Shown one piece after another: positions 1 through 39,456 of a stretch of 39,456 nt of DNA. How positions within the stretch are numbered: the first letter of the stretch is position 1; each line of letters begins with the position of its first letter. The notes below the pieces were generated by a model. It made no database searches. It was given only the letters and a program-made list of their open reading frames with translations, and was not told where the DNA came from. The stretch lies in IMG/VR virus record IMGVR_UViG_3300045988_145861, positions 1-39,456 of that record. The stretch is one strand, 5' to 3'. Position numbers and translations under genes: made by a program. The DNA comes from a virus.

Positions 1-55
1 GCCCACGCTTCGGGCACGTCCGTCACCGTGCAGGTGAGGGTCGCCTGGTCGGCGA
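1..55. repeat. Terminal direct repeat, copy 1 (identical to 39402-39456)
   Basis: Read directly: gcccacgcttcgggcacgtccgtcaccgtgcaggtgagggtcgcctggtcggcga occurs at both window ends. This implies a circular or circularly permuted molecule with 39,401 unique bp. Confidence 0.95.
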
Positions 56-344
56 CGCACTCACCAATCGTGGTGCCGTCGTCCAGCGTGAACGGAAAGT
101 TGGCGCGCCAGGCAAACCCGCCGTCGACGCTGCCAACGGTGAGGGTAGAGCCAACGGTCAGGTGCGGGGTCTGCCAGGTGCCCTCGACGGTGACCTCACT
201 CGAGGTCTGGCGTGAGGCTGACGTGGCCTTGGTGACCTGCGCGCTGATCGGCGCGGGGGTGTCCGCGAGCGCGGGGGCCGCGGCGGCTGCGACGGCGAGG
301 CCAATGGTGAGGCCGAGGCCGGCGAGCGTGTACTTGGTGTTCAT
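1..344 (-). CDS. Cell-wall-anchored adhesin, N-terminal segment. The gene wraps through the window ends and continues at 39401.
   Basis: ATG at 344 follows AGGAA. My minus-strand translation begins MNTKYTLAGLGLTIGLAVAAAAAPALADTPAP (a signal peptide). It stays open to nt 1 and is in frame with track ORF 38471..39427 through the overlap. Total length is 1275 nt, 424 aa. Confidence 0.8.
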   Translation of the reverse strand, partial: MNTKYTLAGLGLTIGLAVAAAAAPALADTPAPISAQVTKATSASRQTSSEVTVEGTWQTPHLTVGSTLTVGSVDGGFAWRANFPFTLDDGTTIGECVADQATLTCTVTDVPEAW

Positions 345-357
345 CGTTACGGGGTTC

Positions 358-498
358 CTATTCGTTGTCGGGTGTGGTGAGGGCGTTGATGCTGGCGTCC
401 TGGATGAGGCGGCGGACGTGCGGGTCGGTGCAGGGGCGGGAGGGGTGGCGGATCCACCAGGTGGTGGAGTGCAGCCACTCAACTGTGGTGAGGCTCAT
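358..498 (-). CDS. Hypothetical small protein (46 aa)
   Basis: Internal ATG of track ORF 358..654, with GGAGG 7 nt upstream. ATGA stop/start overlap with the upstream gene. Confidence 0.5.
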   Translation of the reverse strand: MSLTTVEWLHSTTWWIRHPSRPCTDPHVRRLIQDASINALTTPDNE

Positions 499-507
499 TT
501 GTGGGCC
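492..507. promoter_or_regulatory. Operator-like dyad GGCTCA-TTTG-TGGGCC, one mismatch from O1, inside the early operon
   Basis: Read directly. Same spacer (TTTG) and right arm as the perfect dyad at 1565-1580. Confidence 0.35.
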
Positions 508-752
508 TCCTTGTTGGCGTCGTTGGCGGCGGCCTGGTCGGCGGCTTCGGTGAGTGCCTTCGTGAAGAGGGCGTTCATGACTTCGTCGGGGTGGAGGGCG
601 ACCATGAGGCCGGCGATGACGAGGGAGCGGATGCACTTGGGCATCACTGCCCATGCGAGGCGGTGGCGGAGGCCGTGGAGGCCGCCGTAGCCGTTGACGA
701 GGTGGTCGATGTCGCCCTTGTACTTGGCTGGGATGACAATTTCGGGGATCAC
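495..752 (-). CDS. Hypothetical protein (85 aa)
   Basis: C-terminal part of track ORF 495..1223. The GTG at 752 overlaps the upstream stop (GTGA). The rest of the 242-aa ORF is Arg/Pro-rich and overlaps other genes. Confidence 0.5.
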   Translation of the reverse strand: MIPEIVIPAKYKGDIDHLVNGYGGLHGLRHRLAWAVMPKCIRSLVIAGLMVALHPDEVMNALFTKALTEAADQAAANDANKEAHK

Positions 753-973
753 TTGGCTGCCTCCTCGGTGTCGTCGTTGATGAGGGCGATAAGTGTTGTG
801 ATTTCGTCGATGGTGAAGAGGAGGAGTCCAGCCACCTGGTCGCGGGCCTTCGGCTGGACCGTGGTCATATCGATGACCCTCATTGCGTCGGCGACGCGTG
901 TCTGCTCTCGCAGGAGCGCGCCGCTGACGAGGGCTTTCTGGCGCTTGGTGAGGGTGGTACCGTTGATCTGCAC
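749..973 (-). CDS. Hypothetical protein (74 aa)
   Basis: Track ORF with AAAGGA upstream of the GTG start. Co-oriented with the early operon. Confidence 0.55.
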   Translation of the reverse strand: MQINGTTLTKRQKALVSGALLREQTRVADAMRVIDMTTVQPKARDQVAGLLLFTIDEITTLIALINDDTEEAAK

Positions 974-1054
974 GATCTTTGTCCTTTCTGTGGGGGTCGT
1001 GCGTGGGTCTCGCGGGGTGGCAGCCTCGCGGGGCCCGTCTTTTCTTGTGTGGGG

Positions 1055-1318
1055 TTACGCGGCCCGTTTGGCTGCGCGTGTGGCGGCTGCCTTGCGGGCT
1101 GCCTGACTGCGGTTGCTGCGGGCGGTGATCCTGCCTTCGGCGGGGGCTGCTGCGTGCCGGGCTTGGTAGGCCGCGAGCGCGTCGACGGGGATGCGCCAGC
1201 CTGCGCGGCCTTTCTCGTTCCACGCGGCGATCTGGCCGTCGCGGATGCGGCGGCGGACGGCGGCGGGGGAGAGCCTGAGCATCTCGGCGGCCTCGGCGAG
1301 GGTGAGGATCTGGGTCAC
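1055..1318 (-). CDS. Excisionase-family (MerR-like) helix-turn-helix DNA-binding protein
   Basis: LTLAEAAEMLRLSPAAVRRRIRDGQIAAW...WRIPVDALAAY fits the excisionase-family HTH pattern. 4-nt overlap with the upstream cro-like gene. Confidence 0.7.
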   Translation of the reverse strand: MTQILTLAEAAEMLRLSPAAVRRRIRDGQIAAWNEKGRAGWRIPVDALAAYQARHAAAPAEGRITARSNRSQAARKAAATRAAKRAA

Positions 1319-1542
1319 GCGGCCTCCTCGATGCGGGTTTCGACGTCTGCCATAAAGCGGCTCGGGGTCTCGTACCCGAGGGCGGCGCTGATGGCGACGA
1401 TCTCGCCTAGCGTGAAGTCGCTCTCACCTGAGAGTTTGCGCGCAAGCGTTGTCCGTGAAAGCCCAACCTGCTTGGCGAACGCGCGGATTGAGACCCCGGC
1501 GCTGTTGATCCGCGCTTTCAGCTCAGTTTGAACTGCGTTCAA
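1315..1542 (-). CDS. Cro-like XRE-family HTH regulator, first gene of the leftward early operon (75 aa)
   Basis: HTH IRAFAKQVGLSRTTLARKLSGESDFTLGEIVAISAALG. TTG start at 1542 lies 6 nt after GGAGGA. The track ORF extends to 1596 with no RBS. Confidence 0.7.
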   Translation of the reverse strand: MNAVQTELKARINSAGVSIRAFAKQVGLSRTTLARKLSGESDFTLGEIVAISAALGYETPSRFMADVETRIEEAA

Positions 1543-1564
1543 TGGTGTTCCTCCTTTCCGGGGT

Positions 1565-1580
1565 GGCCCATTTGTGGGCC
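1565..1580. promoter_or_regulatory. Operator O1: perfect dyad GGCCCA-TTTG-TGGGCC
   Basis: Read directly, in the divergent intergenic region between the two HTH genes. Confidence 0.55.
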
Positions 1581-1591
1581 GCATGTGAGTA

Positions 1592-1621
1592 ACCATAGTG
1601 GCCCAGAAGTGGGTCAGTCAA
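1592..1621 (-). promoter_or_regulatory. Candidate leftward early promoter TTGACT (1621-1616), 18-nt spacer, TATGGT (1597-1592)
   Basis: Sigma-70-like hexamers on the minus strand. The spacer is exactly filled by dyad O2. Confidence 0.5.
1600..1615. promoter_or_regulatory. Operator O2: GGCCCA-GAAG-TGGGTC (one mismatch)
   Basis: Read directly. Occupies the spacer of the candidate leftward promoter. Confidence 0.5.
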
Positions 1622-1662
1622 GTCGAAACGCGAAAATTAATGACGCAATGTCCCTACCAGGT

Positions 1663-1678
1663 GGCCCGTTTCTGGTCC
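1663..1678. promoter_or_regulatory. Weak operator-like dyad O3: GGCCCG-TTTC-TGGTCC (two mismatches)
   Basis: Read directly. Abuts the CATAAT hexamer upstream of the repressor ATG. Confidence 0.3.
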
Positions 1679-1691
1679 ATAATTGGGCGCA
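1678..1691 (+). promoter_or_regulatory. CATAAT -10 hexamer ending 7 nt before ATG 1691, suggesting a leaderless repressor mRNA
   Basis: No Shine-Dalgarno precedes ATG 1691. The hexamer-to-ATG spacing fits a leaderless start, which is common in Actinomycetota. The -35 is poor. Confidence 0.35.
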
Positions 1692-1960
1692 TGAGTGTCA
1701 CAGCATTTGAGCCGCATGACTTCGAGCAGGCCGTCGCCGCCGCCCTACGGGCCGAAATGAGCCGTCAAGGCATATCTCAGCGCACACTTTCAACTCGGTT
1801 GGGAGTTTCTCGGTCTCGTCTGATGCGAGTTCTTGCGGAGGAGGGGCAAACAGCCCCTATGACTGTCACGGTGCTAGAGGCCTTGTGTCGTGCTCTCGGC
1901 GTATCGATGACGCGGATACTCACTGACGCTGAAACCATGCTCGCAACCGGGCGGGCATAA
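1691..1960 (+). CDS. CI-like XRE-family HTH repressor (89 aa from ATG 1691; track ORF starts at 1598)
   Basis: HTH LRAEMSRQGISQRTLSTRLGVSRSRLMRVL. Divergent from the cro-like gene, co-oriented with int, and followed by a hairpin. Confidence 0.65.
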   Translation: MSVTAFEPHDFEQAVAAALRAEMSRQGISQRTLSTRLGVSRSRLMRVLAEEGQTAPMTVTVLEALCRALGVSMTRILTDAETMLATGRA

Positions 1961-1964
1961 AAAC

Positions 1965-1997
1965 AGACCCCACCAGGACGTCACACTGGTGGGGTCT
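1965..1997 (+). terminator. Hairpin after the repressor gene (12-bp stem AGACCCCACCAG / CTGGTGGGGTCT, 9-nt loop)
   Basis: Read directly. There is no clear U-tail, as is frequent in high-GC actinobacteria. Confidence 0.55.
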
Positions 1998-2084
1998 CGC
2001 GCATTTAGAACGCCCGTGCGCGCGGGCAAACCCAGGGGCCGACCCTGGTTCAATATGTGTGCGCTCAGGTGAGCATATCACGGC

Positions 2085-2100
2085 GGCCCACTAGTGGGCC
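2085..2100. promoter_or_regulatory. Remote perfect operator copy GGCCCA-CTAG-TGGGCC
   Basis: Read directly, about 125 nt downstream of the repressor stop. Confidence 0.45.
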
Positions 2101-2104
2101 AGAT

Positions 2105-2163
2105 GAAAGACAAAAGCCGCCGCCCCTGCACTGACTTTCCCGATCAGTTGCGGGGGCGGCGGG
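2105..2163 (-). terminator. Long imperfect hairpin followed on the minus strand by CTTTTGTCTTTC (intrinsic-terminator-like)
   Basis: Arms GCCGCCGCCCCTGCACTGA and TCAGTTGCGGGGGCGGCGG. No convincing minus-strand CDS lies upstream of it. Confidence 0.4.
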
Positions 2164-2270
2164 GTTTGCGCATGTGAGGCCAGCGCAGGTGGCCGGGTCT
2201 CTCGCGTCGGGGCGCGGTTTACCCAAGAGAGAACCGCCCAGCTACCCGAAGATGCCGAGCGATCTGTTAC

Positions 2271-2316
2271 GCCCATTCTACCAGTGGCCGCGCACATCTG
2301 CGTCCAGGCGTGGCCG
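2271..2316. repeat. Imperfect direct repeat, copy 1 (core GCACATCTGCGTCC at 2292-2305)
   Basis: cgcccattctaccagtggccgcgcacatctgcgtccaggcgtggcc aligns by eye with 2561-2610. Confidence 0.5.
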
Positions 2317-2560
2317 GTGATATGAGAAGTCCCCACACGGAACCCGGTCGGGAAGTGTGGGGGCGCTGCCACTAGCTTAGCTCGCGGCGGGCGCATCTGT
2401 AGACATGAGAGCCACCCCCGCGCCGTGAGAGGCCCAGTCAACGGCGGGGGTGTGGGATCTGCGCATTGGTGCCCGCGCATGGGCCGGGGCCTGCAGTGCC
2501 TAACCACGGTATGGCCCCGGTCATTTGTGCATGAAAACAGAGGCCCGACCGGGGGTCTGT

Positions 2561-2610
2561 CGCCCCTATCCTACCTCGCGGCTGGCACATCTGCGTCCCC
2601 ACGCGCGGCC
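2561..2610. repeat. Imperfect direct repeat, copy 2 (core GCACATCTGCGTCC at 2585-2598)
   Basis: cgcccctatcctacctcgcggctggcacatctgcgtccccacgcgcggcc. The 14-mer core is identical to copy 1. Confidence 0.5.
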
Positions 2611-2676
2611 CTGCGCGAGGCAAGGTGTAAAGACAACCAGCCGCGAGCGCAGCGCCGCCCGACCGCGATTTTTAGT

Positions 2677-2694
2677 GCGTGTCACGTGACACGC
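2677..2694. promoter_or_regulatory. 18-bp perfect palindrome GCGTGTCAC|GTGACACGC (protein-binding box)
   Basis: Read directly. The same 9-mer recurs at 2887-2895, 2900-2908 and 30005-30013. Confidence 0.5.
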
Positions 2695-2812
2695 GCACAA
2701 CGTCACGCAAGGGCATTTTATAGCCATTCAAGGCCATTCAGAAAAGCCGACTTTTCGGCGTAAAATCAAGACCTTTCCCCACCCTCACACCGCAAACCCC
2801 AAAACACCCTGC

Positions 2813-2838
2813 GGGGGGTTCGATTCCCCCCATCTCCA
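2813..2838 (+). other. attP core candidate: 3' T-arm plus acceptor strand of a tRNA (GGGGG-TTCGATT-CCCCC-CATCTCC-A)
   Basis: Canonical T-stem and TTCGATT loop followed by a 7-nt acceptor 3' strand. I could not fold a D-arm or anticodon arm upstream, so this is a fragment. It lies 140 nt upstream of int and is flanked by AT-richer DNA. Confidence 0.6.
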
Positions 2839-2884
2839 CAACAAAAACCGCATGATTCTGCGGTAAAATGAGGGTGCGAAAACA

Positions 2885-2908
2885 GCGTGACACGCCTGCG
2901 TGACACGC
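2885..2908. repeat. Two direct GCGTGACACGC boxes (2885-2895, 2898-2908) upstream of int
   Basis: Read directly, 13-nt period. Contains the 9-mer GTGACACGC twice. Confidence 0.55.
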
Positions 2909-2975
2909 ACGCTAGTTCAGCGGAGTACAATCAAGATCAGGCAAAGCCACCCATCATCAAGCGAGGCGGTGCAAG

Positions 2976-4139
2976 ATGGCATCTGTCAAGGCAGTGAAGC
3001 ACCGTGACGGCACCGTCGTCTACAGGGTCCGCTACCGCGCGGGCGGGCGCAACCCAGTCGTAGAGACGTTCTATGATGCCGCGAGCGCCAAGCGATTCGC
3101 CGACCTCGTCGACCGCGTCGGCGGGGCCGCCGCCCGCGAGATGCGCAGCCTCGACGACCTCGCAGCCGCCGATACGCCGACTGTCGCCGCGGCGTGCGAA
3201 CACCACCTCGAGGCCCTGGCCGCGTCGGCAACGCCCGGCACGATCAGCAGATACAGGCAGATCGTGCGGGACCGGATCGAGCCGAGCCTCGGACTCATCC
3301 CTGTGGACATGCTGACGAGGCATGCGGTCACGAAGTGGGTCGCCGAAATGAGGCGTACGCCCGTCGCTCGCGGTGCCACCGCTGGCCGCCCCCCGTCAGC
3401 AAAGACGATCCGCAACGCCCAAGCCCTCCTATCCGCTGCCCTGCAACGCCTTGTTAACGAGGACGTCATTGCCCGCAACGTCGCCAAGGGCGTCCCCCTA
3501 CCCAAGGACGCGACCGTGCGCGAAATGCGCTTCCTCACCCCCGACGAGTACACGCGCCTCCACGCGCAGATCCCCGCCGACTACCAGCCCTTCGTCGCCG
3601 CAATGTACGGCCTCGGCCTGCGCTTCGGCGAGGCAACCGCCCTCACAGTCGCCGACGTCGACCTCGACGTCGCACAACCCGTCGTCCGCGTCAGCAAAGC
3701 CTGGAAAATGGGCGAAAACGGCACCCCCTACCTCGGGGCCCCGAAAACCAAACGCGCACGCCGCACGGTCACCATCCCCGCGCCCCTCATCCCTGAACTG
3801 CGCGCCGCGCTCGCGGGCAAGGCCTCGGATGAGCTGGTATTCACGGCGCGCAGGGGCGGGCCGATCACGTCGGGGCCATTCCACGCCCACATCTGGCAGC
3901 CTGCGTGTGATGCGGCGGGCCTATCGCCGCGACCGCGCGTGCATGACCTGCGCCATTCGCACGCGTCGGCACTGATCGCGGCGGGCGTCCCCCTGCCCGT
4001 TGTGCAGCGCCGCATGGGGCACGAATCAATCCAGACGACCGTCGATGTATACGGGCACCTCGCGCCTGATGCTTACGCAGGCGCGGCTGAGGCCATGAGC
4101 GTGGCCATGGGCGGGGTGACCCCTCAACTCGGCATGTGA
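2976..4139 (+). CDS. int: Tyrosine recombinase / phage integrase
   Basis: C-terminal catalytic signature HDLRHSHASALIAAGVPLPVVQRRMGHESIQTTVDVYGHL, with an upstream GLRFGEATAL box. Adjacent to the tRNA-like attP. Confidence 0.93.
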   Translation: MASVKAVKHRDGTVVYRVRYRAGGRNPVVETFYDAASAKRFADLVDRVGGAAAREMRSLDDLAAADTPTVAAACEHHLEALAASATPGTISRYRQIVRDRIEPSLGLIPVDMLTRHAVTKWVAEMRRTPVARGATAGRPPSAKTIRNAQALLSAALQRLVNEDVIARNVAKGVPLPKDATVREMRFLTPDEYTRLHAQIPADYQPFVAAMYGLGLRFGEATALTVADVDLDVAQPVVRVSKAWKMGENGTPYLGAPKTKRARRTVTIPAPLIPELRAALAGKASDELVFTARRGGPITSGPFHAHIWQPACDAAGLSPRPRVHDLRHSHASALIAAGVPLPVVQRRMGHESIQTTVDVYGHLAPDAYAGAAEAMSVAMGGVTPQLGM

Positions 4140-4160
4140 CGCGCATCGCGTTTGCTTGGC

Positions 4161-4243
4161 TTGCGTGATAGCCCGCGCGCGGGCTATAGTTAGGTTATCG
4201 GGAGGGAACAAGCCCCCCGAAACTCAACGAAGGAGATACCGAA
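4161..4243 (+). promoter_or_regulatory. Promoter-operator-leader cassette A: TTGCGT, 18 nt, TATAGT (4185-4190), then a conserved 5' leader
   Basis: The -10 sits inside the perfect 20-bp palindrome ATAGCCCGCGCGCGGGCTAT (4168-4187). The leader from 4185 is near-identical to 5332-5386. Confidence 0.6.
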
Positions 4244-4585
4244 ATGACCACCACGACCTGGACCAAGGCAGAGCGCTTCGACGGCGAAGGCGCCCTCATC
4301 GCCGCCGACCTCGACAACGGCGCCCGCGCCGTCATCTACGGCGAATACCAGGACGGAGTCAAGATCAGCCTCCTGATCTTCGACGACGCCCTGCCGGGTG
4401 GCAGCGCCTCGACCGAACACACCCAGGATTGGCCGCTCATCGAACGCTACATCCCCCGCGCTGAGTGGCCCGCCGAAATCTGGGGCGGCTACCACGGCCC
4501 CGCCGAACGCACCCCCGCGCCCGAGGTTGCCGCCGCCGTCGCCCAGTACGTCGCCGAGACGAACGCCTGGCTTGCCGAGGACTGA
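4244..4585 (+). CDS. Hypothetical protein (113 aa), moron-like
   Basis: Track ORF with AAGGAG RBS, its own promoter and a downstream hairpin. Confidence 0.6.
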   Translation: MTTTTWTKAERFDGEGALIAADLDNGARAVIYGEYQDGVKISLLIFDDALPGGSASTEHTQDWPLIERYIPRAEWPAEIWGGYHGPAERTPAPEVAAAVAQYVAETNAWLAED

Positions 4586-4598
4586 CCAACAACCCCAA

Positions 4599-4631
4599 GG
4601 CCCCCGCGCCCGAAACCGACGGCGCGGGGCC
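4599..4631 (+). terminator. GC-rich hairpin (GGCCCCCGCGCC ... GGCGCGGGGCC), possible attenuator
   Basis: Read directly. One bulged C and no U-tail. Confidence 0.35.
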
Positions 4632-4649
4632 AACCCATAGGAGGACCAA

Positions 4650-5060
4650 TTGACCGAACTGCTCACACCTGCCGGGCTGCGGTGTCGCCGCAAAGCCCTA
4701 GGTATGAGCCGTGGTGATCTGGCGTCACTTCTCGACGTGAATGATGGGGTAATCCGCTCGTGGGAGATTGGCAAGACCTGGCCGCGCGATCCCGTGAGCA
4801 TCCACATGCTGCTCGGCCTCATTGAGGATGAGGCCCTCAACTGCGTCGACGACCTCACGGCCCCCGCTGACGGCGAGAACGAGGACGTGCGCGCGCGCCC
4901 AGCCGCCCTGTTCTCATACGTCGATCAAGCCGCGTACGAACAGGGGTGCGAGTGGGCCGCCCGGCTCCCCCTGTCCACGTACCAGGCGTGCGTGGGCCGC
5001 GCCTTCGCCCTCCTGGCCGACCAGGACATCCCGGCCGAAATCATCACACGGACCAATTGA
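4650..5060 (+). CDS. XRE-family HTH protein with an unknown C-terminal domain (136 aa)
   Basis: LRCRRKALGMSRGDLASLLDVNDGVIRSWEIGKTWP HTH. TTG start after AGGAGGA. Confidence 0.6.
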   Translation: MTELLTPAGLRCRRKALGMSRGDLASLLDVNDGVIRSWEIGKTWPRDPVSIHMLLGLIEDEALNCVDDLTAPADGENEDVRARPAALFSYVDQAAYEQGCEWAARLPLSTYQACVGRAFALLADQDIPAEIITRTN

Positions 5061-5069
5061 GGAGCACCC

Positions 5070-5285
5070 ATGACCCGCGAGTACCTAGGCGCCGCCGATT
5101 TCGCCGCCCGCGTCGGCCTGGCCCCGGCGACGATCAGGTCGTACATGAGGAAGGGTCTGACGCCGCCCGCTGACGTCGTTATCACGACGCCGTCAGGTCC
5201 GCTGCGCGGCTGGCTGCCCGCAACAATCGATGCGTGGCTCGCTGCGAGGCCCGGCCAGGGCACCCGCACTGACCTACGCAAGTAG
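5070..5285 (+). CDS. Excisionase-like (MerR/AlpA-type) HTH protein, candidate recombination directionality factor
   Basis: GAADFAARVGLAPATIRSYMRKG...WLPATIDAWLAARPGQG is the typical small Xis-type winged HTH. Same strand and neighbourhood as int. Confidence 0.6.
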   Translation: MTREYLGAADFAARVGLAPATIRSYMRKGLTPPADVVITTPSGPLRGWLPATIDAWLAARPGQGTRTDLRK

Positions 5286-5307
5286 TGCGCATCACATTTG
5301 TTTCAAC

Positions 5308-5386
5308 TTGCACTATACATCGCGTGCGGTGTATAGTTAAGTCATCGGGAGGGAAAGCCCCCCGAAACTCAACGAAGGAGAACACC
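5308..5386 (+). promoter_or_regulatory. Promoter-operator-leader cassette B: TTGCAC, 18 nt, TATAGT (5332-5337), then a conserved 5' leader
   Basis: The -10 lies within the inverted repeat ACTATACA (5312-5319) / TGTATAGT (5330-5337). The leader is near-identical to 4185-4243. Confidence 0.6.
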
Positions 5387-5779
5387 ATGGACATCTACGC
5401 CGCCACCCAAGCGTTCAACGCAGCCGCCACCAAGGCATGGACCACCTGCGACATCGTCGATATCCCCGGATGCCCCGGGTGGACGTTTAACGGCCCCGCG
5501 CGGCCCACAGCAGGCTTCTTCGTCGCCATTAGCTACGACGGCCGCGAAATTGCCCGCGCCGACGGCGACGAAGCCGATCCGATGTCGATCCACTTCTACC
5601 CGACACCGCGAAAGATCGTCACGCTTGACGACTTCAAGTGGATCATCAAGATGATTCGCCAAGGCTTCCTCCTCAGCCTCGACCCCGAGTTCAACCACTG
5701 GCTCGCGAACTGCGAGCGCTTGAGCTACCACTGGGATTTCGATCCCGGGGTCGGCGTGACGGCCCCCGCCAAGGCTTGA
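5387..5779 (+). CDS. Hypothetical protein (130 aa), moron-like
   Basis: ATG after AAGGAGAACACC, in frame within track ORF 5285..5779. Has its own promoter and a strong terminator. Confidence 0.6.
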   Translation: MDIYAATQAFNAAATKAWTTCDIVDIPGCPGWTFNGPARPTAGFFVAISYDGREIARADGDEADPMSIHFYPTPRKIVTLDDFKWIIKMIRQGFLLSLDPEFNHWLANCERLSYHWDFDPGVGVTAPAKA

Positions 5780-5791
5780 CAATAAGGGAAG

Positions 5792-5830
5792 GCCCCCACC
5801 ACCCAATTCGCATGGGTGGTGGGGGCTTTT
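5792..5830. terminator. Bidirectional intrinsic terminator (14-bp stem GCCCCCACCACCCA / TGGGTGGTGGGGGC followed by TTTT)
   Basis: Read directly, between convergent genes 5387..5779 (+) and 5841..6692 (-). Confidence 0.8.
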
Positions 5831-5840
5831 CGGTGGCATG

Positions 5841-6692
5841 CTAGGGGTGGATGTCTGAGGGGCGCGAGCACATGAGGCCGCGCGCTCCCTTAGAGAACGC
5901 CGTCGACGCCTGGCCGATGTTCGTGACGATGTGCGCGATGGTGGGTTTCCCGGTCGACGTCAGCATCGTCCATGCTGACGTCGAAGCGTTCCATTCGAGG
6001 CCGAGGACGTCCCACTCGTCAAATCGGGCGTCCGCGAGCTCGGTCTCGTAGAGCATGCACATTGTCTTGTAGCCGCGTGCCTTGGCGCGGCGCGCGCCGC
6101 CGCCCTTGATAAAGGACTTCCAGATCACTCGCTCCTGCGGTCGACCACCGAAAGCCGCGTCGAGCTTCGTGTACAGGTCAATCTCAGATTGGAGATCGCC
6201 CTCAGATGCGTCGGCTTTCGAGGACGTCGTTTTGTGGTCGACTGCGAGGATGACGTCCTGCGGGATGTTGTCAAGGACTTCATCCAACGTCATGATTGGC
6301 CCAGACGCCTGCTGCAGTGTTTTGAGCGTCGCCCAGGGAGTGTTCCAGATCGCATAATCAGATCCGGGGACAGTGCGCGTCGTCTTCCAGTCGTGCATGA
6401 GCACGTACTCACCGGTGCCGCACCGGCGGACGGAGAGCTCTAGCGCCTTGAACCCAGCACGCAGCGAGGCGTCCAGGCCGCGCCGCGTGAACTCCGGGTA
6501 CTCGTCTCCACCAAGACGGTGGCTGATGTAAAACGGCCGACCCTGGAAGAAACTCGTGACAAGGTCCGTGCTCGTCTCGTCGGTTTCCCCGGGCGCGTAC
6601 AGTCGCTGATCACCACCATCGCGGCGACGCCGATACAAGCGCCCGACAAGATCGCCGCCATCGCGGTGACGTACGTGCAGTTGGTTGCTCAC
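5841..6692 (-). CDS. Glycerophosphodiester phosphodiesterase (GDPD)-like TIM-barrel protein
   Basis: FYISHRLGGDEYPEFTRRGLDASLRAGFKALELSVRRCGTGEYVLMHD resembles the GDPD signature HRG..PENT...E.D....HD. The E.D position reads ELS, so activity is uncertain. Confidence 0.5.
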   Translation of the reverse strand: MSNQLHVRHRDGGDLVGRLYRRRRDGGDQRLYAPGETDETSTDLVTSFFQGRPFYISHRLGGDEYPEFTRRGLDASLRAGFKALELSVRRCGTGEYVLMHDWKTTRTVPGSDYAIWNTPWATLKTLQQASGPIMTLDEVLDNIPQDVILAVDHKTTSSKADASEGDLQSEIDLYTKLDAAFGGRPQERVIWKSFIKGGGARRAKARGYKTMCMLYETELADARFDEWDVLGLEWNASTSAWTMLTSTGKPTIAHIVTNIGQASTAFSKGARGLMCSRPSDIHP

Positions 6693-7750
6693 TTGGGGAT
6701 CACCACCTGTACGCCGCAGCCGTTTGTCCCTTGGACGTTGGGGTAGGTGAAGATCGCCTGGTCAGAGCCAGTGGCAGTGCGCCTGGCGACGACGATGGTC
6801 TCCCACGCGTCGGCGTCCTGCATGGCAGAAACGATCTTCTCCCACCCAGCCGAGACGGTAATCTGCTCGTCTGTCTCGTTCGCGGATGTGCGCTCACACG
6901 CCACCGCGAGCGCCAGGCCTTCCGTTTCGACGACAGGAGCAGTCACCGTCGTCGATTCGACGGGTTCTTCGTTGCGCTTCTTGACAGCGCCGATGACCGG
7001 CTGGCCGCCGCCGCGCACGACGATGGCCGCCCACGATCCGGTCACGGGCTTGGAGGTAATGACCTCCATGGTCTCAGCCCAGCCGCCAGTCATGATGACG
7101 AATCTCATGGTGCCCTGATAGTAGGGCTGTAGGAGAGTGTCCCACCCGGTGGGGGCCGTGAAGCCTGCGTCGCCGCCCTTCGTATTGAGGATGAGGATGA
7201 CGCGGTCGCCTGCCTGGCCGCCCGCCGCGGTCACCGTGATGTGGTCGCCGCTCGCGCGGCCAGCGGCGTGCGCGATCACCGTGGGAGCGGCCACCGGCGC
7301 GGGGCCAGGCGATGGCACCTCAGCGGCGAGGAGGTAGATTTCCCCGTCCGCGAGCGCCTCAGCCTCACCCGCCGAGTGCACGATCTTGATGGATGCGACG
7401 GCGACGGGCAGCCCGTCGCCGTCGACGATCACGGTGCCGCCAGGATGAGGGGTCGGCGTGGGCTGGGATCCGGGGGAGAGGAGCTCTCCGATCTTCATAA
7501 CCTGCCCGTCGACGAGCGTGACCTCGCGTTCAGCGAGGATCGCCGCCGTCGCGGTCGTCACTGTCAGGACGTAACGGCCAGGGGTGAGAGACGTATCGAC
7601 GTTTCCGTCCTGTGCGTCGGCGAGGAGACCGCCCACGACGATATCACCCGACTGCGTTCGCGCGGGGTTGGGCACGGGCGTCGCGTTGAGCGCGACCGAG
7701 ACGGGCTTTCCGGTCGGGCCGGTAACGCGCCCGCGAATTGAGACAGCCAT
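6689..7750 (-). CDS. Hypothetical 353-aa protein: N-terminal beta-sandwich-like region, Pro-rich linkers, unknown C-terminal domain
   Basis: Track ORF with a 4-nt overlap onto the GDPD-like gene. The N-terminus RGRVTGPTGKPV...GRYVLTV resembles carboxypeptidase-regulatory-like folds. Confidence 0.55.
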   Translation of the reverse strand: MAVSIRGRVTGPTGKPVSVALNATPVPNPARTQSGDIVVGGLLADAQDGNVDTSLTPGRYVLTVTTATAAILAEREVTLVDGQVMKIGELLSPGSQPTPTPHPGGTVIVDGDGLPVAVASIKIVHSAGEAEALADGEIYLLAAEVPSPGPAPVAAPTVIAHAAGRASGDHITVTAAGGQAGDRVILILNTKGGDAGFTAPTGWDTLLQPYYQGTMRFVIMTGGWAETMEVITSKPVTGSWAAIVVRGGGQPVIGAVKKRNEEPVESTTVTAPVVETEGLALAVACERTSANETDEQITVSAGWEKIVSAMQDADAWETIVVARRTATGSDQAIFTYPNVQGTNGCGVQVVIPK

Positions 7751-7753
7751 AAT

Positions 7754-8281
7754 CTAGCTTTCTGTGAGGCCGCGACGCAGCAGCTCATGCTCAGCCGCAG
7801 CAGTGGATGCGAGTGTGTCAATCCTTGTCGATAGTGACGCCAGATCGCTGTCCTGCCGGGCGGCGATCTGGCCCAATAGCTGGCCGTGCGCGTCCAAGAG
7901 CTGGCCGTGCGCGTCCAACGCGCTACTGTGGGCGTTGAGAGTCTGCAAGACCGTGGCCTGCGCACTCTCAACTCGGTTTATTGCGTCCTTCATGGACCCG
8001 CCGTGATTAGGCGTGACCTCATGACGCACCTCAGCGACAGCCTCATCGAGGGCGGCGAGGCGGGCGCTGATATCGCCCGCGATAGCCTCGAGCTGCGCCG
8101 ATGTCTCCGCGTGCAGCCGGTCAGCTTTGGCTTTGCCGACCTGCTCGCGAGCCAACTCAGCGTCAGCCTTCGCCTTCTCCCGCCCCCATTTCAGGCCGGT
8201 CGCCACGCTCACGGCGGTGACGAGGCCGCCAGCAAGGCCGCTGACGGCGCTCATCACCGCCACGAACTCAGCAGGGCTCAC
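7754..8281 (-). CDS. Membrane-anchored coiled-coil protein of the lysis cassette (holin accessory or spanin-like)
   Basis: N-terminal TM segment FVAVMSAVSGLAGGLVTAVSVATGL followed by a long Ala/Glu/Leu coiled coil. 4-nt overlap with the holin gene. Confidence 0.5.
   Translation of the reverse strand: MSPAEFVAVMSAVSGLAGGLVTAVSVATGLKWGREKAKADAELAREQVGKAKADRLHAETSAQLEAIAGDISARLAALDEAVAEVRHEVTPNHGGSMKDAINRVESAQATVLQTLNAHSSALDAHGQLLDAHGQLLGQIAARQDSDLASLSTRIDTLASTAAAEHELLRRGLTES
7878..7919. repeat. Tandem 21-bp duplication (AGCTGGCCGTGCGCGTCCAA x2) encoding LDAHGQL LDAHGQL
   Basis: Read directly in the DNA and in the translated protein. Confidence 0.9.
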
Positions 8282-8646
8282 TCAATACGCTCCTCACCGC
8301 CGCCCATCAGATCGTCACGATCCACGCCGCCGGGCGTCACAACGCCCACCCAATCAAGGAGAGACCAGCCGTTGATCTTGACACTGGAAAGCACCTGATA
8401 CACGGACCAGGCTGTGCCGAGGAACACCGACAACTGCGCCGTGAACAGACGCCAAGTCGCCGGGTACACCCCAGCGACCCACACGCCCGCAGTCACCACC
8501 AGCGCGACGACGACAAGCAGGCCAACGCGGCGCTCGCGGGTCCACCACGGGCGGTCCAGCGCCGCCTGGACAAGCGGCCAGACGAGGCCGCAGAGGACCG
8601 TCATAACGAAGGGATCCTGGTGGAGACTGAGAAGCAGATCGTTCAT
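8278..8646 (-). CDS. Holin (three predicted TM helices)
   Basis: Hydrophobic segments FVMTVLCGLVWPLVQAAL, VGLLVVVALVVTAGVWVAGVY and LFTAQLSVFLGTAWSVYQVL, with a charged C-terminus. Immediately downstream of the endolysin. Confidence 0.7.
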   Translation of the reverse strand: MNDLLLSLHQDPFVMTVLCGLVWPLVQAALDRPWWTRERRVGLLVVVALVVTAGVWVAGVYPATWRLFTAQLSVFLGTAWSVYQVLSSVKINGWSLLDWVGVVTPGGVDRDDLMGGGEERIE

Positions 8647-9431
8647 CAGGCACCTGCCTTGAGTGCGGCGGCGATATCGTCGGCGAGGAGCTTGCGGCGG
8701 GCGGCGGCGTCAGCGGCGATAGACGCGATGTCTCCGTCGTCGAGGCTGACGGTGTAAGAGTCCTCGAGGGCGTACGCCTTGACCATGTCCGTCCACGTCT
8801 TGGCCGACTTCATGGAGGTGACTGCCAGGGGGGTGACTGCGTAGATGGTGCCGGTCTGTCGGCTTCGGATGAACTGCATATTCTCTTCTCCCTTGTGTTC
8901 GGGTTCTGTGGTCGTTTCGGAGCCGTTGACGAGGGCCATGTAGTATGCCCACGGGAACGAAACGCCTGGGTCGGTGTGATCGGACTTCTTGTAGACGCGA
9001 GACACCTGGTCGTGTCCCACGAACCCAGATGCGCCGTTTGCGAGCTCGTCATCGCTGAGGTGACGGAGCGGGATGCCGAGCTGCTGTGCGATCTGCCTGG
9101 TGTGGGCGGCGGAAAGCTTGAGCATGCTGATGCTCGCAGTGTCTCCCCATTCCTCGGGGGACTGCCGTGCGTACCCGGCATGCTCTACTTGATAGCCGTC
9201 CGCGTTGCAGCCGGGGGCTGCGAAAGCGACGGCGGACGGGGGGAGACATACGACGACAGAGTCCTCATCCACGCACGCGTGTGCGGATGCGACGACGCTG
9301 CCGCTAGCGAAGTAGCGGGCGACGTTCTCCGCTGTCTGAGACCCCTCTGGGGCCTCCATTGTGTGGAGAACAACCACCCTGCAGGGCACTTCACGTTGCT
9401 CGTAGTAATGAGCCGGGGTAAATTCGCTCAC
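8646..9431 (-). CDS. Endolysin, N-acetylmuramoyl-L-alanine amidase (amidase_2/PGRP type) with a C-terminal binding domain
   Basis: VVLHTMEAPEGSQTAENVARYF...SAHACVD...VEHAGY...GHDQVSRVYKKSDHTDPG..FPW pattern. Confidence 0.85.
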   Translation of the reverse strand: MSEFTPAHYYEQREVPCRVVVLHTMEAPEGSQTAENVARYFASGSVVASAHACVDEDSVVVCLPPSAVAFAAPGCNADGYQVEHAGYARQSPEEWGDTASISMLKLSAAHTRQIAQQLGIPLRHLSDDELANGASGFVGHDQVSRVYKKSDHTDPGVSFPWAYYMALVNGSETTTEPEHKGEENMQFIRSRQTGTIYAVTPLAVTSMKSAKTWTDMVKAYALEDSYTVSLDDGDIASIAADAAARRKLLADDIAAALKAGA

Positions 9432-9449
9432 GCTTTTCCTTTCTGTTTG

Positions 9450-10040
9450 TCACCACGGGATGTAGCAGGCAGACACTGGCACGATCCACCCGTTTCCGAG
9501 ACGAACGGTCGTGTATCTCTTGATTCCAAGCCTGCCGTTCGTCTGTACGCGGAGTTCCGCGTAGGTAGACTCGAAGTCGGCGCCGTTCGCGGTGACTGAC
9601 GCGCCGATAAACTGCTCAGACGATGGTCTGAACTGGTAGGGGATTGTCAGGATGTTGTCCTGATCCCCCCCATTCGATACGACGGCGCCGGAGAGCTGTA
9701 CGACTCCTCCGCGCATGCAGATCGTTGGGGTGTGGCCGCCAGCCACCGCCCATCCTGACGACACCGGCAGGGTCTGCCAGGGCAGGTTTCTGCCTGACAC
9801 GTCGGCCCACCCGCGCCCGTTACAGGCGGTCAGGCATCCGAGGTCGGTCCTATAGACAAATACCGGGCTGGACTCGGAGACAACTGTGCCTGCGGCTTTC
9901 GCCGCTTTGACAATTGCATCCGCAGATTCCTGATTGTGGCACGTCGTGATGTTGTTGATGGAGTCCGCCGTGACCGGCCAGGAGGCCAGATAATCGTCCG
10001 ACGGACCTGGGATCTGTACGCCGTTCCAGCGTTTCTGCAT
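9450..10040 (-). CDS. Minor tail protein, receptor-binding candidate (196 aa, Cys-rich)
   Basis: Last gene of the tail module before lysis. Called by position only. Confidence 0.5.
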   Translation of the reverse strand: MQKRWNGVQIPGPSDDYLASWPVTADSINNITTCHNQESADAIVKAAKAAGTVVSESSPVFVYRTDLGCLTACNGRGWADVSGRNLPWQTLPVSSGWAVAGGHTPTICMRGGVVQLSGAVVSNGGDQDNILTIPYQFRPSSEQFIGASVTANGADFESTYAELRVQTNGRLGIKRYTTVRLGNGWIVPVSACYIPW

Positions 10041-10048
10041 GCTTCTTC

Positions 10049-10858
10049 CTATCGATTAGAGGTGGCGACTAGGGCTGCACTGATGGCCCACCCCCACACG
10101 CCCACCGTGGAGGATTGGCCGTTTCTCACGAGGATGCTGATCGTGTCGCCGAGGCCGAGACGCACGATCCCGTACGCAGTCGGCGTTGCATACTGACGCT
10201 CAGGCGCGTATGCGTCAGCGCGCGGGTGCGTGTCCCACACGCTCGACGGCGCGGCAGCTCCTGAGCGATGCACGCTCACCCCGCAGGTGATCGGGCCGTC
10301 CCAGCCCGTCGACCACGCGTGGACGCGCGCGCTCACCGCATACAGGCCCGGAGCCTCGACAGCGACCTCGTACGCTTTGGCCGTCCCGTCTTGCGTGAAG
10401 CCACTGCACGCGGCGAGCTCGCCGCCCTCGAAGAGCGGGAGCCGCGCCCAGTACGTGGGCGGCACGTCGTACCCGGCGGACCGGATACCCGAGTCCCAGC
10501 CGAGCACAGGCGCACTCGTATCAACGAGCGCGTTGTATTTGCCCGTGAGATCCTGCAGAGCCCTGCCGGTCTCACCGACCGCGACGGTCGGCGTCCCGCG
10601 CGGCGCGCGCACAGCAGGAGCGTGCGCCATGGTCGCCGCCCCATCAGACCCACGCGAGACCCGAACGCGCGCTCCAATGTAGGTAAGGCCAGCAGCAGAC
10701 TGTGTGATCACAGTCTGCCCATCAGGCGAACCGTCGAGGTGTACCTCGACGAGGCCGTTAGCCTCGTCGTAGATCGAGGTGACCGTTCCCGCCATGACGT
10801 CCATGGCCGTTGCCCGCCGTGGAGGTGAAACGTCGAGCCACGAGGATAGAGCATCCAT
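10049..10858 (-). CDS. Minor tail protein (269 aa)
   Basis: Track ORF within the distal tail module. Called by position only. Confidence 0.5.
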   Translation of the reverse strand: MDALSSWLDVSPPRRATAMDVMAGTVTSIYDEANGLVEVHLDGSPDGQTVITQSAAGLTYIGARVRVSRGSDGAATMAHAPAVRAPRGTPTVAVGETGRALQDLTGKYNALVDTSAPVLGWDSGIRSAGYDVPPTYWARLPLFEGGELAACSGFTQDGTAKAYEVAVEAPGLYAVSARVHAWSTGWDGPITCGVSVHRSGAAAPSSVWDTHPRADAYAPERQYATPTAYGIVRLGLGDTISILVRNGQSSTVGVWGWAISAALVATSNR

Positions 10859-10863
10859 TACGC

Positions 10864-11958
10864 TTACCTGCCGTCCTGGATTTCGATGTCGACGCGCATG
10901 ACCTGCGCCGGGTCATCGAGGGTCATGGAGTAGCCCGTCACCCGGCCTCGCAGGGCCTCGCTGCTGTTCAGGTGGGTGACGCGCACGTCGACAACGTCAC
11001 CGAGCTCTAGGCGCGGATCCGTGACAATCTGCAGGGCGCGCGCCTCCGACGCCGCGAGCGAGGCCGCCATGTACGTTTCAGCCGCCTCACGGATCTGATC
11101 CTCAGACTCCGCGATATCCATTGTGTTACTGGATGTCACGACACCGTACGTATCCGCCCGATACCTGGGATCGGTCCAATTGCTGACGACCACCGCCCAC
11201 TTGATCTCTTCCTTTTCCCCGCCTTCGTCGCGCTCAGACCCGTCGGTCTTGGGGGATCCAGTGACCATCCAGCGGTTGGGCTGGCGCGCGCGGCTGCGGC
11301 GGTTAGCGGAGATCAGCAGATCGCGGCCTGTGTAGGTCGCGACCGCCGCATCCGTAGGCGTCGGCGGCGTGACGTGGAGAATCCCGTCGGGGGTGACGCG
11401 GTAGACCATCCCGAAGGCCTCAACGAGTTTTTGGATAGCGTCGAGACGCCCGGTGCCCCACTCGAAAAGACGATGGATGCTGAAATTACGGGCGACAGCG
11501 GTCTGGACACCTCCGTCGCTCGGCTCGCCCGCGAGTCGCTGCACCTCAGACGCGAGAGTGGCCCCCTCGGGTGGGGACGACGGCCAAAGCATCTCGTTTT
11601 TTTCGAGGCGCTGCGTCAAATCCAACGCCTCGACGGCCACGTGGCCGTCATCAGACTCTTCCCAGCTCTCGATCTGGTAGACGCCCACCTGGACGTCCCA
11701 CTCGCCGCGGGGCGACGCGATGCGCGCCGCAATGTGGACGCGCTGGCCGAAGCACGCCAACGGATCGTCCCACGAGGCTGGCACGTACTCATGTGGCGCT
11801 GAAAACGTCACGCGCGTCTGCACCGCGCGATCAGCGGACGCCTCAATCTGTACGTCCCACGCGGGGACGATGACTGACGATCCCCTGAACTCTGCCGTAA
11901 CCACTGGCGTGATGGTGACTGACCCCGCCAGTACTGGCACATCGGGTCCGGGCCTCAC
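10864..11958 (-). CDS. Minor tail protein in the Tal / baseplate-hub position (364 aa)
   Basis: The GTG at 11958 overlaps the upstream stop (GTGA). Second gene after the tape measure. The track ORF is extended to 12114. Confidence 0.55.
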   Translation of the reverse strand: MRPGPDVPVLAGSVTITPVVTAEFRGSSVIVPAWDVQIEASADRAVQTRVTFSAPHEYVPASWDDPLACFGQRVHIAARIASPRGEWDVQVGVYQIESWEESDDGHVAVEALDLTQRLEKNEMLWPSSPPEGATLASEVQRLAGEPSDGGVQTAVARNFSIHRLFEWGTGRLDAIQKLVEAFGMVYRVTPDGILHVTPPTPTDAAVATYTGRDLLISANRRSRARQPNRWMVTGSPKTDGSERDEGGEKEEIKWAVVVSNWTDPRYRADTYGVVTSSNTMDIAESEDQIREAAETYMAASLAASEARALQIVTDPRLELGDVVDVRVTHLNSSEALRGRVTGYSMTLDDPAQVMRVDIEIQDGR

Positions 11959-12677
11959 AGCGGGAGTCCTGCCATCCACTGTGCGGCCTGTAGGTATGTC
12001 ATGTGTCGCCACTTCCCGTACCGCGCTTGCACGGCGCCCCATGTGATCAGCGAGCCGCCGCCCGCCGCTGTTGCGGCCTCCTCCATGTTGGAGGGCTTGT
12101 AATCGAGCGCCCACTCGCGGCGGACTCGATCACGGCGGCCCGTGCGCTTCGACGAGGCGCTGGTGACTGTCACGCACCTGACCTCGGGCACGTCGCAGTC
12201 ACGCAGGCCGCACGCAGCGTGTGAGTGCAGCGACACGAGGGGCTGCCTCATGTCAAGCAGCTTTTCGACCAAAGCGGATTCCCCAGCGTATGCGAGGAAT
12301 TCAAGCCGCCCAGTGGGCTCTGCCGAGACGGTCGCGTATCGCGCGATGGCCGTGCGACGGTCCTGCAGGTCGAACGTTGCGACGCGCGTGTCATACGCGC
12401 GCTCGTCGTCGCCGACCCATGAGACTGCGGCGGTTACGCGCCCGTCAAGCGACGCCAGAGCGTGCGGTGGGCCGACGCGACGCAGGCCATAACGCAGGCT
12501 CCCGACGGAGTACTCGGTCTCCACACCGGGGGCCGCGAACATGTCGCTGAACACCTGTGGAGTCCCAGGCGGGTTCACGAGACGCGCACCCGCGTAGACC
12601 CGAGCACCGAGGTCTTTCCCATCCAGGAAAAACGACGGCAACCCGGTCTCTTTAGAGACCCACGCTTTAATCGTCAC
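11955..12677 (-). CDS. Distal tail protein (Dit) position (240 aa)
   Basis: The GTG at 12677 overlaps the tape-measure stop (GTGA). The N-terminal 148 aa of track ORF 11955..13121 are Arg-rich and overlap the tape-measure gene. Confidence 0.55.
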   Translation of the reverse strand: MTIKAWVSKETGLPSFFLDGKDLGARVYAGARLVNPPGTPQVFSDMFAAPGVETEYSVGSLRYGLRRVGPPHALASLDGRVTAAVSWVGDDERAYDTRVATFDLQDRRTAIARYATVSAEPTGRLEFLAYAGESALVEKLLDMRQPLVSLHSHAACGLRDCDVPEVRCVTVTSASSKRTGRRDRVRREWALDYKPSNMEEAATAAGGGSLITWGAVQARYGKWRHMTYLQAAQWMAGLPL

Positions 12678-15600
12678 TGTACGCTCCTCACGACCTTGAC
12701 TGCTTCTGTTCGGGCGAATGCCCGAGTCTCCTCGCCCGTCCAGGGGTTGGTGACAAGTGCGGTCACGTGAATTGACGCGCCAGAGAGGCCCGTGCCCGAG
12801 CCGCCGGGGACACCGCCTGTCGCGTACGGTGACGCTGCACCTGGGATGTACGTTCCACCGAAGATGTCGGCGATCTGCGCGAGGATCGCCTCGCTGCGCT
12901 TGCGCTTGGCCTTGGCGAGGGGAATGTAGCCCTCGCCCCCGGTTTCGGGTTCGGCCCACACGCGCCAGGCCCCTGCGGGGGCGATCTGCGCGACGTGCTG
13001 CTCGCGGTGGAAACCCCCACCAGCGTAGAAGGACAGGACAGACCCGTCGGCCTGCGCAGACGGCCCGCCGCTCTGGGTGTACGACCCGACGACGTTCACA
13101 TACCAGGTTTGCCCATCCCATGTCGCCTTGATGTTGTTCATGACGCTGCTGACGTAATCATTTGCATTGATATTGACGTATGGGTTGTACCCGTCGATCT
13201 CTGCCTTGATTGCATCAAGCTTGGCATTGGCCTCTTCATTGTTTCCGTCGATAGTGACGGTGCCCGTGGCCGCGTCGACCTCGCCAACAGCAGCGACAAG
13301 CTGCGCAATCGCTGGGTCCTTATTGGCGTCAATATCAATGGTCCCGTCCTGATTCTGCGCATATCCCAACGTTTCTAGAATCGTCGTGATAGCCGAATCA
13401 TTAACAGCATTGATAGTGATCGTGCCACCATTCTGAGCCTGCACATAGGCGATAAACGCATCAACAGACGCATTTGCTGCCTCTGTCTCAGCGGTCACGT
13501 GAGACTCAATGTTGGTGGGGATCAAATTCAGTTGATCCGCGAGCGCGGCGGCCTCGTCAGATGACAATCCCATTGATTGCGCGACACTGATAAAGTTGTC
13601 ACGCGTCAATTGCATTGCAGCTTGCATGTCCTCCATGGTTGAGCCGTTCTTTTCCATGGATTCGACGAGTTTCCAGCCGGATTGTGCGAGGTCGTCGAGG
13701 GCGGCTTGGTTGGCGCGGCCGGCGGCGGTGGTGATGTCGAGGGTTTGGCCGTTTTTTTCGGCTGCGGCGTTTGCGGAGTCGATGGCGTCGTAGAGGTCTC
13801 GCCAGGATCCGCGCTCTCCCAGGATGATGTCTTGCAGCGTTTTCTGCGCGTCGATCAGGTCGTGGGTGGCTTTGGCCTGGTCCTCCATGGCCTTGGCTGC
13901 TTTGTTCGCGGCGCCCGCGAGCTGGTCTTGGGCGCTGCTGTTCTTGACGCCAGCTTCGGCGGCGAGGTCGTTTTGTTCCTTCGCCTTGGTGAGAGCTTCG
14001 CTCTCACTGTTGAGGGACTCTTTAACCTGGTTCGACAGTTCCAGGTATTCTTTCGTCTTTGCCGGGCTGGTCTTTGCTGCGTCGTGCGCAGCGGTTAGGG
14101 TGCGGTTAACGCGTTCCATTGCGTCGGATGAGCCTGCGGCGGCGTCTACCAGGTCGTTGATGTCGCCGCCGAGCTGTTTGTAGGCGTCGGCTGCGGACTT
14201 CGCGCGCTTTGAGTCAAAGAGCCGCCAGAATCCGCTGTCGTCCTCGGACAGGTTGCGTAGGGCGATAGCGCGCGTGGATTCAGTCGCGGCGCCCGTGACG
14301 CTGTTCAGGCTTTCCGCGTATTCCTTCGCGGCGGCGGACGCGCGCGCTTGCTGCGCCTGGTAGTCGCCTAGGACGGCGGTCAGGCCGACCACGGCGGCGG
14401 TCGCGGCCAGGCCCCACGGGCCGCCGAACGCGCCCAGGAGTGCTGATCCTGCGCCCTTGGCGGCGTTGCCGATCCCCGCTAGGGCGGGTGTTGCGGCCTG
14501 TGACAGGGCGCGAACGTTGGACACGCCGTTCGCGCGTGCGGTGACCCAGGCGTTGCCGAACCCGCCGATAGCGGCGCGGGTCTCCGTGAGGCCGCCGCGC
14601 ATCCCGCTGAATCCGTCCATGATCCGGGTCAGGAATGGGATGGCGCCGTTCAGGGATTGCATGGCGGTACGAATGTCCATCACCATGGTAAACAGCTTCA
14701 TGCCTCCGCCTGCGGCGAGGGCGGCGGCGGATGTGAAGGCCGCGAGGCCAAGCGCGCCTTGCTGCACAGGTGCGGGGAGGGCACTGAAGGCGTTGACGGC
14801 CTGCTCCGCGCCCTGCACGATGCTGCGTAGGAAGCTGTTAGCGCCGCTGCCGCTCTTGATGAACAGGGTCTCGAATGAGCCACCGAGCTTCTCGATGTCG
14901 CCTTTGAGGTTGTCCATGCGAGCCTCGGCGGTCTCCGCCGCGTACCCGGCGTCGTTGACCTTGTCGATCCAGGATTGGATGCCCTCTGCACCCTGCTCGT
15001 ACAGGATCGATGCGGCGCGGATCGCGTCCTGGCCGAACATCTTTTTGAGGGCCGCCTGGCGATCCTCGGCGGTCAGCTTCGACAGGCTGTCGTGGAGCTG
15101 GCCCGCGTAGGCGGCGAGGCCGACGAACTGGCCCTGCGCATCGTATGCATGGATGCCGAGCTCTTCCATGTACTTTGCGGCCTGCTTCGACTGGGGCGTC
15201 ATGTTGAGCAACATGGTCTTGAAGGACGTGCCGGCGTCGGAGCCAAGGAGGCCGGCGGCGGCGAAAGACGCGAGCGCGCCGGTGGTTTCCTCGATGCTCA
15301 GGCCCGTCTGGGAAGCGACGAGGCCTGCTTGTTTGAGGGCCATACCGAGGTCAGACACGTCGCCCATAGCCTTGCCTGCGCCTGCTGCGAGGAGGTCGGC
15401 GACGTGGCCGACGTCCGAGCCACTGAGCTTGAACTGCGTCAGGGCCACTGATGCGATGCCGGCCGCGTCAGCGACACCCAGGCCGCCCGCGGCGGCCAGG
15501 TCGAGCGATCCCTTTAGGCCGCCGTTGAGGATGTCGGCGGTCGAGACACCGGCCTTAGCGAGCTCCTCGATTGCCCCGGCGGCTTCGGACGCACTGAACG

Positions 15601-15991
15601 CCGTGTCGGCGCCAGCCTGAATCGCAGCCTCACGGAGCAGGTGCATGTTTTCGGCGGACTCATGCGTCGCGGCCTGCACGTTGCTCATGGCCGCGTCGAA
15701 GTCCGCGAAACTCTTAACGACGTATCCGGCGGCGGCAGCCGCGGCGACACCGTACCCGACCATGGCTGTTGAGGCGGTGTCCCATGCGGCGCGCTGTAGC
15801 TGGGCGGACTGCGCGAGGCGGCCCATGGTGGTCTCGGCGACCTTGCCGGTCGGATCACCCTTGGCGGCGAGCTGCTCCAGGCTCGTCGCGGCGGACTTGA
15901 TCTGCCGGTTGAAATCGGCGACGTTGGCGCGCAGTGTGACCTTGACGCTGCGTTCGGTCATGGTTGTCCTTTCTGCGCACCAACGCGCCAA
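12674..15991 (-). CDS. Tail tape measure protein (1105 aa)
   Basis: Size, Ala/Gly-rich helical and TM-like composition, and position just after the G/T chaperone pair. Confidence 0.9.
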   Translation of the reverse strand: MARWCAERTTMTERSVKVTLRANVADFNRQIKSAATSLEQLAAKGDPTGKVAETTMGRLAQSAQLQRAAWDTASTAMVGYGVAAAAAAGYVVKSFADFDAAMSNVQAATHESAENMHLLREAAIQAGADTAFSASEAAGAIEELAKAGVSTADILNGGLKGSLDLAAAGGLGVADAAGIASVALTQFKLSGSDVGHVADLLAAGAGKAMGDVSDLGMALKQAGLVASQTGLSIEETTGALASFAAAGLLGSDAGTSFKTMLLNMTPQSKQAAKYMEELGIHAYDAQGQFVGLAAYAGQLHDSLSKLTAEDRQAALKKMFGQDAIRAASILYEQGAEGIQSWIDKVNDAGYAAETAEARMDNLKGDIEKLGGSFETLFIKSGSGANSFLRSIVQGAEQAVNAFSALPAPVQQGALGLAAFTSAAALAAGGGMKLFTMVMDIRTAMQSLNGAIPFLTRIMDGFSGMRGGLTETRAAIGGFGNAWVTARANGVSNVRALSQAATPALAGIGNAAKGAGSALLGAFGGPWGLAATAAVVGLTAVLGDYQAQQARASAAAKEYAESLNSVTGAATESTRAIALRNLSEDDSGFWRLFDSKRAKSAADAYKQLGGDINDLVDAAAGSSDAMERVNRTLTAAHDAAKTSPAKTKEYLELSNQVKESLNSESEALTKAKEQNDLAAEAGVKNSSAQDQLAGAANKAAKAMEDQAKATHDLIDAQKTLQDIILGERGSWRDLYDAIDSANAAAEKNGQTLDITTAAGRANQAALDDLAQSGWKLVESMEKNGSTMEDMQAAMQLTRDNFISVAQSMGLSSDEAAALADQLNLIPTNIESHVTAETEAANASVDAFIAYVQAQNGGTITINAVNDSAITTILETLGYAQNQDGTIDIDANKDPAIAQLVAAVGEVDAATGTVTIDGNNEEANAKLDAIKAEIDGYNPYVNINANDYVSSVMNNIKATWDGQTWYVNVVGSYTQSGGPSAQADGSVLSFYAGGGFHREQHVAQIAPAGAWRVWAEPETGGEGYIPLAKAKRKRSEAILAQIADIFGGTYIPGAASPYATGGVPGGSGTGLSGASIHVTALVTNPWTGEETRAFARTEAVKVVRSVQ

Positions 15992-16016
15992 TCCACCAGG
16001 GGCGCGTTACCCCTTT

Positions 16017-16349
16017 TTATTCCTCGATTCCAGTGAATACCACGCGAGGCACCATGCCTGGCGACGGCCCGTTTTTGTTGCGTTTACGCCAAATATCCAA
16101 CGCAAGCTGAGCGTTATCTTGGCACTCTTCAACTTCAAAGTACCCCTCATAATCGCCTTCTGTGAGGCGACGAGGGTACCCGTACGATCCGACGCGGGTG
16201 TCCTCGTACATGTCGAGCGCGCCCGCGAGGGCACGGTCGGTGTCGCACCACCCGTCGCCTGGGATGCCCAGGAACTCAGTCGGTCGCGCCCCCCACTTCT
16301 TCGCGCTTCGGAGCGCCCGGACCAGCCACGCGCCTGCTGGCCGGTCCAA
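16017..16349 (-). CDS. Tail assembly chaperone, T-type extension, probably made by a -1 frameshift from the upstream G ORF
   Basis: The frame is -1 relative to 16358..16885 and stays open across the G stop. Classic position upstream of the tape measure. Confidence 0.6.
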   Translation of the reverse strand: MDRPAGAWLVRALRSAKKWGARPTEFLGIPGDGWCDTDRALAGALDMYEDTRVGSYGYPRRLTEGDYEGYFEVEECQDNAQLALDIWRKRNKNGPSPGMVPRVVFTGIEE

Positions 16350-16357
16350 GCACTCCG

Positions 16358-16885
16358 TCAGGAAGGGACCGAGATACGCGGGGCCTGCGTATTGACGGCG
16401 GCGACGGCCTGCAGCAGGGCGACAACCTGCGGTTCGACGCGGTCGCGCAGGGTCGCGAGCATGGCCGGTGTGACGCCTTCGGGCGCGATAATCTGCGCGG
16501 CGAGCTGCTCCAGGGTCGTTTCGTCACTGTCCAGGCCACGATCTTCACAGTCCTTGCGGAAACGCTGCACCCAATCGGCTGACCGGCCTTGCACGGTGAT
16601 GTCGAGGGCAGACGCTCGGATCTGGTTGGCAACGGTGCGCATCTTGTCCTTGGCGGCGCGCATGTCGTCGACGTTCACGGCGGCCTTGGCCTCGTTGTAT
16701 TCCGATTCAAGGGCGGACAGGACCGCGAACAGGTGGCCGTGAGCGTACACGGTCACCGTGCGTTCCACGGGGGTGACGCCTGCGATCCAGGCGGCGAGGT
16801 CGAACGTCTCGGGCGTGACGGTCTCGTCGGGGTTGGTGTGCGTGATGTTGAGGTCGCTCATGCTGAGTTCATCGTTGGCTGCCAT
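16358..16885 (-). CDS. Tail assembly chaperone (G-type)
   Basis: Acidic 175-aa protein between the major tail protein and the tape measure. Confidence 0.7.
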   Translation of the reverse strand: MAANDELSMSDLNITHTNPDETVTPETFDLAAWIAGVTPVERTVTVYAHGHLFAVLSALESEYNEAKAAVNVDDMRAAKDKMRTVANQIRASALDITVQGRSADWVQRFRKDCEDRGLDSDETTLEQLAAQIIAPEGVTPAMLATLRDRVEPQVVALLQAVAAVNTQAPRISVPS

Positions 16886-17002
16886 GCCATGCTCCTATGT
16901 GTAGCTGTGGGGGTCTGGGCTGCCGTTGGTGGGTGTGCCCGCCCGGCAGGTCTGGCAGCCCATTACGGAACCTGCCGGGCGGGAGATAAGCGGGGAGGAG
17001 GA

Positions 17003-17527
17003 TCAGGCGGGCAGCAGGGCAACCACCTTGACCTCTTCCGCTGCGTTCATGACGTTCAGCTTCGCCGTCCTCTTGATATACCCAGCGAAGCGGTCGGACG
17101 GCTTGGTCGGCGTGCCGAGGACAACCTCGTACACGGACACGATGTCGCCTTCGGCGATGTTCTTAGACTCGACGGGGCCTTCGCGTTCCACAAGCCAGAT
17201 CGTGGTCCCCTTCTTCTTGATGAGGTCCCATACGAAGTCCTCGGACGGGTCGGGCTGACCATTGTCGTCGAGGTAGCGGAACACAGTGAGGTTTCCGGTA
17301 TAGGACGTGGGGCCGGGGGCCTTGCCCTCGCCGGTCTTGCACATTTCCTGCTCCGTAATTTCGGAGTCGGAGTCAGCGCCGAGCGCATAATCCGACTTCA
17401 TAATGTGGCAAGAAATCTTCTTGCCAGCATTAATTTCCGAAACAGACGGCGTCGCGATATTCTGCGGCTTCGCGGTGAGCGCCCACAGGGCGATGCGACC
17501 ATCCGCCAGGGTTTTTGCCCCTGTCAT
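17003..17527 (-). CDS. Major tail protein
   Basis: 174 aa, positioned after the head-tail connector set and before the chaperones. Confidence 0.7.
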   Translation of the reverse strand: MTGAKTLADGRIALWALTAKPQNIATPSVSEINAGKKISCHIMKSDYALGADSDSEITEQEMCKTGEGKAPGPTSYTGNLTVFRYLDDNGQPDPSEDFVWDLIKKKGTTIWLVEREGPVESKNIAEGDIVSVYEVVLGTPTKPSDRFAGYIKRTAKLNVMNAAEEVKVVALLPA

Positions 17528-17529
17528 GG

Positions 17530-17730
17530 TTAGTCTCCTTCAGTAGGGGTGTCGGTGGTGTCGTCCCCACTGTCGGGGACATCGTGGGGTTCCTCCTGAC
17601 CGCAACACAGGGGTTCGCGGGCATCAGGGGGCGGGGTGAGCGTCCAGTCCTCACCCCAGACCGGGTGCCCAATCCAGTGCTCGGGGATGTCCTGAAAAAC
17701 ACGGGATCGGGTGTTGTAAGCGGTGACCAT
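17530..17730 (-). CDS. Hypothetical acidic protein (66 aa)
   Basis: Track ORF tightly packed between the tail terminator and the major tail gene. Confidence 0.45.
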   Translation of the reverse strand: MVTAYNTRSRVFQDIPEHWIGHPVWGEDWTLTPPPDAREPLCCGQEEPHDVPDSGDDTTDTPTEGD

Positions 17731-18165
17731 TCAGGCCTCCTTCATGGGTGTGGCGCGGGCGCGCAGGGTGATCGTGCAGTATCGAGGCGCGCGGTTCGCA
17801 GGCGCGCCGACCGTGCTGTTATCGGCACGCACGTCCGTCACGCCGACGTGCGCGAGCGGAAAGCAACGCCACCCCTCGACGGCGGGCGCCCAGCCGCACA
17901 GCCGCGCCGCCACGCCGTCCGCGAGCGCGAGGACGTTCACGGTCGTCGCGGCGACAATCTGCACGTGCAGGCGTACGTCGACGTCGCCGCCGCAGCCGCT
18001 CATGGCCTCGGACGCGGCCAGGGTGGGCGGTCCCCACACGAAAACGAACGGCATGCCAGGGTTGGCGGGCGGGTCTCCGACGAACGCTTTGACAGGCACG
18101 TCCGTCGACGTGAGGCCGTTGAGGCGTTCGCGCATCTGGGTCATGATGGTGAGTGTCAGCCCCAT
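17731..18165 (-). CDS. Tail terminator / tail completion protein (positional)
   Basis: 144 aa, between the HK97 gp10-like gene and the major tail gene. Confidence 0.5.
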   Translation of the reverse strand: MGLTLTIMTQMRERLNGLTSTDVPVKAFVGDPPANPGMPFVFVWGPPTLAASEAMSGCGGDVDVRLHVQIVAATTVNVLALADGVAARLCGWAPAVEGWRCFPLAHVGVTDVRADNSTVGAPANRAPRYCTITLRARATPMKEA

Positions 18166-18545
18166 AGGTCCTCCACAATTTCGGCGACTGCCTTCTGAAA
18201 CGCCTCTGACTCCTCGTTCAGGGCCTCGATGGGGTCGCGGGTGTGGCCGCCGCCCCTCGATGTACCGAAGTACGCGATGTTCGCCAGCGCGCCGCTCGGC
18301 TTGTCGGGGCCGATTTCCGCTTCGACGGTCGTGCCGGTGTCGGTGAGGTCGTAGGAGATGGACCGCGCGACGTGGCGGATACCAGCGTTTCCCGACTGCT
18401 CGAGATCCTGCTGCATGGCGCGCTTGATGTTCAGCGCGCCTCTGCTGATGGCAGGCCGTAGCCAGCGGGACAGTTCGCCGGGCATCCTGGTCGCGTCGGC
18501 GGCGATCTGCCTGACCTCGCTTGTGTCAATCTCGATACCAGTCAC
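18156..18545 (-). CDS. HK97 gp10-family neck / tail-completion protein
   Basis: ...GALANIAYFGTSRGGGHTRDP... resembles the gp10-family motif (EFGT). Position is consistent. Confidence 0.6.
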   Translation of the reverse strand: MTGIEIDTSEVRQIAADATRMPGELSRWLRPAISRGALNIKRAMQQDLEQSGNAGIRHVARSISYDLTDTGTTVEAEIGPDKPSGALANIAYFGTSRGGGHTRDPIEALNEESEAFQKAVAEIVEDLWG

Positions 18546-18925
18546 AGGAGATCGTCCCCGTTGGTCTCGACGTCCACCTGGAAACGCCGCGAGGTGACGT
18601 GTGTCTTATCGAACAGGCCCGTAACGCGAAACACGCTCAGGTAGCCTGCGACACGGATCAGGTCGCCGACCCTTACGGCGCCCACGTGGTGCGGGAGGTG
18701 AATCGAGTACCGCTGCAGGGTGACGAGGGCACCGGCAGCGTTCGCCGCGGTCTCGTGCGCCTCGTACGTTTGCACCTTGCACGGGCCCGACCATACAAAC
18801 TTTTCGGTGACCTGGTCGAGGCCGTCGGGGCCTACTGTGACGGTCGGACGGGTGACGGTCGCCCGGTCGATCATGAGGGCTTCTGCCGCCCTGCGGCCCG
18901 CGATTACGGCGGTGCGCGCGCTCAT
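18542..18925 (-). CDS. Head-tail adaptor / head closure protein (127 aa)
   Basis: The ATG at 18925 overlaps the upstream stop (ATGA). The pattern DRATV..P....D..G......W.G.C.VQ resembles head-tail joining proteins. Confidence 0.55.
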   Translation of the reverse strand: MSARTAVIAGRRAAEALMIDRATVTRPTVTVGPDGLDQVTEKFVWSGPCKVQTYEAHETAANAAGALVTLQRYSIHLPHHVGAVRVGDLIRVAGYLSVFRVTGLFDKTHVTSRRFQVDVETNGDDLL

Positions 18926-19329
18926 GCCCAACCACCCGCCGGCGTCGCGTCCGCCTCGCGACCCCCAAACCAAGGCGCGGGGGCCAGAACCGGCATGTAT
19001 GCGCCCGACGTTGACCCATCCTGAGACAGGCGCGCCCACTCGTCGGCGGTGAGGGTCAGCTCCACTGCGCTCGCGGCGGCGTCCAGCGTGTAGCTGTAGT
19101 CATCGATCCGCTCATTCCGCTTGCCGTCAGGGTTGCGTACACGGCGGGCCACGACCTCAGAGATGACGTCGGCGAGGATCTGACGATCAAGCGCGGCCAG
19201 GTCTCCGAGGCGGGCACTGATGATGCGCTCCGTCTTGGCGACCCAGTTGAGGATCTGCGCCTGTTCGTCCGGGTCTGTGATGGGGCGGCCCAGGGTGACC
19301 GCCACGTCAATTACTGTCGCGTAGGCCAC
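18922..19329 (-). CDS. Head-tail connector (gp6-like)
   Basis: N-terminus MAYATVIDVAVTLGRPITDPDEQAQILNWV is typical of gp6-like connectors. First gene after the capsid gene. Confidence 0.6.
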   Translation of the reverse strand: MAYATVIDVAVTLGRPITDPDEQAQILNWVAKTERIISARLGDLAALDRQILADVISEVVARRVRNPDGKRNERIDDYSYTLDAAASAVELTLTADEWARLSQDGSTSGAYMPVLAPAPWFGGREADATPAGGWA

Positions 19330-19455
19330 GCGGCCCCCCTATCAATTGTCAGCGGTGGCGGGTTGCCCGGCGGGGCCACGTCGCACGTACCCGAGGCGCT
19401 CCCACAGGGGGAGTTGGCTCGCGGGCACGGCGACGTGGTCGCCCGTCGGGCTTGT

Positions 19456-19482
19456 CAAGTGAACGACTAGTGCGTTCACTTG
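19456..19482 (-). terminator. Hairpin overlapping the capsid stop codon (10-bp stem CAAGTGAACG / CGTTCACTTG)
   Basis: Read directly. Possible attenuator after the highly expressed capsid gene. Confidence 0.4.
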
Positions 19483-20387
19483 CGCGTGAGCTTGACGAAC
19501 GCGTCCTTGTCAGCGACCGCGAAGCCGTACTCGGCCTCGGCGCGGATCGCAACAAGGTTGTTTTCAAACAGCGAGACAAGCTCACCGTTGATTGTGACGG
19601 CGGCTTCCGTGGAGATGTCCATGGTGATGCCGCCGACCGTGCCCCAGGCTGCCTTGGTCCAGTCGCCGGTGAAGCCGACGGTCTTGTCAAGACCCACGTT
19701 CTCGTGCAGGTAAGTGGTGCGACCGAGGAGAGAACCCGAGCGCAGGGCGGGCACGGCTCCGGTGTAGGCGGCCTCAGCGAACAGCGGGCGACCCGCCGTG
19801 TCCTTCGCGTTGAGAAGGTCGATCTCGAACCCCGTGTCAAGGGCGAAACCGTTGACCGGCTTCTTGGGAGTTCCCTGCAGGTTGAGGGCCATTGCCTTCA
19901 CGATGTCATCGTAGGTATTGGCCCCGGCGGTGGCTCCCAGGGTCAGGGTCTTGGTCGCGACTGCGAGGGTGGTGTCGAACGGCGACGTACCAGACCCGTC
20001 GCCGCCCTTATTGTGAAAGACTGCCAGGTCGAACGCTCGAGCGAACGCGTCGGCGAGGAGGGCCTGCAGGGTCTCCGAATATCCGCCGGGATTGGCGCGA
20101 ATGACCTCCTGGGAGGCCACTGCGATGGCGGTGAGCTTCTTGGGTTCCATTTTCACCAGGCCAATGCCGGCCTCGGTGGTGTGCTTCTTGGCTCCCTCAG
20201 CGGTCCAGTTCGCGGTGGGCTTGCTGGTGACGATGGGGAAGGCCTGGCCAGATGCGCCAAGCGGAACCTTCTTGATGAGGGACATAGCTGCCGAGCCCTT
20301 GGCGGCCTCGTCGAAAATGGGGCCGGCCAATTCCGGCTTAATAAAGCCGTTAAAGTCGGCCAGCTTCTTTGCGGCAGTGATTGCCAT
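19476..20387 (-). CDS. Major capsid protein (HK97 fold)
   Basis: 303 aa directly after the scaffold gene. Composition and position are typical. Confidence 0.85.
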   Translation of the reverse strand: MAITAAKKLADFNGFIKPELAGPIFDEAAKGSAAMSLIKKVPLGASGQAFPIVTSKPTANWTAEGAKKHTTEAGIGLVKMEPKKLTAIAVASQEVIRANPGGYSETLQALLADAFARAFDLAVFHNKGGDGSGTSPFDTTLAVATKTLTLGATAGANTYDDIVKAMALNLQGTPKKPVNGFALDTGFEIDLLNAKDTAGRPLFAEAAYTGAVPALRSGSLLGRTTYLHENVGLDKTVGFTGDWTKAAWGTVGGITMDISTEAAVTINGELVSLFENNLVAIRAEAEYGFAVADKDAFVKLTRK

Positions 20388-20439
20388 GGGGTGCTCCCTT
20401 CGAGCGTGAGATGTGGGGTGGGTGTGGGCTGCTCAGATG

Positions 20440-20949
20440 TCAGCGCCCGCCGACGGCCTCGATCAACATCGCCGTCAACGCGTCAACTGTGGTCGCCGGT
20501 TCGGGCGTGCCGCCCTGCGACGGGTCTGGACGCATAGCCAGCGGCGCTGGCGCCGCGTCAGAGGCCGGGGCCGGCGCGGGAATCGCGGCCAGGAGCTTTT
20601 CGGCGGACGCCGTGAGCTCCTCAGCGGTGCTGCCCTGCAGGAAGTCAGCGAGCGCGTCAGGCACGGCCTTGTCGTGGATGACCTGCAGGCGGGCGAGCTG
20701 GGTTTGCAGGTCGGTGACCTGCGTCGTGGCCTGCTCCGCTGCCGTAGTGGCAGCGGTTTTGGTCTCCTCGAGGCTGACGGTCAGAGCCGCGACCTGTGCT
20801 TCGAGGTCCTTGACGCGCGCGTCGGCGGCCTTGCGGGCATCGCGTTCGGCGCGCAAGGCCTTGACGCCGCCCGCGTTGAGGGTCTCCTCATCGGCGGGCG
20901 CGTTGGCGTTGGTGTCCGGCGTCTGATCGGGCGTGGTTTCGGTGGGCAT
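20440..20949 (-). CDS. Capsid scaffolding protein
   Basis: Acidic Ala/Glu/Thr-rich coiled coil (KALRAERDARKAADARVKDLEAQVAAL) immediately upstream of the capsid gene. Confidence 0.8.
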   Translation of the reverse strand: MPTETTPDQTPDTNANAPADEETLNAGGVKALRAERDARKAADARVKDLEAQVAALTVSLEETKTAATTAAEQATTQVTDLQTQLARLQVIHDKAVPDALADFLQGSTAEELTASAEKLLAAIPAPAPASDAAPAPLAMRPDPSQGGTPEPATTVDALTAMLIEAVGGR

Positions 20950-21012
20950 GGGTTTCCTTTCTCGAATCGCTCGAGGGGGCCGCCCGCGCCGTCGCGGCGC
21001 GAGTCGGGGGCT

Positions 21013-22245
21013 TTAGTGGGAGGCGCGCAGGAGGGCGCGCATCCGGGTCAGTTCGCCGCCTGTCGCGGTGGCCGCGTAGTAGCGGGCCTCGACTTCGGCG
21101 GCGATCTGCGGGGTGAGGGGGTAGTCAGCGCCGCCGATGCGGGCGCCGCCGTGGCGCTCCTGAGCGGCGGGTGTCCACGGGTTGAGGCCGTTTTGCACGT
21201 CCTGCCAGTCGCGGGTCGCTATCGCGACACGGCGTTCGGCTGCGGTCATACGTCGGCCCTCATAGGTGGCCTCGTATTGTCCGCGCAGTGCGCCGCCGCT
21301 GACCTGCCCGCGCCCGGTGATGTATCCCTGGGCGCGCAGGGCCTCAACGGCCTGCTCACGGTTGGGGTTCAGCCGGTAGATCGTCTCTGGCGTCATGCGG
21401 CGCTGGCCCTTGCGTAGGATCTGGCCCGCCCACCCGTGGCGGCTGGTGCCCTCCGAGGTGAACGCGCCTCTGTATTTCATTCCGCGGCGGGCGTTCACGA
21501 CCTGGTACATGTCGGCTCCGTCGCGGATCGCGCGGGCGCCCGCGTTCGTGAATATCCTGTTCTGCTCGGCCTCACTCATACGGTTGAAAGCCTCATAAGG
21601 GTCGTCGATGAGACCGCGCGCGAACGCTTCGGCCTGGTCCGTGACCATGGTCGGAACGTGCGTACAGTCGCACCGGGGATGCCGCAAAAACCCTTGATTC
21701 CAGCGGTAAAAGCGGCCTGCGAGGATCACGCACCGTGAACATGACGGGGGGTTCAGCATCCGCACGTACCCGACGCGGGGCCGGGCTGCGATCTGCACGC
21801 CAGCCGCGCCCCTGCCCGCGTCCGCGACCTCGGTGAGGACCATCATCGATAGCTGACGGCCCCCAGCCGCGAGCGCCTGGGCGGGTTCCATTCCGCCGGC
21901 TATGAGTGTGCGGGTGGTGATGGCGGGGCCGCGTAGGAGGGTGTCGAGGGGGCGTCCGTCGGCTGCGAGGCCTGCGAAGGCGTCGGGGTCGACGAGGCCG
22001 TCGGGCGGGGCCCATTGGCCTTGTTCAGCGAGGGCTAGGGCGCCGCTGACGAGGGCGCTGGTCGCCGCCGTGCGTTGTGCGGTGGTGATCGCCGCTGTGA
22101 CGGTGGGGATGCGCTCGGCCCACGCGTCGGCGATCCAGTTGGGGCCGAGGCGGCGCCAGTGGCGTGTCGCGACGGCGAGCGCGCGTGCCTCCTGCTGGCG
22201 GACCAGCGCGTAGTGGTGTTCAATCGCGGGCGGAATCGATGCCAT
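21013..22245 (-). CDS. MuF-like / SPP1 gp7-like minor capsid (head morphogenesis) protein
   Basis: PPSCSRCVILAGRFYRWNQGFLRHPRCDCTHVP Cys/His motif. Directly downstream of the portal gene. Confidence 0.75.
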   Translation of the reverse strand: MASIPPAIEHHYALVRQQEARALAVATRHWRRLGPNWIADAWAERIPTVTAAITTAQRTAATSALVSGALALAEQGQWAPPDGLVDPDAFAGLAADGRPLDTLLRGPAITTRTLIAGGMEPAQALAAGGRQLSMMVLTEVADAGRGAAGVQIAARPRVGYVRMLNPPSCSRCVILAGRFYRWNQGFLRHPRCDCTHVPTMVTDQAEAFARGLIDDPYEAFNRMSEAEQNRIFTNAGARAIRDGADMYQVVNARRGMKYRGAFTSEGTSRHGWAGQILRKGQRRMTPETIYRLNPNREQAVEALRAQGYITGRGQVSGGALRGQYEATYEGRRMTAAERRVAIATRDWQDVQNGLNPWTPAAQERHGGARIGGADYPLTPQIAAEVEARYYAATATGGELTRMRALLRASH

Positions 22246-23599
22246 GGGCGGCGTTCAGGTCGTCGTCGGTCAGCGTGGGGGTGGTCTTTTCCAGGAGCCG
22301 AAGCAGGTCCGGGTCGGTTTCCTCCTCGCGCAGGTAGGCACGCTCCGTTGCCTTCCTAGCGTCGTCCCAGCCGAGCTCGTCCCACGCGCCCTCGCGGCTG
22401 ATGAGGGGCTTTCCGCCCGCAAGCTTCTGCAGGGCGTCAGCCTTCTGGCTGAACGTGGGGGTTGCTGGGTCGTGCCAGGCGACGTTCACAGCGCCCATGG
22501 GGATTGCGTGTCCCATGATGCGGGCGGCAATCGTGAGCGCGCGGGAGAGGGCGGCCCCGCACTCGGCGTTGACACGCTCCACCCGTTTCACCAGCTTGGA
22601 CTCTTCGGCGCGGATCGCGCCCTCAGCGGGCGGGTTCGTCGTGATGAGGCCGAAATACCGGGCGGGGAAGCCGGTCAGGGACGCGGCGAGCTTCCCGTAC
22701 AGTTCGATGGTGCTGTGGAAGTTGCTGAGCTCGCCGGGGGCAAGTTGGGTGACCTTCGCGCCCGCGTTCTGCAACGCAACAAACGGGTTCAGGTAGTTCG
22801 TCCAGGCGCTGGGGTCGGCGAAGTCACTGCGCTTGGCGCCCATGATGATGCGCTTGGGCACTGCGTTTGTTTCCAACGCGGCCTGCATCTGGGTGACGGC
22901 GCGGGCGGCGGCGTCCGTGACGCCCATGATGTCGTCCATCTCGCTGTGCCCGGTCGTCTCGCCCGTCATTTGACGGTTGAAGGACGGGATGACGGGGACT
23001 ACGCCGAGGTGGTGGTTGTCGCGGTCGACGACGCGCCACGCGCCGCCCACCGTCGCATAGGTGGTGGTCGTGTCGGGCGTGTAGATCGTCGCGTACCGTG
23101 TCTGCGTGCCGTCTGCTGCCTGGTCGGCCACGATGCGCACAGCGTGGGTTATGGTCTTGCGGCGGTAGTCGTACTTAACGGTCATCTGTCGTGGGGATTC
23201 CACGCAGATTATCGGGTAGTCGCCCTCCTGGTCGCCGACGCCGACGGACAGGTACGCCCGCCCGTAGATGAGCCTGTCGCGCTTCCATTTACACAGCTCG
23301 GCGGCGAGATCGTTCGCGTCGATCATGGCGCGAAGAGCATCAGCGGCTTCGGGATGCGACGGGACCATGATGCCGCGCACGTCTTGCCGCTCTTCAATTG
23401 TGTCGACCACGACGCGCGGCCAGTTGACGACGGTCTCGAGCGAGCGCAGGGCTGGGGGCAGGGCCAGGCCGAGGTGCTGCAGGGTCTGACGGCCCTCGTA
23501 ATAGGCGCGATGCTTGCGGTCTGCCGGGGCCAGAGCGTTGAGGGCGTTCTCAGCGTCGGCGAGCAGGCGCGCCTCGTCGCGGGTGATCTGGTCAGTCAT
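22220..23599 (-). CDS. Portal protein (459 aa from ATG 23599)
   Basis: Follows TerL. AAGGA lies upstream of ATG 23599, whereas the track start 23662 overlaps terL. Size and position are typical. Confidence 0.85.
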   Translation of the reverse strand: MTDQITRDEARLLADAENALNALAPADRKHRAYYEGRQTLQHLGLALPPALRSLETVVNWPRVVVDTIEERQDVRGIMVPSHPEAADALRAMIDANDLAAELCKWKRDRLIYGRAYLSVGVGDQEGDYPIICVESPRQMTVKYDYRRKTITHAVRIVADQAADGTQTRYATIYTPDTTTTYATVGGAWRVVDRDNHHLGVVPVIPSFNRQMTGETTGHSEMDDIMGVTDAAARAVTQMQAALETNAVPKRIIMGAKRSDFADPSAWTNYLNPFVALQNAGAKVTQLAPGELSNFHSTIELYGKLAASLTGFPARYFGLITTNPPAEGAIRAEESKLVKRVERVNAECGAALSRALTIAARIMGHAIPMGAVNVAWHDPATPTFSQKADALQKLAGGKPLISREGAWDELGWDDARKATERAYLREEETDPDLLRLLEKTTPTLTDDDLNAAHGIDSARD

Positions 23600-23609
23600 G
23601 TCGTGTCCT

Positions 23610-25250
23610 TTACCATGCGAAGGAGATCGCGCCGCCGGGTTCCCAGCCTTCGGCGTGCTCATCCGCCGCGGCCTCGTGGGCCAGGATGTCGGCCATGAGC
23701 ACGTCGATCTTCATGTGCTCGGCGGGTTTGCCGAGGATGAACTTGTCGCCGGGCTTGGCGACCTTCCGGGCGTGCAGTGCGCACAGTTTCGCGGTTTCAT
23801 CCGGGGTGTGCGTGGTGAGGCCTTCGGCGAGGTCCTCGCGGAAACGCACCAGGGCCGCGAACATTCGTGTGATCGAGTTCGTCGGCCACTGCACGACCAC
23901 GTAGTCGCCGTACAGGTTTTCCCAGTGGTCGATCTGTGTTTCCCAGTGCCTTGGGTCGCAGTAGAACCGCTGGACCGTGTAGCGTTCCATGAGTTCGGCG
24001 ACCGCCGCGTCCACCTCGCCGCGCGGGATGCGTCCTTCGGGCCATTCCTCGGGGTTCCACACGGTAGGCCGTTGATCTGGGCCGTACGTGGGTGTGAAGC
24101 GCAGTCCGTCGACGGTTTCGGCGCGAATCGCCGTCCAGTCGCCCGACCGCGAACCATCGAAGCCCAGGGCGATTTCGCACCCCGGTTCGGGCTGTTCGTC
24201 GCGGGTCTGGCGATCCCAAACCTTCTCGGTGAGATACGAGCCCTTACCCTGCACGAGGCGATTGCCAAAGAATCGCTCGGCCTGCGTCGGGTCGGTTTCC
24301 ATGAGCTCGTCGACCTCGGCGTCAATCGCCTTGGGGTCCACCCACGGCGACGAGGCGTACACGAAGCGGTGAATCTTCGAGCGATCCGCCTTCTTCGTGT
24401 AATCCCAGTCGAGAGGTGGTTTCTCGTAGAACTTGAAGATGTCCCGCGCCCGGCTTTGGTAGGCCTGCTGCGCCGCCGAGTCCTCCATGGGATCCCACGG
24501 GTTCGTGAGTTCAATGGTGCGGCCCTGCATACCGGCAACAGCGCGGCGGATCGTCTGCCAGGTGTTCAGCACGCCCGATTGGGGAGTATACAGGCCCGAC
24601 TCATCCGCGATAGCGCACGTGAAGGGCTGGCCCAGCTTCGATCTGGCCGCGCTCGTGACGGGCACAATCTTCCCCTCATTCGGGAGACGCACGAAACCTT
24701 CGCGGACACGCACGAAGTCGTCGAGTGGGCCGCTCTTAATCATGGCCTGCAACGGCTCGTAAACGTTACGCGTCTGGTCCTCAGCGAACGCCAAGAGGGC
24801 TATCAGGCTCTTGTCGCGGGGCCGCCCCATGGCCTCGCCCGGCTCATACCAGTACTCCCACCCACAACCGCACCCGTGGTCCGAGCAGCGGTAAACGTCG
24901 CCGTCGCGCGCCCAGCCCGCGAACATCGCCGGGCCCACGCCCTCCGCGAGCGCGACCGCCGCCGCGAGCGGCGACTTACCCGACTTCTGAGGCCCTACCC
25001 ACAGACTACGGCGGTAGGTGAAGGGTTCCACGAGACGGTGAGGGTCCGATTTCGCGTTGGCCTTAATGCGGTAATGGTTGGCGTTGCAGTACAACTGCCA
25101 ACCGTTGAGTACGAGCGGTTGATTGAAGTACACGCCGGAGGGGACGAGGCAGTGGGCCTCGATCCAGTCCGAGATCAGGAAGCCCAGAGTGTGATCCGGG
25201 TTGAAATCCAAGCTGAGTGGGGGCGGCGCGTACTCGTCATGAGCCATCAC
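23610..25250 (-). CDS. terL: Terminase large subunit
   Basis: Walker A-like GPQKSGKSPLAAAVALAE, and a C-terminal nuclease half containing ...IALGFDGSRSGDWTA... Confidence 0.92.
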   Translation of the reverse strand: MMAHDEYAPPPLSLDFNPDHTLGFLISDWIEAHCLVPSGVYFNQPLVLNGWQLYCNANHYRIKANAKSDPHRLVEPFTYRRSLWVGPQKSGKSPLAAAVALAEGVGPAMFAGWARDGDVYRCSDHGCGCGWEYWYEPGEAMGRPRDKSLIALLAFAEDQTRNVYEPLQAMIKSGPLDDFVRVREGFVRLPNEGKIVPVTSAARSKLGQPFTCAIADESGLYTPQSGVLNTWQTIRRAVAGMQGRTIELTNPWDPMEDSAAQQAYQSRARDIFKFYEKPPLDWDYTKKADRSKIHRFVYASSPWVDPKAIDAEVDELMETDPTQAERFFGNRLVQGKGSYLTEKVWDRQTRDEQPEPGCEIALGFDGSRSGDWTAIRAETVDGLRFTPTYGPDQRPTVWNPEEWPEGRIPRGEVDAAVAELMERYTVQRFYCDPRHWETQIDHWENLYGDYVVVQWPTNSITRMFAALVRFREDLAEGLTTHTPDETAKLCALHARKVAKPGDKFILGKPAEHMKIDVLMADILAHEAAADEHAEGWEPGGAISFAW

Positions 25251-25782
25251 TGCCGCCGTCGACGACGGTCATGCCAGCGAGGCGGGCGCGGGAGGAGCGT
25301 CGGCGGGCCGGGCGCTCAGAGAGTTCGGCCTGGTCGGCGGGCTGACCGGTCGTGATCTGCCACTGGTGCAGGGCCAGGCCCGAGGCGGTGAGGCCGATCT
25401 GGTCTGCCAGGCGCAGGAGCGCGGTCTTGTCGCCCGCCTTCGCGCCTTCCTCCTCGCACGTGACGGCGAGGCGCACCCACTGCGCGACGTTGTACGCCAT
25501 CCAGGGCTGTTCACGCCACACCTCGGATTGAGGCTGTCGCCATGCCCAGTCCCATAGCTCAAGTTCACGCTTCCAGCGCAGCTCGGTTGCCAGCTTGCGG
25601 AACCGACGCCCCCCGTTGGGCAGGGTCTCCCACAGTTGCATGGGAGGCATGGCGAACTCGGGGACGGGCGCGGTGTCGGGAACGCCGCCGAGCTGTCGGA
25701 AGGCGATCCCGCGTGCGTCGCTTCGGGCACTGTTGGGGTTGACGGGCGGCCCACTTCGGGCGCGCGCTCCACCGGACGGCAT
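25237..25782 (-). CDS. terS: Terminase small subunit (P27-family-like)
   Basis: Immediately upstream of terL with a 14-nt overlap, in the HNH-terS-terL arrangement. GAGGAG RBS. Confidence 0.6.
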   Translation of the reverse strand: MPSGGARARSGPPVNPNSARSDARGIAFRQLGGVPDTAPVPEFAMPPMQLWETLPNGGRRFRKLATELRWKRELELWDWAWRQPQSEVWREQPWMAYNVAQWVRLAVTCEEEGAKAGDKTALLRLADQIGLTASGLALHQWQITTGQPADQAELSERPARRRSSRARLAGMTVVDGGSDGS

Positions 25783-25954
25783 AACTGTCTCCTCGCTGGC
25801 CGGCGTCGCGCCTGCCTGCTGGGCTACCCGGCGTCGCGCCGGGCGGCTTTTTCAGTTGCGGGCGTAAGGTTTTGAACCCTCCGCACTTTTTTCACCCCTC
25901 ACCGGCGGTCTGACGGGCCCCCGGTCGGGGCCACCCCCCTGGGGGGTGTACGCG
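25783..25954. other. Candidate cos / packaging-recognition region
   Basis: 172-nt gap between HNH and terS. It contains two CCGGCGTCGCGCC direct repeats (25800-25812, 25828-25840), three T-tracts about 20 nt apart, and the dyad CACCCCCC-T-GGGGGGTG (25932-25948). Confidence 0.4.
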
Positions 25955-26302
25955 TCAGTCCGTTTCGGTTCGGGCGTATTTGTGCGCCGCTTTGCCTGCG
26001 GCGCTGCGATTGCAAAAAACGTGTTCTGGTCCGCGAATGATCAAACGATCATCGTCATCATGACCAAGATCAAACGGTTCGCCTGCCTCGATAGGCTTGC
26101 CACACCGCCAACACACGGCCTGGCCGGCCTCCACCAGACGGGCGGCCTGTGCCCGGGCGGCCCGGTAGTGGCGGTCATACCCGCGCGCGGTTGAGTAGCC
26201 TCGTCGCTGTTCGCGCTCGCGGTTGTGGGTTGGGCAGTACCTGGGGCCGGGATGGGGGATGAGGGCGGGGCATCCCGGGTGTGGGCAGCGGCGGCGGGAC
26301 AT
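25955..26302 (-). CDS. HNH endonuclease (115 aa from ATG 26302)
   Basis: CPHPGC...YCPTH zinc knuckle plus CWRCGKPIEAGEPFDLGHDDDD...EHVFCN HNH core. GAGGA RBS. Confidence 0.85.
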   Translation of the reverse strand: MSRRRCPHPGCPALIPHPGPRYCPTHNREREQRRGYSTARGYDRHYRAARAQAARLVEAGQAVCWRCGKPIEAGEPFDLGHDDDDRLIIRGPEHVFCNRSAAGKAAHKYARTETD

Positions 26303-26450
26303 GGTCTGTGTCCTCACGGTACGGGTGTGCGGGTGGGCGTGGAGTCGCCGTGTTACCTGTGTGGTTGTGTGCCCGTCGTTGGGCTTTGGCTTGGCGCTTG
26401 CTTGGTGGCTGCCTTGGTAGGTGCCACTGCATGTGCGGGGGGATGATACG

Positions 26451-26486
26451 CAAGACCCCCGACCTGTTACTGGGTCGGGGGTCTTG
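26451..26486 (-). terminator. Perfect 14-bp-stem hairpin (CAAGACCCCCGACC / GGTCGGGGGTCTTG) separating the early/middle and late operons
   Basis: Read directly, within the 264-nt non-coding gap between 26567..26935 and the HNH gene. Confidence 0.6.
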
Positions 26487-26566
26487 GTATCGATCAGGAG
26501 ACGGGGGTATCCGTGGCACACTACACCCGCTTCAAGTGTGACACTACCACACTTAGGGGGTATCTG

Positions 26567-26935
26567 CTACTCGGTATCCGCGCGTGTTGCCACCTGCGCG
26601 CGGTGGGCCTTCTGCAGTTTGGCAGTCGCCTTGACGGCGGCGGCCAGGTCACCGTCGATGGTTGCATCCATCATGTCGCGGCGTTCCATGAGCTTGACGA
26701 CGACGCCCACAGTCTCAGGGTCACCCTGAGAAGCGAGGGGCCAGAGGGCCGCGCTCATCTTGTCCAGACGGCGGGCTTCGACATCGGGGTCGTAGCCACG
26801 CGGGTCCAGCTTCTTCCCAGCTTTGATGAGGGCCTTCACGTCCTTGACGGTGGTGTCGAGCAGTTCGGCAATCTTGGCGACGCTTAGGCCTGCAGTGGCG
26901 AGGTCGAGAGCGCGCAGGGCCAGTTCGTCGGTCAT
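26567..26935 (-). CDS. HTH DNA-binding protein resembling actinophage small-terminase / sigma-70 region-4-type proteins (122 aa)
   Basis: GLSVAKIAELLDTTVKDVKALIKAG HTH, then RRLDKMSAALWPLASQGDPETVGVVVKLMERRDMM. ATG 26935 overlaps the upstream stop. Confidence 0.5.
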   Translation of the reverse strand: MTDELALRALDLATAGLSVAKIAELLDTTVKDVKALIKAGKKLDPRGYDPDVEARRLDKMSAALWPLASQGDPETVGVVVKLMERRDMMDATIDGDLAAAVKATAKLQKAHRAQVATRADTE

Positions 26936-27114
26936 TGCACCCACCTTGCTTGGACGATAGTTAGCGCTACAACAAGCGCCGCTGTGGCTATCTGAGCCGC
27001 TCCGAAAGCCTGGTCGCCGCCAGCGATATTGGCGCACCCCTTCGCGGCTGTTATGGCGGCCACCGTGATAGGTGGCGCGGCCTGACATATGCGGGTGAAA
27101 ACTACGCGCTTCAT
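26932..27114 (-). CDS. Hypothetical small hydrophobic protein (60 aa)
   Basis: ATGA overlaps at both ends link it to its neighbours. Confidence 0.4.
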   Translation of the reverse strand: MKRVVFTRICQAAPPITVAAITAAKGCANIAGGDQAFGAAQIATAALVVALTIVQARWVQ

Positions 27115-27578
27115 GCTGTCTCCTGTCGCAGGAGAGCGTATTGGGCTGCTCGTCGCGCGAGGCGCTCGACGACGATGCCGGGGAGAGGTTCGGGCACGTG
27201 GTTGATCTTGCACTTGCGTCGCCACTCGATTGTGCCATCAACACGTACCCAGACGATGCCGATTGATGCGTCAATGACAGGGCTTGTGTCGATGAGTCCT
27301 TCGGGGACCGCGTATAGGAACCTGTGCGTCACGCGCTTCCACGGGCGTATCTTCGCCCACGTTTCGCGCTTCGCATCGGCCCTGTCGACCTTGATTTCGA
27401 TTGCTGTCCTGATCTGTTTGTCGATCATGAGCGCGTCAATGCGACGCACCAGCGAGTCATGCCCGTCTGGGTTGTCCAGGTTGGCATAAGCGTATTCGTC
27501 TCTGATTTCCAGCTCGGGGACAATCGCAGCGGACGGCCAGGCCTTGCGCAGGGCGTTCAGGATGTCGTCGGCGTTCAT
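27111..27578 (-). CDS. PD-(D/E)XK nuclease-fold protein (MmcB-like), 155 aa
   Basis: IDALMID...TAIEIKVDRAD gives a D...E-x-K motif. ATG 27578 overlaps the upstream stop. Confidence 0.5.
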   Translation of the reverse strand: MNADDILNALRKAWPSAAIVPELEIRDEYAYANLDNPDGHDSLVRRIDALMIDKQIRTAIEIKVDRADAKRETWAKIRPWKRVTHRFLYAVPEGLIDTSPVIDASIGIVWVRVDGTIEWRRKCKINHVPEPLPGIVVERLARRAAQYALLRQETA

Positions 27579-28318
27579 GCTGCGCCTTGTTCTCTGTCGA
27601 GGCGGTCGTGGACGGCGGCGACCTGGTAGAGGGGGCCGGGCTCGGTGGGCACGTGCCCACGGTGTGCCCACTGTCTGAGCCTGTCGTGGGAGAGGCTTGG
27701 GAAAGCCTGGGAGAGGGTCGCCCAGTCCACGTAGATGGCGGGATTACGGGTGTTCCTGAGAACGTCGTTCAGGGCTACTTTACGTGTCATTTCTTGGTCG
27801 TCCTTATCTTGGTACCAGCGGTCACACCGCTCGCACGAGCCATGTTCGGGGATACCGCTAGGGGTGGGGTCTGTGGTAATGTCGCCGCCGCAATTCGGGC
27901 ACGTGCCGATCACGGCGGGGGTGTGGCCGGTCGCTCGAGCGAGAACGCGCCACGTGTCGGCGATGGTGTCTGCGAGGGCTTCCCAGTCGGCTGCGTGGGC
28001 CTGCGCCCACGCGATGGTGCCGATCAGGTAGGGGAGCGTGGACCGACGGGCGGGGGCGGGCTCTTGGCGTTCGTCTGAGAGCTGCACCGCCCACGGGTGG
28101 AGGACGTCGAGGACACCAGCGCTGGTTCGGATGCCGGCGGGTCCGTCGTCGGTGGTGTCGAGGACGGCGGCGAGGTGGTAGGGGAGGCCCCCGCCGGCCC
28201 CGCTGTGGCCGCCCGAGGTGGGGCGGGGGGAGTGCAATCCGGTCGCGGTGTGGGCGGCGTCGTCGAGCGCGGGAATCCAGGCAGCGATCTGCGCGAGCAT
28301 ATGCATGGGCGTGGGCAT
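27575..28318 (-). CDS. Zinc-ribbon protein with a C-terminal HTH-like region (247 aa)
   Basis: CPNCGG...17 aa...CERC four-Cys ribbon. Function unknown. Confidence 0.5.
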   Translation of the reverse strand: MPTPMHMLAQIAAWIPALDDAAHTATGLHSPRPTSGGHSGAGGGLPYHLAAVLDTTDDGPAGIRTSAGVLDVLHPWAVQLSDERQEPAPARRSTLPYLIGTIAWAQAHAADWEALADTIADTWRVLARATGHTPAVIGTCPNCGGDITTDPTPSGIPEHGSCERCDRWYQDKDDQEMTRKVALNDVLRNTRNPAIYVDWATLSQAFPSLSHDRLRQWAHRGHVPTEPGPLYQVAAVHDRLDREQGAA

Positions 28319-28363
28319 TGGCGGGGGTCTCCATTCCGATTTTAGAGGGGTGTGCTGTACATA

Positions 28364-28828
28364 TTAAAACGGGGGGTCGGTGGGCATGGGTTGGTTGGCC
28401 CACGGGCTGCCGCCGACGGGCTGACCCGTGACGTTGCCAGGCGCGGGCGCTGGCCCGCGCTGCGCCTGGTACTGGCGTCGCGCGGCGGTCGATCCGAGGA
28501 ATCGCGGGTTGATCACTTCGAGGGCTTCGTGGCGCTGGCCGTCCTTGCCGGTGAATTCGACCTTGGCGATCACGCCGCTGAGTGCGACCTGGTCACCTTT
28601 CCGGCACGTCTCAGCGATCCACGAGTGGCGTTCGCCCCACAGGGCGGCGCGCACCCACACGGGTGCTCCCGCGTCCTCCCACTCGCCCGTGGGCTTACCG
28701 TCCGGGCCTCGGCGCTGCCTGCGCGGCGTCGCGCAGATCCGCAGATCCGTGACTTGCTGGCCGCCCTGGGTCCAACGGACCTCGGGGTCAGCGCCCAGGT
28801 TTCCGCTGATGGTTGCTTCGATTGCCAT
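28364..28828 (-). CDS. ssb: Single-stranded DNA-binding protein
   Basis: OB-fold N-terminus MAIEATISGNLGADPEVRWTQGG, Gly/Pro/Gln-rich tail, C-terminal tip TDPPF. Confidence 0.88.
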   Translation of the reverse strand: MAIEATISGNLGADPEVRWTQGGQQVTDLRICATPRRQRRGPDGKPTGEWEDAGAPVWVRAALWGERHSWIAETCRKGDQVALSGVIAKVEFTGKDGQRHEALEVINPRFLGSTAARRQYQAQRGPAPAPGNVTGQPVGGSPWANQPMPTDPPF

Positions 28829-28995
28829 GATTGATGTGTCCTTTTCGTTGATTTCACGCCGATTGTCGGGCGTGGGGTAGTTGTTGTGGGCCGCGAGCGC
28901 GTTTATTGTCTGCCCGGTCTATTCGCTGTACGGCGTTTTGCGGCCCGTTCGCACCCTCGGGTGGGTGTGGGTACCGCCGGGGGGCTGTTCGCCTG

Positions 28996-29478
28996 TCAGA
29001 GGCCCGCGCTGGGGGCTTGTCGGGGGGTTGCTGCGTTGAGCATGGCCTGCCAGTCGGCGGGCGGGGGCGCGGATGGGAGTTCTCGGCGTTCGCGGGGTGT
29101 GCGTTGGATGGCGTGCCAGGCGCGGGCGTCTGCCTGTGCCCCGTCGCATCCGGCTTTGATGGCTCGGATTTGGGCTTGTTTCCAGGCTGCCCAGTCGCCG
29201 GGGGTGTCGGCGAGTTCGTCGGGCGGCTCGGGTAGGCCCATGCGGACGGCGGTTTCGAGCCTGGCCTTGCCGAGGCTGCGCCAGCGGCGGTTGATGTCGG
29301 CGGGCATGATCCATGCGCGTTCGTCGCGGTAGTGCTCGCTGACGATGCGCAGCGCATCGGCGAGGGGCATGTCCTGGTTGAGGGCTTCGGCCCAGGCGAG
29401 GGCTGCGGCCTCGTTGGGCTGGCGGTTGTCGTAGGCGGCGGCTTTGGCGAGTACTTTCGCGGCTTCTTGGGGGGTCAT
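28996..29478 (-). CDS. Hypothetical replication-module protein (160 aa)
   Basis: ATG 29478 overlaps the initiator stop (ATGA). The upstream part of track ORF 28996..29796 is Arg/Pro-rich noise. Confidence 0.5.
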   Translation of the reverse strand: MTPQEAAKVLAKAAAYDNRQPNEAAALAWAEALNQDMPLADALRIVSEHYRDERAWIMPADINRRWRSLGKARLETAVRMGLPEPPDELADTPGDWAAWKQAQIRAIKAGCDGAQADARAWHAIQRTPRERRELPSAPPPADWQAMLNAATPRQAPSAGL

Positions 29479-30452
29479 GCACAGGCTCCTTCGATGGCGA
29501 TCAGGCTGGGCTGGCTGGTGGGCTGGTGGTTGGGGTCGAGGCTGTCCGCGAGGGCGAGCCACCCGTTGACGCGGTCGTCGGTGGTGGCACGCGGGGCGGG
29601 GCCTCGGTTCGGCTGAGTGTGCTGTTCCTGGCACCTGCGCGCCCAGTTGCGCCACGTGGCAGCCCAGTCGGCGCGGACGCCGCGCTGCCCTGAGAGCGAT
29701 TGCCAGTAGTCCCGAAAGCGGTCGACCTCGACGGCGTTCGCCGCGGCGGGGGCGTTGGCGCGGGTCCAGTCCGCGAGGGCCTGGTCCGGCTGCCACCCGT
29801 CAGGGAGCCTGGTTCCACGCGAGGCCCGCGCTCGCGGTGAAGGCTTCTTGGCTTCGACGGTGTTGGCGCTCGCGGTTGCCGGCGCCGCGTCAGCGGCGAC
29901 GGTCTGAGTCTCAGCGACGGCGAGGGTGAGGATTTCGGATGAGGGGGGAACTAAAAGGGGAGTAGTAATACTTTCTTTTCTCTCTTCTCTTTTCTCTTTG
30001 CTCCGCGTGTCACGCCCCATGTCACGCCCCATGTCACGCCCCATGTCACGCGTGACATGCTCCGGTTCGCCCTGTTCGGACTTTCGGGCGCGCTCGCGGG
30101 CTTTTCTTGCCCTCGCGGCGGCGCGTTTTGCGTCGTTTTTTGCCTGGGTGTCACGGTAGGGGGCGTTCCATTTGAGCCAATTTGTCACGCTTACGGCGGC
30201 GTGACTTTTTGTGACAAGACCGTGACTTTCACACTCTGTCACGCGTGACATTGCGTCGGGGATGCCGAGGCGGTTGACGGCGACTTCGAGTGGGATGACG
30301 CCGTCGGTTTCGGGGTGTGCTGCGCACCAGGCGAGGGCGCGCACATACCACAGCTCGGCGTCGGGGCCGACGGCGATAATTGCGGGATCGTCGTAGTACG
30401 CGGCTGCGAGGGCCGCGTAGCGGCCGGGCCGCTTGAAGCCGGTGCGTGCCAT
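29475..30452 (-). CDS. Replication initiator / replisome-organiser-like protein
   Basis: Two-domain layout: an N-terminal winged-helix-like region, a low-complexity linker (RDMGRDMGRDMGRD, KEKREERKE), and a C-terminal LPDGWQPD...FRDYW...DWAATWRNWARR typical of DnaD/organiser-type phage initiators. Iterons lie inside the gene. Confidence 0.6.
   Translation of the reverse strand: MARTGFKRPGRYAALAAAYYDDPAIIAVGPDAELWYVRALAWCAAHPETDGVIPLEVAVNRLGIPDAMSRVTECESHGLVTKSHAAVSVTNWLKWNAPYRDTQAKNDAKRAAARARKARERARKSEQGEPEHVTRDMGRDMGRDMGRDTRSKEKREERKESITTPLLVPPSSEILTLAVAETQTVAADAAPATASANTVEAKKPSPRARASRGTRLPDGWQPDQALADWTRANAPAAANAVEVDRFRDYWQSLSGQRGVRADWAATWRNWARRCQEQHTQPNRGPAPRATTDDRVNGWLALADSLDPNHQPTSQPSLIAIEGACA
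29951..30250. other. Candidate origin of replication: AT-rich tract, 12-bp iterons and TGTCACGCGTGACA palindromes
   Basis: By my count 29961-30000 is about 30% G+C. TGTCACGCCCCA x3 at 30008-30043, TGTCACGCGTGACA at 30044-30057 and 30237-30250, and further GTCAC/GTGAC cores at 30149, 30183, 30199, 30211 and 30221. Confidence 0.6.
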
Positions 30453-30643
30453 TAGCTCATCCTTTCGTCTGGCTCTATGCGGATCTCAATCTGTTGGTAG
30501 TCGGCAAGCGCGTAACCGCTGATGTCTGCGATCACCCACCCGGTTGGGATGGTCTGTAGCGCCTCGATGAGTTCGCCGGGGTCGATCCGTTCGCCGTGTT
30601 CGACGCGGATTGTGAGTAACTCGGTACGGACTGCGCTAAGCAT
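30452..30643 (-). CDS. Small-protein family member P1 (63 aa)
   Basis: Track ORF. Shares a strand-helix-strand-strand pattern with five other small ORFs (see findings). Confidence 0.55.
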   Translation of the reverse strand: MLSAVRTELLTIRVEHGERIDPGELIEALQTIPTGWVIADISGYALADYQQIEIRIEPDERMS

Positions 30644-30833
30644 CTTCGTGTTTCCGCTCTGGCTGCGTGTAGTAGGTGATTTCTGTGACGGCCTGGTAGC
30701 CCTGCTCCACTGTCTCGATGGTGAGCACGCGGGCGGTGTCAGGTAGGCCGGTAATCGCCTTGGCGAGCTGTTCGGGGTCGATTCCGAACGACGCGTTGAA
30801 GCGCACGGTTGTGTGCCTGATATTCCTGGGCAT
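30636..30833 (-). CDS. Small-protein family member P2 (65 aa from ATG 30833)
   Basis: TAATG stop/start overlap with P3. Confidence 0.55.
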   Translation of the reverse strand: MPRNIRHTTVRFNASFGIDPEQLAKAITGLPDTARVLTIETVEQGYQAVTEITYYTQPERKHEDA

Positions 30834-31042
30834 TACTGGGCCTCCCAAGGCATTACTGTGGTGTAGTAGATAGCGACGCAGCGCGTTGGAATCGGCCCGT
30901 CATCTTCGGTGATACGCATTTCAACGATGTCTGAGTAGACGGGCATTTCATCGAGCATCCGTTGCACGGTTTCCGGGAGGATCGGCTTGTCATCTGTCAG
31001 TCTGAACGTCACATACATGGTCGGTTTGCGTTTGCGTGCCAT
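30833..31042 (-). CDS. Small-protein family member P3 (69 aa)
   Basis: Track ORF. Confidence 0.55.
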   Translation of the reverse strand: MARKRKPTMYVTFRLTDDKPILPETVQRMLDEMPVYSDIVEMRITEDDGPIPTRCVAIYYTTVMPWEAQ

Positions 31043-31043
31043 G

Positions 31044-31301
31044 TCATGGCCTCCTGTAGCGTGCGAAGGCTGGATTGTCGACGTACGTGATCGTGAGGGC
31101 CCGCTTTGCTACCTGGGTTATCTCGTGTGGCTCTTCCACTGGGATGTCAGCGACCGATAAGCCTGTGATCAACGCGCCGTCAGGCAGGGTGTCACTTAGC
31201 CCGCGAATAAGGTCGCTTTTTTCAAGCAGTTCCTTGCGGCCCCAGGTGAGCTTCACGGTGTGGGTGGTCTGCGCTTCGATCTTCCCCATGTCAGTTGCCA
31301 T
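31044..31301 (-). CDS. Small-protein family member P4 (85 aa; alternative start at 31289)
   Basis: Track ORF. Confidence 0.5.
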   Translation of the reverse strand: MATDMGKIEAQTTHTVKLTWGRKELLEKSDLIRGLSDTLPDGALITGLSVADIPVEEPHEITQVAKRALTITYVDNPAFARYRRP

Positions 31302-31491
31302 TCTCGGCGGGCTCGCGGTAGGCGATGACGAGGCGGCGGCCTTCGTGAAGGGGGGTCTGCCGGTCTACGGTCATGTCGTCGATGACTGCGCCTGGCTTGA
31401 GTTGTGCGAGTAGGGCGGTCACGACGGAGGGTGTGACGCCGTCGGCGCGGTCGAACGTGACCGTGAAATGGCCTCGGATGTAGTGCTTCAT
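31291..31491 (-). CDS. Small-protein family member P5 (66 aa)
   Basis: Track ORF with a 4-nt overlap onto the RusA-like gene. Confidence 0.55.
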   Translation of the reverse strand: MKHYIRGHFTVTFDRADGVTPSVVTALLAQLKPGAVIDDMTVDRQTPLHEGRRLVIAYREPAENGN

Positions 31492-31874
31492 TTGGTCTCC
31501 TGTTCCTGAATTATGAGGGTCACCGTGTGGATGCCCTTGGGCGATTTTTGCGGGTCTCGCGCGAAGGCAACGAGGGGTAGGTGCGTGTGGTCGTCGTCGT
31601 CCCAGACGCGGGCGTCCACGAGGCCGTCAATGATGGCCTTCACGGTTGGTTCGGCGTTGGTGGGGTCGGCGCGCCCCTTGGTGGGGTAGCCGATCATGGT
31701 TGTGACGATGCTGGGGCCGAGGCGACTGCCTGCCAGGCCGTGGATGCGGGCCTCGCTGGCTGCGTAGGCTCGGAGCATCCGTGTGCGTCGCATCCGCGTT
31801 GACCAGTGGAGTCTCTGGTTAGCGGTGAGCCACAGGGCTTTGTGGACGCCGATTGTGAGCGTGTGACGGCTCAT
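31488..31874 (-). CDS. rusA: RusA-like Holliday junction resolvase (128 aa)
   Basis: GRADPTNAEPTVKAIIDGLVDARVWDDDDH matches the RusA DPDN...D.L...DD pattern. ATG 31874 overlaps the upstream stop. Confidence 0.7.
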   Translation of the reverse strand: MSRHTLTIGVHKALWLTANQRLHWSTRMRRTRMLRAYAASEARIHGLAGSRLGPSIVTTMIGYPTKGRADPTNAEPTVKAIIDGLVDARVWDDDDHTHLPLVAFARDPQKSPKGIHTVTLIIQEQETK

Positions 31875-32719
31875 TTGTCGTCCATATGCGTTAGGGCGAC
31901 TGCGGCGGCGTGGGCGGCCTGTAGGGGCACGGTGCCCGAGTAGAGCAGGCCCATGCGCTGGTCGTGGGTGAGGCGCATGTCCGGCGTGCTCACGTAGCCG
32001 ATAGGTAGCCCCATCATCCACTCGACGAAGCCGAGGGACAGGCGGCCCGGGGCGGGGCTGGTGGGCAACGTGTACAGGGGATACGGGTACCGTTCGCCGG
32101 TGACTTTCTCCCAGTGTTCGAGTGCCCGGCTGTCGGCCTTTCCTTCCATGTCGGCGCGCGCCCACCTGTCTGCCTCGCTGTCGAGGTAGGTGCAGTAAGC
32201 ACTCGGGCTGGTCCATAGGCTGCCGGTCCATGGGGCAGCGTCCAGGTACGCTTCGTTCACGCGTGGCGCGGGGCAGTCGTTGCGGACTCCTATCGCGTAC
32301 GAGCGTAGGCGGAGGTGGGGTGCGCCGACATCGTTCGAGCACATGCGAAGCCATAACGAGCGGTATCCGTGGCTGTCGAGGTATTCGCAGATGGGCACGG
32401 CTTCGTCGTTGGGGAGCTGCGCCTCGACGATGACGAGCGGCGGTTTGTAGCCTTCGTCGATAAGCGGCGCGCCCGTGGTCTGCCAGGTCGCATACCTGTT
32501 GATAGTGAGCACGTCCACCATCGGCGGCGGCGCGTCGATGACGGTGTGCGCGCCCGCATGGGGGTGGTGGTAGCGCATCGCCGTGCGTCCGGGGCAGTCG
32601 GCCGCCTGGCCGGGGTGTGCGTGCCAGGCGAGCGTCGCGCCGCCCAGCGCGGCGGCCACACCGATAGGGAGGCCACCGTAACCTGGGTCAATAGCGCCGA
32701 TGGTCAGTTCCGTAGTCAT
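31871..32719 (-). CDS. C5-cytosine-methyltransferase-like paralogue lacking the catalytic motifs (probable pseudoenzyme)
   Basis: Aligns by eye with 33712..34950. Motif I is GYGGL in both. Motif IV GSPCQ is replaced by LTINRY, ENV by EAQ, and GAPHQRAR by GAPHLRLR. The C-terminal FVEWMMGLPIGYV and SGTVPLQ are retained. Confidence 0.65.
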   Translation of the reverse strand: MTTELTIGAIDPGYGGLPIGVAAALGGATLAWHAHPGQAADCPGRTAMRYHHPHAGAHTVIDAPPPMVDVLTINRYATWQTTGAPLIDEGYKPPLVIVEAQLPNDEAVPICEYLDSHGYRSLWLRMCSNDVGAPHLRLRSYAIGVRNDCPAPRVNEAYLDAAPWTGSLWTSPSAYCTYLDSEADRWARADMEGKADSRALEHWEKVTGERYPYPLYTLPTSPAPGRLSLGFVEWMMGLPIGYVSTPDMRLTHDQRMGLLYSGTVPLQAAHAAAVALTHMDDK

Positions 32720-32994
32720 CGGTCGCTCCTGTTCTTCGGTGCGTCGTCTGCGGTGACCTCGGGGACAACCTTGATGTGCATAGGGCCGCGCTCATCAGGC
32801 GAGAAAACAACCAGGCTTCCAGCGTGCGCGAACCACCTGTACCCGCAGCACCCCGTCAGCCAATAGCCGGGATTGTTAACTTCGACGGCAAGCTCGCTGC
32901 CCTCATTGCGGACAGTCACGCCGAGGCCCCACGCTCTCAGGGCTTTCGTGTCGGCCTCGGGGTCGCCCGTGAGCCTGTAGGCATAGAAGTTCAC
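32716..32994 (-). CDS. Hypothetical protein (92 aa)
   Basis: The GTG at 32994 overlaps the upstream stop (GTGA). Confidence 0.45.
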   Translation of the reverse strand: MNFYAYRLTGDPEADTKALRAWGLGVTVRNEGSELAVEVNNPGYWLTGCCGYRWFAHAGSLVVFSPDERGPMHIKVVPEVTADDAPKNRSDR

Positions 32995-33299
32995 GCGAGT
33001 TCCTCCTCGGTGATGGCCTGGCCGGGGTGCGTGTACCAGGCGCGGAAGTCGCCCGCCGTGCGATTCGAGACGCGCAGCCTGCCAGGCGTGGACACGAGCA
33101 TGTCGCCTTCTATGGCCCACACGGTGGGGCCGGGCCCGGTCAGGTAGATCAAGCCGTCGTCGGTGCATGCGACCACCTTGCGGGCGATCTTCGCAATCGC
33201 AGTCGCGTTGTCGCGGGTCAGGCGCACCGCGCGCACCATGACGCGCTCCTGGTAGGTGCGCACGCCGTCAAGCCCGGCGAACGGGTCAAACGTAGTCAT
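32991..33299 (-). CDS. Hypothetical protein (102 aa)
   Basis: ATG 33299 follows GAGGAGGAAACAGG and overlaps the upstream stop (ATGA). Confidence 0.5.
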   Translation of the reverse strand: MTTFDPFAGLDGVRTYQERVMVRAVRLTRDNATAIAKIARKVVACTDDGLIYLTGPGPTVWAIEGDMLVSTPGRLRVSNRTAGDFRAWYTHPGQAITEEELA

Positions 33300-33715
33300 C
33301 CTGTTTCCTCCTCTGTGAGAAGTGAATCTTGTGTGTGGGGGGACCTGTCCCACGTCCGGTAGTAGGGGTTGGCGTATTCGGCGAGGCCGCGCGGGTTCGC
33401 GATCTCTAGGAGAACGTCTGCGTGGCATGGCTGGCCCAGTGGACACCAGCACGCGAGGTCGCGACCCCAGAGGACGCGGCGGGCAGAGTCCTCTACGTGG
33501 CGCCCCTCCCTCGTTGTCTCGAGCCACTCACGGAATCGCTCGACTGCCTCCTCGGGCGTGGCGACAACCATGGGATCGCCAGCATCGAGTTCGCGTCGTG
33601 TTCGGGCGACTCGGTAGGGGTTCCCGTACAGGCTTCCCCTGCCCACGTACTTGGTGTGCGCGGGCATACGCCACCCGCGTGTCCGCTGGCGTTGGACACG
33701 GATCGGCACCCTCAT
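33296..33715 (-). CDS. DUF4326-family protein
   Basis: YVGRGSLYGNPY...GRDLACWCPLGQPCHADVLLEIAN matches the DUF4326 signature (GRGS.WGNP...L.CWC....CHAD.L). Confidence 0.7.
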   Translation of the reverse strand: MRVPIRVQRQRTRGWRMPAHTKYVGRGSLYGNPYRVARTRRELDAGDPMVVATPEEAVERFREWLETTREGRHVEDSARRVLWGRDLACWCPLGQPCHADVLLEIANPRGLAEYANPYYRTWDRSPHTQDSLLTEEETG

Positions 33716-34950
33716 GAGCGTTCCTCCGTCCGCGCCGCTCGGATGAGCGTCCCGACCGCGAGCGCGGTTTGTTGTGGGACGACTCCGTTTCCGAGGAGCC
33801 GTAGTTGGTGCTCACGTGGCAGGTCGAGGTCGGTGACGTGGCCGTCTGGTAGGCCCATGAGCCATTCGACGAACCGTGTGGAGAGCTGGGGTTTGCCGCC
33901 TGGGCGGCGTGATGGTGTCGAAGGGGGTGGGGCTGCCCGGCCTGTGATCTGTTCCCATCGGGCGATCACTTTCGCGTAGGGTCCGAAGTGGGTGAGGTCG
34001 CTGCTGGTTGCTACCTCGTGCAGGTTCGGCCCGTATCCGGTGGATGACCTGGACGCGTTCACTGCCTGCGGTGTCGGGAGGAGTCCCCCTGTTGGGAGCA
34101 GGTCGTTTTCGACGATGATGGCCAGGTCCGTGACGCGCTCCCTGACTGGCTTTTTGCGCAGGTGCTCGGACGGGCTGTTTCCCGAGGGCTGGGCGACAGG
34201 TGTGGGGAGGAGCTGCACTGCCTGCGTGAGGCTGTGGCCTGTGCCCTCTGGGTGGCGGCCAGCTTTGTGGTCCGACGCGGTTGGCGTCGGGATCAGAGGG
34301 CAGTCACTTGGTCTTGTAGGCTCACGCTGTGGCCGCCTGCCCGCCGCTTTTCGGGGTGCTGGGGGCCTCCGCATGTCCCAAGGTTGGCCGTGGGGGTGGC
34401 CAATAAGGAAGAGGCGGGCGCGCTGGTGTGGTGCGCCGGCGTCGGAAGCTCGTATAACTGCCCAGTGACAGTCATACCCGAGGCCGGCCAGGTCTCCTGC
34501 CACACGGCCTGCTGCCCTGAGAGCAGGTCGAGTTGCTTGGTCTCCCAGCATTGTCGGCTCGGATTCCAACGGGCTATAGGCTCTTGCACTGAGGGCTCCT
34601 TGCACGTTTTCCCACACCACGAGGCGGGGTCTGATGGTTTCGATTGCGGCGGCCATGGATTCCCAGAGGCCCGAGCGTGTGCCGGTGGCCATGCCTGCGC
34701 GTTTGCCTGCGAGGCTGAGGTCTTGGCATGGGCTGCCGCCGCAGATGATGTCGACGGGTTCCACGTCTGCCCAGTCGATCTGGGTGATGTCCCCGAGGTT
34801 CGGGGTGGTGGGCCACCTGACGGCAGCGAGCTTGCAGGGACCGGGTTCAACGTCGCTGGTCCAGGCGACCCGCGCGTCGGGGTCTATGGCCATGGCGACC
34901 CCCATATCCAGGCCGCCGTACCCGGTGAACAGACTCCCGATGGTGGTCAT
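33712..34950 (-). CDS. DNA (cytosine-5)-methyltransferase
   Basis: Motif I LFTGYGGLDMG, motif IV GGSPCQDLSLAGKR, motif VI VVWENVQG, motif VIII GAPHQRARLFLIG, motifs IX/X FVEWLMGLPDGHV and LLGNGVVPQ. Confidence 0.92.
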   Translation of the reverse strand: MTTIGSLFTGYGGLDMGVAMAIDPDARVAWTSDVEPGPCKLAAVRWPTTPNLGDITQIDWADVEPVDIICGGSPCQDLSLAGKRAGMATGTRSGLWESMAAAIETIRPRLVVWENVQGALSARAYSPLESEPTMLGDQATRPALRAAGRVAGDLAGLGYDCHWAVIRASDAGAPHQRARLFLIGHPHGQPWDMRRPPAPRKAAGRRPQREPTRPSDCPLIPTPTASDHKAGRHPEGTGHSLTQAVQLLPTPVAQPSGNSPSEHLRKKPVRERVTDLAIIVENDLLPTGGLLPTPQAVNASRSSTGYGPNLHEVATSSDLTHFGPYAKVIARWEQITGRAAPPPSTPSRRPGGKPQLSTRFVEWLMGLPDGHVTDLDLPREHQLRLLGNGVVPQQTALAVGTLIRAARTEERS

Positions 34951-35183
34951 TGTTCCGCCAGCTCCTCGACTGAGATACCGACCTCCCCGGGCGCGGCGGT
35001 GGTGCTCGTGTAGCCGACAGCGAGTTTGGCGCTTTCGTTGAAGTATCCGGCTGGCCTGATCTGTATGTTGTCGATCATGGAGCCTTCGGGCAGGCGGAGC
35101 ATGATCGCGCCGAGGAGCGCGGAGGGGATACCCTTTCGCGGGTCGTAGGTGATGGTGAATACATCGCGGCGTTGCGTGCTCAT
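34947..35183 (-). CDS. Small-protein family member P6 (78 aa), detached copy
   Basis: VFTITYDPRKGIPSALLGAIMLRLPEGSMIDNIQI...KLAVGY follows the same pattern as P1-P5. Confidence 0.55.
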   Translation of the reverse strand: MSTQRRDVFTITYDPRKGIPSALLGAIMLRLPEGSMIDNIQIRPAGYFNESAKLAVGYTSTTAAPGEVGISVEELAEQ

Positions 35184-35347
35184 TGTGCGGTCCTTTCGAT
35201 GTCGCTCAAGTGCAGTATGAGGTGGTCAACATGAGTGGCTGCTTCGTCGATGGCGAGGGTGATACCCAGCTTGTTGGCGATGCCTGCGGCTTCCCTGATC
35301 TGCTCTCTCGCTTCGAAGAGGCAAGACAGTACGTCATCCACATTCAT
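35180..35347 (-). CDS. Hypothetical small protein (55 aa), below the track length cutoff
   Basis: My translation: MNVDDVLSCLFEAREQIREAAGIANKLGITLAIDEAATHVDHLILHLSDIERTAQ. GAGGAGGA RBS and ATGA overlaps at both ends. Confidence 0.5.
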   Translation of the reverse strand: MNVDDVLSCLFEAREQIREAAGIANKLGITLAIDEAATHVDHLILHLSDIERTAQ

Positions 35348-35493
35348 GCGAAGTCCTCCTCACTAACGCTGGCGGCGGCCATTTGTGCTGCGAGCTGGGT
35401 GACCGCGTCCTGTAGTGCCGCCATGGCGATTGCTTCACGCAGGTGGGCGGCGGCCTCCGCGTAGGGGCTCTTGTGCGGCCATTCGGGGATCAT
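35344..35493 (-). CDS. Hypothetical small protein (49 aa), below the track length cutoff
   Basis: My translation: MIPEWPHKSPYAEAAAHLREAIAMAALQDAVTQLAAQMAAASVSEEDFA. The ATG overlaps the methyltransferase stop (ATGA). Confidence 0.45.
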   Translation of the reverse strand: MIPEWPHKSPYAEAAAHLREAIAMAALQDAVTQLAAQMAAASVSEEDFA

Positions 35494-36519
35494 GCTGCGT
35501 CATCTCCCATGCCGAACAGGTTGAGGGGCGCTTCGATGCCCTGCGCGAAACGTGCTTTGATGAGCGGGATGTACCTGTCGTCGAGTTCGCAGCCGACCGC
35601 GCGCACGTTCTCCATGGCCGCCGCCTGCAGGGTTGTGCCCGACCCGGCGAACGGTTCGAGGATCAGCGCACCGGGCCGCACCACGAGACGGATCAGGTAT
35701 CGCATGAGCTCGAGGGGCTTCACGGTGACGTGCTGTACCCCCCCCCACGATGGGGCGCTCGCGCTTAGGGGCCTTCGGTTGGTATCTGAATACCGGCCAC
35801 ACGTGGTCGGGGGCGCCCTGCTGCACGGCGGCGGCCATGGCCTGCTCGCCCATGAGCAGGTTCGGCGGGTACGAGCCGCCCGCTGCGTCCATGCCTGCGC
35901 GAATGTTCATCGCGCCGGTGCCGTGCTCACGGACGTTGTCGACCAGGCGGCCCTCGAGAGGGCGTCGCGCGACGACGATGGGCTCCCACGCTGGTTTAAG
36001 GCCGACGCCCCAGCCTTCCCAGGTTTTGGCTTCGTCGGTGACAGGTTCGCCGGTGGCGTGGAGTTTGTGAGATGACATGTGCGTCGCGGTGGCCTCGTCT
36101 GCCCATTCGCGCACGTCGCGGCCTTCGCGTTGATCCAGGACGCCCGTGGCGCGGTCGAACGCTGATGAGAGGTCCATTCCGGCGGGTTTGCCGTCGGCTC
36201 GTATCCAGGCCATAGCGTCGCGGATCTCGAAGCCGGCGTCCTCGAGGGCGCTCGTGAGCCGGTGGTAGGTTCGGGGCGCGCTGAACGCGAGCAGGTAGCC
36301 GCCGGGCTTGATGACGCGCAGCGCCTCCTCTCCCCATGACTGCGCCCACGCCTGGAACCCCTGCGGGGTGGCCGTGTCCCACTTCTCGCCCGCGAAAATG
36401 ATCCCGTAGGGCGGGTCAGTGATGACCGCGTCGAAATGATCGGCGGGGAGCCTGCGCATGATGTCCCGGCAATCCCCCTGGTGCAGGGTGATGCCGTCGT
36501 ATAGGTCGATTCCGTTCAC
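35490..36519 (-). CDS. Beta-class (DPPY first, FxGxG last) N6-adenine/N4-cytosine DNA methyltransferase, frame-interrupted at a G9 tract (35738-35746)
   Basis: GTG 36519 overlaps the RecT stop (GTGA). N-terminal part: ITDPPYGI motif IV. After the G9 run the true continuation HVTVKPLELMRYLIRLVVRPGALILEPFAGSGTT (motif I) is in the other frame (track ORF 35490..35723). 1030 nt is one nt too many. Confidence 0.8.
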
Positions 36520-37523
36520 GCTGCGCCCCCGTTCGGGTCGGTGTCGTCGCCGTAGTCGAAGATCGGGGCCTGCTGGTCGTCGATGATCTCGACCTCGGCC
36601 TCGGGCGCCGGTTCGGGCGCCGGCTGGGTGCGACCGCTGTTGTAGATAGCGAGCAGCTCGGCGTGGATTATGGAGGCCTGTTCGTCGTTCAGGGCGGTCA
36701 CGGAGATGAGCTGGCCGAGGCACCGCTTGCACAGCGCATCGTAGGCTTCCTGGGTGAAGCTGAGGATGTCGAGGCCCTTTGCGACGCTGGCCTGCGCGGG
36801 CGTGAGCGGCTTTGCAGGCTGGGTTAGCTCATGTGGTGCCGCCGCGGGCGTCGCGGCCGGCGTCGGCTTCGCCGCCGGGGCAGGCTTGGCGGGTGCTTCG
36901 GCGACGATCTCCGCTTCGATGACCTCACCCGTCTCCGTCATGGTGGCCCCGAAGTCCTCGGGGCTGTAGATCATGCCCATGAGGGCTTCGGATGCGCCTT
37001 GGCGCGCGACCTCGGTGATTGCACGGGTCCTGAGCATCTGGGTCGGGTACTGCGACCAGGGCCCCTTCTGGCCCCACAGGCCCGCCTTCACGGCCTTGTC
37101 CTTGTCCCAGGTCACCTCGAATTTGAACGTCTTGTCGTCCGCGCGGATCAGCGTCGCAGTCACGGACTCGGGGCTGTTTTCGGCGATGCGCAGGGTGTGG
37201 CCGGCGCGGCGGATCACGGCGGCCATGAGGTCGGATGAGAGTGTCGCCCGCCCGTTGATGACGGCGATAGAGGCCAGCGCTTGGAGCGGCTCGAGGCCGA
37301 GGGCTGCGCCGGTTTCGGCGGCGACAAATGCGTTCGCAGGGTTGCCCCTGTATGCGGTGGGGATGATCGTTGAGGGGGCGATCCGCGCGATGTAGGCGGC
37401 GCGTTCCTGCAGGCCGGCGGTGATGTAGGAGAATCCGGGGGTTGGCGTGGGGGCCGGTACTGGGGTGGTTTTCGCGGCGGCCTTGCCGCGAGGCTTAGCG
37501 ACTTCGGTGGAAGCCATGAGCAT
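36516..37523 (-). CDS. recT: RecT-family single-strand annealing recombinase
   Basis: ...AALGLEPLQALASIAVINGRATLSSDLMAAVIRRAGH...WGQKGPWSQYPTQMLRTRAITEVAR is a RecT-like core, with an Ala/Pro-rich acidic tail. Confidence 0.8.
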   Translation of the reverse strand: MLMASTEVAKPRGKAAAKTTPVPAPTPTPGFSYITAGLQERAAYIARIAPSTIIPTAYRGNPANAFVAAETGAALGLEPLQALASIAVINGRATLSSDLMAAVIRRAGHTLRIAENSPESVTATLIRADDKTFKFEVTWDKDKAVKAGLWGQKGPWSQYPTQMLRTRAITEVARQGASEALMGMIYSPEDFGATMTETGEVIEAEIVAEAPAKPAPAAKPTPAATPAAAPHELTQPAKPLTPAQASVAKGLDILSFTQEAYDALCKRCLGQLISVTALNDEQASIIHAELLAIYNSGRTQPAPEPAPEAEVEIIDDQQAPIFDYGDDTDPNGGAA

Positions 37524-37550
37524 GATTCCTTTCAGTAGGAGATCGGGGTG

Positions 37551-37889
37551 TCAGTCCTGGCCCTTTCGGCGGCGCCTGGTTGCCGACCGGCGCTTCGCCT
37601 CGTTCTGGTCCAAGGAGAGCCACACGAGGTAGCCGCCTTGTCCGTCCGAGCGGGAGTCCACGACCCAGAACGTGCCGTGACGGTTAAGGCTGTGAGCGTA
37701 GGCGCGGATCGTGTCCACGCGGCGGCGGGGCCAGCCGCCTGTCTCGCTGTCCTCGTTCGGTAGGAGAAACGTTTCGCCTGGGTGCGTCTGGATGTGGCGA
37801 CGCTCGGCGGGCGTCGTGATGCGCAGGAACAGGGGGGCGTGGGAGCCGATCTGCGTCTTGCCGGGGATCGGGGCTTTACGGATCGTCAT
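37551..37889 (-). CDS. Hypothetical protein (112 aa), basic C-terminus
   Basis: Track ORF, ATGA-coupled to the upstream gene. Confidence 0.5.
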   Translation of the reverse strand: MTIRKAPIPGKTQIGSHAPLFLRITTPAERRHIQTHPGETFLLPNEDSETGGWPRRRVDTIRAYAHSLNRHGTFWVVDSRSDGQGGYLVWLSLDQNEAKRRSATRRRRKGQD

Positions 37890-38101
37890 TCTGCTTCGCC
37901 TCCCTGCTGTTCTTCGCGGCCCATGACGGCGAGGGCGAGTGCGATACCGCAGGCGGTGGGGATGAGGGCGAGGACGCCGGCGGCGAGGTTTCGCTCGTAG
38001 ACGGCCAGAAGCATCGCGAGTGCGCCGTTGGTTACGGATGCGGCGGCGGCCAGGAGGTAGATGGTTGCGGCGGTCTTGGTGTAGACGGGCACGTATCGCA
38101 T
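37886..38101 (-). CDS. Small two-TM membrane protein (71 aa from ATG 38101)
   Basis: AAGGA RBS before ATG 38101. Hydrophobic segments AATIYLLAAAASVTNGALAMLLAV and VLALIPTACGIALALAVM. Confidence 0.5.
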   Translation of the reverse strand: MRYVPVYTKTAATIYLLAAAASVTNGALAMLLAVYERNLAAGVLALIPTACGIALALAVMGREEQQGGEAE

Positions 38102-38131
38102 GGTGGTTTTGTCCTTTGGGTGATTAGGGGG

Positions 38132-38166
38132 TGGGGGCCGCCGGGCTGCCAGCGGGGCGGCCCCCA
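38132..38166 (-). terminator. GC-rich hairpin (11-bp stem TGGGGGCCGCC / GGCGGCCCCCA) between early genes, possible attenuator
   Basis: Read directly. No U-tail. Confidence 0.3.
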
Positions 38167-38177
38167 CACGGGCGGGG

Positions 38178-38474
38178 TTAGGCTACGAGCGGCTGTTCGG
38201 GCAACGTCGCGGCGAGCTTCCTAGCGACAGCTTCGCGCATGTCGGCGGCGCCGATTGCGGCGTCCAGGTCGTCGATGATCTTCGTCATCCTGTCGTGCTC
38301 CTTGCTGAGCACTGCCTTTGCGACGCGGATAGCTGCGGCGGTGTGGAGTCGCTCGACTTCTTCGTGGTCGATCTCGGCGGCGAGGCTTTCCTCCTTGAGG
38401 AAGGCGCGCAGCCACGTCAGGTCGTCGAGCTCAATAGTGAGTGTCACCGGGTTTACGAGGTGCTTCGTGGTCAT
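38178..38474 (-). CDS. Hypothetical protein (98 aa)
   Basis: Track ORF. The ATG overlaps the adhesin stop (ATGA). Confidence 0.5.
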   Translation of the reverse strand: MTTKHLVNPVTLTIELDDLTWLRAFLKEESLAAEIDHEEVERLHTAAAIRVAKAVLSKEHDRMTKIIDDLDAAIGAADMREAVARKLAATLPEQPLVA

Positions 38475-39401
38475 CGTCCGTGGCCTCCCAGGTAACGGCG
38501 GTTGATGACGTACCCACCGGCGGTGAGGAGGACACCCAGGGCGAAAGACCCGAGCGCGACCTTGATGCCGTCGAGGGTTGCGCCGGTCTTAGCGAGCTGA
38601 GTCGCCGGGGCCGGAGCGGGCTGTGCGTCTGCTTTCGGCTCGGGCTTCGGGGTCGCGTGCGTGGGCACGGGCACCGGCTCGGTGGTCACGCGCGGCTCCG
38701 GGGTGGGGTCAGGAGTCGGCGTGGACTGGGGTTCGTCCGAGGGCTTCGGTGCGGGCGTCGCAGGCGTGGACGGGGTGGTGGGCGTCGGCTCCGGCGTGGG
38801 CTCCGTGGACGGCTCGGGGGCCGGGGCGGGCGTGGGCTTCACGGTGCCGTCACCGTCGGTGCCGCCGCCGGCCTTCACTGTCGCGGTCGCCTCCAGGCTC
38901 GCGCCGTTGATCGTCGCCTTGTTGGTGTACGTCGTCACGCCCTCGACGGGCTGCGTCGCGTCAGGGTAGGTCACGCACGTGAGAGCCCCGGTCGGGGGCG
39001 TGAACACGAGGGTGTGCTTCGTGTCGTCGAGCTTGCCGTCAGTCCACGACGTGGTCGCGGGGTCCCAGGTCGGGCCGGTCGAGCATTTCACCGCCGTGTG
39101 CAGTGTGTTGGTTTCGTCGATGATCGTGTACTCGACGCTGGGGTCCGCCTTCCACTGGATGCCCCACCCGACCGAGCCGTCGCGGTTGGTCCACCCGTAC
39201 TTCACGGTTTCGGGCCGTGCGTACTCGTAGTGAGCGGGGCCGGAGCAGTCGTTGCTGCAGGTGCCCGTGCCCTCACGGTCGCCCCACACGAGGGTGCGGA
39301 CGACCTGCCCGTTCAGGGTGATCGAGGTCGATTCAGTTCCAACCGCCTTGTCGACGAGGCTGGCGCGGGCATGGAACGTGCCCGTGACGTTCTCCTTCGC
39401 G
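38471..39401 (-). CDS. Cell-wall-anchored adhesin, C-terminal segment: Ig-like domains, Pro/Thr-rich stalk, LAKTG sorting signal
   Basis: C-terminus ...ATQLAKTGATLDGIKVALGSFALGVLLTAGGYVINRRYLGGHGR is an LAXTG motif, a hydrophobic helix and a basic tail. The track Met at 39427 is internal; the true start is at 344 across the junction. Confidence 0.8.
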
Positions 39402-39456
39402 GCCCACGCTTCGGGCACGTCCGTCACCGTGCAGGTGAGGGTCGCCTGGTCGGCGA
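39402..39456. repeat. Terminal direct repeat, copy 2 (identical to 1-55)
   Basis: Same 55-mer as at the left end. Confidence 0.95.

Follow-up and report, generated by a model that had tools for sequence, protein, structure and literature searches.

A previously undescribed family of small paralogous proteins in a variable array between RusA and the replication initiator of a temperate phage

Six small genes in the window (the whole 39,456-nt stretch analysed here) encode what profile comparison identifies as true, diverged paralogs, members of a previously undescribed, lineage-specific family of ~65 residues. Five of them, c1 to c5, form a tandem array within a long operon of early recombination/replication genes in a temperate phage, probably one of oral Actinomyces; the sixth, c6, is detached. 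We read the products as independent binding modules whose targets are most likely host proteins, acted on stoichiometrically, in a host takeover that may include counter-defence, and put the probability of this reading at about 40%. The genes and their neighbours are as follows.

31488-31874, minus strand: RusA-like Holliday junction resolvase, 128 aa (phrog_34, E 5e-15); conserved boundary upstream of the array
31291-31491, minus strand: c1, 66 aa, the array's first gene; its start and the RusA stop share 4 nt
31044-31301, minus strand: c2, 85 aa; its beta2-beta3 loop is longer and its tail (...ARYRRP) is basic
30833-31042, minus strand: c3, 69 aa; >50 ortholog clusters recovered
30636-30833, minus strand: c4, 65 aa with the ATG at 30833; its orthologs are also 65 aa
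30452-30643, minus strand: c5, 63 aa; its stop and the initiator start share 1 nt
29475-30452, minus strand: replication initiation protein, 325 aa (phrog_2447, E 4e-23); conserved boundary downstream of the array
34947-35183, minus strand: c6, 78 aa, detached; shares 4 nt with the start of the C5 DNA methyltransferase
33712-34950, minus strand: C5 cytosine DNA methyltransferase, 412 aa (PF00145, E 3e-32), directly downstream of c6

The six open reading frames of the original prediction are thus present on the minus strand at the coordinates it gave, and their context, in the early region between an initiator and RusA, is borne out by the two PHROG matches (phrog_2447 and phrog_34). For c4, the list of open reading frames has a longer version that begins with a TTG at 30848 (30636-30848, 70 aa); the ATG is preferred because it yields the length found in the orthologs. 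Within the array the genes are packed tightly, with an 11-nt overlap between c1 and c2, a 1-nt gap between c2 and c3, a 1-nt overlap (TAATG) between c3 and c4 and an 8-nt overlap between c4 and c5. Shine-Dalgarno-like sequences precede most of the six genes, and no promoter-like or terminator-like sites were found on the minus strand across 28800-39456. With pI values of 4.3-6.8, the six products range from neutral to acidic, so that DNA binding is unlikely; c5 is both the most acidic (charge about -7, pI 4.3) and the most conserved (median ortholog identity 89%).

With pairwise identities of only 16-27%, the relationship among the copies has to be read from profiles. When each copy in turn is held out and scored with an HMM of the others, at most 8 of its 1000 shuffled versions do as well, and for c1, c3, c4 and c6 none does. 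For c1, which scores 19.9 bits, the best shuffle reaches 8.1; the weakest case is c2 at 4.8 bits, a score that 8 shuffles equal or exceed. No other open reading frame in the window exceeds 4 bits with the six-member HMM. Separate ortholog alignments of each copy can also be compared with hhalign, which gives 97.6% for c1-c6 (P 4e-12), 88% for c4-c5, 75% for c2-c5, 65% for c4-c6 and 52% for c1-c3. Against 300 column-shuffle controls, every one of the 15 pair scores lies above the 95th percentile, 10 of them roughly match or surpass the highest shuffle, and the strong pairs form a graph that joins all six copies. The copies therefore behave as the old, diversified duplicates that had been proposed, not as an artefact, since both kinds of profile comparison beat their shuffles.

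A chance resemblance, or a set of reading frames that are not genes, is effectively refuted. Three pairs (c2-c4, c3-c4 and c3-c5) are weak when taken singly, with hhalign scores of 13-14.5; against this stand the shuffle controls and the connected graph, tens of orthologs per gene with dN/dS below 1, and the same fold in independent models of c6 and of a natural c1-c3 fusion. The genes of the family are under purifying selection, with dN/dS of 0.23-0.52 for c1 to c5 (0.24 for c5) and 0.61 for c6, the latter from one pair only, and median ortholog identity within a subtype is 62-89%. Among the neighbours, dN/dS is 0.19 for RusA, 0.35 for a methyltransferase-like gene and 0.50 for the initiator. 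The values for c1 to c5 are no higher than those of neighbouring genes and so carry no arms-race signature.

The AlphaFold2 model of c6 is a beta-alpha-beta-beta unit (strand 3-13, helix 21-30, strands 36-45 and 51-62) with a core pLDDT of ~83, followed by a disordered tail. In the model of the natural c1-c3 fusion, for which each half was modelled with its own orthologs only, both halves are predicted to have this same topology, again with a disordered tail; its pTM is 0.44, the linker is disordered and the packing between the domains is not confident. The structural models are of moderate confidence only (pLDDT 65-73). Within that limit, c6, c1 and c3 share one predicted fold, and the succession of strand, turn, helix, strand, loop and strand originally noticed in the letters agrees with the models. 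Across nine subtypes, only the hydrophobic pattern and an L..LP turn are common to all; no Trp, Cys, His or charged residue is conserved across them, and no catalytic or cofactor-binding signature is seen in the family. Because only a hydrophobic core and the LP turn are shared, the proteins are probably non-enzymatic binding modules, and catalysis is unlikely.

Scans of the six proteins against Pfam, PHROG, PADLOC and NCBIfam give nothing significant. In Pfam, the six copies have no match at E<=1 and 71 alignment members have none at E<=10; the one PADLOC match, at 12 bits, is at chance level, and a PDB-sequence profile search gives chance matches only (E >= 0.2). When the c6 model is submitted to Foldseek against PDB and BFVD, there is no match at E < 0.01; the best viral match is an unnamed 57-aa protein (E 0.018), and the PDB gives nothing at E < 0.1. 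Foldseek matches of the fusion model are meaningless (TM <= 0.28). The original statement that no described family has this layout thus stands after all of these searches. In an exhaustive search of 1.84 billion proteins, the family is confined to two uncultured phage lineages with genomes of ~39 kb and ~28 kb, and the hosts of both are probably human-associated Actinomyces. Orthologs of c3 make up 52 of the best 120 homolog clusters, and the alignments of c3 and c5 are the deepest of the family. No c3 was found in 185,579 reference genomes and no family member in cellular genomes or cultured phages; a tblastn search of the cultured phages with c5 likewise finds no match. Relatives among MAGs are CAUTGT010000001.1 and MGYG-HGUT-01273.

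Copy number among related phages, which had been suggested as a check, varies extensively. Arrays of the ~39-kb lineage are always flanked by RusA and the initiator, and their members abut or overlap; RusA is ahead of the array in every locus of that lineage with gene calls listed, and most loci have downstream of it an initiator, which comes in two N-terminal types. This fixed locus shows at least 12 architectures, each array having 1 to 6 copies, which differ by gain, loss, swaps of order, in-frame fusions and one chimera. Further subtypes (cX, cXb and cN) occur in related arrays. Nearly all of these arrays contain c1, many lack c2 or have it after c3, and the subsets seen include c1-c4-c5, c1-c3-c4 and c6 alone. 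Six short or atypical arrays were inspected for hidden members or spacers in their gaps, and none were found. In-frame fusion of c1 and c3 (P0002 and P0003) occurs in at least 13 contigs and is 58-68% identical to the window copies, and c3 is fused in frame to c4 in P0007; both halves remain conserved in all three. The position of c6 before a 412-414-aa C5 methyltransferase recurs in L005 and L027/L028. The ~28-kb lineage is independent, and its members lie between the pair formed by the initiator and a 166-aa protein and the SSB gene. The family is thus found within the replication modules of two lineages, a placement that a phage-internal role fits as well as one directed at the host.

Several known systems can be compared with these units. 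SHS2 modules bind small molecules or proteins, and paralogous pairs of them can cooperate (PMC12744356). The predicted units have the same strand-helix-strand-strand order and a similar module size as SHS2, including the duplicated SHS2 of GyrI-like proteins and the ExiA/ExiB immunity heterodimer, and the natural two-unit fusions mimic the duplicated layout; they differ in being stand-alone ~65-aa proteins in a phage array. No SHS2 family, be it GyrI, the FtsA insert, the Rpb7 N-terminus or MTH1598, is among the top 50 Foldseek PDB matches of the single unit or the fusion, or is matched in Pfam. The first four elements of ACT domains superpose on the c6 model (TM ~0.45-0.53 over ~60 residues, with E-values >=0.15), and ACT-type neighbours stand near the top of the PDB list: 6u9d (acetohydroxyacid synthase regulatory subunit), AF1403, AcuB and the regulatory domains of aromatic amino-acid hydroxylases. 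The final alpha-beta of the ACT fold (beta-alpha-beta-beta-alpha-beta) is, however, missing from the family models, the 71 members have no match to the ACT clan in Pfam, and the ligand-binding glycine-loop motif is not conserved in the family. Dodecin, an 8-kDa beta-alpha-beta-beta flavin-binding dodecamer found in Actinobacteria among others, is identical to the family units in topology and size and sandwiches flavin with a Trp at the dimer interface (PMC7414021). That Trp is not conserved here, and the consensus sequences of c1, c4 and c6 lack Trp altogether. Dodecins matched by the c6 model in Foldseek (2vxa, 2yj0 and 9bwn) reach TM 0.35-0.42 with probability 0.21-0.47 and E 0.67-1.1, and the dodecin family PF07311 has no Pfam match in the six copies (E<=1) or the 71 members (E<=10).

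The array itself also has familiar counterparts, and the family is new while its general kind is not. Hypervariable phage accessory loci, such as anti-CRISPR and anti-defence clusters or the T4 internal-protein locus, hold small, often acidic, non-enzymatic proteins that are rapidly gained, lost and shuffled at a fixed locus, and the members of tandem immunity-gene arrays in polymorphic toxin systems are diversified paralogs. The c1-c6 array is likewise at a fixed locus between conserved genes and variable among close relatives; it differs in being embedded in a replication module, and in having neither homology, in Pfam, PHROG or PADLOC, to anti-CRISPR, anti-defence or immunity families nor an adjacent Aca-type regulator or toxin gene. 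Variability of an accessory locus, here with its many architectures, is not specific to anti-defence genes.

How the modules may work is suggested by these patterns of variation. Variable subset composition points to functions that are independent of one another and dispensable, a typical trait of accessory genes for interaction with the host; high conservation within subtypes, tight packing and absence from cellular genomes and cultured phages also support the host-directed reading. Each subtype would be an independent, dispensable binding module in which the residues conserved family-wide form the core and a subtype-specific conserved surface recognises its own partner. The products would be made jointly, early after induction or infection, and would most likely inhibit or redirect host proteins by stoichiometric action. 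No homology to characterised host-takeover or anti-defence proteins was found in PHROG, Pfam, BFVD or PADLOC, and no Aca-like regulator lies beside the array. The narrower idea of the original prediction, an anti-defence arsenal with each copy tuned to one target variant, is rather unlikely: in a cassette-type version, each unit would counter a host effector of its own, be it a protein or a signalling molecule, and units would be reshuffled, duplicated, fused or swapped at the hotspot to match local Actinomyces defences. The plasticity of the locus and the subtype-specific conservation are compatible with such an arsenal yet do not separate it from its rivals, and similarity to known defence-related or anti-defence proteins, an Aca gene and an arms-race signal are all lacking.

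A serious rival to the anti-defence idea, and one we regard as a real possibility, is that the proteins are accessory factors of phage replication or recombination that bind or regulate the initiator, its partner protein, SSB or a recruited host replisome, and that vary through co-evolution with exchangeable initiator modules. The placement of the array in both lineages and the overlap of the c5 stop with the initiator start favour this role, as does the tendency of c5 to accompany one of the two initiator N-terminal types. That association, however, has exceptions both ways (L006 and L045) and is confounded by adjacency, such that physical linkage alone would suffice; moreover, arrays of 1-6 members have no fixed core set, c6 lies elsewhere beside the methyltransferase, and acidic mini-proteins with no surface conserved across subtypes are hard to reconcile with a single shared replication partner. 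Mix-and-match hetero-oligomers formed by beta-sheet augmentation, as in ACT domains, dodecins and duplicated SHS2, with the assembly as the functional unit, are unlikely. Oligomerising modules have this beta-alpha-beta-beta topology, tight gene packing would favour co-production, and the natural fusions keep both halves conserved; fusions nevertheless arise trivially when a stop codon is lost between abutting genes, the fusion model offers no confident inter-domain packing or meaningful Foldseek match, and freely varying subsets exclude an obligate defined complex. Very unlikely, finally, are small-molecule binders ('sponges' or sensors) with pockets at subunit interfaces as in ACT and dodecin, one metabolite or immune signalling nucleotide per paralog. 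Ligand-binding ACT-type regulatory domains and dodecin come closest in structure, without reaching significance, and SHS2 modules typically bind small molecules (PMC12744356), but nothing in the PDB falls below E 0.1, polar or aromatic ligand-contact residues are not conserved across subtypes, and no known sponge family matches in Pfam, PHROG or BFVD.

Small early phage genes without an assigned function are common. Six genes given to one diversified family in a 39-kb genome are unusual, the more so with cassette turnover at a fixed hotspot across a human oral phage population, and the many array variants on near-identical backbones are a natural experiment on small phage accessory proteins. 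Units that inhibit host factors or defences would add a new inhibitor fold family, from an under-studied host, Actinomyces; an arsenal in particular would be a phage analogue of polymorphic-toxin immunity-gene arrays, built from a fold family not previously described. Should they instead be accessories of replication, a modular layer in the initiation of phage replication would come to light that has so far gone unrecognised. The family merits a Pfam or PHROG entry under either reading.

Some candidates at the edges of the family were set aside. Giant T/V-rich proteins returned by the exhaustive search are sums of repeat matches, each <=14 bits, and a 98-aa protein of L024 fits the pattern by eye, with an hhalign score against the family (10.7) at shuffle level. 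A search of the DNA for repeats or iterons recovers only a trace of the c4/c5 paralogy, at the codons for IDPGEL and IDPEQL, and the sole DNA relative among cultured phages is a 72% methyltransferase segment in Propionibacterium phages PFR1/PFR2.

Five small genes (c1-c5) run head to tail on the minus strand of the window, from position 31491 to 30452, and a sixth copy (c6) lies apart from them. We rate the array as an accessory locus of variable content whose small early phage proteins all come from one diversified, new family. The genes discussed below are as follows:

29475-30452, replication initiator, flanking the array
31488-31874, RusA-like resolvase, flanking the array
31291-31491, minus strand, first of the array: c1, 66 aa
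same array, minus strand, second: c2, 85 aa
same array, minus strand, third: c3, 69 aa
30636-30833, minus strand, fourth: c4, 65 aa from the ATG at 30833 (70 aa from a TTG)
same array, minus strand, last: c5, 63 aa
34947-35183, minus strand, sixth copy: c6, 78 aa

The shorter form of c4 is preferred because its orthologs have 65 aa, the length given by the ATG. Other flanking genes encode a weak methyltransferase-like protein, DUF4326, a C5 methyltransferase, an N6/N4 methyltransferase and RecT. The context given in the original prediction, an early region with the initiator and RusA, is accurate.

The start codon of c1 overlaps the stop codon of RusA (ATGA). Overlaps of 11 nt, 1 nt (TAATG) and 8 nt join c1 to c2, c3 to c4 and c4 to c5, respectively, and a single nucleotide separates c2 from c3. 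The initiator ATG overlaps the c5 stop by 1 nt, and c6 overlaps the start of the C5 methyltransferase gene by 4 nt. With no promoter-like or terminator-like sites on the minus strand across 28800-39456, this tight packing fits one long early operon. The Shine-Dalgarno-like sequences of most downstream genes sit inside the last codons of the gene upstream (for instance, c3 ...P-W-E is TGGGAG, c2 ...R-R is AGGAGG and c5 ...D-E-R is GAAAGGA); thus, the family's conserved acidic C-terminal 'P-x-E' motif may partly be a nucleotide-level constraint.

Pairwise identity among the six copies is merely 16-27%, and pairwise BLAST matches are weak except for c1-c6. In a leave-one-out test with hidden Markov models (HMMs), each copy was held out in turn and set against 1000 shuffles of itself; every copy outscored 992 or more of them, and c1, c3, c4 and c6 outscored all 1000. 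When the HMM of all six members was run over the 568 ORF segments of the window, no seventh copy emerged, the next best segment scoring 4 bits. The orthologs of each paralog were aligned separately (8-60 sequences each), and the alignments were compared all-against-all with hhalign, giving 97.6% for c1-c6 (P 4e-12), 88% for c4-c5, 75% for c2-c5, 65% for c4-c6 and 52% for c1-c3, with nearly all alignments in register. All 15 pairs scored above the 95th percentile of column-shuffled controls (n=300; mean 9.8, 95th percentile 13.1, maximum 22), and 10 of the 15 at or above about the maximum. Since the strong pairs link all six copies, their similarity is confirmed, and the proposal that they are true relatives holds in each of these comparisons. 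The dN/dS values (NG86) are 0.49, 0.48, 0.49, 0.36 and 0.24 for c1 to c5 and 0.61 for c6 (one pair only); with neighbouring genes in a similar range (RusA 0.19, methyltransferase-like gene 0.35, initiator 0.50), the family carries no arms-race signal. These are real genes under moderate purifying selection, and the idea that the shared pattern is coincidental or the ORFs non-coding is effectively refuted by the HMM, hhalign and dN/dS results together.

An AlphaFold2 model of c6, built from a 71-sequence family alignment, contains beta1 (3-13), alpha1 (21-30), beta2 (36-45), beta3 (51-62) and a disordered tail, with mean pLDDT 73 (about 83 in the core). P0002, a natural in-frame c1-c3 fusion from a relative, was modelled with each half's alignment restricted to its own orthologs; both halves adopt beta-alpha-beta-beta, which offers semi-independent confirmation of the predicted c1 and c3 fold. 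The pTM is 0.44, so packing between the halves is not confident. The strand, turn, helix, strand, loop, strand pattern first read from the sequence matches both models.

Pfam, PHROGs, PADLOC and NCBIfam returned nothing for the family, no Pfam family recurred among all 71 members at E<=10, and profile searches of PDB sequences gave chance matches only. Foldseek against the PDB gave nothing below E 0.15, the neighbours being ACT-type regulatory domains, EF-1beta and dodecin (TM about 0.4-0.5); against BFVD the best match was an unnamed 57-aa protein (E 0.018), together with various small actinophage proteins that are uncharacterised. When 1.84 billion representative proteins were searched exhaustively with the HMM, 41 matches came back. 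Every short match is an ortholog, a frameshift variant or a chimera from the same phages; the long ones are spurious, their scores being added up from repeat matches that reach 14 bits at most. From these searches the family is, at the sequence level, new and narrowly distributed, in agreement with the original statement that no described family has this layout.

The SHS2 module and dodecin share the beta-alpha-beta-beta topology, as do the first four elements of the ACT domain, whereas the last alpha-beta of ACT is absent from the family and dodecin's tryptophan is not conserved. Membership in any of the three fails, with neither a profile match nor a significant structural match, and no SHS2 family is among the structural neighbours.

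When 46 fetched loci of related phages were scanned with the family HMM, the site proved fixed (RusA, array, initiator) and its content very fluid, bearing out the suggested copy-number variation. Besides the window's c1-c2-c3-c4-c5, the arrangements seen in relatives are c1-c3-c2-c4-c5, c1-c3-c4-c5, c1-c3-c4, c1-c4-c5, c1-c2-c4-c5, c2-c3-c4, c1-c3'-c5, c1-cX-c4-c5, cN-c1-c3-c4-c5 and c1-(half-c3 fused to c4)-c5, where cX and cN are further subtypes. The six short or atypical arrays that were inspected show no gaps between adjoining members. The cX subtype is a supported member (hhalign probability 63-89% against the family profile) with 93 clusters of its own, all unannotated. The in-frame c1-c3 fusion exists in two diverged forms, found on at least 13 contigs, and c3 is fused to c4 in a single case. 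A distinct ~28-kb lineage carries c6-like and cX-like genes between an initiator/166-aa pair and SSB. In its behaviour the array locus may be comparable to phage accessory and anti-defence hotspots, and to the immunity genes that polymorphic toxin systems carry in tandem arrays.

Only a hydrophobic core pattern and the L..LP turn are common to the nine subtype consensus sequences, with no Trp, Cys, His or charged residue conserved across them; within subtypes conservation is high (median identity reaching 89% in c5), and the proteins are neutral to acidic (pI 4.3-6.8; c5 charge about -7). Together with the selection values, these properties point to putative non-enzymatic, non-DNA-binding modules that would recognise partners via subtype-specific surfaces.

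We treat the proposed host-takeover or anti-defence arsenal as a hypothesis. The best explanation, to which we give a probability of roughly 40%, is that each unit is a dispensable binding module, produced early and independent of the others, which would most likely act stoichiometrically on host proteins in host takeover and possibly counter-defence; the plasticity of the locus and the variable subsets favour this explanation. An accessory role in the phage replication module seems somewhat doubtful. In its favour, family members go with initiator/SSB modules in both lineages, and c5 is coupled to the initiator. It mostly co-occurs with one of the two N-terminal types of the initiator, but this association has exceptions (L006, L045) and is confounded by adjacency. 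Mix-and-match hetero-oligomers are unlikely; fusions and tight gene packing would suit them, while the low pTM and freely varying subsets count against an obligate complex. That the proteins are small-molecule sponges, for which the weak ACT/dodecin/SHS2 analogy is the one point in favour, is very improbable. Set beside these, host-protein binding by independent modules is our preferred reading.

The large terminase is ~52% identical to Arthrobacter phage terminases, and no cultured phage encodes c5. The relatives are ~39-40 kb contigs from human metagenomes, IMG/VR included (one record is labelled human oral metagenome), and two genome-collection matches (98% terminase identity) are contigs of metagenome-assembled genomes binned as uncultured Actinomycetaceae and Actinomyces sp.; on this binning the host is probably Actinomyces. 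Integrase and repressor-type genes are present, and the phage is therefore temperate. Counted across the ends of the window, the integrase gene (2976-4139) and the array are ~11 kb apart, against ~8-9.5 kb in relatives, so the window, at 39,456 bp, probably represents an entire phage genome in circularly permuted form.

Among the proteins of metagenomic relatives (P0125, P0139, P0146, P0155, P0158) are out-of-register chimeras, which join the N-terminal half of c1 to a C-terminal part of c3, c4 to the C-terminus of c5, or halves of c1 or c5 to pieces of RusA, methyltransferase or initiator; either illegitimate recombination is frequent at the array locus, or these are assembly artefacts. In the metagenomic contig of L028 (8878-10261), the phage-like early region continues past an SSB gene directly into the genes for ribosomal proteins S18 and L9, which is the rpsF-ssb-rpsR-rplI neighbourhood of the host; this could be a chimeric assembly via SSB homology or a real recombination junction.

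Among relatives c6 is rare. It lies directly upstream of a 412-414-aa C5 methyltransferase gene in the window (33296-35183), L005 (6385-7856) and L027/L028 (6001-7945), a recurring unit with a 4-nt overlap in three genome backgrounds; DUF4326 follows in the window and L027/L028, and where relatives lack c6 their C5 methyltransferase differs in length (372 or 401 aa). Three DNA methyltransferase-type genes lie within 5 kb (31871-36732) of the 39-kb genome, namely a 282-aa C5-like gene (below the Pfam cut-off), the 412-aa C5 gene and the N6/N4 gene, which suggests heavy investment in restriction evasion. The last of these (35490-36732, minus strand) is split into overlapping 410-aa and 77-aa ORFs by a poly-G tract at 35738-35746. 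Nine G residues make up the tract in the window and in four other distinct contexts; L016, L037 and L046 have G8 and an intact gene of 420 aa. The c5 proteins of L015 (G9) and L016 (G8) are identical, and so is their gene order. The pattern suggests that a phage methyltransferase undergoes slipped-strand phase variation, or the difference may be a homopolymer sequencing error.

The initiator gene contains a perfect 12-nt x 3.7 tandem repeat at 30008-30051 (TGTCACGCCCCA on the plus strand), which encodes its (MGRD)n stretch, adjoining a 7-nt x 4.3 repeat (29974-30003); they may form a linker of variable length or be related to the origin. The initiator's N-terminal domain has two unrelated types, MARTGFKRPGRYAAL... 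and MRIRTIKPEFWRS..., which set L004, L009-L014 and L045 apart from the other loci. Both types sit on a common C-terminal half, which is modular exchange within the initiator, and the first type is a separate ~100-112-aa ORF in several relatives.

Follow-up and report, generated by a model that had tools for sequence, protein, structure and literature searches.

A putative pseudoenzyme with a C5-methyltransferase fold encoded by a temperate phage of Actinomyces-type bacteria

Genes at the locus

The stretch of viral DNA that was analyzed (the window; 39,456 nucleotides) derives from a temperate phage whose hosts are Actinomyces-type bacteria of the mouth or gut. A gene on its minus strand encodes a 282-aa protein, here designated pseudoMT, whose position, motif remnants, and neighbors are listed in Table 1. 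The open reading frame starts with ATG, stops with TGA, has a GC3 of 0.82, and is preceded by AGGAG located 6 nt ahead of the start codon. The first-pass annotation of this DNA described the frame as intact and coupled to both neighboring genes. This was borne out, because there is an ATGA overlap at each end, with the 92-aa gene on the upstream side (CGATGACT) and with the RusA gene on the downstream side (AAATGAGCC). All five gene junctions in the stretch from the C5-MTase to RusA are 4-base overlaps, either ATGA or GTGA.

Table 1. Coordinates of pseudoMT, of its motif regions, and of neighboring genes in the window
Feature	Position	Strand	Basis or remark
pseudoMT CDS, 282 aa, predicted C5-methyltransferase-fold pseudoenzyme	31871..32719	-	ORF list, hhalign, AF2, Foldseek
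Motif I remnant, aa 8-17, GAIDPGYGGL	32669..32698	-	Alignments, family conservation
Former motif II, aa 32-37, WHAHPG	32609..32626	-	Alignments
Former motif IV, aa 68-77, VDVLTINRYA	32489..32518	-	Alignments, family conservation
Motif VI remnant, aa 95-101, LVIVEAQ	32417..32437	-	Profile versus M.HhaI
Motif VIII, aa 131-141, VGAPHLRLRSY	32297..32329	-	Alignments; retained
Reduced small domain (TRD remnant), aa 147-228	32036..32281	-	hhalign, conservation
Motifs IX-X region, aa 229-268	31916..32035	-	BLASTP, alignments, conservation
Complete C5-cytosine methyltransferase (C5-MTase), 412 aa	33712..34950	-	Pfam PF00145, 113 bits; NCBIfam dcm, 102 bits
DUF4326 gene, 139 aa	33296..33715	-	Pfam, 77.7 bits
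102-aa gene, no assigned function	32991..33299	-	Near-universal among related loci; also in phage xhp1
92-aa gene, GTG start, no assigned function	32716..32994	-	Translationally coupled to pseudoMT
RusA-like Holliday junction resolvase gene	31488..31874	-	PHROG phrog_34, E 1e-14

The same phage encodes nearby an N4/N6 methyltransferase, the C5-MTase, and a DUF4326 protein. The C5-MTase carries motifs I, IV (GGSPCQD), VI (ENV), VIII, IX, and X. It had been placed two genes upstream of pseudoMT, but three genes intervene (DUF4326, 102-aa, and 92-aa). The DUF4326 gene, which is present in this position between the two methyltransferase-fold genes in some related phages only, belongs to a family for which processing of ADP-ribose derivatives has been proposed (PMC9503650). 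The 92-aa gene was found in 38 of 82 related loci, about half, and was called in loci L001 and L003; its limited occurrence eliminates the possibility that it forms an obligate two-gene cassette with pseudoMT. RusA directly follows pseudoMT in all related loci.

Homology, fold, and the residues lost and kept

The homology of pseudoMT to C5-cytosine DNA methyltransferases is genuine. In BLASTP against the 412-aa C5-MTase, the C-terminal part matched with an E value of 1e-10 and the N-terminal part with one of 2e-05, and hhalign of the pseudoMT family against active relatives gave a probability of 100% and an E value of 7e-45 over 270 aligned columns, across which identity to the active actinobacterial subfamily is about 30 to 35%. 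The match to Pfam PF00145 (16.5 bits) falls under the gathering cutoff of 22 and is limited to aa 110 to 151, and a scan with NCBIfam dcm (TIGR00675) gave no match. The AF2 model of pseudoMT had a pLDDT of 93.7 and a pTM of 0.92; with the 24 close family members alone the pLDDT was 56, and the higher value was reached after 95 active relatives were added. The best Foldseek matches of this model were M.HhaI, DNMT5, and DNMT3, with a probability of 1.00 for M.HhaI, M.HaeIII, DNMT1/3/5, and DNMT2. The model and hhalign agree: like M.HhaI, pseudoMT has a Class I methyltransferase fold made up of one large and one small domain. The family of the co-resident C5-MTase matched pseudoMT with a median of 100 bits, versus 84 bits for the best 142 other representatives, and since this family is among the closest active relatives, the designation of pseudoMT as a paralogue in the first-pass annotation is reasonable. 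The ancestry of pseudoMT lies within the C5-cytosine methyltransferase lineage carried by Actinomycetaceae phages, and the two-lobed fold has been kept.

The loss of the catalytic Cys, which had been noticed previously, was verified and is accompanied by further losses. The Pro-Cys of motif IV is absent, a gap faces the Cys in the hhalign profile alignment, and the loop that follows (the catalytic loop) has a deletion of about 17 aa. None of the 120 family members has a conserved Cys in the beta4-alphaC loop (positions 72 to 80), where position 75 is Cys in 8 of the 120. C111, the only conserved Cys of the family, is in helix alphaD of the model, outside the beta4 loop. MAFFT, HMM-against-PDB, and hhalign alignments agreed, with no conserved Cys near beta4, and the possibility that a Cys nucleophile had been overlooked through misalignment was therefore rejected.

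Residues that hold the cofactor in active relatives have also changed. The glycine loop of motif I (GYGGL) is kept, as had been claimed, and the AdoMet-stacking Phe has become Asn or Asp. The ribose-binding Asp/Glu of motif II is replaced by His35, which is invariant in the family, the Asp of motif III is gone and its position is variable, and GNGVVPQ in motif X has become YSGTVPLQ, with GN changed to YS. Measured against the AdoMet-binding signature (Phe-x-Gly-x-Gly in motif I, an acid in motif II, Asp in motif III, and Gly-Asn in motif X), pseudoMT retains the glycines only. These residue changes suggest that AdoMet binding has been lost, and His35 could still hydrogen-bond a ribose.

Other parts of the enzyme are retained. 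In the former ENV of motif VI, Glu99 is invariant and aligns to E119 of M.HhaI; Asn-Val is replaced by variable residues (AQ, VQ, or TE). Motif VIII (GAPHxRxR) is essentially intact, its H being normal for the subfamily, and R137 and R139, each found in 117 of 120 sequences, align to R163 and R165 of M.HhaI. Thus, the earlier statement that every chemistry-bearing motif is altered is overstated for motif VIII. In the C terminus, which had been described as retained, FVEWMMGLP.GYV is kept and the GN of motif X is changed; FVEWMMGLPIGYV in the motifs IX-X region is also kept. The TRD is about 90 aa shorter than in active relatives, and its remnant, which has helices at 178 to 191 and 198 to 207 in the model, retains one W(P/T)(T/S)PSAYDT element and the segment ALEHWEKVTGERYPYP. 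Family-specific invariant residues include H35, T72, and N74. A new His-rich metal site (H33, H35, H51, and H52) was considered and largely rejected because H33 and the equivalent of H51 are also found in active relatives; among these residues H35 alone is new.

With no Cys to attack C6 of cytosine, no catalytic loop that could shut over a flipped base, four AdoMet-holding side chains lost, and the TRD cut, pseudoMT would not be expected to carry out the canonical reaction, and catalysis appears to have been lost. The invariance of E99, R137, and R139 may reflect continued base binding or residual chemistry.

Distribution, selection, and the linked methyltransferase

The members of the pseudoMT family form one tight cluster, and all come from uncultured Actinomycetaceae phages and prophages. 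The family is abundant in human-associated metagenomes; grouping at 90% identity gave at least 369 clusters, of which the one that contains the window's own pseudoMT has 213 member sequences. The database representatives, all 120 of which are 278 to 291 aa long, are automatically annotated as 'cytosine-specific methyltransferase'. A search of phage records found no cultured phage that carries pseudoMT, and megablast of the region against cultured phages returned as its sole match a 72%-identical C5-MTase stretch in Propionibacterium phages.

All 58 unique complete pseudoMT open reading frames in the loci are intact over divergence that extends down to 58 to 60% identity (dS of ca. 0.7), a count in which badly damaged copies are undersampled because the loci were recovered with pseudoMT peptides. 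Median pairwise dN/dS was 0.37 for pseudoMT, 0.25 for the active C5-MTase, and 0.21 for RusA. The constraint on pseudoMT is moderate, since its value, tied with that of the 102-aa gene, is the highest among the neighboring genes. Conservation is concentrated in particular regions. Conservation of at least 90% was found at 33 of 38 and 9 of 11 positions in the former cofactor cleft (residues 1 to 38 and 65 to 75, respectively), at 33 of 42 in the motif IX-X region, and at 43 of 81 in the TRD remnant; helices alphaC and alphaD are variable. Some segments have more than 85% invariant positions. There are a few frameshifted or internally deleted copies (P0126 to P0128 and P0131), and in one recombinant (L100) the C5-MTase is fused to the final ca. 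50 aa of pseudoMT, with the intervening DNA deleted. The intact frames, the dN/dS, and the near-invariant segments led to rejection of the possibility that pseudoMT is a decaying pseudogene, in accordance with the earlier impression that the gene is maintained.

To what extent pseudoMT depends on the linked enzyme can be judged from loci that lack one of the two genes. Both genes are present in 38 of 48 unique loci. In the other 10 the active C5-MTase is broken, partial, or absent and pseudoMT is intact, although assembly errors or very recent events may account for some of the 'broken' genes. L018 and L060 have one C5-MTase loss in common, and between them the dN/dS of pseudoMT is 0.32. Conversely, the cultured phage xhp1, whose host is Schaalia odontolytica XH001, has a 72%-identical orthologue of the active C5-MTase, in one intact 409-aa frame, without pseudoMT. 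A peptide in an alternative frame of the C5-MTase gene that matched xhp1 'XHP1_00045' was an artifact of DNA similarity and fragmented GenBank annotation. The distance matrices of pseudoMT and the C5-MTase were not correlated (rho of 0.12), a comparison of low power, in which all neighboring gene pairs gave values of -0.06 to 0.21; because these phages are highly mosaic, such near-zero correlations are a weak test of coevolution. The same pseudoMT adjoins C5-MTases of 334 to 449 aa, and it is anchored to RusA rather than to the active C5-MTase, from which it is separated by one to three genes. In the loci sampled, pseudoMT has been kept more faithfully than the adjacent live enzyme. Because it is kept intact even where the gene for the live enzyme is broken, pseudoMT probably has some other job. 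These results indicate that the role of pseudoMT is independent of the linked C5-MTase.

Possible roles and comparison with known systems

One explanation, which extends the DNMT3L-like partner listed first in the first-pass annotation, is that pseudoMT, like DNMT3L or DRM3, is a regulatory subunit that binds the 412-aa C5-MTase, or one from the host, and stimulates, stabilizes, or retargets it, with no other role. The inactive gene does share an operon with an active paralogue, most loci have both, and pseudoMT resembles DNMT3L in its net acidity and in what is missing, namely, cofactor residues, the catalytic loop, and the greater part of the DNA-recognition domain. Furthermore, DRM3 (PMC2965745) and DNMT3L provide eukaryotic precedents in which methylation requires an inactive C5-MTase paralogue. 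However, the loss of the active gene from loci in which pseudoMT persists, continued purifying selection in the pair that shares such a loss, the active orthologue that stands alone in xhp1, and the lack of a coevolution signal (in a low-power test) all weaken this explanation. The motif set of the active enzyme is also complete, and pseudoMT is anchored to RusA rather than to the active gene. As a partner of the neighboring enzyme pseudoMT is therefore disfavored. A host-encoded or distal C5-MTase could still be the partner, and we consider the explanation as a whole unlikely. It is also possible that pseudoMT is an antidefense decoy or sponge, either because the former AdoMet cleft binds AdoMet/AdoHcy or an immune signal or because its body poisons a restriction, DISARM, or Druantia-type system of the host by mimicking the methyltransferase subunit. 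The cleft is the most conserved part of the protein although its canonical AdoMet contacts have been replaced, the protein is acidic and lacks DNA-binding parts, and the accessory island that holds the gene is variable and also encodes two DNA methyltransferases and DUF4326. C5-MTases occur as subunits in known defense systems, and the active paralogue matches the PADLOC models DruM and DrmMII. In contrast, pseudoMT itself has no significant PADLOC match and does not match any antidefense family, and nothing ties it to a particular host system, so that the argument is one of guilt by association and the decoy is quite improbable.

An enzyme with altered chemistry, in which Glu99, Arg137, and Arg139 would still grip a free nucleotide or flipped cytosine as the substrate of a mechanism without Cys, is suggested by the (near-)invariance of these cytosine-contacting residues of M.HhaI in 120 sequences and by the family-specific invariants H35, T72, and N74. 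However, the deletions of the catalytic loop and of the bulk of the TRD leave pseudoMT no obvious way to flip or hold a base, the beta4 loop offers no conserved candidate nucleophile, and H33 and H51 of the apparent new cluster also occur in active relatives. Such an enzyme would be very surprising. It is scarcely credible that pseudoMT is a functionless relic carried by linkage or translational coupling to RusA. The gene has the highest dN/dS of its neighborhood, a recombinant phage without most of it exists, and there are rare deleted or frameshifted copies, but intact frames across deep divergence and long near-invariant segments would not be expected of a relic, and it is the linked active gene that decays far more often.

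The interpretation that we favor, and regard as somewhat more probable than its alternatives taken together, is that pseudoMT is a maintained pseudoenzyme, a noncatalytic protein that functions by binding and does so independently of the linked C5-MTase. It would be expressed within a tightly coupled early operon that runs from RecT through the methyltransferases to pseudoMT and RusA, and it would act by binding instead of catalysis. The binding surface would comprise the remodeled former cofactor cleft, the conserved small-domain remnant, and Glu99, Arg137, and Arg139, with the TRD reduced to a small acidic remnant. Candidates for the bound partner are DNA or a base, a nucleotide-like ligand, or a host or phage protein. 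pseudoMT would thus serve an accessory function comparable to those encoded in phage antidefense or DNA metabolism islands, one that is probably dispensable for phage viability, as the recombinant L100 suggests.

A bolder proposal is that the family provides the first example, among prokaryotes and viruses, of a C5-class pseudo-methyltransferase dedicated to a noncatalytic function, in which the cleft binds a nucleotide-like ligand or the protein docks on a host defense or modification complex that contains a methyltransferase. This is doubtful at present. If docking occurs, pseudoMT might block restriction or steer host methylation onto phage DNA, and either version would define a new class of phage counterdefense derived from the phage's own antirestriction enzyme. 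Identification of the bound partner of pseudoMT would show how phages turn an antirestriction enzyme into a new tool. There is also a practical consequence, in that the automatic annotation as a cytosine-specific methyltransferase would mislead methylome and restriction-modification predictions for phages of oral Actinomyces/Schaalia.

In eukaryotes, regulatory roles are well established for dead methyltransferase paralogues such as DNMT3L, DRM3, and METTL14. No description of a bacterial or phage counterpart among C5 pseudo-methyltransferases was found in the literature or in phage records. pseudoMT resembles DNMT3L and DRM3 in its fold, in its paralogy to an active C5-MTase from its own genome, in the loss of Pro-Cys and cofactor contacts, in its reduced DNA-recognition part, and in being a conserved protein. 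However, DNMT3L and DRM3 are obligate partners of an active enzyme, and neither consistent co-occurrence with nor dependence on such a partner was found for pseudoMT, which persists without the active gene, just as xhp1 has the active gene alone. Unlike these eukaryotic proteins, phage-borne pseudoMT keeps motifs VIII and IX, a remnant of motif X, and the Glu of motif VI, and its interaction with a partner is putative.

The actinobacterial orphan C5-MTases with the signature 'FVEWMMGLPxGxVT', which include the 412-aa and xhp1 enzymes, have a common ancestry with pseudoMT and share with it the motif I glycines, motifs VIII and IX, and the 'RWExVTGR..P.P' segment. In contrast to these enzymes, pseudoMT lacks PC, the NV of ENV, the Phe of motif I, the acid of motif II, the Asp of motif III, the GN of motif X, the catalytic loop, and ca. 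90 aa of the TRD, and it fails the Pfam and NCBIfam thresholds. M.AquI alpha/beta and M.EcoHK31I alpha/beta consist of chains with complementary motif sets, both of which are needed for activity. Here too, two methyltransferase-related polypeptides are encoded close by, but the locus does not encode a split or heteromeric C5-methyltransferase, because the 412-aa protein has all motifs and pseudoMT spans the whole fold as a complete degenerate copy rather than a complementary half. The pseudo-methyltransferase partners METTL14 and TRM6 belong to other classes (N6-A and m1A) and form obligate heterodimers in eukaryotes; what pseudoMT would have in common with them is the retention of a dead Rossmann-fold methyltransferase paralogue for a noncatalytic role.

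A C5-methyltransferase fold stripped of its catalytic features

The 282-aa open reading frame under study (pseudoMT) aligned with the co-resident 412-aa C5-cytosine methyltransferase (C5-MTase) in two collinear BLASTP blocks (E values of 1e-10 and 2e-05). Profile-profile alignment of 24 pseudoMT family members with 28 active relatives gave a probability of 100% (E value of 7e-45, 270 columns), and the family profile retrieved M.HhaI from the PDB sequence set. The nearest solved structures to an AlphaFold model built on a deep alignment (pLDDT, 93.7; pTM, 0.92) were M.HhaI, M.HaeIII, DNMT5, DNMT3A/B, DNMT1, and DNMT2. Therefore, the fold of pseudoMT and its homology to C5-MTases are not in doubt. 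pseudoMT scored below the Pfam gathering score (16.5 versus 22) and did not match NCBIfam dcm. It belongs to the C5-MTase superfamily by fold and ancestry, yet it fails the defining catalytic features and curated thresholds. The name that databases give to family members, "cytosine specific methyltransferase," is probably functionally wrong.

Motif states in the pseudoMT family were compared with those of active relatives and M.HhaI. The comparison bore out the proposal of the first-pass annotation that pseudoMT is a C5-MTase homologue without the catalytic Cys. Motif IV is without Pro-Cys, a gap faces the Cys in the profile alignment, and none of 120 family sequences has a conserved Cys in the beta4 loop; the sole conserved Cys, C111, sits in helix alphaD. 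The same annotation considered every chemistry-bearing motif to be altered. This is correct for Pro-Cys and other motifs but not for motif VIII, which is essentially unaltered and keeps its RxR (R137 and R139, aligned with R163 and R165 of M.HhaI). In the ENV of motif VI, Asn-Val is lost as described, but the Glu is kept (E99, invariant). The losses listed in that annotation hold, but more is gone: the AdoMet-stacking Phe of motif I is Asn or Asp, with the GYGGL glycine loop retained; the motif II acid is an invariant His35; the motif III Asp is lost, its position now being variable; the catalytic loop following motif IV is about 17 aa shorter; and the TRD, about 90 aa shorter, retains a single "PTPxAxD" element where the active enzyme has three. 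Motif IX is retained, and the GN of motif X is YS.

Canonical C5 methylation needs a Cys that attacks C6, a catalytic loop that closes, motifs I to III and X to hold AdoMet, and a TRD to recognize the site. Because all four requirements are compromised in pseudoMT, C5 methylation catalysis appears very unlikely, judging from what is known of structure and function in M.HhaI.

Genome and gene neighborhood

The window (39.5 kb, 65% G+C, nearly all genes on the minus strand) has the appearance of a complete genome of a temperate siphovirus. Its genes include those for an integrase, a RecT-like protein, a replication initiator, SSB, and RusA, along with open reading frames of portal/terminase size; related contigs are 36 to 41 kb. 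pseudoMT lies in a variable accessory stretch with two DNA methyltransferases and a DUF4326 gene. Three genes intervene between pseudoMT and the C5-MTase, not one, as implied by the earlier placement of the active enzyme two genes upstream. Most related loci lack the DUF4326 gene, which here lies between the two genes of methyltransferase fold; its domain is a proposed actor in virus-host conflicts that would process the phosphates of ADP-ribose derivatives (PMC9503650). This neighborhood is a mild hint, by association only, of counter-defense.

Positions of pseudoMT and neighboring features in the window
Feature	Position	Strand	Remarks
Small genes downstream of RusA	30452..31491	minus	63-85 aa; includes 31291..31491
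RusA gene	31488..31874	minus	Directly after pseudoMT; 4-base overlap
pseudoMT	31871..32719	minus	ATG start, TGA stop, 282 aa
92-aa gene	32716..32994	minus	Directly before pseudoMT; 4-base overlaps
102-aa gene	32991..33299	minus	Between DUF4326 and 92-aa genes; 4-base overlaps
DUF4326 gene	33296..33715	minus	Between C5-MTase and 102-aa gene; 4-base overlaps
C5-MTase	33712..34950	minus	First in the run of 4-base-overlap genes
Small gene upstream of C5-MTase	34947..35183	minus	
N4/N6 (DPPY) DNA methyltransferase gene	35490..~36520	minus	Frameshifted; split at G9 run
G9 run	35738..35746		

The N4/N6 gene is an unbroken open reading frame in relatives whose equivalent stretch is 8 nt long (G8, TG7, or G6TG) and is split alike in all G9 carriers noted (L007, L010, L016, and the window); it is also split in L023. 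The G9 split suggests that a phage methyltransferase undergoes phase variation by strand slippage, or else that assembly errors recur at the homopolymer. In some relatives (L007, about 990-2345, and L026; proteins P0370 and P0377), a deletion fuses the N4/N6 gene to a C-terminal portion of the C5-MTase, beginning at aa 82 or aa 328, to give products with both PF01555 and PF00145; pseudoMT in these loci is 100% identical to that of the window. The small genes flanking the region may be paralogues: the pair 31291..31491 and 34947..35183 match with an E value of 4e-8, and the remainder are only marginally similar, in the same register.

Maintenance and distribution

A protein database search with pseudoMT yielded at least 369 clusters (E ≤ 0.001), the best 120 of which are all 278 to 291 aa and 65 to 100% identical. 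Among 1.8 billion library representatives, the family amounts to about one 50%-identity cluster plus fragments, and the next matches are ordinary C5-MTases with PC and ENV. P0155 (644 aa), a relative of the active C5-MTases from the representative search, has a long insertion right after the catalytic Pro-Cys (…GGTPCFAAGTPVLTHAGLRPIEQV…) that resembles an intein at the active-site Cys. Hosts are Actinomycetaceae (Actinomyces/Schaalia MAGs), and none of the cultured phage records has the family.

Collections of viruses, genomes, and metagenomes supplied 82 related loci, in which pseudoMT occurs as 58 unique complete copies, every one of them intact (279 to 288 aa). The median pairwise dN/dS is 0.37, compared with 0.25 for the active C5-MTase, 0.21 for RusA, and 0.36 for the 102-aa gene. 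Conservation is uneven: positions at least 90% conserved make up 33/38 of residues 1-38, 9/11 of residues 65-75, 33/42 of motif IX-X, and 43/81 of the small-domain remnant, and helices alphaC and alphaD vary. Such a pattern marks a protein selected for some role rather than a relic, in agreement with the first-pass view that the gene is maintained, not decaying. A few copies in public assemblies have a frameshift or an internal deletion (P0126-P0128 and P0131), one example being a 66-aa product in which residues 1-38 are joined to the last 28. Loss occurs, though it is rare in these data.

Relation to the active enzyme and candidate roles

The co-resident C5-MTases are among the closest active relatives of pseudoMT (median of 100 bits on its family profile, versus 84 bits for the 142 other representatives that score best), so the two plausibly share an origin within this lineage of phages. 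The L100 locus carries a 454-aa chimera (5001-6365, protein P0361; …LLYSGTVPLQAAHAVAVGLTQMGDQ) of the C5-MTase N-terminal part and TRD with the last ~50 aa of pseudoMT. It was seen in two samples (also L101) and points to recombination between the paralogues. The DUF4326, 102-aa, and 92-aa genes and most of pseudoMT are deleted there, with RusA directly next, so assembly of a full-length phage genome does not require pseudoMT.

That deletion also counts against pseudoMT being a DNMT3L-like partner of the neighboring enzyme, as previously suggested. In the 48 unique loci that extend far enough upstream, pseudoMT is always intact. The C5-MTase is intact in only 38 of them (in many TRD length classes, 334 to 449 aa); in the other 10 it is absent, partial, truncated, or frameshifted. 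Two loci sharing the same C5-MTase remnant, L018 and L060, differ in pseudoMT by 18 synonymous and 17 nonsynonymous changes (dN/dS of 0.32). Conversely, the cultured Schaalia odontolytica phage xhp1 lacks both the 92-aa gene and pseudoMT, though it has DUF4326, the 102-aa gene, RusA, and an intact C5-MTase (72% identical to the 412-aa enzyme of the window). Pairwise distance matrices for pseudoMT and the C5-MTase are uncorrelated (rho of 0.12, not above that of other neighboring pairs), a weak test in such highly mosaic phages. Comparative genomics thus weakens the case for an obligate partnership, and a DNMT3L-like role is unlikely. In the xhp1 record, the C5-MTase is one uninterrupted frame (L082 4017-5240; MG941013.1 about 29758-30981; 72% identity over 409 aa) that GenBank represents only as two fragments, XHP1_00046 and, read in another frame, XHP1_00045, probably a misannotation.

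Conserved in pseudoMT are the small-domain remnant, the former cofactor cleft in its rebuilt form, and the Glu/Arg/Arg triad, which in M.HhaI contacts the flipped cytosine. On this basis we read pseudoMT as an enzyme-derived binding protein that has a putative partner and works without the linked C5-MTase; such a noncatalytic binder is favored with moderate confidence. Since the family is net acidic (median pI of 6.0, net charge of -6) and lacks the basic segments found in the TRD of the active enzyme, strong sequence-specific DNA binding by pseudoMT alone is argued against. Within this binder reading, an explicit decoy or sponge role is improbable. That the remodeled protein is instead an enzyme of altered chemistry is very doubtful, and a functionless relic, against which the selection-type conservation speaks, is scarcely credible.

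pseudoMT is a real, conserved phage pseudo-methyltransferase, and a limited literature search found no described family like it in phage or bacteria. Its importance, otherwise moderate, would be high should it turn out to act in counter-defense or to regulate methylation in the host. It is not a split methyltransferase of either the M.AquI or the M.EcoHK31I type. The most similar mode of working is that of DNMT3L and DRM3, eukaryotic dead C5-MTase paralogues (PMC2965745), from which pseudoMT differs in the sole membership feature put to the test, in that it does not show their dependence on an active partner.

Follow-up and report, generated by a model that had tools for sequence, protein, structure and literature searches.

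Contingency loci, which in the case of homopolymers are recognized by a tract of 7-8 nt or more within an ORF or promoter, are a well-established strategy in bacteria; only recently have they been demonstrated in phages (in receptor-binding genes of phages of Campylobacter and in agt and rIIA of T-even phages). Bacterial examples include DNA methyltransferases of Helicobacter, Campylobacter and Neisseria, among them the Mod enzymes of phasevarions, in which an in-ORF poly-G/C homopolymer sets the ON or OFF state and both tract lengths are found among strains. In modM/modA, moreover, the central target-recognition region is allelic (PMC6902483, PMC4417156). Most mutations of Campylobacter G8 tracts are insertions, whereas those of G11 tracts are mostly deletions, and the modal length is nine (PMC3401435). 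Homopolymer-tract phase variation also operates in an actinobacterium, Mycobacterium tuberculosis, where runs of at least 7 nt gain or lose bases recurrently across the phylogeny (PMC10334774). In phage T2, an A9 run in the DNA modification gene agt is a proven contingency locus set between TgvAB and McrBC restriction (PMC12633550; Gomez, Barrick and Waters, bioRxiv 2025): +/-1 frameshifts turn modification off and back on, and the OFF state escapes the modification-dependent TgvAB at the cost of sensitivity to McrA/BC. Fletchervirus phages of Campylobacter carry hypermutable polyG tracts as well (Sorensen et al. 2021, Cell Rep 35:109214, as cited in PMC11032452); going by that citation, the tracts lie in receptor-binding protein genes of virulent phages, yield phenotypically mixed phage populations and are paralleled by polyG switches in the host. 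Our search of the full-text literature found no description of a phage-encoded phase-variable methyltransferase, returning bacterial examples and two reports of phage contingency loci only.

Here we describe a candidate of this kind in IMG/VR record IMGVR_UViG_3300045988_145861, of which positions 1 to 39,456 were analyzed (39,456 nt, hereafter the window). On its coding strand a methyltransferase gene reads CCC ATC GTG GGG GGG GGT ACA, and re-reading the sequence identifies the run of nine G as the point at which the frame switches (Table 1), as an earlier, sequence-only reading had proposed. The run encodes Val-Gly-Gly(-Gly) just upstream of an HVTVKP element. Translation of the G9 allele from GTG 36519, which overlaps the stop of the RecT-like gene as GTGA, yields 258 native residues, with DPPY at 36417-36406 (residues 35-38), followed by an Arg-rich tail of 81 residues, 339 aa in total. 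The C-terminal part lies in the other frame, which reads QHVTVKPLEL...EPFAGSGTT... up to its TGA stop, with HVTVKP at 35732-35715 and FAGSG (AdoMet motif I) at 35651-35637, residues 290-294 of the reconstruction. The DPPY of the N-terminal part and motif I in the other frame, together with the overlap of that stop with the next ORF, are as the sequence-only reading had described them. In silico, G8 restores an intact protein of 342 aa and G10 leads to a stop after 8 further codons, while G11 adds one Gly and gives 343 aa; the claim that G8 or G11 would both produce a 342-aa enzyme thus stands for G8 and is off by one residue for G11. Repeats and inverted repeats flanking the run that might suggest another switching mechanism were sought, and nothing relevant was seen.

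Table 1. Features of the methyltransferase locus and its surroundings (positions in the window)
Feature	Position	Strand	Basis
Tyrosine integrase	2976..4139	+	PF00589, 1e-23; PHROG 1 integrase, 1.6e-67
Second methyltransferase of the operon, C5-cytosine, intact here	33712..34950	-	PF00145, 2.6e-32
Downstream ORF; its ATG overlaps the methylase TGA 35492-35490 as ATGA	35344-35493		
Methyltransferase gene, complete, two frames joined at the G run; predicted phase OFF as it stands	35490..36519	-	PF01555
C-terminal 82 codons, +1 frame relative to the start: HVTVKP and AdoMet motif I	35490..35737	-	alignment to 8urk/CcrM
Out-of-frame Arg-rich tail, 81 codons, read from the G9 allele; stop TGA 35502-35500	35500..35737	-	
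Poly-G tract G9 (C9 on the + strand), frame-switch point	35738..35746	-	
N-terminal 258 codons, start-codon frame: catalytic DPPY and central variable TRD-like region	35747..36519	-	alignment to 8urk, M.RsrI 1eg2
RecT-like gene, upstream; early recombination/replication operon context	36516..37523	-	Pfam RecT, 1.4e-4 (below the Pfam curated cut-off)

Pfam family PF01555 (N6_N4_Mtase, a 221-position profile) matches the G8 reconstruction with an E-value of 1.8e-29 (103.8 bits, cut-off 26.7) over residues 30-321, so that the match spans the frame junction. The order of motifs is that of the beta class, with DPPY at the N-terminus, a variable region and FAGSG at the C-terminus. The solved beta-class enzymes (8urk, CcrM 6pbd, M.RsrI 1eg2, M.MboIIA 1g60 and TTHA0409 2zie) likewise have DPPY first and FxGxG last, and the run-encoded Gly-Gly is positioned just before the equivalent of HPTQKP in 8urk/CcrM (HPTQKP...FxGSGTT). 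Only the two conserved ends resemble these structures in sequence (E 1e-16 to 1e-12), the central region being unrelated; none of these enzymes is known to be repeat-switched, as is proposed for the gene described here. By profile and motif order the product is a beta-class N6/N4 DNA methyltransferase, for which DPPY and the name assigned by JGI suggest N6-adenine specificity.

Downstream of the methylase, three small ORFs (49, 55 and 78 aa) precede the C5 methylase; none of the three has a PHROG match. Pfam and PHROG searches of the neighbors found no nuclease domain near the methylase, small ORFs without an assigned family being present there. Synteny on the RecT side is kept in relatives. 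The tyrosine integrase indicates that the phage is temperate, and a lysogen could therefore be affected by the state of the methylase. The methylase itself sits within an early lytic RecT/SSB operon. Megablast of both the gene and the whole window against 50,697 GenBank phages retrieved no close relative; the only matches are patches of about 250-430 nt with 72-76% identity to Actinomyces phage xhp1 and Propionibacterium phages PFR1/PFR2, and with such short patches only, the phage has no annotated reference. A scan of species-representative genomes found two loci only, both in Actinomyces/Actinomycetaceae MAGs and both with in-frame, interrupted runs, which helps to identify the host. The methylase is best explained as an orphan enzyme encoded by a temperate phage of Actinomyces that belongs to the human oral microbiome.

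The run is the longest homopolymer in the window, as had been noticed before, the runners-up being 7 nt long. Nevertheless, dinucleotide-preserving shuffles contained a mean of 1.17 G9/C9 runs per window, and at least one in 55 of 100 shuffles, about as often as observed; a composition-based argument for the significance of G9 was accordingly dropped. The real window is depleted of long G/C runs, with 4 overlapping G7 matches at 2 loci versus 13.4 expected. Since composition alone does not make G9 improbable, the significance of the run rests on comparative data rather than on its length.

Comparison of the tract in related phages, which the sequence-only reading had suggested, turned out to decide the interpretation. 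We collected 47 distinct relatives from IMG/VR and metagenome contigs, each allele representing an assembly consensus. The site is occupied by G6, G7, G8, G9, G10, G11 or an interrupted run; uninterrupted runs comprise G8 (23 relatives), G9 (10), G7 (4) and G10 (3), and the others are shorter or interrupted. The reading frame is kept in 35 relatives (mostly G8), shifted to +1, as in the window, in 11 (mostly G9) and shifted to −1 in one. A similar picture is seen for the best 120 protein clusters, where 67 are intact, 48 have the G9-type tail 'VGGGTARH...' (339 aa) and 5 are G7/G10-type truncations (263-266 aa). The consensus is OFF in about 25-40% of alleles. Relatives of 342/343 aa are 85-89% identical over the full length, and the central region has two allelic forms, found in proteins of 342 and 420 aa, the longer being a 77-aa insertion allele, which is reminiscent of the allelic target-recognition region of modM/modA.

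In a neighbor-joining tree, OFF alleles occupy at least six separate places interspersed with ON alleles, and the closest ON/OFF pair is 1.1% divergent. For example, L057 and L071, 1.1% divergent, have G8 and G9, respectively. L104 (G11, ON) and L105 (G9, OFF), phage contigs coming from different samples and assemblers, are identical across 4197 nt except for one SNP and a GG indel in the run, and L106 (G8) and L108 (+1) share 99.6% identity over 7 kb. The comparison of these consensus sequences demonstrates that run length is polymorphic in nature and that the predicted ON and OFF states are of repeated and recent origin. Frame is restored in G11 and TG10 alleles, at lengths other than G8, which together with the nesting of OFF among ON alleles implies reversibility. 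There are also interrupted, 'locked-ON' alleles (G6TG, G5AGG and others), implying that the run is dispensable. The window's own clade has four members, 5-8% divergent and all G9, which could mean that G9 is stable there.

The region downstream of the run has been kept functional in both states. Its 246 nt are ungapped and stop-free in all 31 full-length relatives, and substitutions in the methylase frame are distributed over the three codon positions as 78:46:376 in OFF-OFF pairs and 1342:974:6235 in ON-ON pairs, the share of third positions (73-75%) being equal in OFF and ON alleles. Judging from these patterns, purifying selection acts on the C-terminal domain in ON and OFF alleles alike, and the frame that the sequence-only reading took to be the conserved one is indeed so. 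The possibility that the Arg-rich tail is a selected alternative C-terminus was rejected, because 12-27 of its 81 positions differ in OFF-OFF pairs compared with 0-8 in the methylase frame. As for the tract, a run of G8 or longer is kept in 36 of the 47 alleles, in proteins with either form of the central domain (342 and 420 aa) and across a DNA divergence of about 25%, even though GGG is a minor Gly codon (124 GGG, tract included, versus 407 GGC). The three synonymous sites within the run carry G in 88-97% of alleles, whereas the major allele averages a frequency of 0.80 over 32 other four-fold sites; by this measure, tract conservation is only modestly above the synonymous background. In every one of the 31 relatives, the +1 frame stays open until no more than 7 nt separate it from the normal stop. 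We considered whether this reflects selection to keep the G9 allele translationally coupled to the ORF that follows and rejected the idea as too weak, as synonymous resampling gives an open frame in about 0.40 of cases per sequence and the sequences are related.

Taken together, the locus has a tract of mutable length within an ORF, the length varies among close relatives with conserved flanks, and it decides whether the product is intact or frameshifted, the remainder of the gene being preserved in functional form. We therefore consider it likely that the orphan beta-class methyltransferase gene of this phage contains a hypermutable poly-G contingency locus, of which G9 is a true phase-OFF allele. 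Phase variation, first suggested from the sequence alone, is supported by the G6 to G11 range, the interspersion of ON and OFF alleles, near-identical genomes differing essentially at the run and selection on the C-terminus. Slipped-strand mispairing during replication of phage or prophage DNA would add or remove G in the run. G8 or G11 would join the catalytic/target-recognition part to the AdoMet-binding part in an active enzyme; G9 or G6 would lead into the +1 frame and the junk tail, and G7 or G10 into the −1 frame and the early stop. The OFF products, missing the AdoMet site, would be unable to methylate. To our knowledge, Actinobacteria are devoid of MutS/MutL mismatch repair, a background that would favor indels in runs. 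The insertion bias of G8 tracts in Campylobacter would match the large excess of G9 over G7 seen here, and G8 and G9 are the dominant lengths, as in the Campylobacter tracts (PMC3401435). Switching may be fast and reversible within a lineage, and useful.

The alternative that survives best, although we regard it as rather unlikely, is a non-adaptive hotspot, in which an unstable run repeatedly knocks out a dispensable methylase, instability being a by-product rather than a selected switch, and OFF alleles are young loss-of-function variants headed for decay or purging. The high proportion of OFF alleles, the locked-ON alleles and the slight margin of tract conservation over background are all compatible with it. 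In addition, the adjoining C5 methylase of L104/L105 is also frameshifted, by a 2-nt deletion, so that loss of a methylase is possible; since this deletion lies outside any repeat, the split was rejected as a second switch. However, decay is not what the OFF alleles display: none of the 31 relatives has a secondary indel or stop downstream, and the codon-position pattern of OFF alleles equals that of ON alleles even inside the 5-8% divergent G9 clade. Persistence of the run on a disfavored codon, across about 25% divergence and both domain alleles, also argues against a mere hotspot, and the restoration of frame at G11 and TG10 points to back-switching recovered by selection.

Programmed recoding, whereby the G9 allele would still yield the full-length enzyme through +1 ribosomal slippage of tRNA-Gly on the G run or through RNA-polymerase stuttering, would make G9 a low-expression state rather than OFF; we find this very unlikely. 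GGG GGG GGU would let the P-site tRNA-Gly re-pair perfectly in the +1 frame, the G run is also Shine-Dalgarno-like, the C-terminal domain is selected in G9 lineages, one clade being G9 throughout, and the +1 frame is open close to the normal stop. Yet synonymous resampling produces such openness about 40% of the time per sequence, and most relatives (35 of 47) are plainly in frame and would require no recoding. Unlike at a programmed site, the length of the run is not fixed but ranges from G6 to G11, −1 alleles also occur, and neither a conserved 0-frame stop nor a rare codon directly follows the run. Stuttering is further disfavored in that bacterial RNA-polymerase slippage is documented mainly for A/T runs. 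The G9 allele may nevertheless be leaky at a low level.

It is extremely unlikely that the window contains a miscall and that the true run is G8 with an intact gene, a trivial alternative raised earlier. Homopolymers are the commonest site of indel errors and a single-base change restores the frame, but a MEGAHIT contig of ERR589729 (Illumina human oral metagenome, PRJEB6997) is 100% identical to window positions 33500-38519, G9 included, and the exact 339-aa product is encoded on four Logan/ENA contigs and present as NCBI DAV32263.1 (a TPA record). These records may share reads and so exclude an assembler artifact rather than a read-level error; G9 is also found, however, in the three nearest relatives of the window, all from other assemblies, and the same +1 tail recurs in 48 diverged protein clusters. 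A plain pseudogene, the remaining alternative to phase variation in the sequence-only reading, does not fit the selection pattern.

Under the contingency-locus reading, a phage population would probably release both methylated and unmethylated genomes. Such a mixture could conceivably be an adaptive trade-off, hedging between hosts with R-M systems, against which methylation would protect, and hosts whose restriction depends on methylation (Type IV); alternatively, the benefit of OFF might be avoidance of a cost of the enzyme. More broadly, we tentatively suggest, as a possibility we hold at somewhat less than even, that temperate Actinomyces phages forming a widespread family in the human mouth possess, in the poly-G, a selected bet-hedging device for the phage's own epigenetic mark. 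Each burst or induction would then release a mixture of methylated and unmethylated genomes, allowing the phage to cross between strains with classical R-M and strains with methylation-dependent restriction. In lysogens, the run might toggle the host methylome, acting as a phage-borne phasevarion, a system in which the state of a methylase governs methylation across the genome and the expression of multiple host genes.

If so, a DNA methyltransferase, the type of enzyme with which phages most commonly counter restriction, would join the phage genes known to contain contingency loci, and the range of such loci would come to include a temperate phage infecting a high-GC Gram-positive host. It would also take in a natural community associated with humans, one where both states are common as consensus alleles and neither is a rare variant. 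The system would offer a way to ask whether phages hedge between evasion of classical restriction and avoidance of methylation-dependent restriction. Metagenomic phage methylases frameshifted at G/C runs should also not be automatically 'corrected' or labeled as pseudogenes.

The locus differs from its bacterial counterparts in several respects. The gene belongs to a temperate phage, not to a chromosome, and the host is a high-GC actinobacterium; the enzyme is a small Type II-like orphan of the beta class, unlike Type III Mod with its Res partner. Three-quarters of the gene precede the run, which separates the TRD from the AdoMet domain; this location speaks against a switch, classical ones being usually near the 5′ end. 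The M. tuberculosis tracts share the actinobacterial replication/repair background but are found in chromosomal genes of a pathogen, neither phage nor methylase (PMC10334774). Fletchervirus is similar in having poly-G in phage genes, which there, as far as the citing text goes, serve receptor binding in virulent phages and here encode a methylase of a temperate actinophage. Like T2 agt, the present gene is phage-borne, is predicted to modify phage DNA and has a nine-base homopolymer, and the same trade-off logic is proposed for it; T2, in contrast, is virulent and AT-rich, its enzyme is a glucosyltransferase and switching was demonstrated by experiment rather than deduced from comparative sequence data. 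In T2 agt the OFF state is rare (about 1e-3 to 1e-4 of reads), whereas here it is the consensus in a quarter to two-fifths of the relatives.

The beta-class N6/N4 DNA methyltransferase gene opens at GTG 36519, in a GTGA overlap with the stop codon of the RecT-like ORF that precedes it, and its coding (-) strand reads ...CGC CCC ATC GTG GGG GGG GGT ACA GCA CGT... at the run of nine G. As sequenced, the product has 339 aa, with 258 methylase residues followed by 81 Arg-rich codons up to a TGA at 35502-35500. Past the run, the alternative frame encodes QHVTVKPLELMRYLIRLVVRPGALILEPFAGSGTT..., and its TGA overlaps the ATG of the following ORF; the C-terminal methylase part thus lies in the other frame, ATGA-coupled to the next gene, as an earlier sequence-only reading had stated. 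Editing the run in silico restored an intact protein of 342 aa with G8 and of 343 aa with G11, while G10 led to a stop after eight codons. The 342 aa proposed for both lengths therefore hold for G8 but not for G11, the sole factual statement of that reading that had to be corrected. With G8, the protein hits Pfam N6_N4_Mtase at 1.8e-29, the match spanning the junction, and beta-class enzymes of solved structure (8urk, CcrM 6pbd, M.RsrI 1eg2, M.MboIIA 1g60) align with it at either end. In this alignment the element equivalent to HPTQKP is directly preceded by the Gly-Gly that the run encodes.

A census of all homopolymers in the window (39,456 nt, 65.4% G+C) revealed no other run longer than 7 nt, in agreement with the earlier view of the nine G, the switch point, as the longest homopolymer. 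Because dinucleotide shuffles of the window average 1.17 G9-type runs, the run is by itself statistically unremarkable; runs of at least 7 are depleted in the real sequence (2 loci vs 13.4 matches expected). The second-longest G/C run is a C7 on the (+) strand, corresponding to G7 in a structural-region ORF.

Features of the window discussed in the text
Feature	Position	Strand	Remark
Tyrosine integrase	2976-4139
HTH protein	4650-5060
Structural-region ORF	9450-10040	-
C7 run	9665-9671	+
Large terminase	23610-25250
SSB	28364-28828
C5-cytosine methylase	33712-34950	-	intact, 412 aa
ORF following the methylase	35344-35493
Beta-class methylase	35490-36519	-
ORF opened in the -1 state	35490-35723	-	77 aa
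G9 run	35738-35746	-
Central TRD-like region	about 35900-36150
RecT-like gene	36516-37523	-
Small ORF upstream of RecT	37551-37889

Comparison of the tract among related phages, proposed by the sequence-only reading as a check, showed that it is polymorphic in length, with both ON (methylase in frame) and OFF (frameshifted) alleles present. The G8 reconstruction was used as a query against a collection of 5.8 billion protein clusters, where it matched many close relatives, and the best 120 clusters by score were sorted by junction peptide and C-terminus, OFF counts being lower bounds. Among these 120, 67 are intact (342, 343 or 420 aa; mostly ...VGGVQHVTVKP...), at least 48 have the window-type +1 frame (339 aa, ...VGGGTARHRE...) and at least five the -1 frame (263-266-aa truncations, ...VGG(G)YSTSP followed by a stop). 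DNA loci were taken from IMG/VR and a metagenome collection, the latter scanned with a pattern anchored on conserved flanks and requiring no G run. Once duplicates were removed, 47 distinct genes remained, of which 35 have the methylase in frame, 11 are shifted to +1 and one to -1. At least eight uninterrupted G are kept in 36 of the 47 alleles, and in-frame short-run alleles (G6TG, G5AGG, GTG6 and the like) would be locked in the ON state.

Longest uninterrupted G run and reading state among the 47 distinct genes
Run	Alleles	State
G10	3	2 in frame; 1 OFF(+1)
G9	10	9 OFF(+1); 1 in frame via GTA to GGA
G8	23	all in frame
G7	4	3 in frame; 1 OFF(-1)
G6	4	3 in frame; 1 OFF(+1)
G5	2	in frame
Dissolved	1	AGGTGGCG, in frame

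With the run masked, neighbour-joining of 39 near-full-length genes placed OFF alleles at no fewer than six separate positions, and the nearest ON/OFF pair in the tree (loci L057, G8, and L071, G9) differs at 1.1% of sites. Contigs behind protein clusters P0005 and P0098 were chosen for their identical N-terminal protein halves. Contig L104 (sample ERZ27256053, MEGAHIT; G11, ON, 343 aa) and contig L105 (sample ERZ28665076; G9, OFF) show only one SNP and a GG indel in the run across 4197 nt of otherwise identical sequence, with one more SNP in the 2680 nt upstream, and contigs L106 (G8) and L108 (+1 allele) share 99.6% identity over 7 kb. From such near-identical ON/OFF pairs it follows that the run changes within a time too short for more than almost no substitutions. 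These comparisons demonstrate natural length polymorphism and repeated, recent ON/OFF changes. Recovery of the frame at lengths other than G8 (G11, TG10) is what reversible slippage predicts. In Campylobacter tracts, insertions predominate at G8 and deletions at G11, the modal length being nine (PMC3401435); the excess of G9 over G7 observed here matches that measured behaviour.

The 246 nt 3' of the run are without indels or stops in 31 of 31 full-length relatives. Assigned to first, second and third codon positions of the methylase frame, substitutions number 78:46:376 in OFF-OFF pairs and 1342:974:6235 in ON-ON pairs, third positions taking about three-quarters in both. The same pattern is seen inside the window's clade (the window and loci L043, L056 and L032), all G9 and 5-8% divergent. 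Judged by these substitutions, purifying selection persists on the part of the gene that OFF alleles no longer read in the methylase frame. Simple gene loss in the OFF lineage would not give such a pattern, which also speaks against the plain pseudogene considered earlier. The Arg-rich tail was rejected as a selected product, since the downstream DNA changes 12-27 of 81 residues in the G9 frame vs 0-8 in the methylase frame. The persisting selection implies that flips between states greatly outpace sequence divergence or that decoding of G9 alleles continues.

The run is underlain by GTG GGG GGG GTA, although GGG is among the less used Gly codons of these genes (124 with the run counted, vs 407 GGC). 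At the three synonymous sites of the run, G has a frequency of 91%, 97% and 88% among in-frame alleles, compared with a mean major-allele frequency of 0.80 at 32 other four-fold sites. Replacements are clearly tolerated at run positions (VGEV, VDGL, VAGV, VVGV, VMGV, extra Gly), and therefore many run-breaking mutations were available. Alleles about 25% divergent in DNA sequence still share the run, as do the two central-domain forms. Taken together, these features argue moderately for selection maintaining the run itself. A non-adaptive mutational hotspot, which we consider unlikely, accounts for the length polymorphism but leaves unexplained both the clean downstream sequence of OFF alleles and the retention of the run. 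Two allelic forms of the methylase occur in the phage family (clusters P0048, P0057, P0062 were compared): relative to the 342-aa form, the 420-aa form carries 77 additional residues in the central TRD-like region, with divergent sequence on either side, and the poly-G run is common to both; this is the pattern expected of a different target-recognition domain and suggests that the two forms may differ in target specificity.

Programmed +1 recoding or RNA-polymerase stuttering, by which G9 alleles would still be decoded, is physically possible on GGG GGG GGU. With three-quarters of relatives in frame, however, it is unneeded; the run also varies in length instead of being fixed, and we regard recoding or stuttering as very improbable; low-level leakiness may coexist with a DNA switch. 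The -1 frame stops after 13 nt, whereas the +1 (G9) frame is open for 233 nt in 31 of 31 relatives, translation ending 7 nt before the next ATG. G9-type OFF alleles might preserve translational coupling to downstream genes, although the openness is not significant (about 0.4 chance per sequence under synonymous resampling). In the -1 (G7/G10) state, the TGA of the truncated product overlaps a GTG (GTGA), which opens an ORF comprising the entire AdoMet-binding end; gene callers list it as a separate N6_N4_Mtase fragment (locus L102). A miscall in this window, also raised earlier, is very unlikely, because independent assemblies, though possibly sharing reads, and the nearest relatives have the same G9.

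Length polymorphism, repeated recent ON/OFF changes and purifying selection on the out-of-frame part favour the phase-variation reading, and the G9 is probably the OFF phase of a slipped-strand contingency locus, the best-supported explanation. Switching would be frequent and reversible within one lineage. To our knowledge, Actinobacteria lack MutS and MutL. This, together with the homopolymer phase variation documented in M. tuberculosis (PMC10334774), adds plausibility to slippage. In T2, loss of modification through the A9 run of agt escapes a modification-dependent nuclease and exposes the phage to another nuclease (PMC12633550); by analogy, the likely benefit here would be evasion of one nuclease at the price of exposure to another.

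The mechanism would be the same as in the poly-G/C methylases of Helicobacter, Campylobacter and Neisseria, and the locus shows every sequence-level hallmark of an SSR contingency locus. Unlike those bacterial genes, it is phage-borne, in a high-GC actinobacterial host, and encodes a small, apparently orphan beta-class enzyme instead of a Type III Mod; its run lies at the TRD/AdoMet-domain boundary, three-quarters into the gene. Contingency loci of phages are described in receptor-binding genes of Campylobacter phages (Sorensen 2021, as cited in PMC11032452) and in agt and rIIA of T-even phages (PMC12633550). Full-text searches of a limited library turned up no phase-variable methyltransferase encoded by a phage, which is absence of evidence. 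Bet-hedging or a prophage phasevarion is a tentative reading, to which we give somewhat less than an even chance. The locus is well supported by comparative data and directly testable.

The window is a temperate tailed phage, with no close relative among 50,697 GenBank phages. NCBI holds the exact 339-aa product (DAV32263.1, 'MAG TPA: DNA methylase [Caudoviricetes sp.]'), which is also present on four Logan/ENA contigs. One of these four, a 39,528-nt MEGAHIT contig assembled from the human oral metagenome run ERR589729 (PRJEB6997), matches window 33500-38519 at 100% identity, G9 included. Many relatives come from oral metagenome projects, and related methylase genes sit in MAGs named Actinomyces sp. 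and Actinomycetaceae. No nuclease gene adjoining the methylase was found among the neighbouring genes of the window; on present evidence, the methylase appears to be an orphan enzyme within an early recombination/replication operon.

The C5 methylase of the same operon ranges from 371 to 443 aa among relatives and is split into 124 + 244 aa in L104 (4232-5363) and L105 (4230-5361) by a 2-nt deletion outside any homopolymer. Its homologue contains the 12-nt direct repeat CAACCCACCTCG once in L106 (about 5116) and twice in L108, an in-frame copy-number difference between genomes 99.6% identical. Compared with L104, to which it is otherwise identical, L105 has its RecT-like gene disrupted at 2680-2830 by about 200 nt of rearranged or inserted sequence. 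Finally, a 4-nt ACAG indel (L106:1560 vs L108) near the 5' end of the homologue of the small ORF upstream of RecT shifts the called start (129 vs 112 aa).

Follow-up and report, generated by a model that had tools for sequence, protein, structure and literature searches.

We describe here a gene of a temperate phage of oral Actinomyces/Schaalia that encodes a predicted secreted protein with two tandem immunoglobulin-like domains, a Pro/Thr-rich stalk and a C-terminal sortase signal. We consider it probable that the product is a wall-anchored adhesive protein on the surface of the host cell after infection or induction rather than a part of the virion, and that it is made from an early lytic transcript. 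On this reading the phage probably alters the adhesive behaviour of its host cell. We infer the anchoring to the cell wall and the adhesin function from the sequence, the fold and the genomic context, and the evidence from each is presented below.

The gene spans the ends of a circular contig

The window, by which we mean the whole stretch of 39456 nucleotides that was analysed, carries the gene in two parts. When the two ends of the window were compared with each other, positions 1-55 were found to be an identical copy of 39402-39456, and we conclude that the contig is circular with an assembly overlap of 55 bp. With one copy removed, a minus-strand ORF runs from the ATG at 344-342 across the junction to the TGA at 38473-38471. 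The preliminary description had proposed that joining the ends gives a protein of 424 aa, and the reconstructed ORF is indeed intact, with a length of 1275 nt and 424 aa. Its translation is identical to that of a database protein (P0001) that is present on three independent contigs. The features of the gene and its surroundings are collected in Table 1.

Table 1. Positions in the window of the elements of the putative adhesin gene and of neighbouring genes
Feature	Position	Strand	Basis or remark
Terminal overlap, the circular-assembly junction, within the adhesin gene	1..55	.	Identical to 39402-39456
5' part of adhesin CDS	56..344	-	Codons 1-96 and first base of codon 97; continues into 39456
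Predicted signal peptide, residues 1-27, cleavage site between ALA and D	264..344	-	Inspection and hydropathy
Upstream 46-aa ORF	361..498	-	Stop codon at 358-360, 13 nt (345-357) before the adhesin ATG
Excisionase-like HTH_17 gene	1055..1318	-	Family searches including PHROGs
cro-like HTH gene, first of the early leftward block	1315..1596	-	Pfam HTH_3, PHROG repressor families
cI-like HTH repressor gene, divergent from the cro-like gene	1598..1960	+	Family searches including PHROGs
Tyrosine integrase	2976..4139	+	Pfam Phage_integrase, E 1e-23
RecT-like recombinase, downstream in the early block	36516..37523	-	PHROGs
Downstream 98-aa ORF	38178..38474	-	ATG overlaps adhesin stop (ATGA); no family match
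3' part of adhesin CDS	38471..39456	-	Last two bases of codon 97, codons 98-424, TGA 38471-38473; joined translation
Predicted hydrophobic membrane segment and basic tail, residues 389-424 (ending YVINRRYLGGHGR)	38474..38581	-	Translation, hydropathy, AF2 helix
LAKTG, putative sortase recognition pentapeptide, residues 384-388	38582..38596	-	Translation and conservation census
Pro/Thr-rich stalk, residues 304-383, predicted disordered	38597..38836	-	Translation, AF2, relatives
Ig-like domain 2, Cna-N2-like, residues 177-292	38870..39217	-	AF2, Foldseek, invariant columns
Ig-like domain 1, C-terminal half	39272..39456	-	AF2 strands; Big_8 matches in homologues

Architecture and sorting signal

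The protein is built, from its N-terminus, of a signal peptide, an all-beta region of ~270 aa, a Pro/Thr stalk of 80 aa, the pentapeptide LAKTG, a hydrophobic segment and a tail containing RR. The signal peptide (MNTKYTLAGLGLTIGLAVAAAAAPALA, with D on the far side of the cleavage site) was assessed by inspection. The elements of a Sec signal peptide are all present as had been claimed. The n-region is basic, the core is hydrophobic (Kyte-Doolittle >1.7) and there is an AxA site, and every aligned relative has an equivalent peptide. The stalk, put at about 75 aa in the preliminary description, comprises 29 Pro, 16 Thr, 10 Ala and 7 Glu among its 80 residues, and its length is hypervariable among the relatives.

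Despite this hypervariable flank, L384, T387 and G388 are invariant across 32 aligned relatives. In a census of 240 family members LAxTG or LPxTG is kept in 235, as LAKTG (210), LPVTG (14), LARTG (8) or other forms of LAxTG (3); two of the 240 are truncated. Residues 52, 129, 168 and 209 are examples of positions that vary. The invariance of these residues together with the census indicates that the motif is more than a chance occurrence. It is followed by a hydrophobic stretch at residues 389-415 (Kyte-Doolittle up to 1.9) and then by NRRYLGGHGR, with a helix predicted by AF2 at residues 392-418, so that the expected series of LAKTG, hydrophobic helix and basic tail is found at residues 384-424.

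LAXTG is the recognition signal of class E sortases (PMC8225981), and in A. oris SrtA is a housekeeping sortase of this class and the motif occurs on many surface proteins (PMC11131087). Both papers bear out the earlier attribution of LAXTG to class E sortases, and its frequent use on surface proteins of Actinomyces. Fimbriae of S. odontolytica are also sortase-anchored. A six-frame search of the window for a phage-encoded sortase (TLxTC) gave one match, lying in a frame riddled with stop codons.

The six Cys of the globular region are invariant down to 30% identity. Invariant paired cysteines are expected of an extracytoplasmic, oxidatively folded actinobacterial protein. Two other kinds of surface protein were considered and set aside. 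Against a pilin, the globular part has no YPK motif, the signal is LAKTG and the phage has no sortase gene; pilins also rank well below adhesin A regions among the Foldseek matches. A lipoprotein superinfection-exclusion (Sie) factor would need a lipobox, which is lacking here; the ALA that closes the signal peptide is followed by D, and no Cys occurs before residue 96.

The globular region resembles the A regions of MSCRAMM adhesins

Profile searches with the 424-aa protein returned nothing above the curated thresholds of Pfam or NCBIfam. The best match in Pfam was DUF7926 (E 0.005), along with a low-complexity match to PARP, and NCBIfam gave a low-complexity match to PspA only; PHROGs and PADLOC had no match. 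When a profile of 14 family sequences was run against all PDB sequences, the single match was a spurious one to Hsp33 (E 1.2). By AF2 and Foldseek, the globular region groups with the two-domain A regions of MSCRAMMs, including Cnm, Cna, SdrC and ClfB (E 5e-8 to 1e-6).

In the full AF2 model there are two all-beta domains, at residues 34-155 and 181-289. Searched against the PDB with Foldseek, the best 13 matches are all two-domain A regions of Gram-positive adhesins (E 4.6e-8 to 4.7e-6), their names being Cnm (8jl8), Cna (2f6a), Srr1/2, SdrC, ClfB, FnBPA, SdrD, UafA and RspB. These alignments extend over ~310 columns, but the TM scores of the whole model are low (0.22-0.32). The likeness of the two domains together is therefore carried by the Foldseek E-values and by the model of domain 2. 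Among the viral structures of BFVD no significant match has a TM score above 0.21, which argues that this is not a known viral structural fold.

Domain 1 corresponds to residues 34-158, the N-terminal half being encoded at 56-245. Its strands at residues 34-155 have pLDDT values of 75-89 and it contains the invariant Cys96 and Cys105. The Ig-like assignment of this domain is supported by Big_8 matches in homologues, and domain 2 is the one for which a separate structural model was made. Modelled alone, domain 2 has a pLDDT of 89 and a pTM of 0.80, and Foldseek aligns it with TM scores of 0.53-0.56 to 1amx, 2f68 and 2f6a (Cna N2) and 7lgr (Cnm N2). For Cna N2, Cnm N2 and RspB taken together, the TM scores are 0.51-0.56 with an rmsd of 4.3-5 Å. 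The two regions had originally been likened to the Ig-like N2/N3 folds of MSCRAMMs. Two tandem Ig-like domains are indeed what the models give, but domain 2 lies nearer to Cna N2 (CnaA) than to the N3 domain of SdrG or ClfA.

The invariant residues of domain 2 comprise Cys221/Cys257, K182, D210 and N275/N280. The latter four remain invariant down to 30% identity. In the model they are found on strands one and three and on the penultimate strand, in positions where CnaA-type domains place their isopeptide triad. A Lys182-Asn275 isopeptide bond may perhaps stabilize the domain. Directly after domain 2 there is a conserved GGT(D/N)G(D/N)G..K extension, modelled by AF2 with low confidence, which could serve as a latch.

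A widespread family with chromosomal relatives

At 90% identity the family resolves into over 1,500 protein clusters, most of them on phage-sized contigs of ~39 kb. The phage backbones that carry the gene are of at least three types (xhp1-like, window-like and D_HF4_2-like), and phages have exchanged alleles and even sorting signals.

One homologue (P0251, E 3.9e-24 to the window protein) scores 26.8 bits for Pfam Big_8 (PF17961, SDR-like Ig) against a cut-off of 22.9 bits, and this family is matched in three of the 14 relatives scanned. Most of the cellular relatives carry a precomputed PF17961 assignment and the UniRef name 'SDR-like Ig domain-containing protein'. The window protein itself has no Big_8 match in the Pfam scan and hence belongs to that family only transitively, through its homologues. 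Pfam Collagen_bind (PF05737) is not matched by the window protein, and by one of the 14 relatives, a distant one, at E 0.11. A representatives search also gave four large, seemingly repeat-containing relatives (P0260, P0270, P0272 and P0278), which were set aside; in Pfam P0260, P0270 and P0278 are ankyrin, TPR/CHAT or otherwise unrelated proteins that had been matched via biased stretches.

Chromosomal homologues with LA(H/R)TG signals, ~30% identical to the phage protein, lie in a syntenic position between rplQ and truA in four Actinomyces species. By these relationships the phage protein descends from a family of surface proteins of Actinomyces.

The gene lies in the early block

The tyrosine integrase gene indicates that the phage is temperate, and a close relative was found integrated on a contig of 135 kb. 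With ARAGORN no tRNA was detected, either within the window or where the prophage ends in the relative L029.

The preliminary description placed the gene within an early operon, and its surroundings agree with this, with a cI/cro-like pair and an Xis-like gene upstream and RecT downstream. The close packing it noted is also confirmed. TCAT at 38471-38474 reads ATGA on the minus strand, such that the stop codon overlaps the start of the 98-aa ORF, and on the upstream side the gap at 345-357 is 13 nt. This position is kept in xhp1, D_HF4_2 and 10 metagenomic relatives. The sole promoter-like site in 1-2100 is at 1621..1592, upstream of the cro-like gene. The xis-like gene is separated from the remainder of the block by a hairpin of 16 bp at 1003-1038. 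Neither promoter-like nor terminator-like sites were detected in 36000-39456, and none flanks the gene. The promoters were sought with an E. coli-type consensus that is ill-suited to Actinomycetota, so that an internal actinobacterial promoter may have escaped the scan.

In one close relative (L012) the gene is deleted together with the 98-aa ORF, it is absent from another (L025), and in L010 and L011 it is replaced by an allele of 58-61% identity. The gene is thus dispensable, judged from these genomes. It had been stated that the gene is not an isolated moron. This stands in so far as the gene is transcriptionally embedded, but it evolves as an accessory cassette.

A model for the function of the protein

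Taking these observations together, we propose the following scheme, in which secretion, attachment by sortase, timing of expression, ligand and benefit to the phage are each inferred. Sec would export the protein, with the signal peptide cut after ALA27. The two tandem Ig-like domains would fold outside the membrane, held by three probable disulfides and perhaps by the Lys182-Asn275 isopeptide, with the C-terminal hydrophobic segment and RR tail retaining the protein in the membrane. A housekeeping class E sortase of the host would cleave between T and G of LAKTG and join the protein to peptidoglycan, and the stalk would lift the Cna-like binding module beyond the wall.

The most likely source of the protein would be the early lytic transcript, produced once a cell has been infected or its prophage induced, because the ORF is packed into the block running from cro and xis to RecT without signals of its own. 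The most likely role is adhesive, altering the sticking of the producing cell, and of wall debris after lysis. Possible partners would be kin cells, other oral bacteria or the host matrix, and the outcome would be aggregation and retention in biofilm. The phage would benefit only indirectly if expression were confined to cells that are about to lyse.

A more specific version of this proposal, to which we give a small chance, is that the protein is a lytic-cycle transmission device, switched on early to make the infected or induced cell sticky. Such a cell would be retained in the biofilm, or would aggregate with susceptible kin or with partners such as streptococci or the epibiont TM7x, and progeny would be freed where new hosts are densest. 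If true, this would provide a cause at the level of protein both for the Xhp1-promoted biofilm of XH001 and for surface-associated lytic infection. Schaalia also coaggregates with S. gordonii in a manner that varies between strains, and the partner on the Schaalia side is still unassigned (PMC13249566). The phage protein might have a share in this, which we offer as a lead only.

Other possible roles for the protein

The early-lytic assignment has a competitor in lysogenic conversion of the SasX kind, which seems unlikely to us. Lysogens would then express the protein constitutively, driven by an unrecognized internal promoter that lies among the small ORFs at 361-973 or ahead of them, and the phage would gain as its lysogenic host colonizes better. 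The moron-like behaviour of the gene, accessory and allele-swapped, would fit such a role, as would its origin in a host surface-protein family and its short distance (~3 kb) from the end of the integrated prophage at which cI lies. The hairpin at 1003-1038 could separate the gene from the cro-xis transcript, and in L029 and L030 the called genes leave a gap of 100 nt upstream. There is precedent in SasX and SesI (PMC5088179), and more biofilm is formed by the xhp1 lysogen than by the cured strain (PMC13578794; PMC8457075). However, the gene is separated from its upstream neighbour by 13 nt in the window and by 31 nt in the genome of xhp1, and the scan, with its unsuitable consensus for Actinomycetota, found no promoter-like site there. 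Moreover, the gene shares its orientation and tight packing with genes that the cI-like repressor should silence.

It is distinctly improbable, in our estimation, that the protein acts as a surface shield, an early wall-anchored Ig module covering the phage receptor or wall polymers. This would follow the logic of T5 Llp, which blocks superinfection and keeps progeny off the debris of lysed cells. In its favour, the gene lies in the early operon, the existence of allelic types 55-70% identical within one backbone would fit an arms race, and the protein is dispensable for basic propagation. Nevertheless, the nearest folds are those of ligand-binding adhesins, there is no PADLOC match and, unlike Llp and Ltp, no lipobox, and the chromosomal homologues sit in a housekeeping locus without phage-defence context. 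In addition, Xhp1 particles bind lysogen and cured strain alike, and exclusion was placed after adsorption by the authors of that work (PMC13578794). This binding is not decisive, since the gene may be silent in lysogens.

That the gene is a passenger, captured from the host and with no selected role for the phage, we regard as very unlikely. It has been lost from L012 and L025 without obvious consequence, but it is intact in more than 1,500 clusters at 90% identity and in at least three backbones, with truncation in just two of 240 members, and there is no variation in the Cys, the sorting signal or many of the core residues. The weakest proposal, which we can hardly credit, is an Ig-like decoration or receptor-binding protein of the virion, for although Ig-like domains are common on virions and the weak BFVD matches include tail proteins, those matches have TM scores of 0.21 or below, the gene belongs to the early/recombination block, well away from those for structural proteins, and a cleavable signal peptide with a sortase signal is incompatible with virion assembly in the cytoplasm.

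Significance for oral biofilms

In dental plaque, the pattern of attachment between cells is governed largely by sortase-anchored adhesins, and the gene described here is carried by a very common group of phages of the human mouth. Its homologue XHP1_00038 belongs to a phage whose host, Schaalia odontolytica XH001, offers a cured strain, genetics, a biofilm phenotype and a three-way interaction with TM7x. The phage xhp1 enhances biofilm formation by XH001 (PMC13578794; PMC8457075), an effect that was attributed to eDNA released via spontaneous induction and not to an adhesin (PMC8457075). Xhp1 has been reported to be lytic during surface-associated growth and to lysogenize in planktonic culture. 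A 2026 PNAS paper on Xhp1 and the reviews consulted make no mention of an adhesin or a sortase substrate. Our proposal of a wall-anchored adhesive protein is thus directly testable in a genetically tractable system whose biofilm phenotype is unexplained in detail.

Sortase substrates borne by prophages, such as SasX, are already known. If the protein is anchored and adhesive as we propose, it would show a phage exploiting an actinobacterial class E sortase, of which we found no earlier report in the literature searched, and it would add a protein mechanism to phage-driven formation of oral biofilm.

Comparison with known systems

The best structural matches of the whole model are the Cna-type MSCRAMMs Cna of S. 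aureus, Cnm of S. mutans and RspB of E. rhusiopathiae (E 4.6e-8 to 9e-8), which share with the phage protein a signal peptide, two Ig-like domains, a spacer, and a sortase signal followed by a membrane segment and basic tail. The likeness is structural, with no significant similarity of sequence. Domain 2 is ~115 aa in place of ~150 aa, there are three conserved Cys pairs, and the Pro/Thr stalk takes the place of the CnaB repeats. The gene is encoded by a phage, and its product has LAXTG (class E) as the sorting signal, whereas the Cna-type proteins have LPXTG (class A).

The Sdr/Clf MSCRAMMs are also represented among the structural matches (SdrC, ClfB, FnBPA, SdrD and SdrG), and homologues of the phage protein pass Big_8 in domain 1. 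In contrast to that group, the protein itself has neither a Big_8 nor an SdrG_C_C (N3) match and no SD-repeat region, and we have identified no latch or dock-lock-latch motif in it.

SasX and SesI of phiSPbeta-like staphylococcal prophages resemble it as phage-borne surface proteins with a signal peptide and a sortase signal, and SasX is reported to promote colonization, aggregation and biofilm (PMC5088179). The likeness to SasX is drawn from its description (signal peptide, LPXTG and prophage location) alone. SasX belongs to Firmicutes and class A sortase, whereas the present gene is part of the early lytic block in a temperate, siphovirus-type Actinomycetaceae genome of ~39 kb.

The closest comparisons are with true homologues. 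XHP1_00038 of Actinomyces phage xhp1 (MG941013) is 70% identical over the globular region, and the homologue in Caudovirus D_HF4_2 (OR148985) is 54% identical over the same region. Both have the architecture, the LAKTG and the early-block position in common with the window protein, and both are annotated merely as 'hypothetical protein'. The backbone of D_HF4_2 is different, in that a primase/polymerase follows downstream and the region shown lacks an integrase. The chromosomal LA(H/R)TG proteins of A. massiliensis, A. gerencseriae, A. israelii and Actinomyces sp. likewise have two domains, six Cys, a Pro-rich stalk and LAxTG. They differ in being cellular proteins encoded in a syntenic housekeeping locus, and in having a fuller GDxDGDGxCDxDC loop.

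The gene spans the contig junction and is intact

The first 55 bases of the window (1-55) are an exact copy of the last 55 (39402-39456), a terminal direct repeat showing that this is a circular contig with a short assembly overlap and that the adhesin gene crosses the junction. With one copy of the repeat removed, an open reading frame of 1275 nt runs on the minus strand from ATG at 344-342 to base 56, continues at 39456 and ends with TGA at 38473-38471. Its 424-aa product, predicted in the preliminary description, is identical at every residue to database protein P0001. As P0001 comes from three independent contigs, of which the longest has 39.5 kb, the join is no artefact. Because the break point of the circular assembly falls inside the gene, linear ORF finders miss or truncate it, and a linear listing of the window gives only a GTG-started fragment of 318 aa (38471-39427). 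The tight packing described earlier is also found. The next ORF (38178-38474) overlaps the gene in the sequence ATGA at 38471-38474, and 13 nt separate the ATG at 344 from the stop of the preceding ORF at 358-360.

Features of the window and of related loci
Feature	Location	Strand	Remarks
Integrase gene	2976-4139	plus	beyond the cI-like gene
tmRNA-like match	2814-2876	plus	just upstream of the integrase gene
cI-like HTH gene	1598-1960	plus
Promoter match	1621-1592	minus	just upstream of the cro-like gene
cro-like HTH gene	1315-1596	minus	divergent from the cI-like gene
Excisionase-like (xis-like) HTH_17 gene	1055-1318	minus
Hairpin	1003-1038		within the 81 nt that separate the xis-like gene from the next early ORF
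Three small ORFs		minus	between excisionase-like gene and adhesin
Signal peptide	residues 1-27		MNTK, hydrophobic core, ALA/D; typical form
Globular part	residues 28-303		rich in Thr/Gly/Val; Cys 96, 105, 163, 167, 221, 257
Inter-domain loop	residues 155-167, window about 39245-39283	minus	GDREGTGTCSNDC
Domain 2	window 38870-39217
Stalk	residues 304-383		80 residues, including 29 Pro and 16 Thr
LAKTG	residues 384-388, window 38582-38596
C-terminus	residues 389-424		hydrophobic segment, then NRRYLGGHGR
Three small ORFs		minus	between adhesin and RecT
RecT gene	36516-37523	minus
DNA methyltransferase and DUF4326 genes	31488-36732	minus	after RecT in block order; N6/N4 methylase, C5 cytosine methylase (33712-34950), DUF4326
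Second, weak C5-methylase-like ORF	31871-32719	minus
Chromosomal homologues	L006 9761-11140; L007, L008, L009 about 9980-10800		between rplQ and truA
D_HF4_2-like alleles	L010 3916-4737; L011 2073-2909		58-61% identity; compare L018, L022, L028
Adhesin remnant	L012 5296-5395		ATG and about 24 codons

The product has the features of a sortase substrate

The elements noted at first reading, namely signal peptide (called by eye), Pro/Thr stalk, LAKTG, hydrophobic segment and basic tail, are all present on the joined protein. No change is seen among 32 relatives (49-100% identity) in the L, T and G of the pentapeptide, nor in the six cysteines and many core residues, and the stalk that joins the globular part to the motif has no fixed length or sequence. 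Of 240 family members, 210 have LAKTG, 14 LPVTG, eight LARTG and three LA(H/N/Q)TG; two of the 240 are truncated. Conservation amid hypervariable flanks, with replacement only by other sortase motifs, is strong evidence that the pentapeptide works as a sorting signal. The gene is intact and conserved, and its product shows all the sequence features typical of a sortase substrate.

A search of the window found no sortase gene in the phage. LAXTG is recognised by class E sortases, and Actinomyces has such enzymes (PMC8225981), so the literature upholds the earlier reading of LAXTG as a class E signal. SrtA of A. oris is a class E housekeeping sortase, and in S. odontolytica fimbriae and adhesins are anchored by sortase (bioRxiv 10.64898/2026.09.08.750141). 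We infer Sec export and oxidative folding of the protein, which a class E sortase of the host would then anchor for display beyond the wall.

A two-domain adhesin-like head is predicted

The window protein has no match above curated threshold in Pfam, NCBIfam, PHROGs or PADLOC, and searching PDB sequences with the family profile found nothing. An AlphaFold2 model calculated from a 32-sequence alignment has two all-beta domains (residues 34-155 and 181-289; pLDDT mostly 75-90), a disordered stalk and a C-terminal helix. When the whole model was compared with the PDB by Foldseek, the 13 best matches were exclusively two-domain ligand-binding regions of Gram-positive adhesins, including Cnm (8jl8, E 4.6e-8) and Cna (2f6a, 9.4e-8), together with Srr2, SdrC, ClfB, FnBPA, SdrD, UafA, Srr1 and RspB. 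The TM-scores are low (0.22-0.32, rmsd 12-15 Å), as expected for a query that is one-third disordered and has a different inter-domain angle. This being insufficient alone, domain 2 was modelled separately (residues 172-303; pLDDT 89, pTM 0.80). Its best PDB matches are Cna N2 (1amx, 2f68, 2f6a), Cnm N2 (7lgr) and RspB, with TM 0.51-0.56 and rmsd 4.3-5 Å, ahead of the N3 domains of SdrG, ClfA and SdrE at about 0.41-0.43. On this ranking the modelled domain 2 is Cna-N2-like. The predicted Ig-like character of domain 1 rests on the whole-model alignment and on Big_8 in homologues. The MSCRAMM/Cna-type fold originally suggested is thus reproduced by the modelling, as a two-domain head on a stalk. 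Foldseek found nothing resembling it among the BFVD viral structures.

Domain 2 has an invariant K182 in the first strand, D210 in the third and N275/N280 in the penultimate strand. Judged only by conservation and strand position, these residues could be the triad of an intramolecular isopeptide bond of CnaA type, and on the same grounds the GGTDGDG..K extension may be latch-like. In distant relatives the inter-domain loop reads GDxDGDGxCDxDC (alignment columns about 140-153), which we take to resemble a thrombospondin-type-3-like calcium-binding motif with a disulfide. The loop is degenerate in the window protein, and the confidence of the model is low here (residues 159-176).

The family includes chromosomal genes of Actinomyces

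When 1.84 billion cluster representatives were searched exhaustively with HMMER, only 38 relatives emerged at the 50%-identity level, so the family is narrow. All full-length distant members share one layout, with LAKTG, LPVTG, LAHTG or LARTG at the end. One of them, P0251, which matches the window protein with E 3.9e-24, scores 26.8 bits in domain 1 with Pfam Big_8 (PF17961), above the cut-off of 22.9 bits. Its close relatives carry PF17961 in precomputed annotation, and one has the UniRef name 'SDR-like Ig domain-containing protein'.

The distant members are chromosomal, with about 30% identity, in A. massiliensis, A. gerencseriae, A. israelii and an Actinomyces MAG. The order rpoA-rplQ-[gene]-ROK kinase-truA is shared by all four, and each product ends with LA(H/R)TG, which again points to a host sortase of LAXTG type. 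Given this synteny and these signals, the phage gene is part of an Actinomyces surface-protein family. Presumably a host was its source, and it has since diverged to about 30% identity. The rpoA ribosomal-protein cluster is an unusual housekeeping neighbourhood for a surface-protein gene, and the homologues are apparently uncharacterised in function.

The gene is widespread, dispensable and exchanged

A tblastn search of GenBank phages gave two records, Actinomyces phage xhp1 (XHP1_00038, 70% identity) and Caudovirus D_HF4_2 from human saliva (54%). Both homologues have LAKTG, lie in the early/replication block and are annotated 'hypothetical protein'; in nr, one entry carries the automatic name 'collagen adhesion protein [Caudoviricetes sp.]'. 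In metagenomes there are >1,500 clusters at 90% identity round the window type and about 1,360 round the D_HF4_2 type, mostly on contigs of about 39 kb, with some of 135-669 kb. The close relative P0036 occurs on a free contig of 37.6 kb and also integrated beside cellular genes on one of 135.9 kb. Genome records with the gene are Actinomycetaceae or Actinomyces MAGs, plus one labelled Xylanimonas cellulosilytica (strain 352_XCEL, NZ_JVKM01000061.1). This has an xhp1-type copy (69% identity) on a 90.8-kb contig, followed by a homologue of the 98-aa ORF; either the host range extends beyond Actinomycetaceae or the record is mislabelled.

Relatives were fetched using RecT as anchor, and ten window proteins were mapped onto them. 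The adhesin occupies the same slot in ten loci that cover the interval. In L012 (IMGVR_UViG_3300045988_150174) a clean deletion of ~1.5 kb has removed it together with the next (98-aa) ORF, with 95% DNA identity on either side. The start of the gene (window 344 to 273) is joined straight to window 38162, and the remnant, reading …AAAAAPTP*, is fused to sequence immediately before the 93-aa ORF. Another locus, L025, lacks the adhesin, its 85-aa ORF directly adjoining the 98-aa ORF. L010 and L011 carry D_HF4_2-like alleles in a backbone whose cro, xis and RecT genes have 82-89% identity to those of the window, which indicates that alleles are replaced within one phage backbone. Some members of this second type (P0164, P0215 and others) have the entire C-terminal module swapped for an LPVTG one. 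P0247 (396 aa) has a signal peptide (…AAGAALTIAALALPYG…) and tail (…LRLLEGPASKEEGEL) nearly identical to those of the xhp1 protein; its globular region shares only 39% identity with the window protein and its ending is LAHTG, a further sign of modular shuffling of the binding head. Taken together, these deletions and exchanges show that propagation does not depend on the gene and that, like a moron, it evolves through exchange of cassettes, though without visible transcription signals of its own. The statement that it is not an isolated moron thus holds for its packing in the early block and its lack of visible signals, but not for its mode of exchange.

The early block and its transcription signals

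The only sigma-70-like promoter match in 1-2100 immediately precedes the cro-like gene. In 36000-39456 scans with an E. coli-type consensus, which are not tuned to high-GC Actinomycetota, gave neither promoter-like nor terminator-like sites, and the lack of a promoter match is weak evidence. The 16-bp GC-rich hairpin lacks a U-tract on the transcribed strand, the T-tract being only on the non-transcribed (+) strand; it could act as an attenuator lacking a U-tract, or mark a site of processing that subdivides the block. From the 13-nt gap, the 4-nt overlap and the conserved position, co-transcription of the adhesin with the early genes is the most economical reading.

The DNA-modification genes of the block are probably an anti-restriction toolkit. 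The sole nucleotide-level similarity to known phages, 430 bp, matches a methyltransferase of Propionibacterium phages PFR1 and PFR2. The sub-threshold Rfam matches upstream of the integrase are to 3' tmRNA parts (beta_tmRNA, E 1.8e-4; tmRNA_permuted, E 5.6e-3), which suggests that attP may overlap the 3' end of host ssrA. In L029, an integrated relative, the end of the prophage has host genes on one side and the cro-like gene on the other, which is what an attP between int and the cI-like gene would give.

Possible role

Cells with an active early block would display the adhesin, leading to aggregation or retention in biofilm. We favour such an adhesive role, with binding of some ligand inferred, because ligand-binding adhesins are the closest predicted folds, the ancestral family is one of host surface proteins, and the xhp1 lysogen makes more biofilm than its cured derivative (PMC13578794). 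The published cause of the biofilm effect is release of eDNA through spontaneous induction (PMC8457075); neither paper mentions the adhesin gene. The lysogen S. odontolytica XH001 coaggregates with S. gordonii in an Hsa-dependent manner whereas strain ATCC 17929 does not, and the Schaalia partner in this coaggregation varies by strain (PMC13249566). The phage-borne protein might have a part in this interaction.

The protein might instead be made constitutively in lysogens, like SasX, and this would need an undetected promoter. A surface shield against superinfection would fit the early timing and the allelic diversification, but is weakened by the equal adsorption of Xhp1 to lysogen and cured cells and by the lack of a lipobox and of defence-family matches. 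Conservation contradicts a passenger gene, and the export and sorting signals contradict a virion protein.

Comparison with known systems

In its predicted mode the adhesin is like the Cna-type MSCRAMMs, but it is not a sequence member of Collagen_bind, and Big_8 is reached only transitively, through homologues. A full-text literature search of incomplete coverage found no paper describing the protein. Prophage-borne sortase substrates are already known, SasX and SesI being carried on phiSPbeta-like prophages (PMC5088179). Several points are new: the carriers are phages of Actinomycetaceae and the signal is LAXTG of class E; carriage is on a large scale in the human oral virome; the gene sits within the early lytic block; and there is a tie to a tractable model phage, xhp1, whose homologue is still annotated as hypothetical. 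The adhesin turns the published xhp1 biofilm phenotype into a one-gene test.
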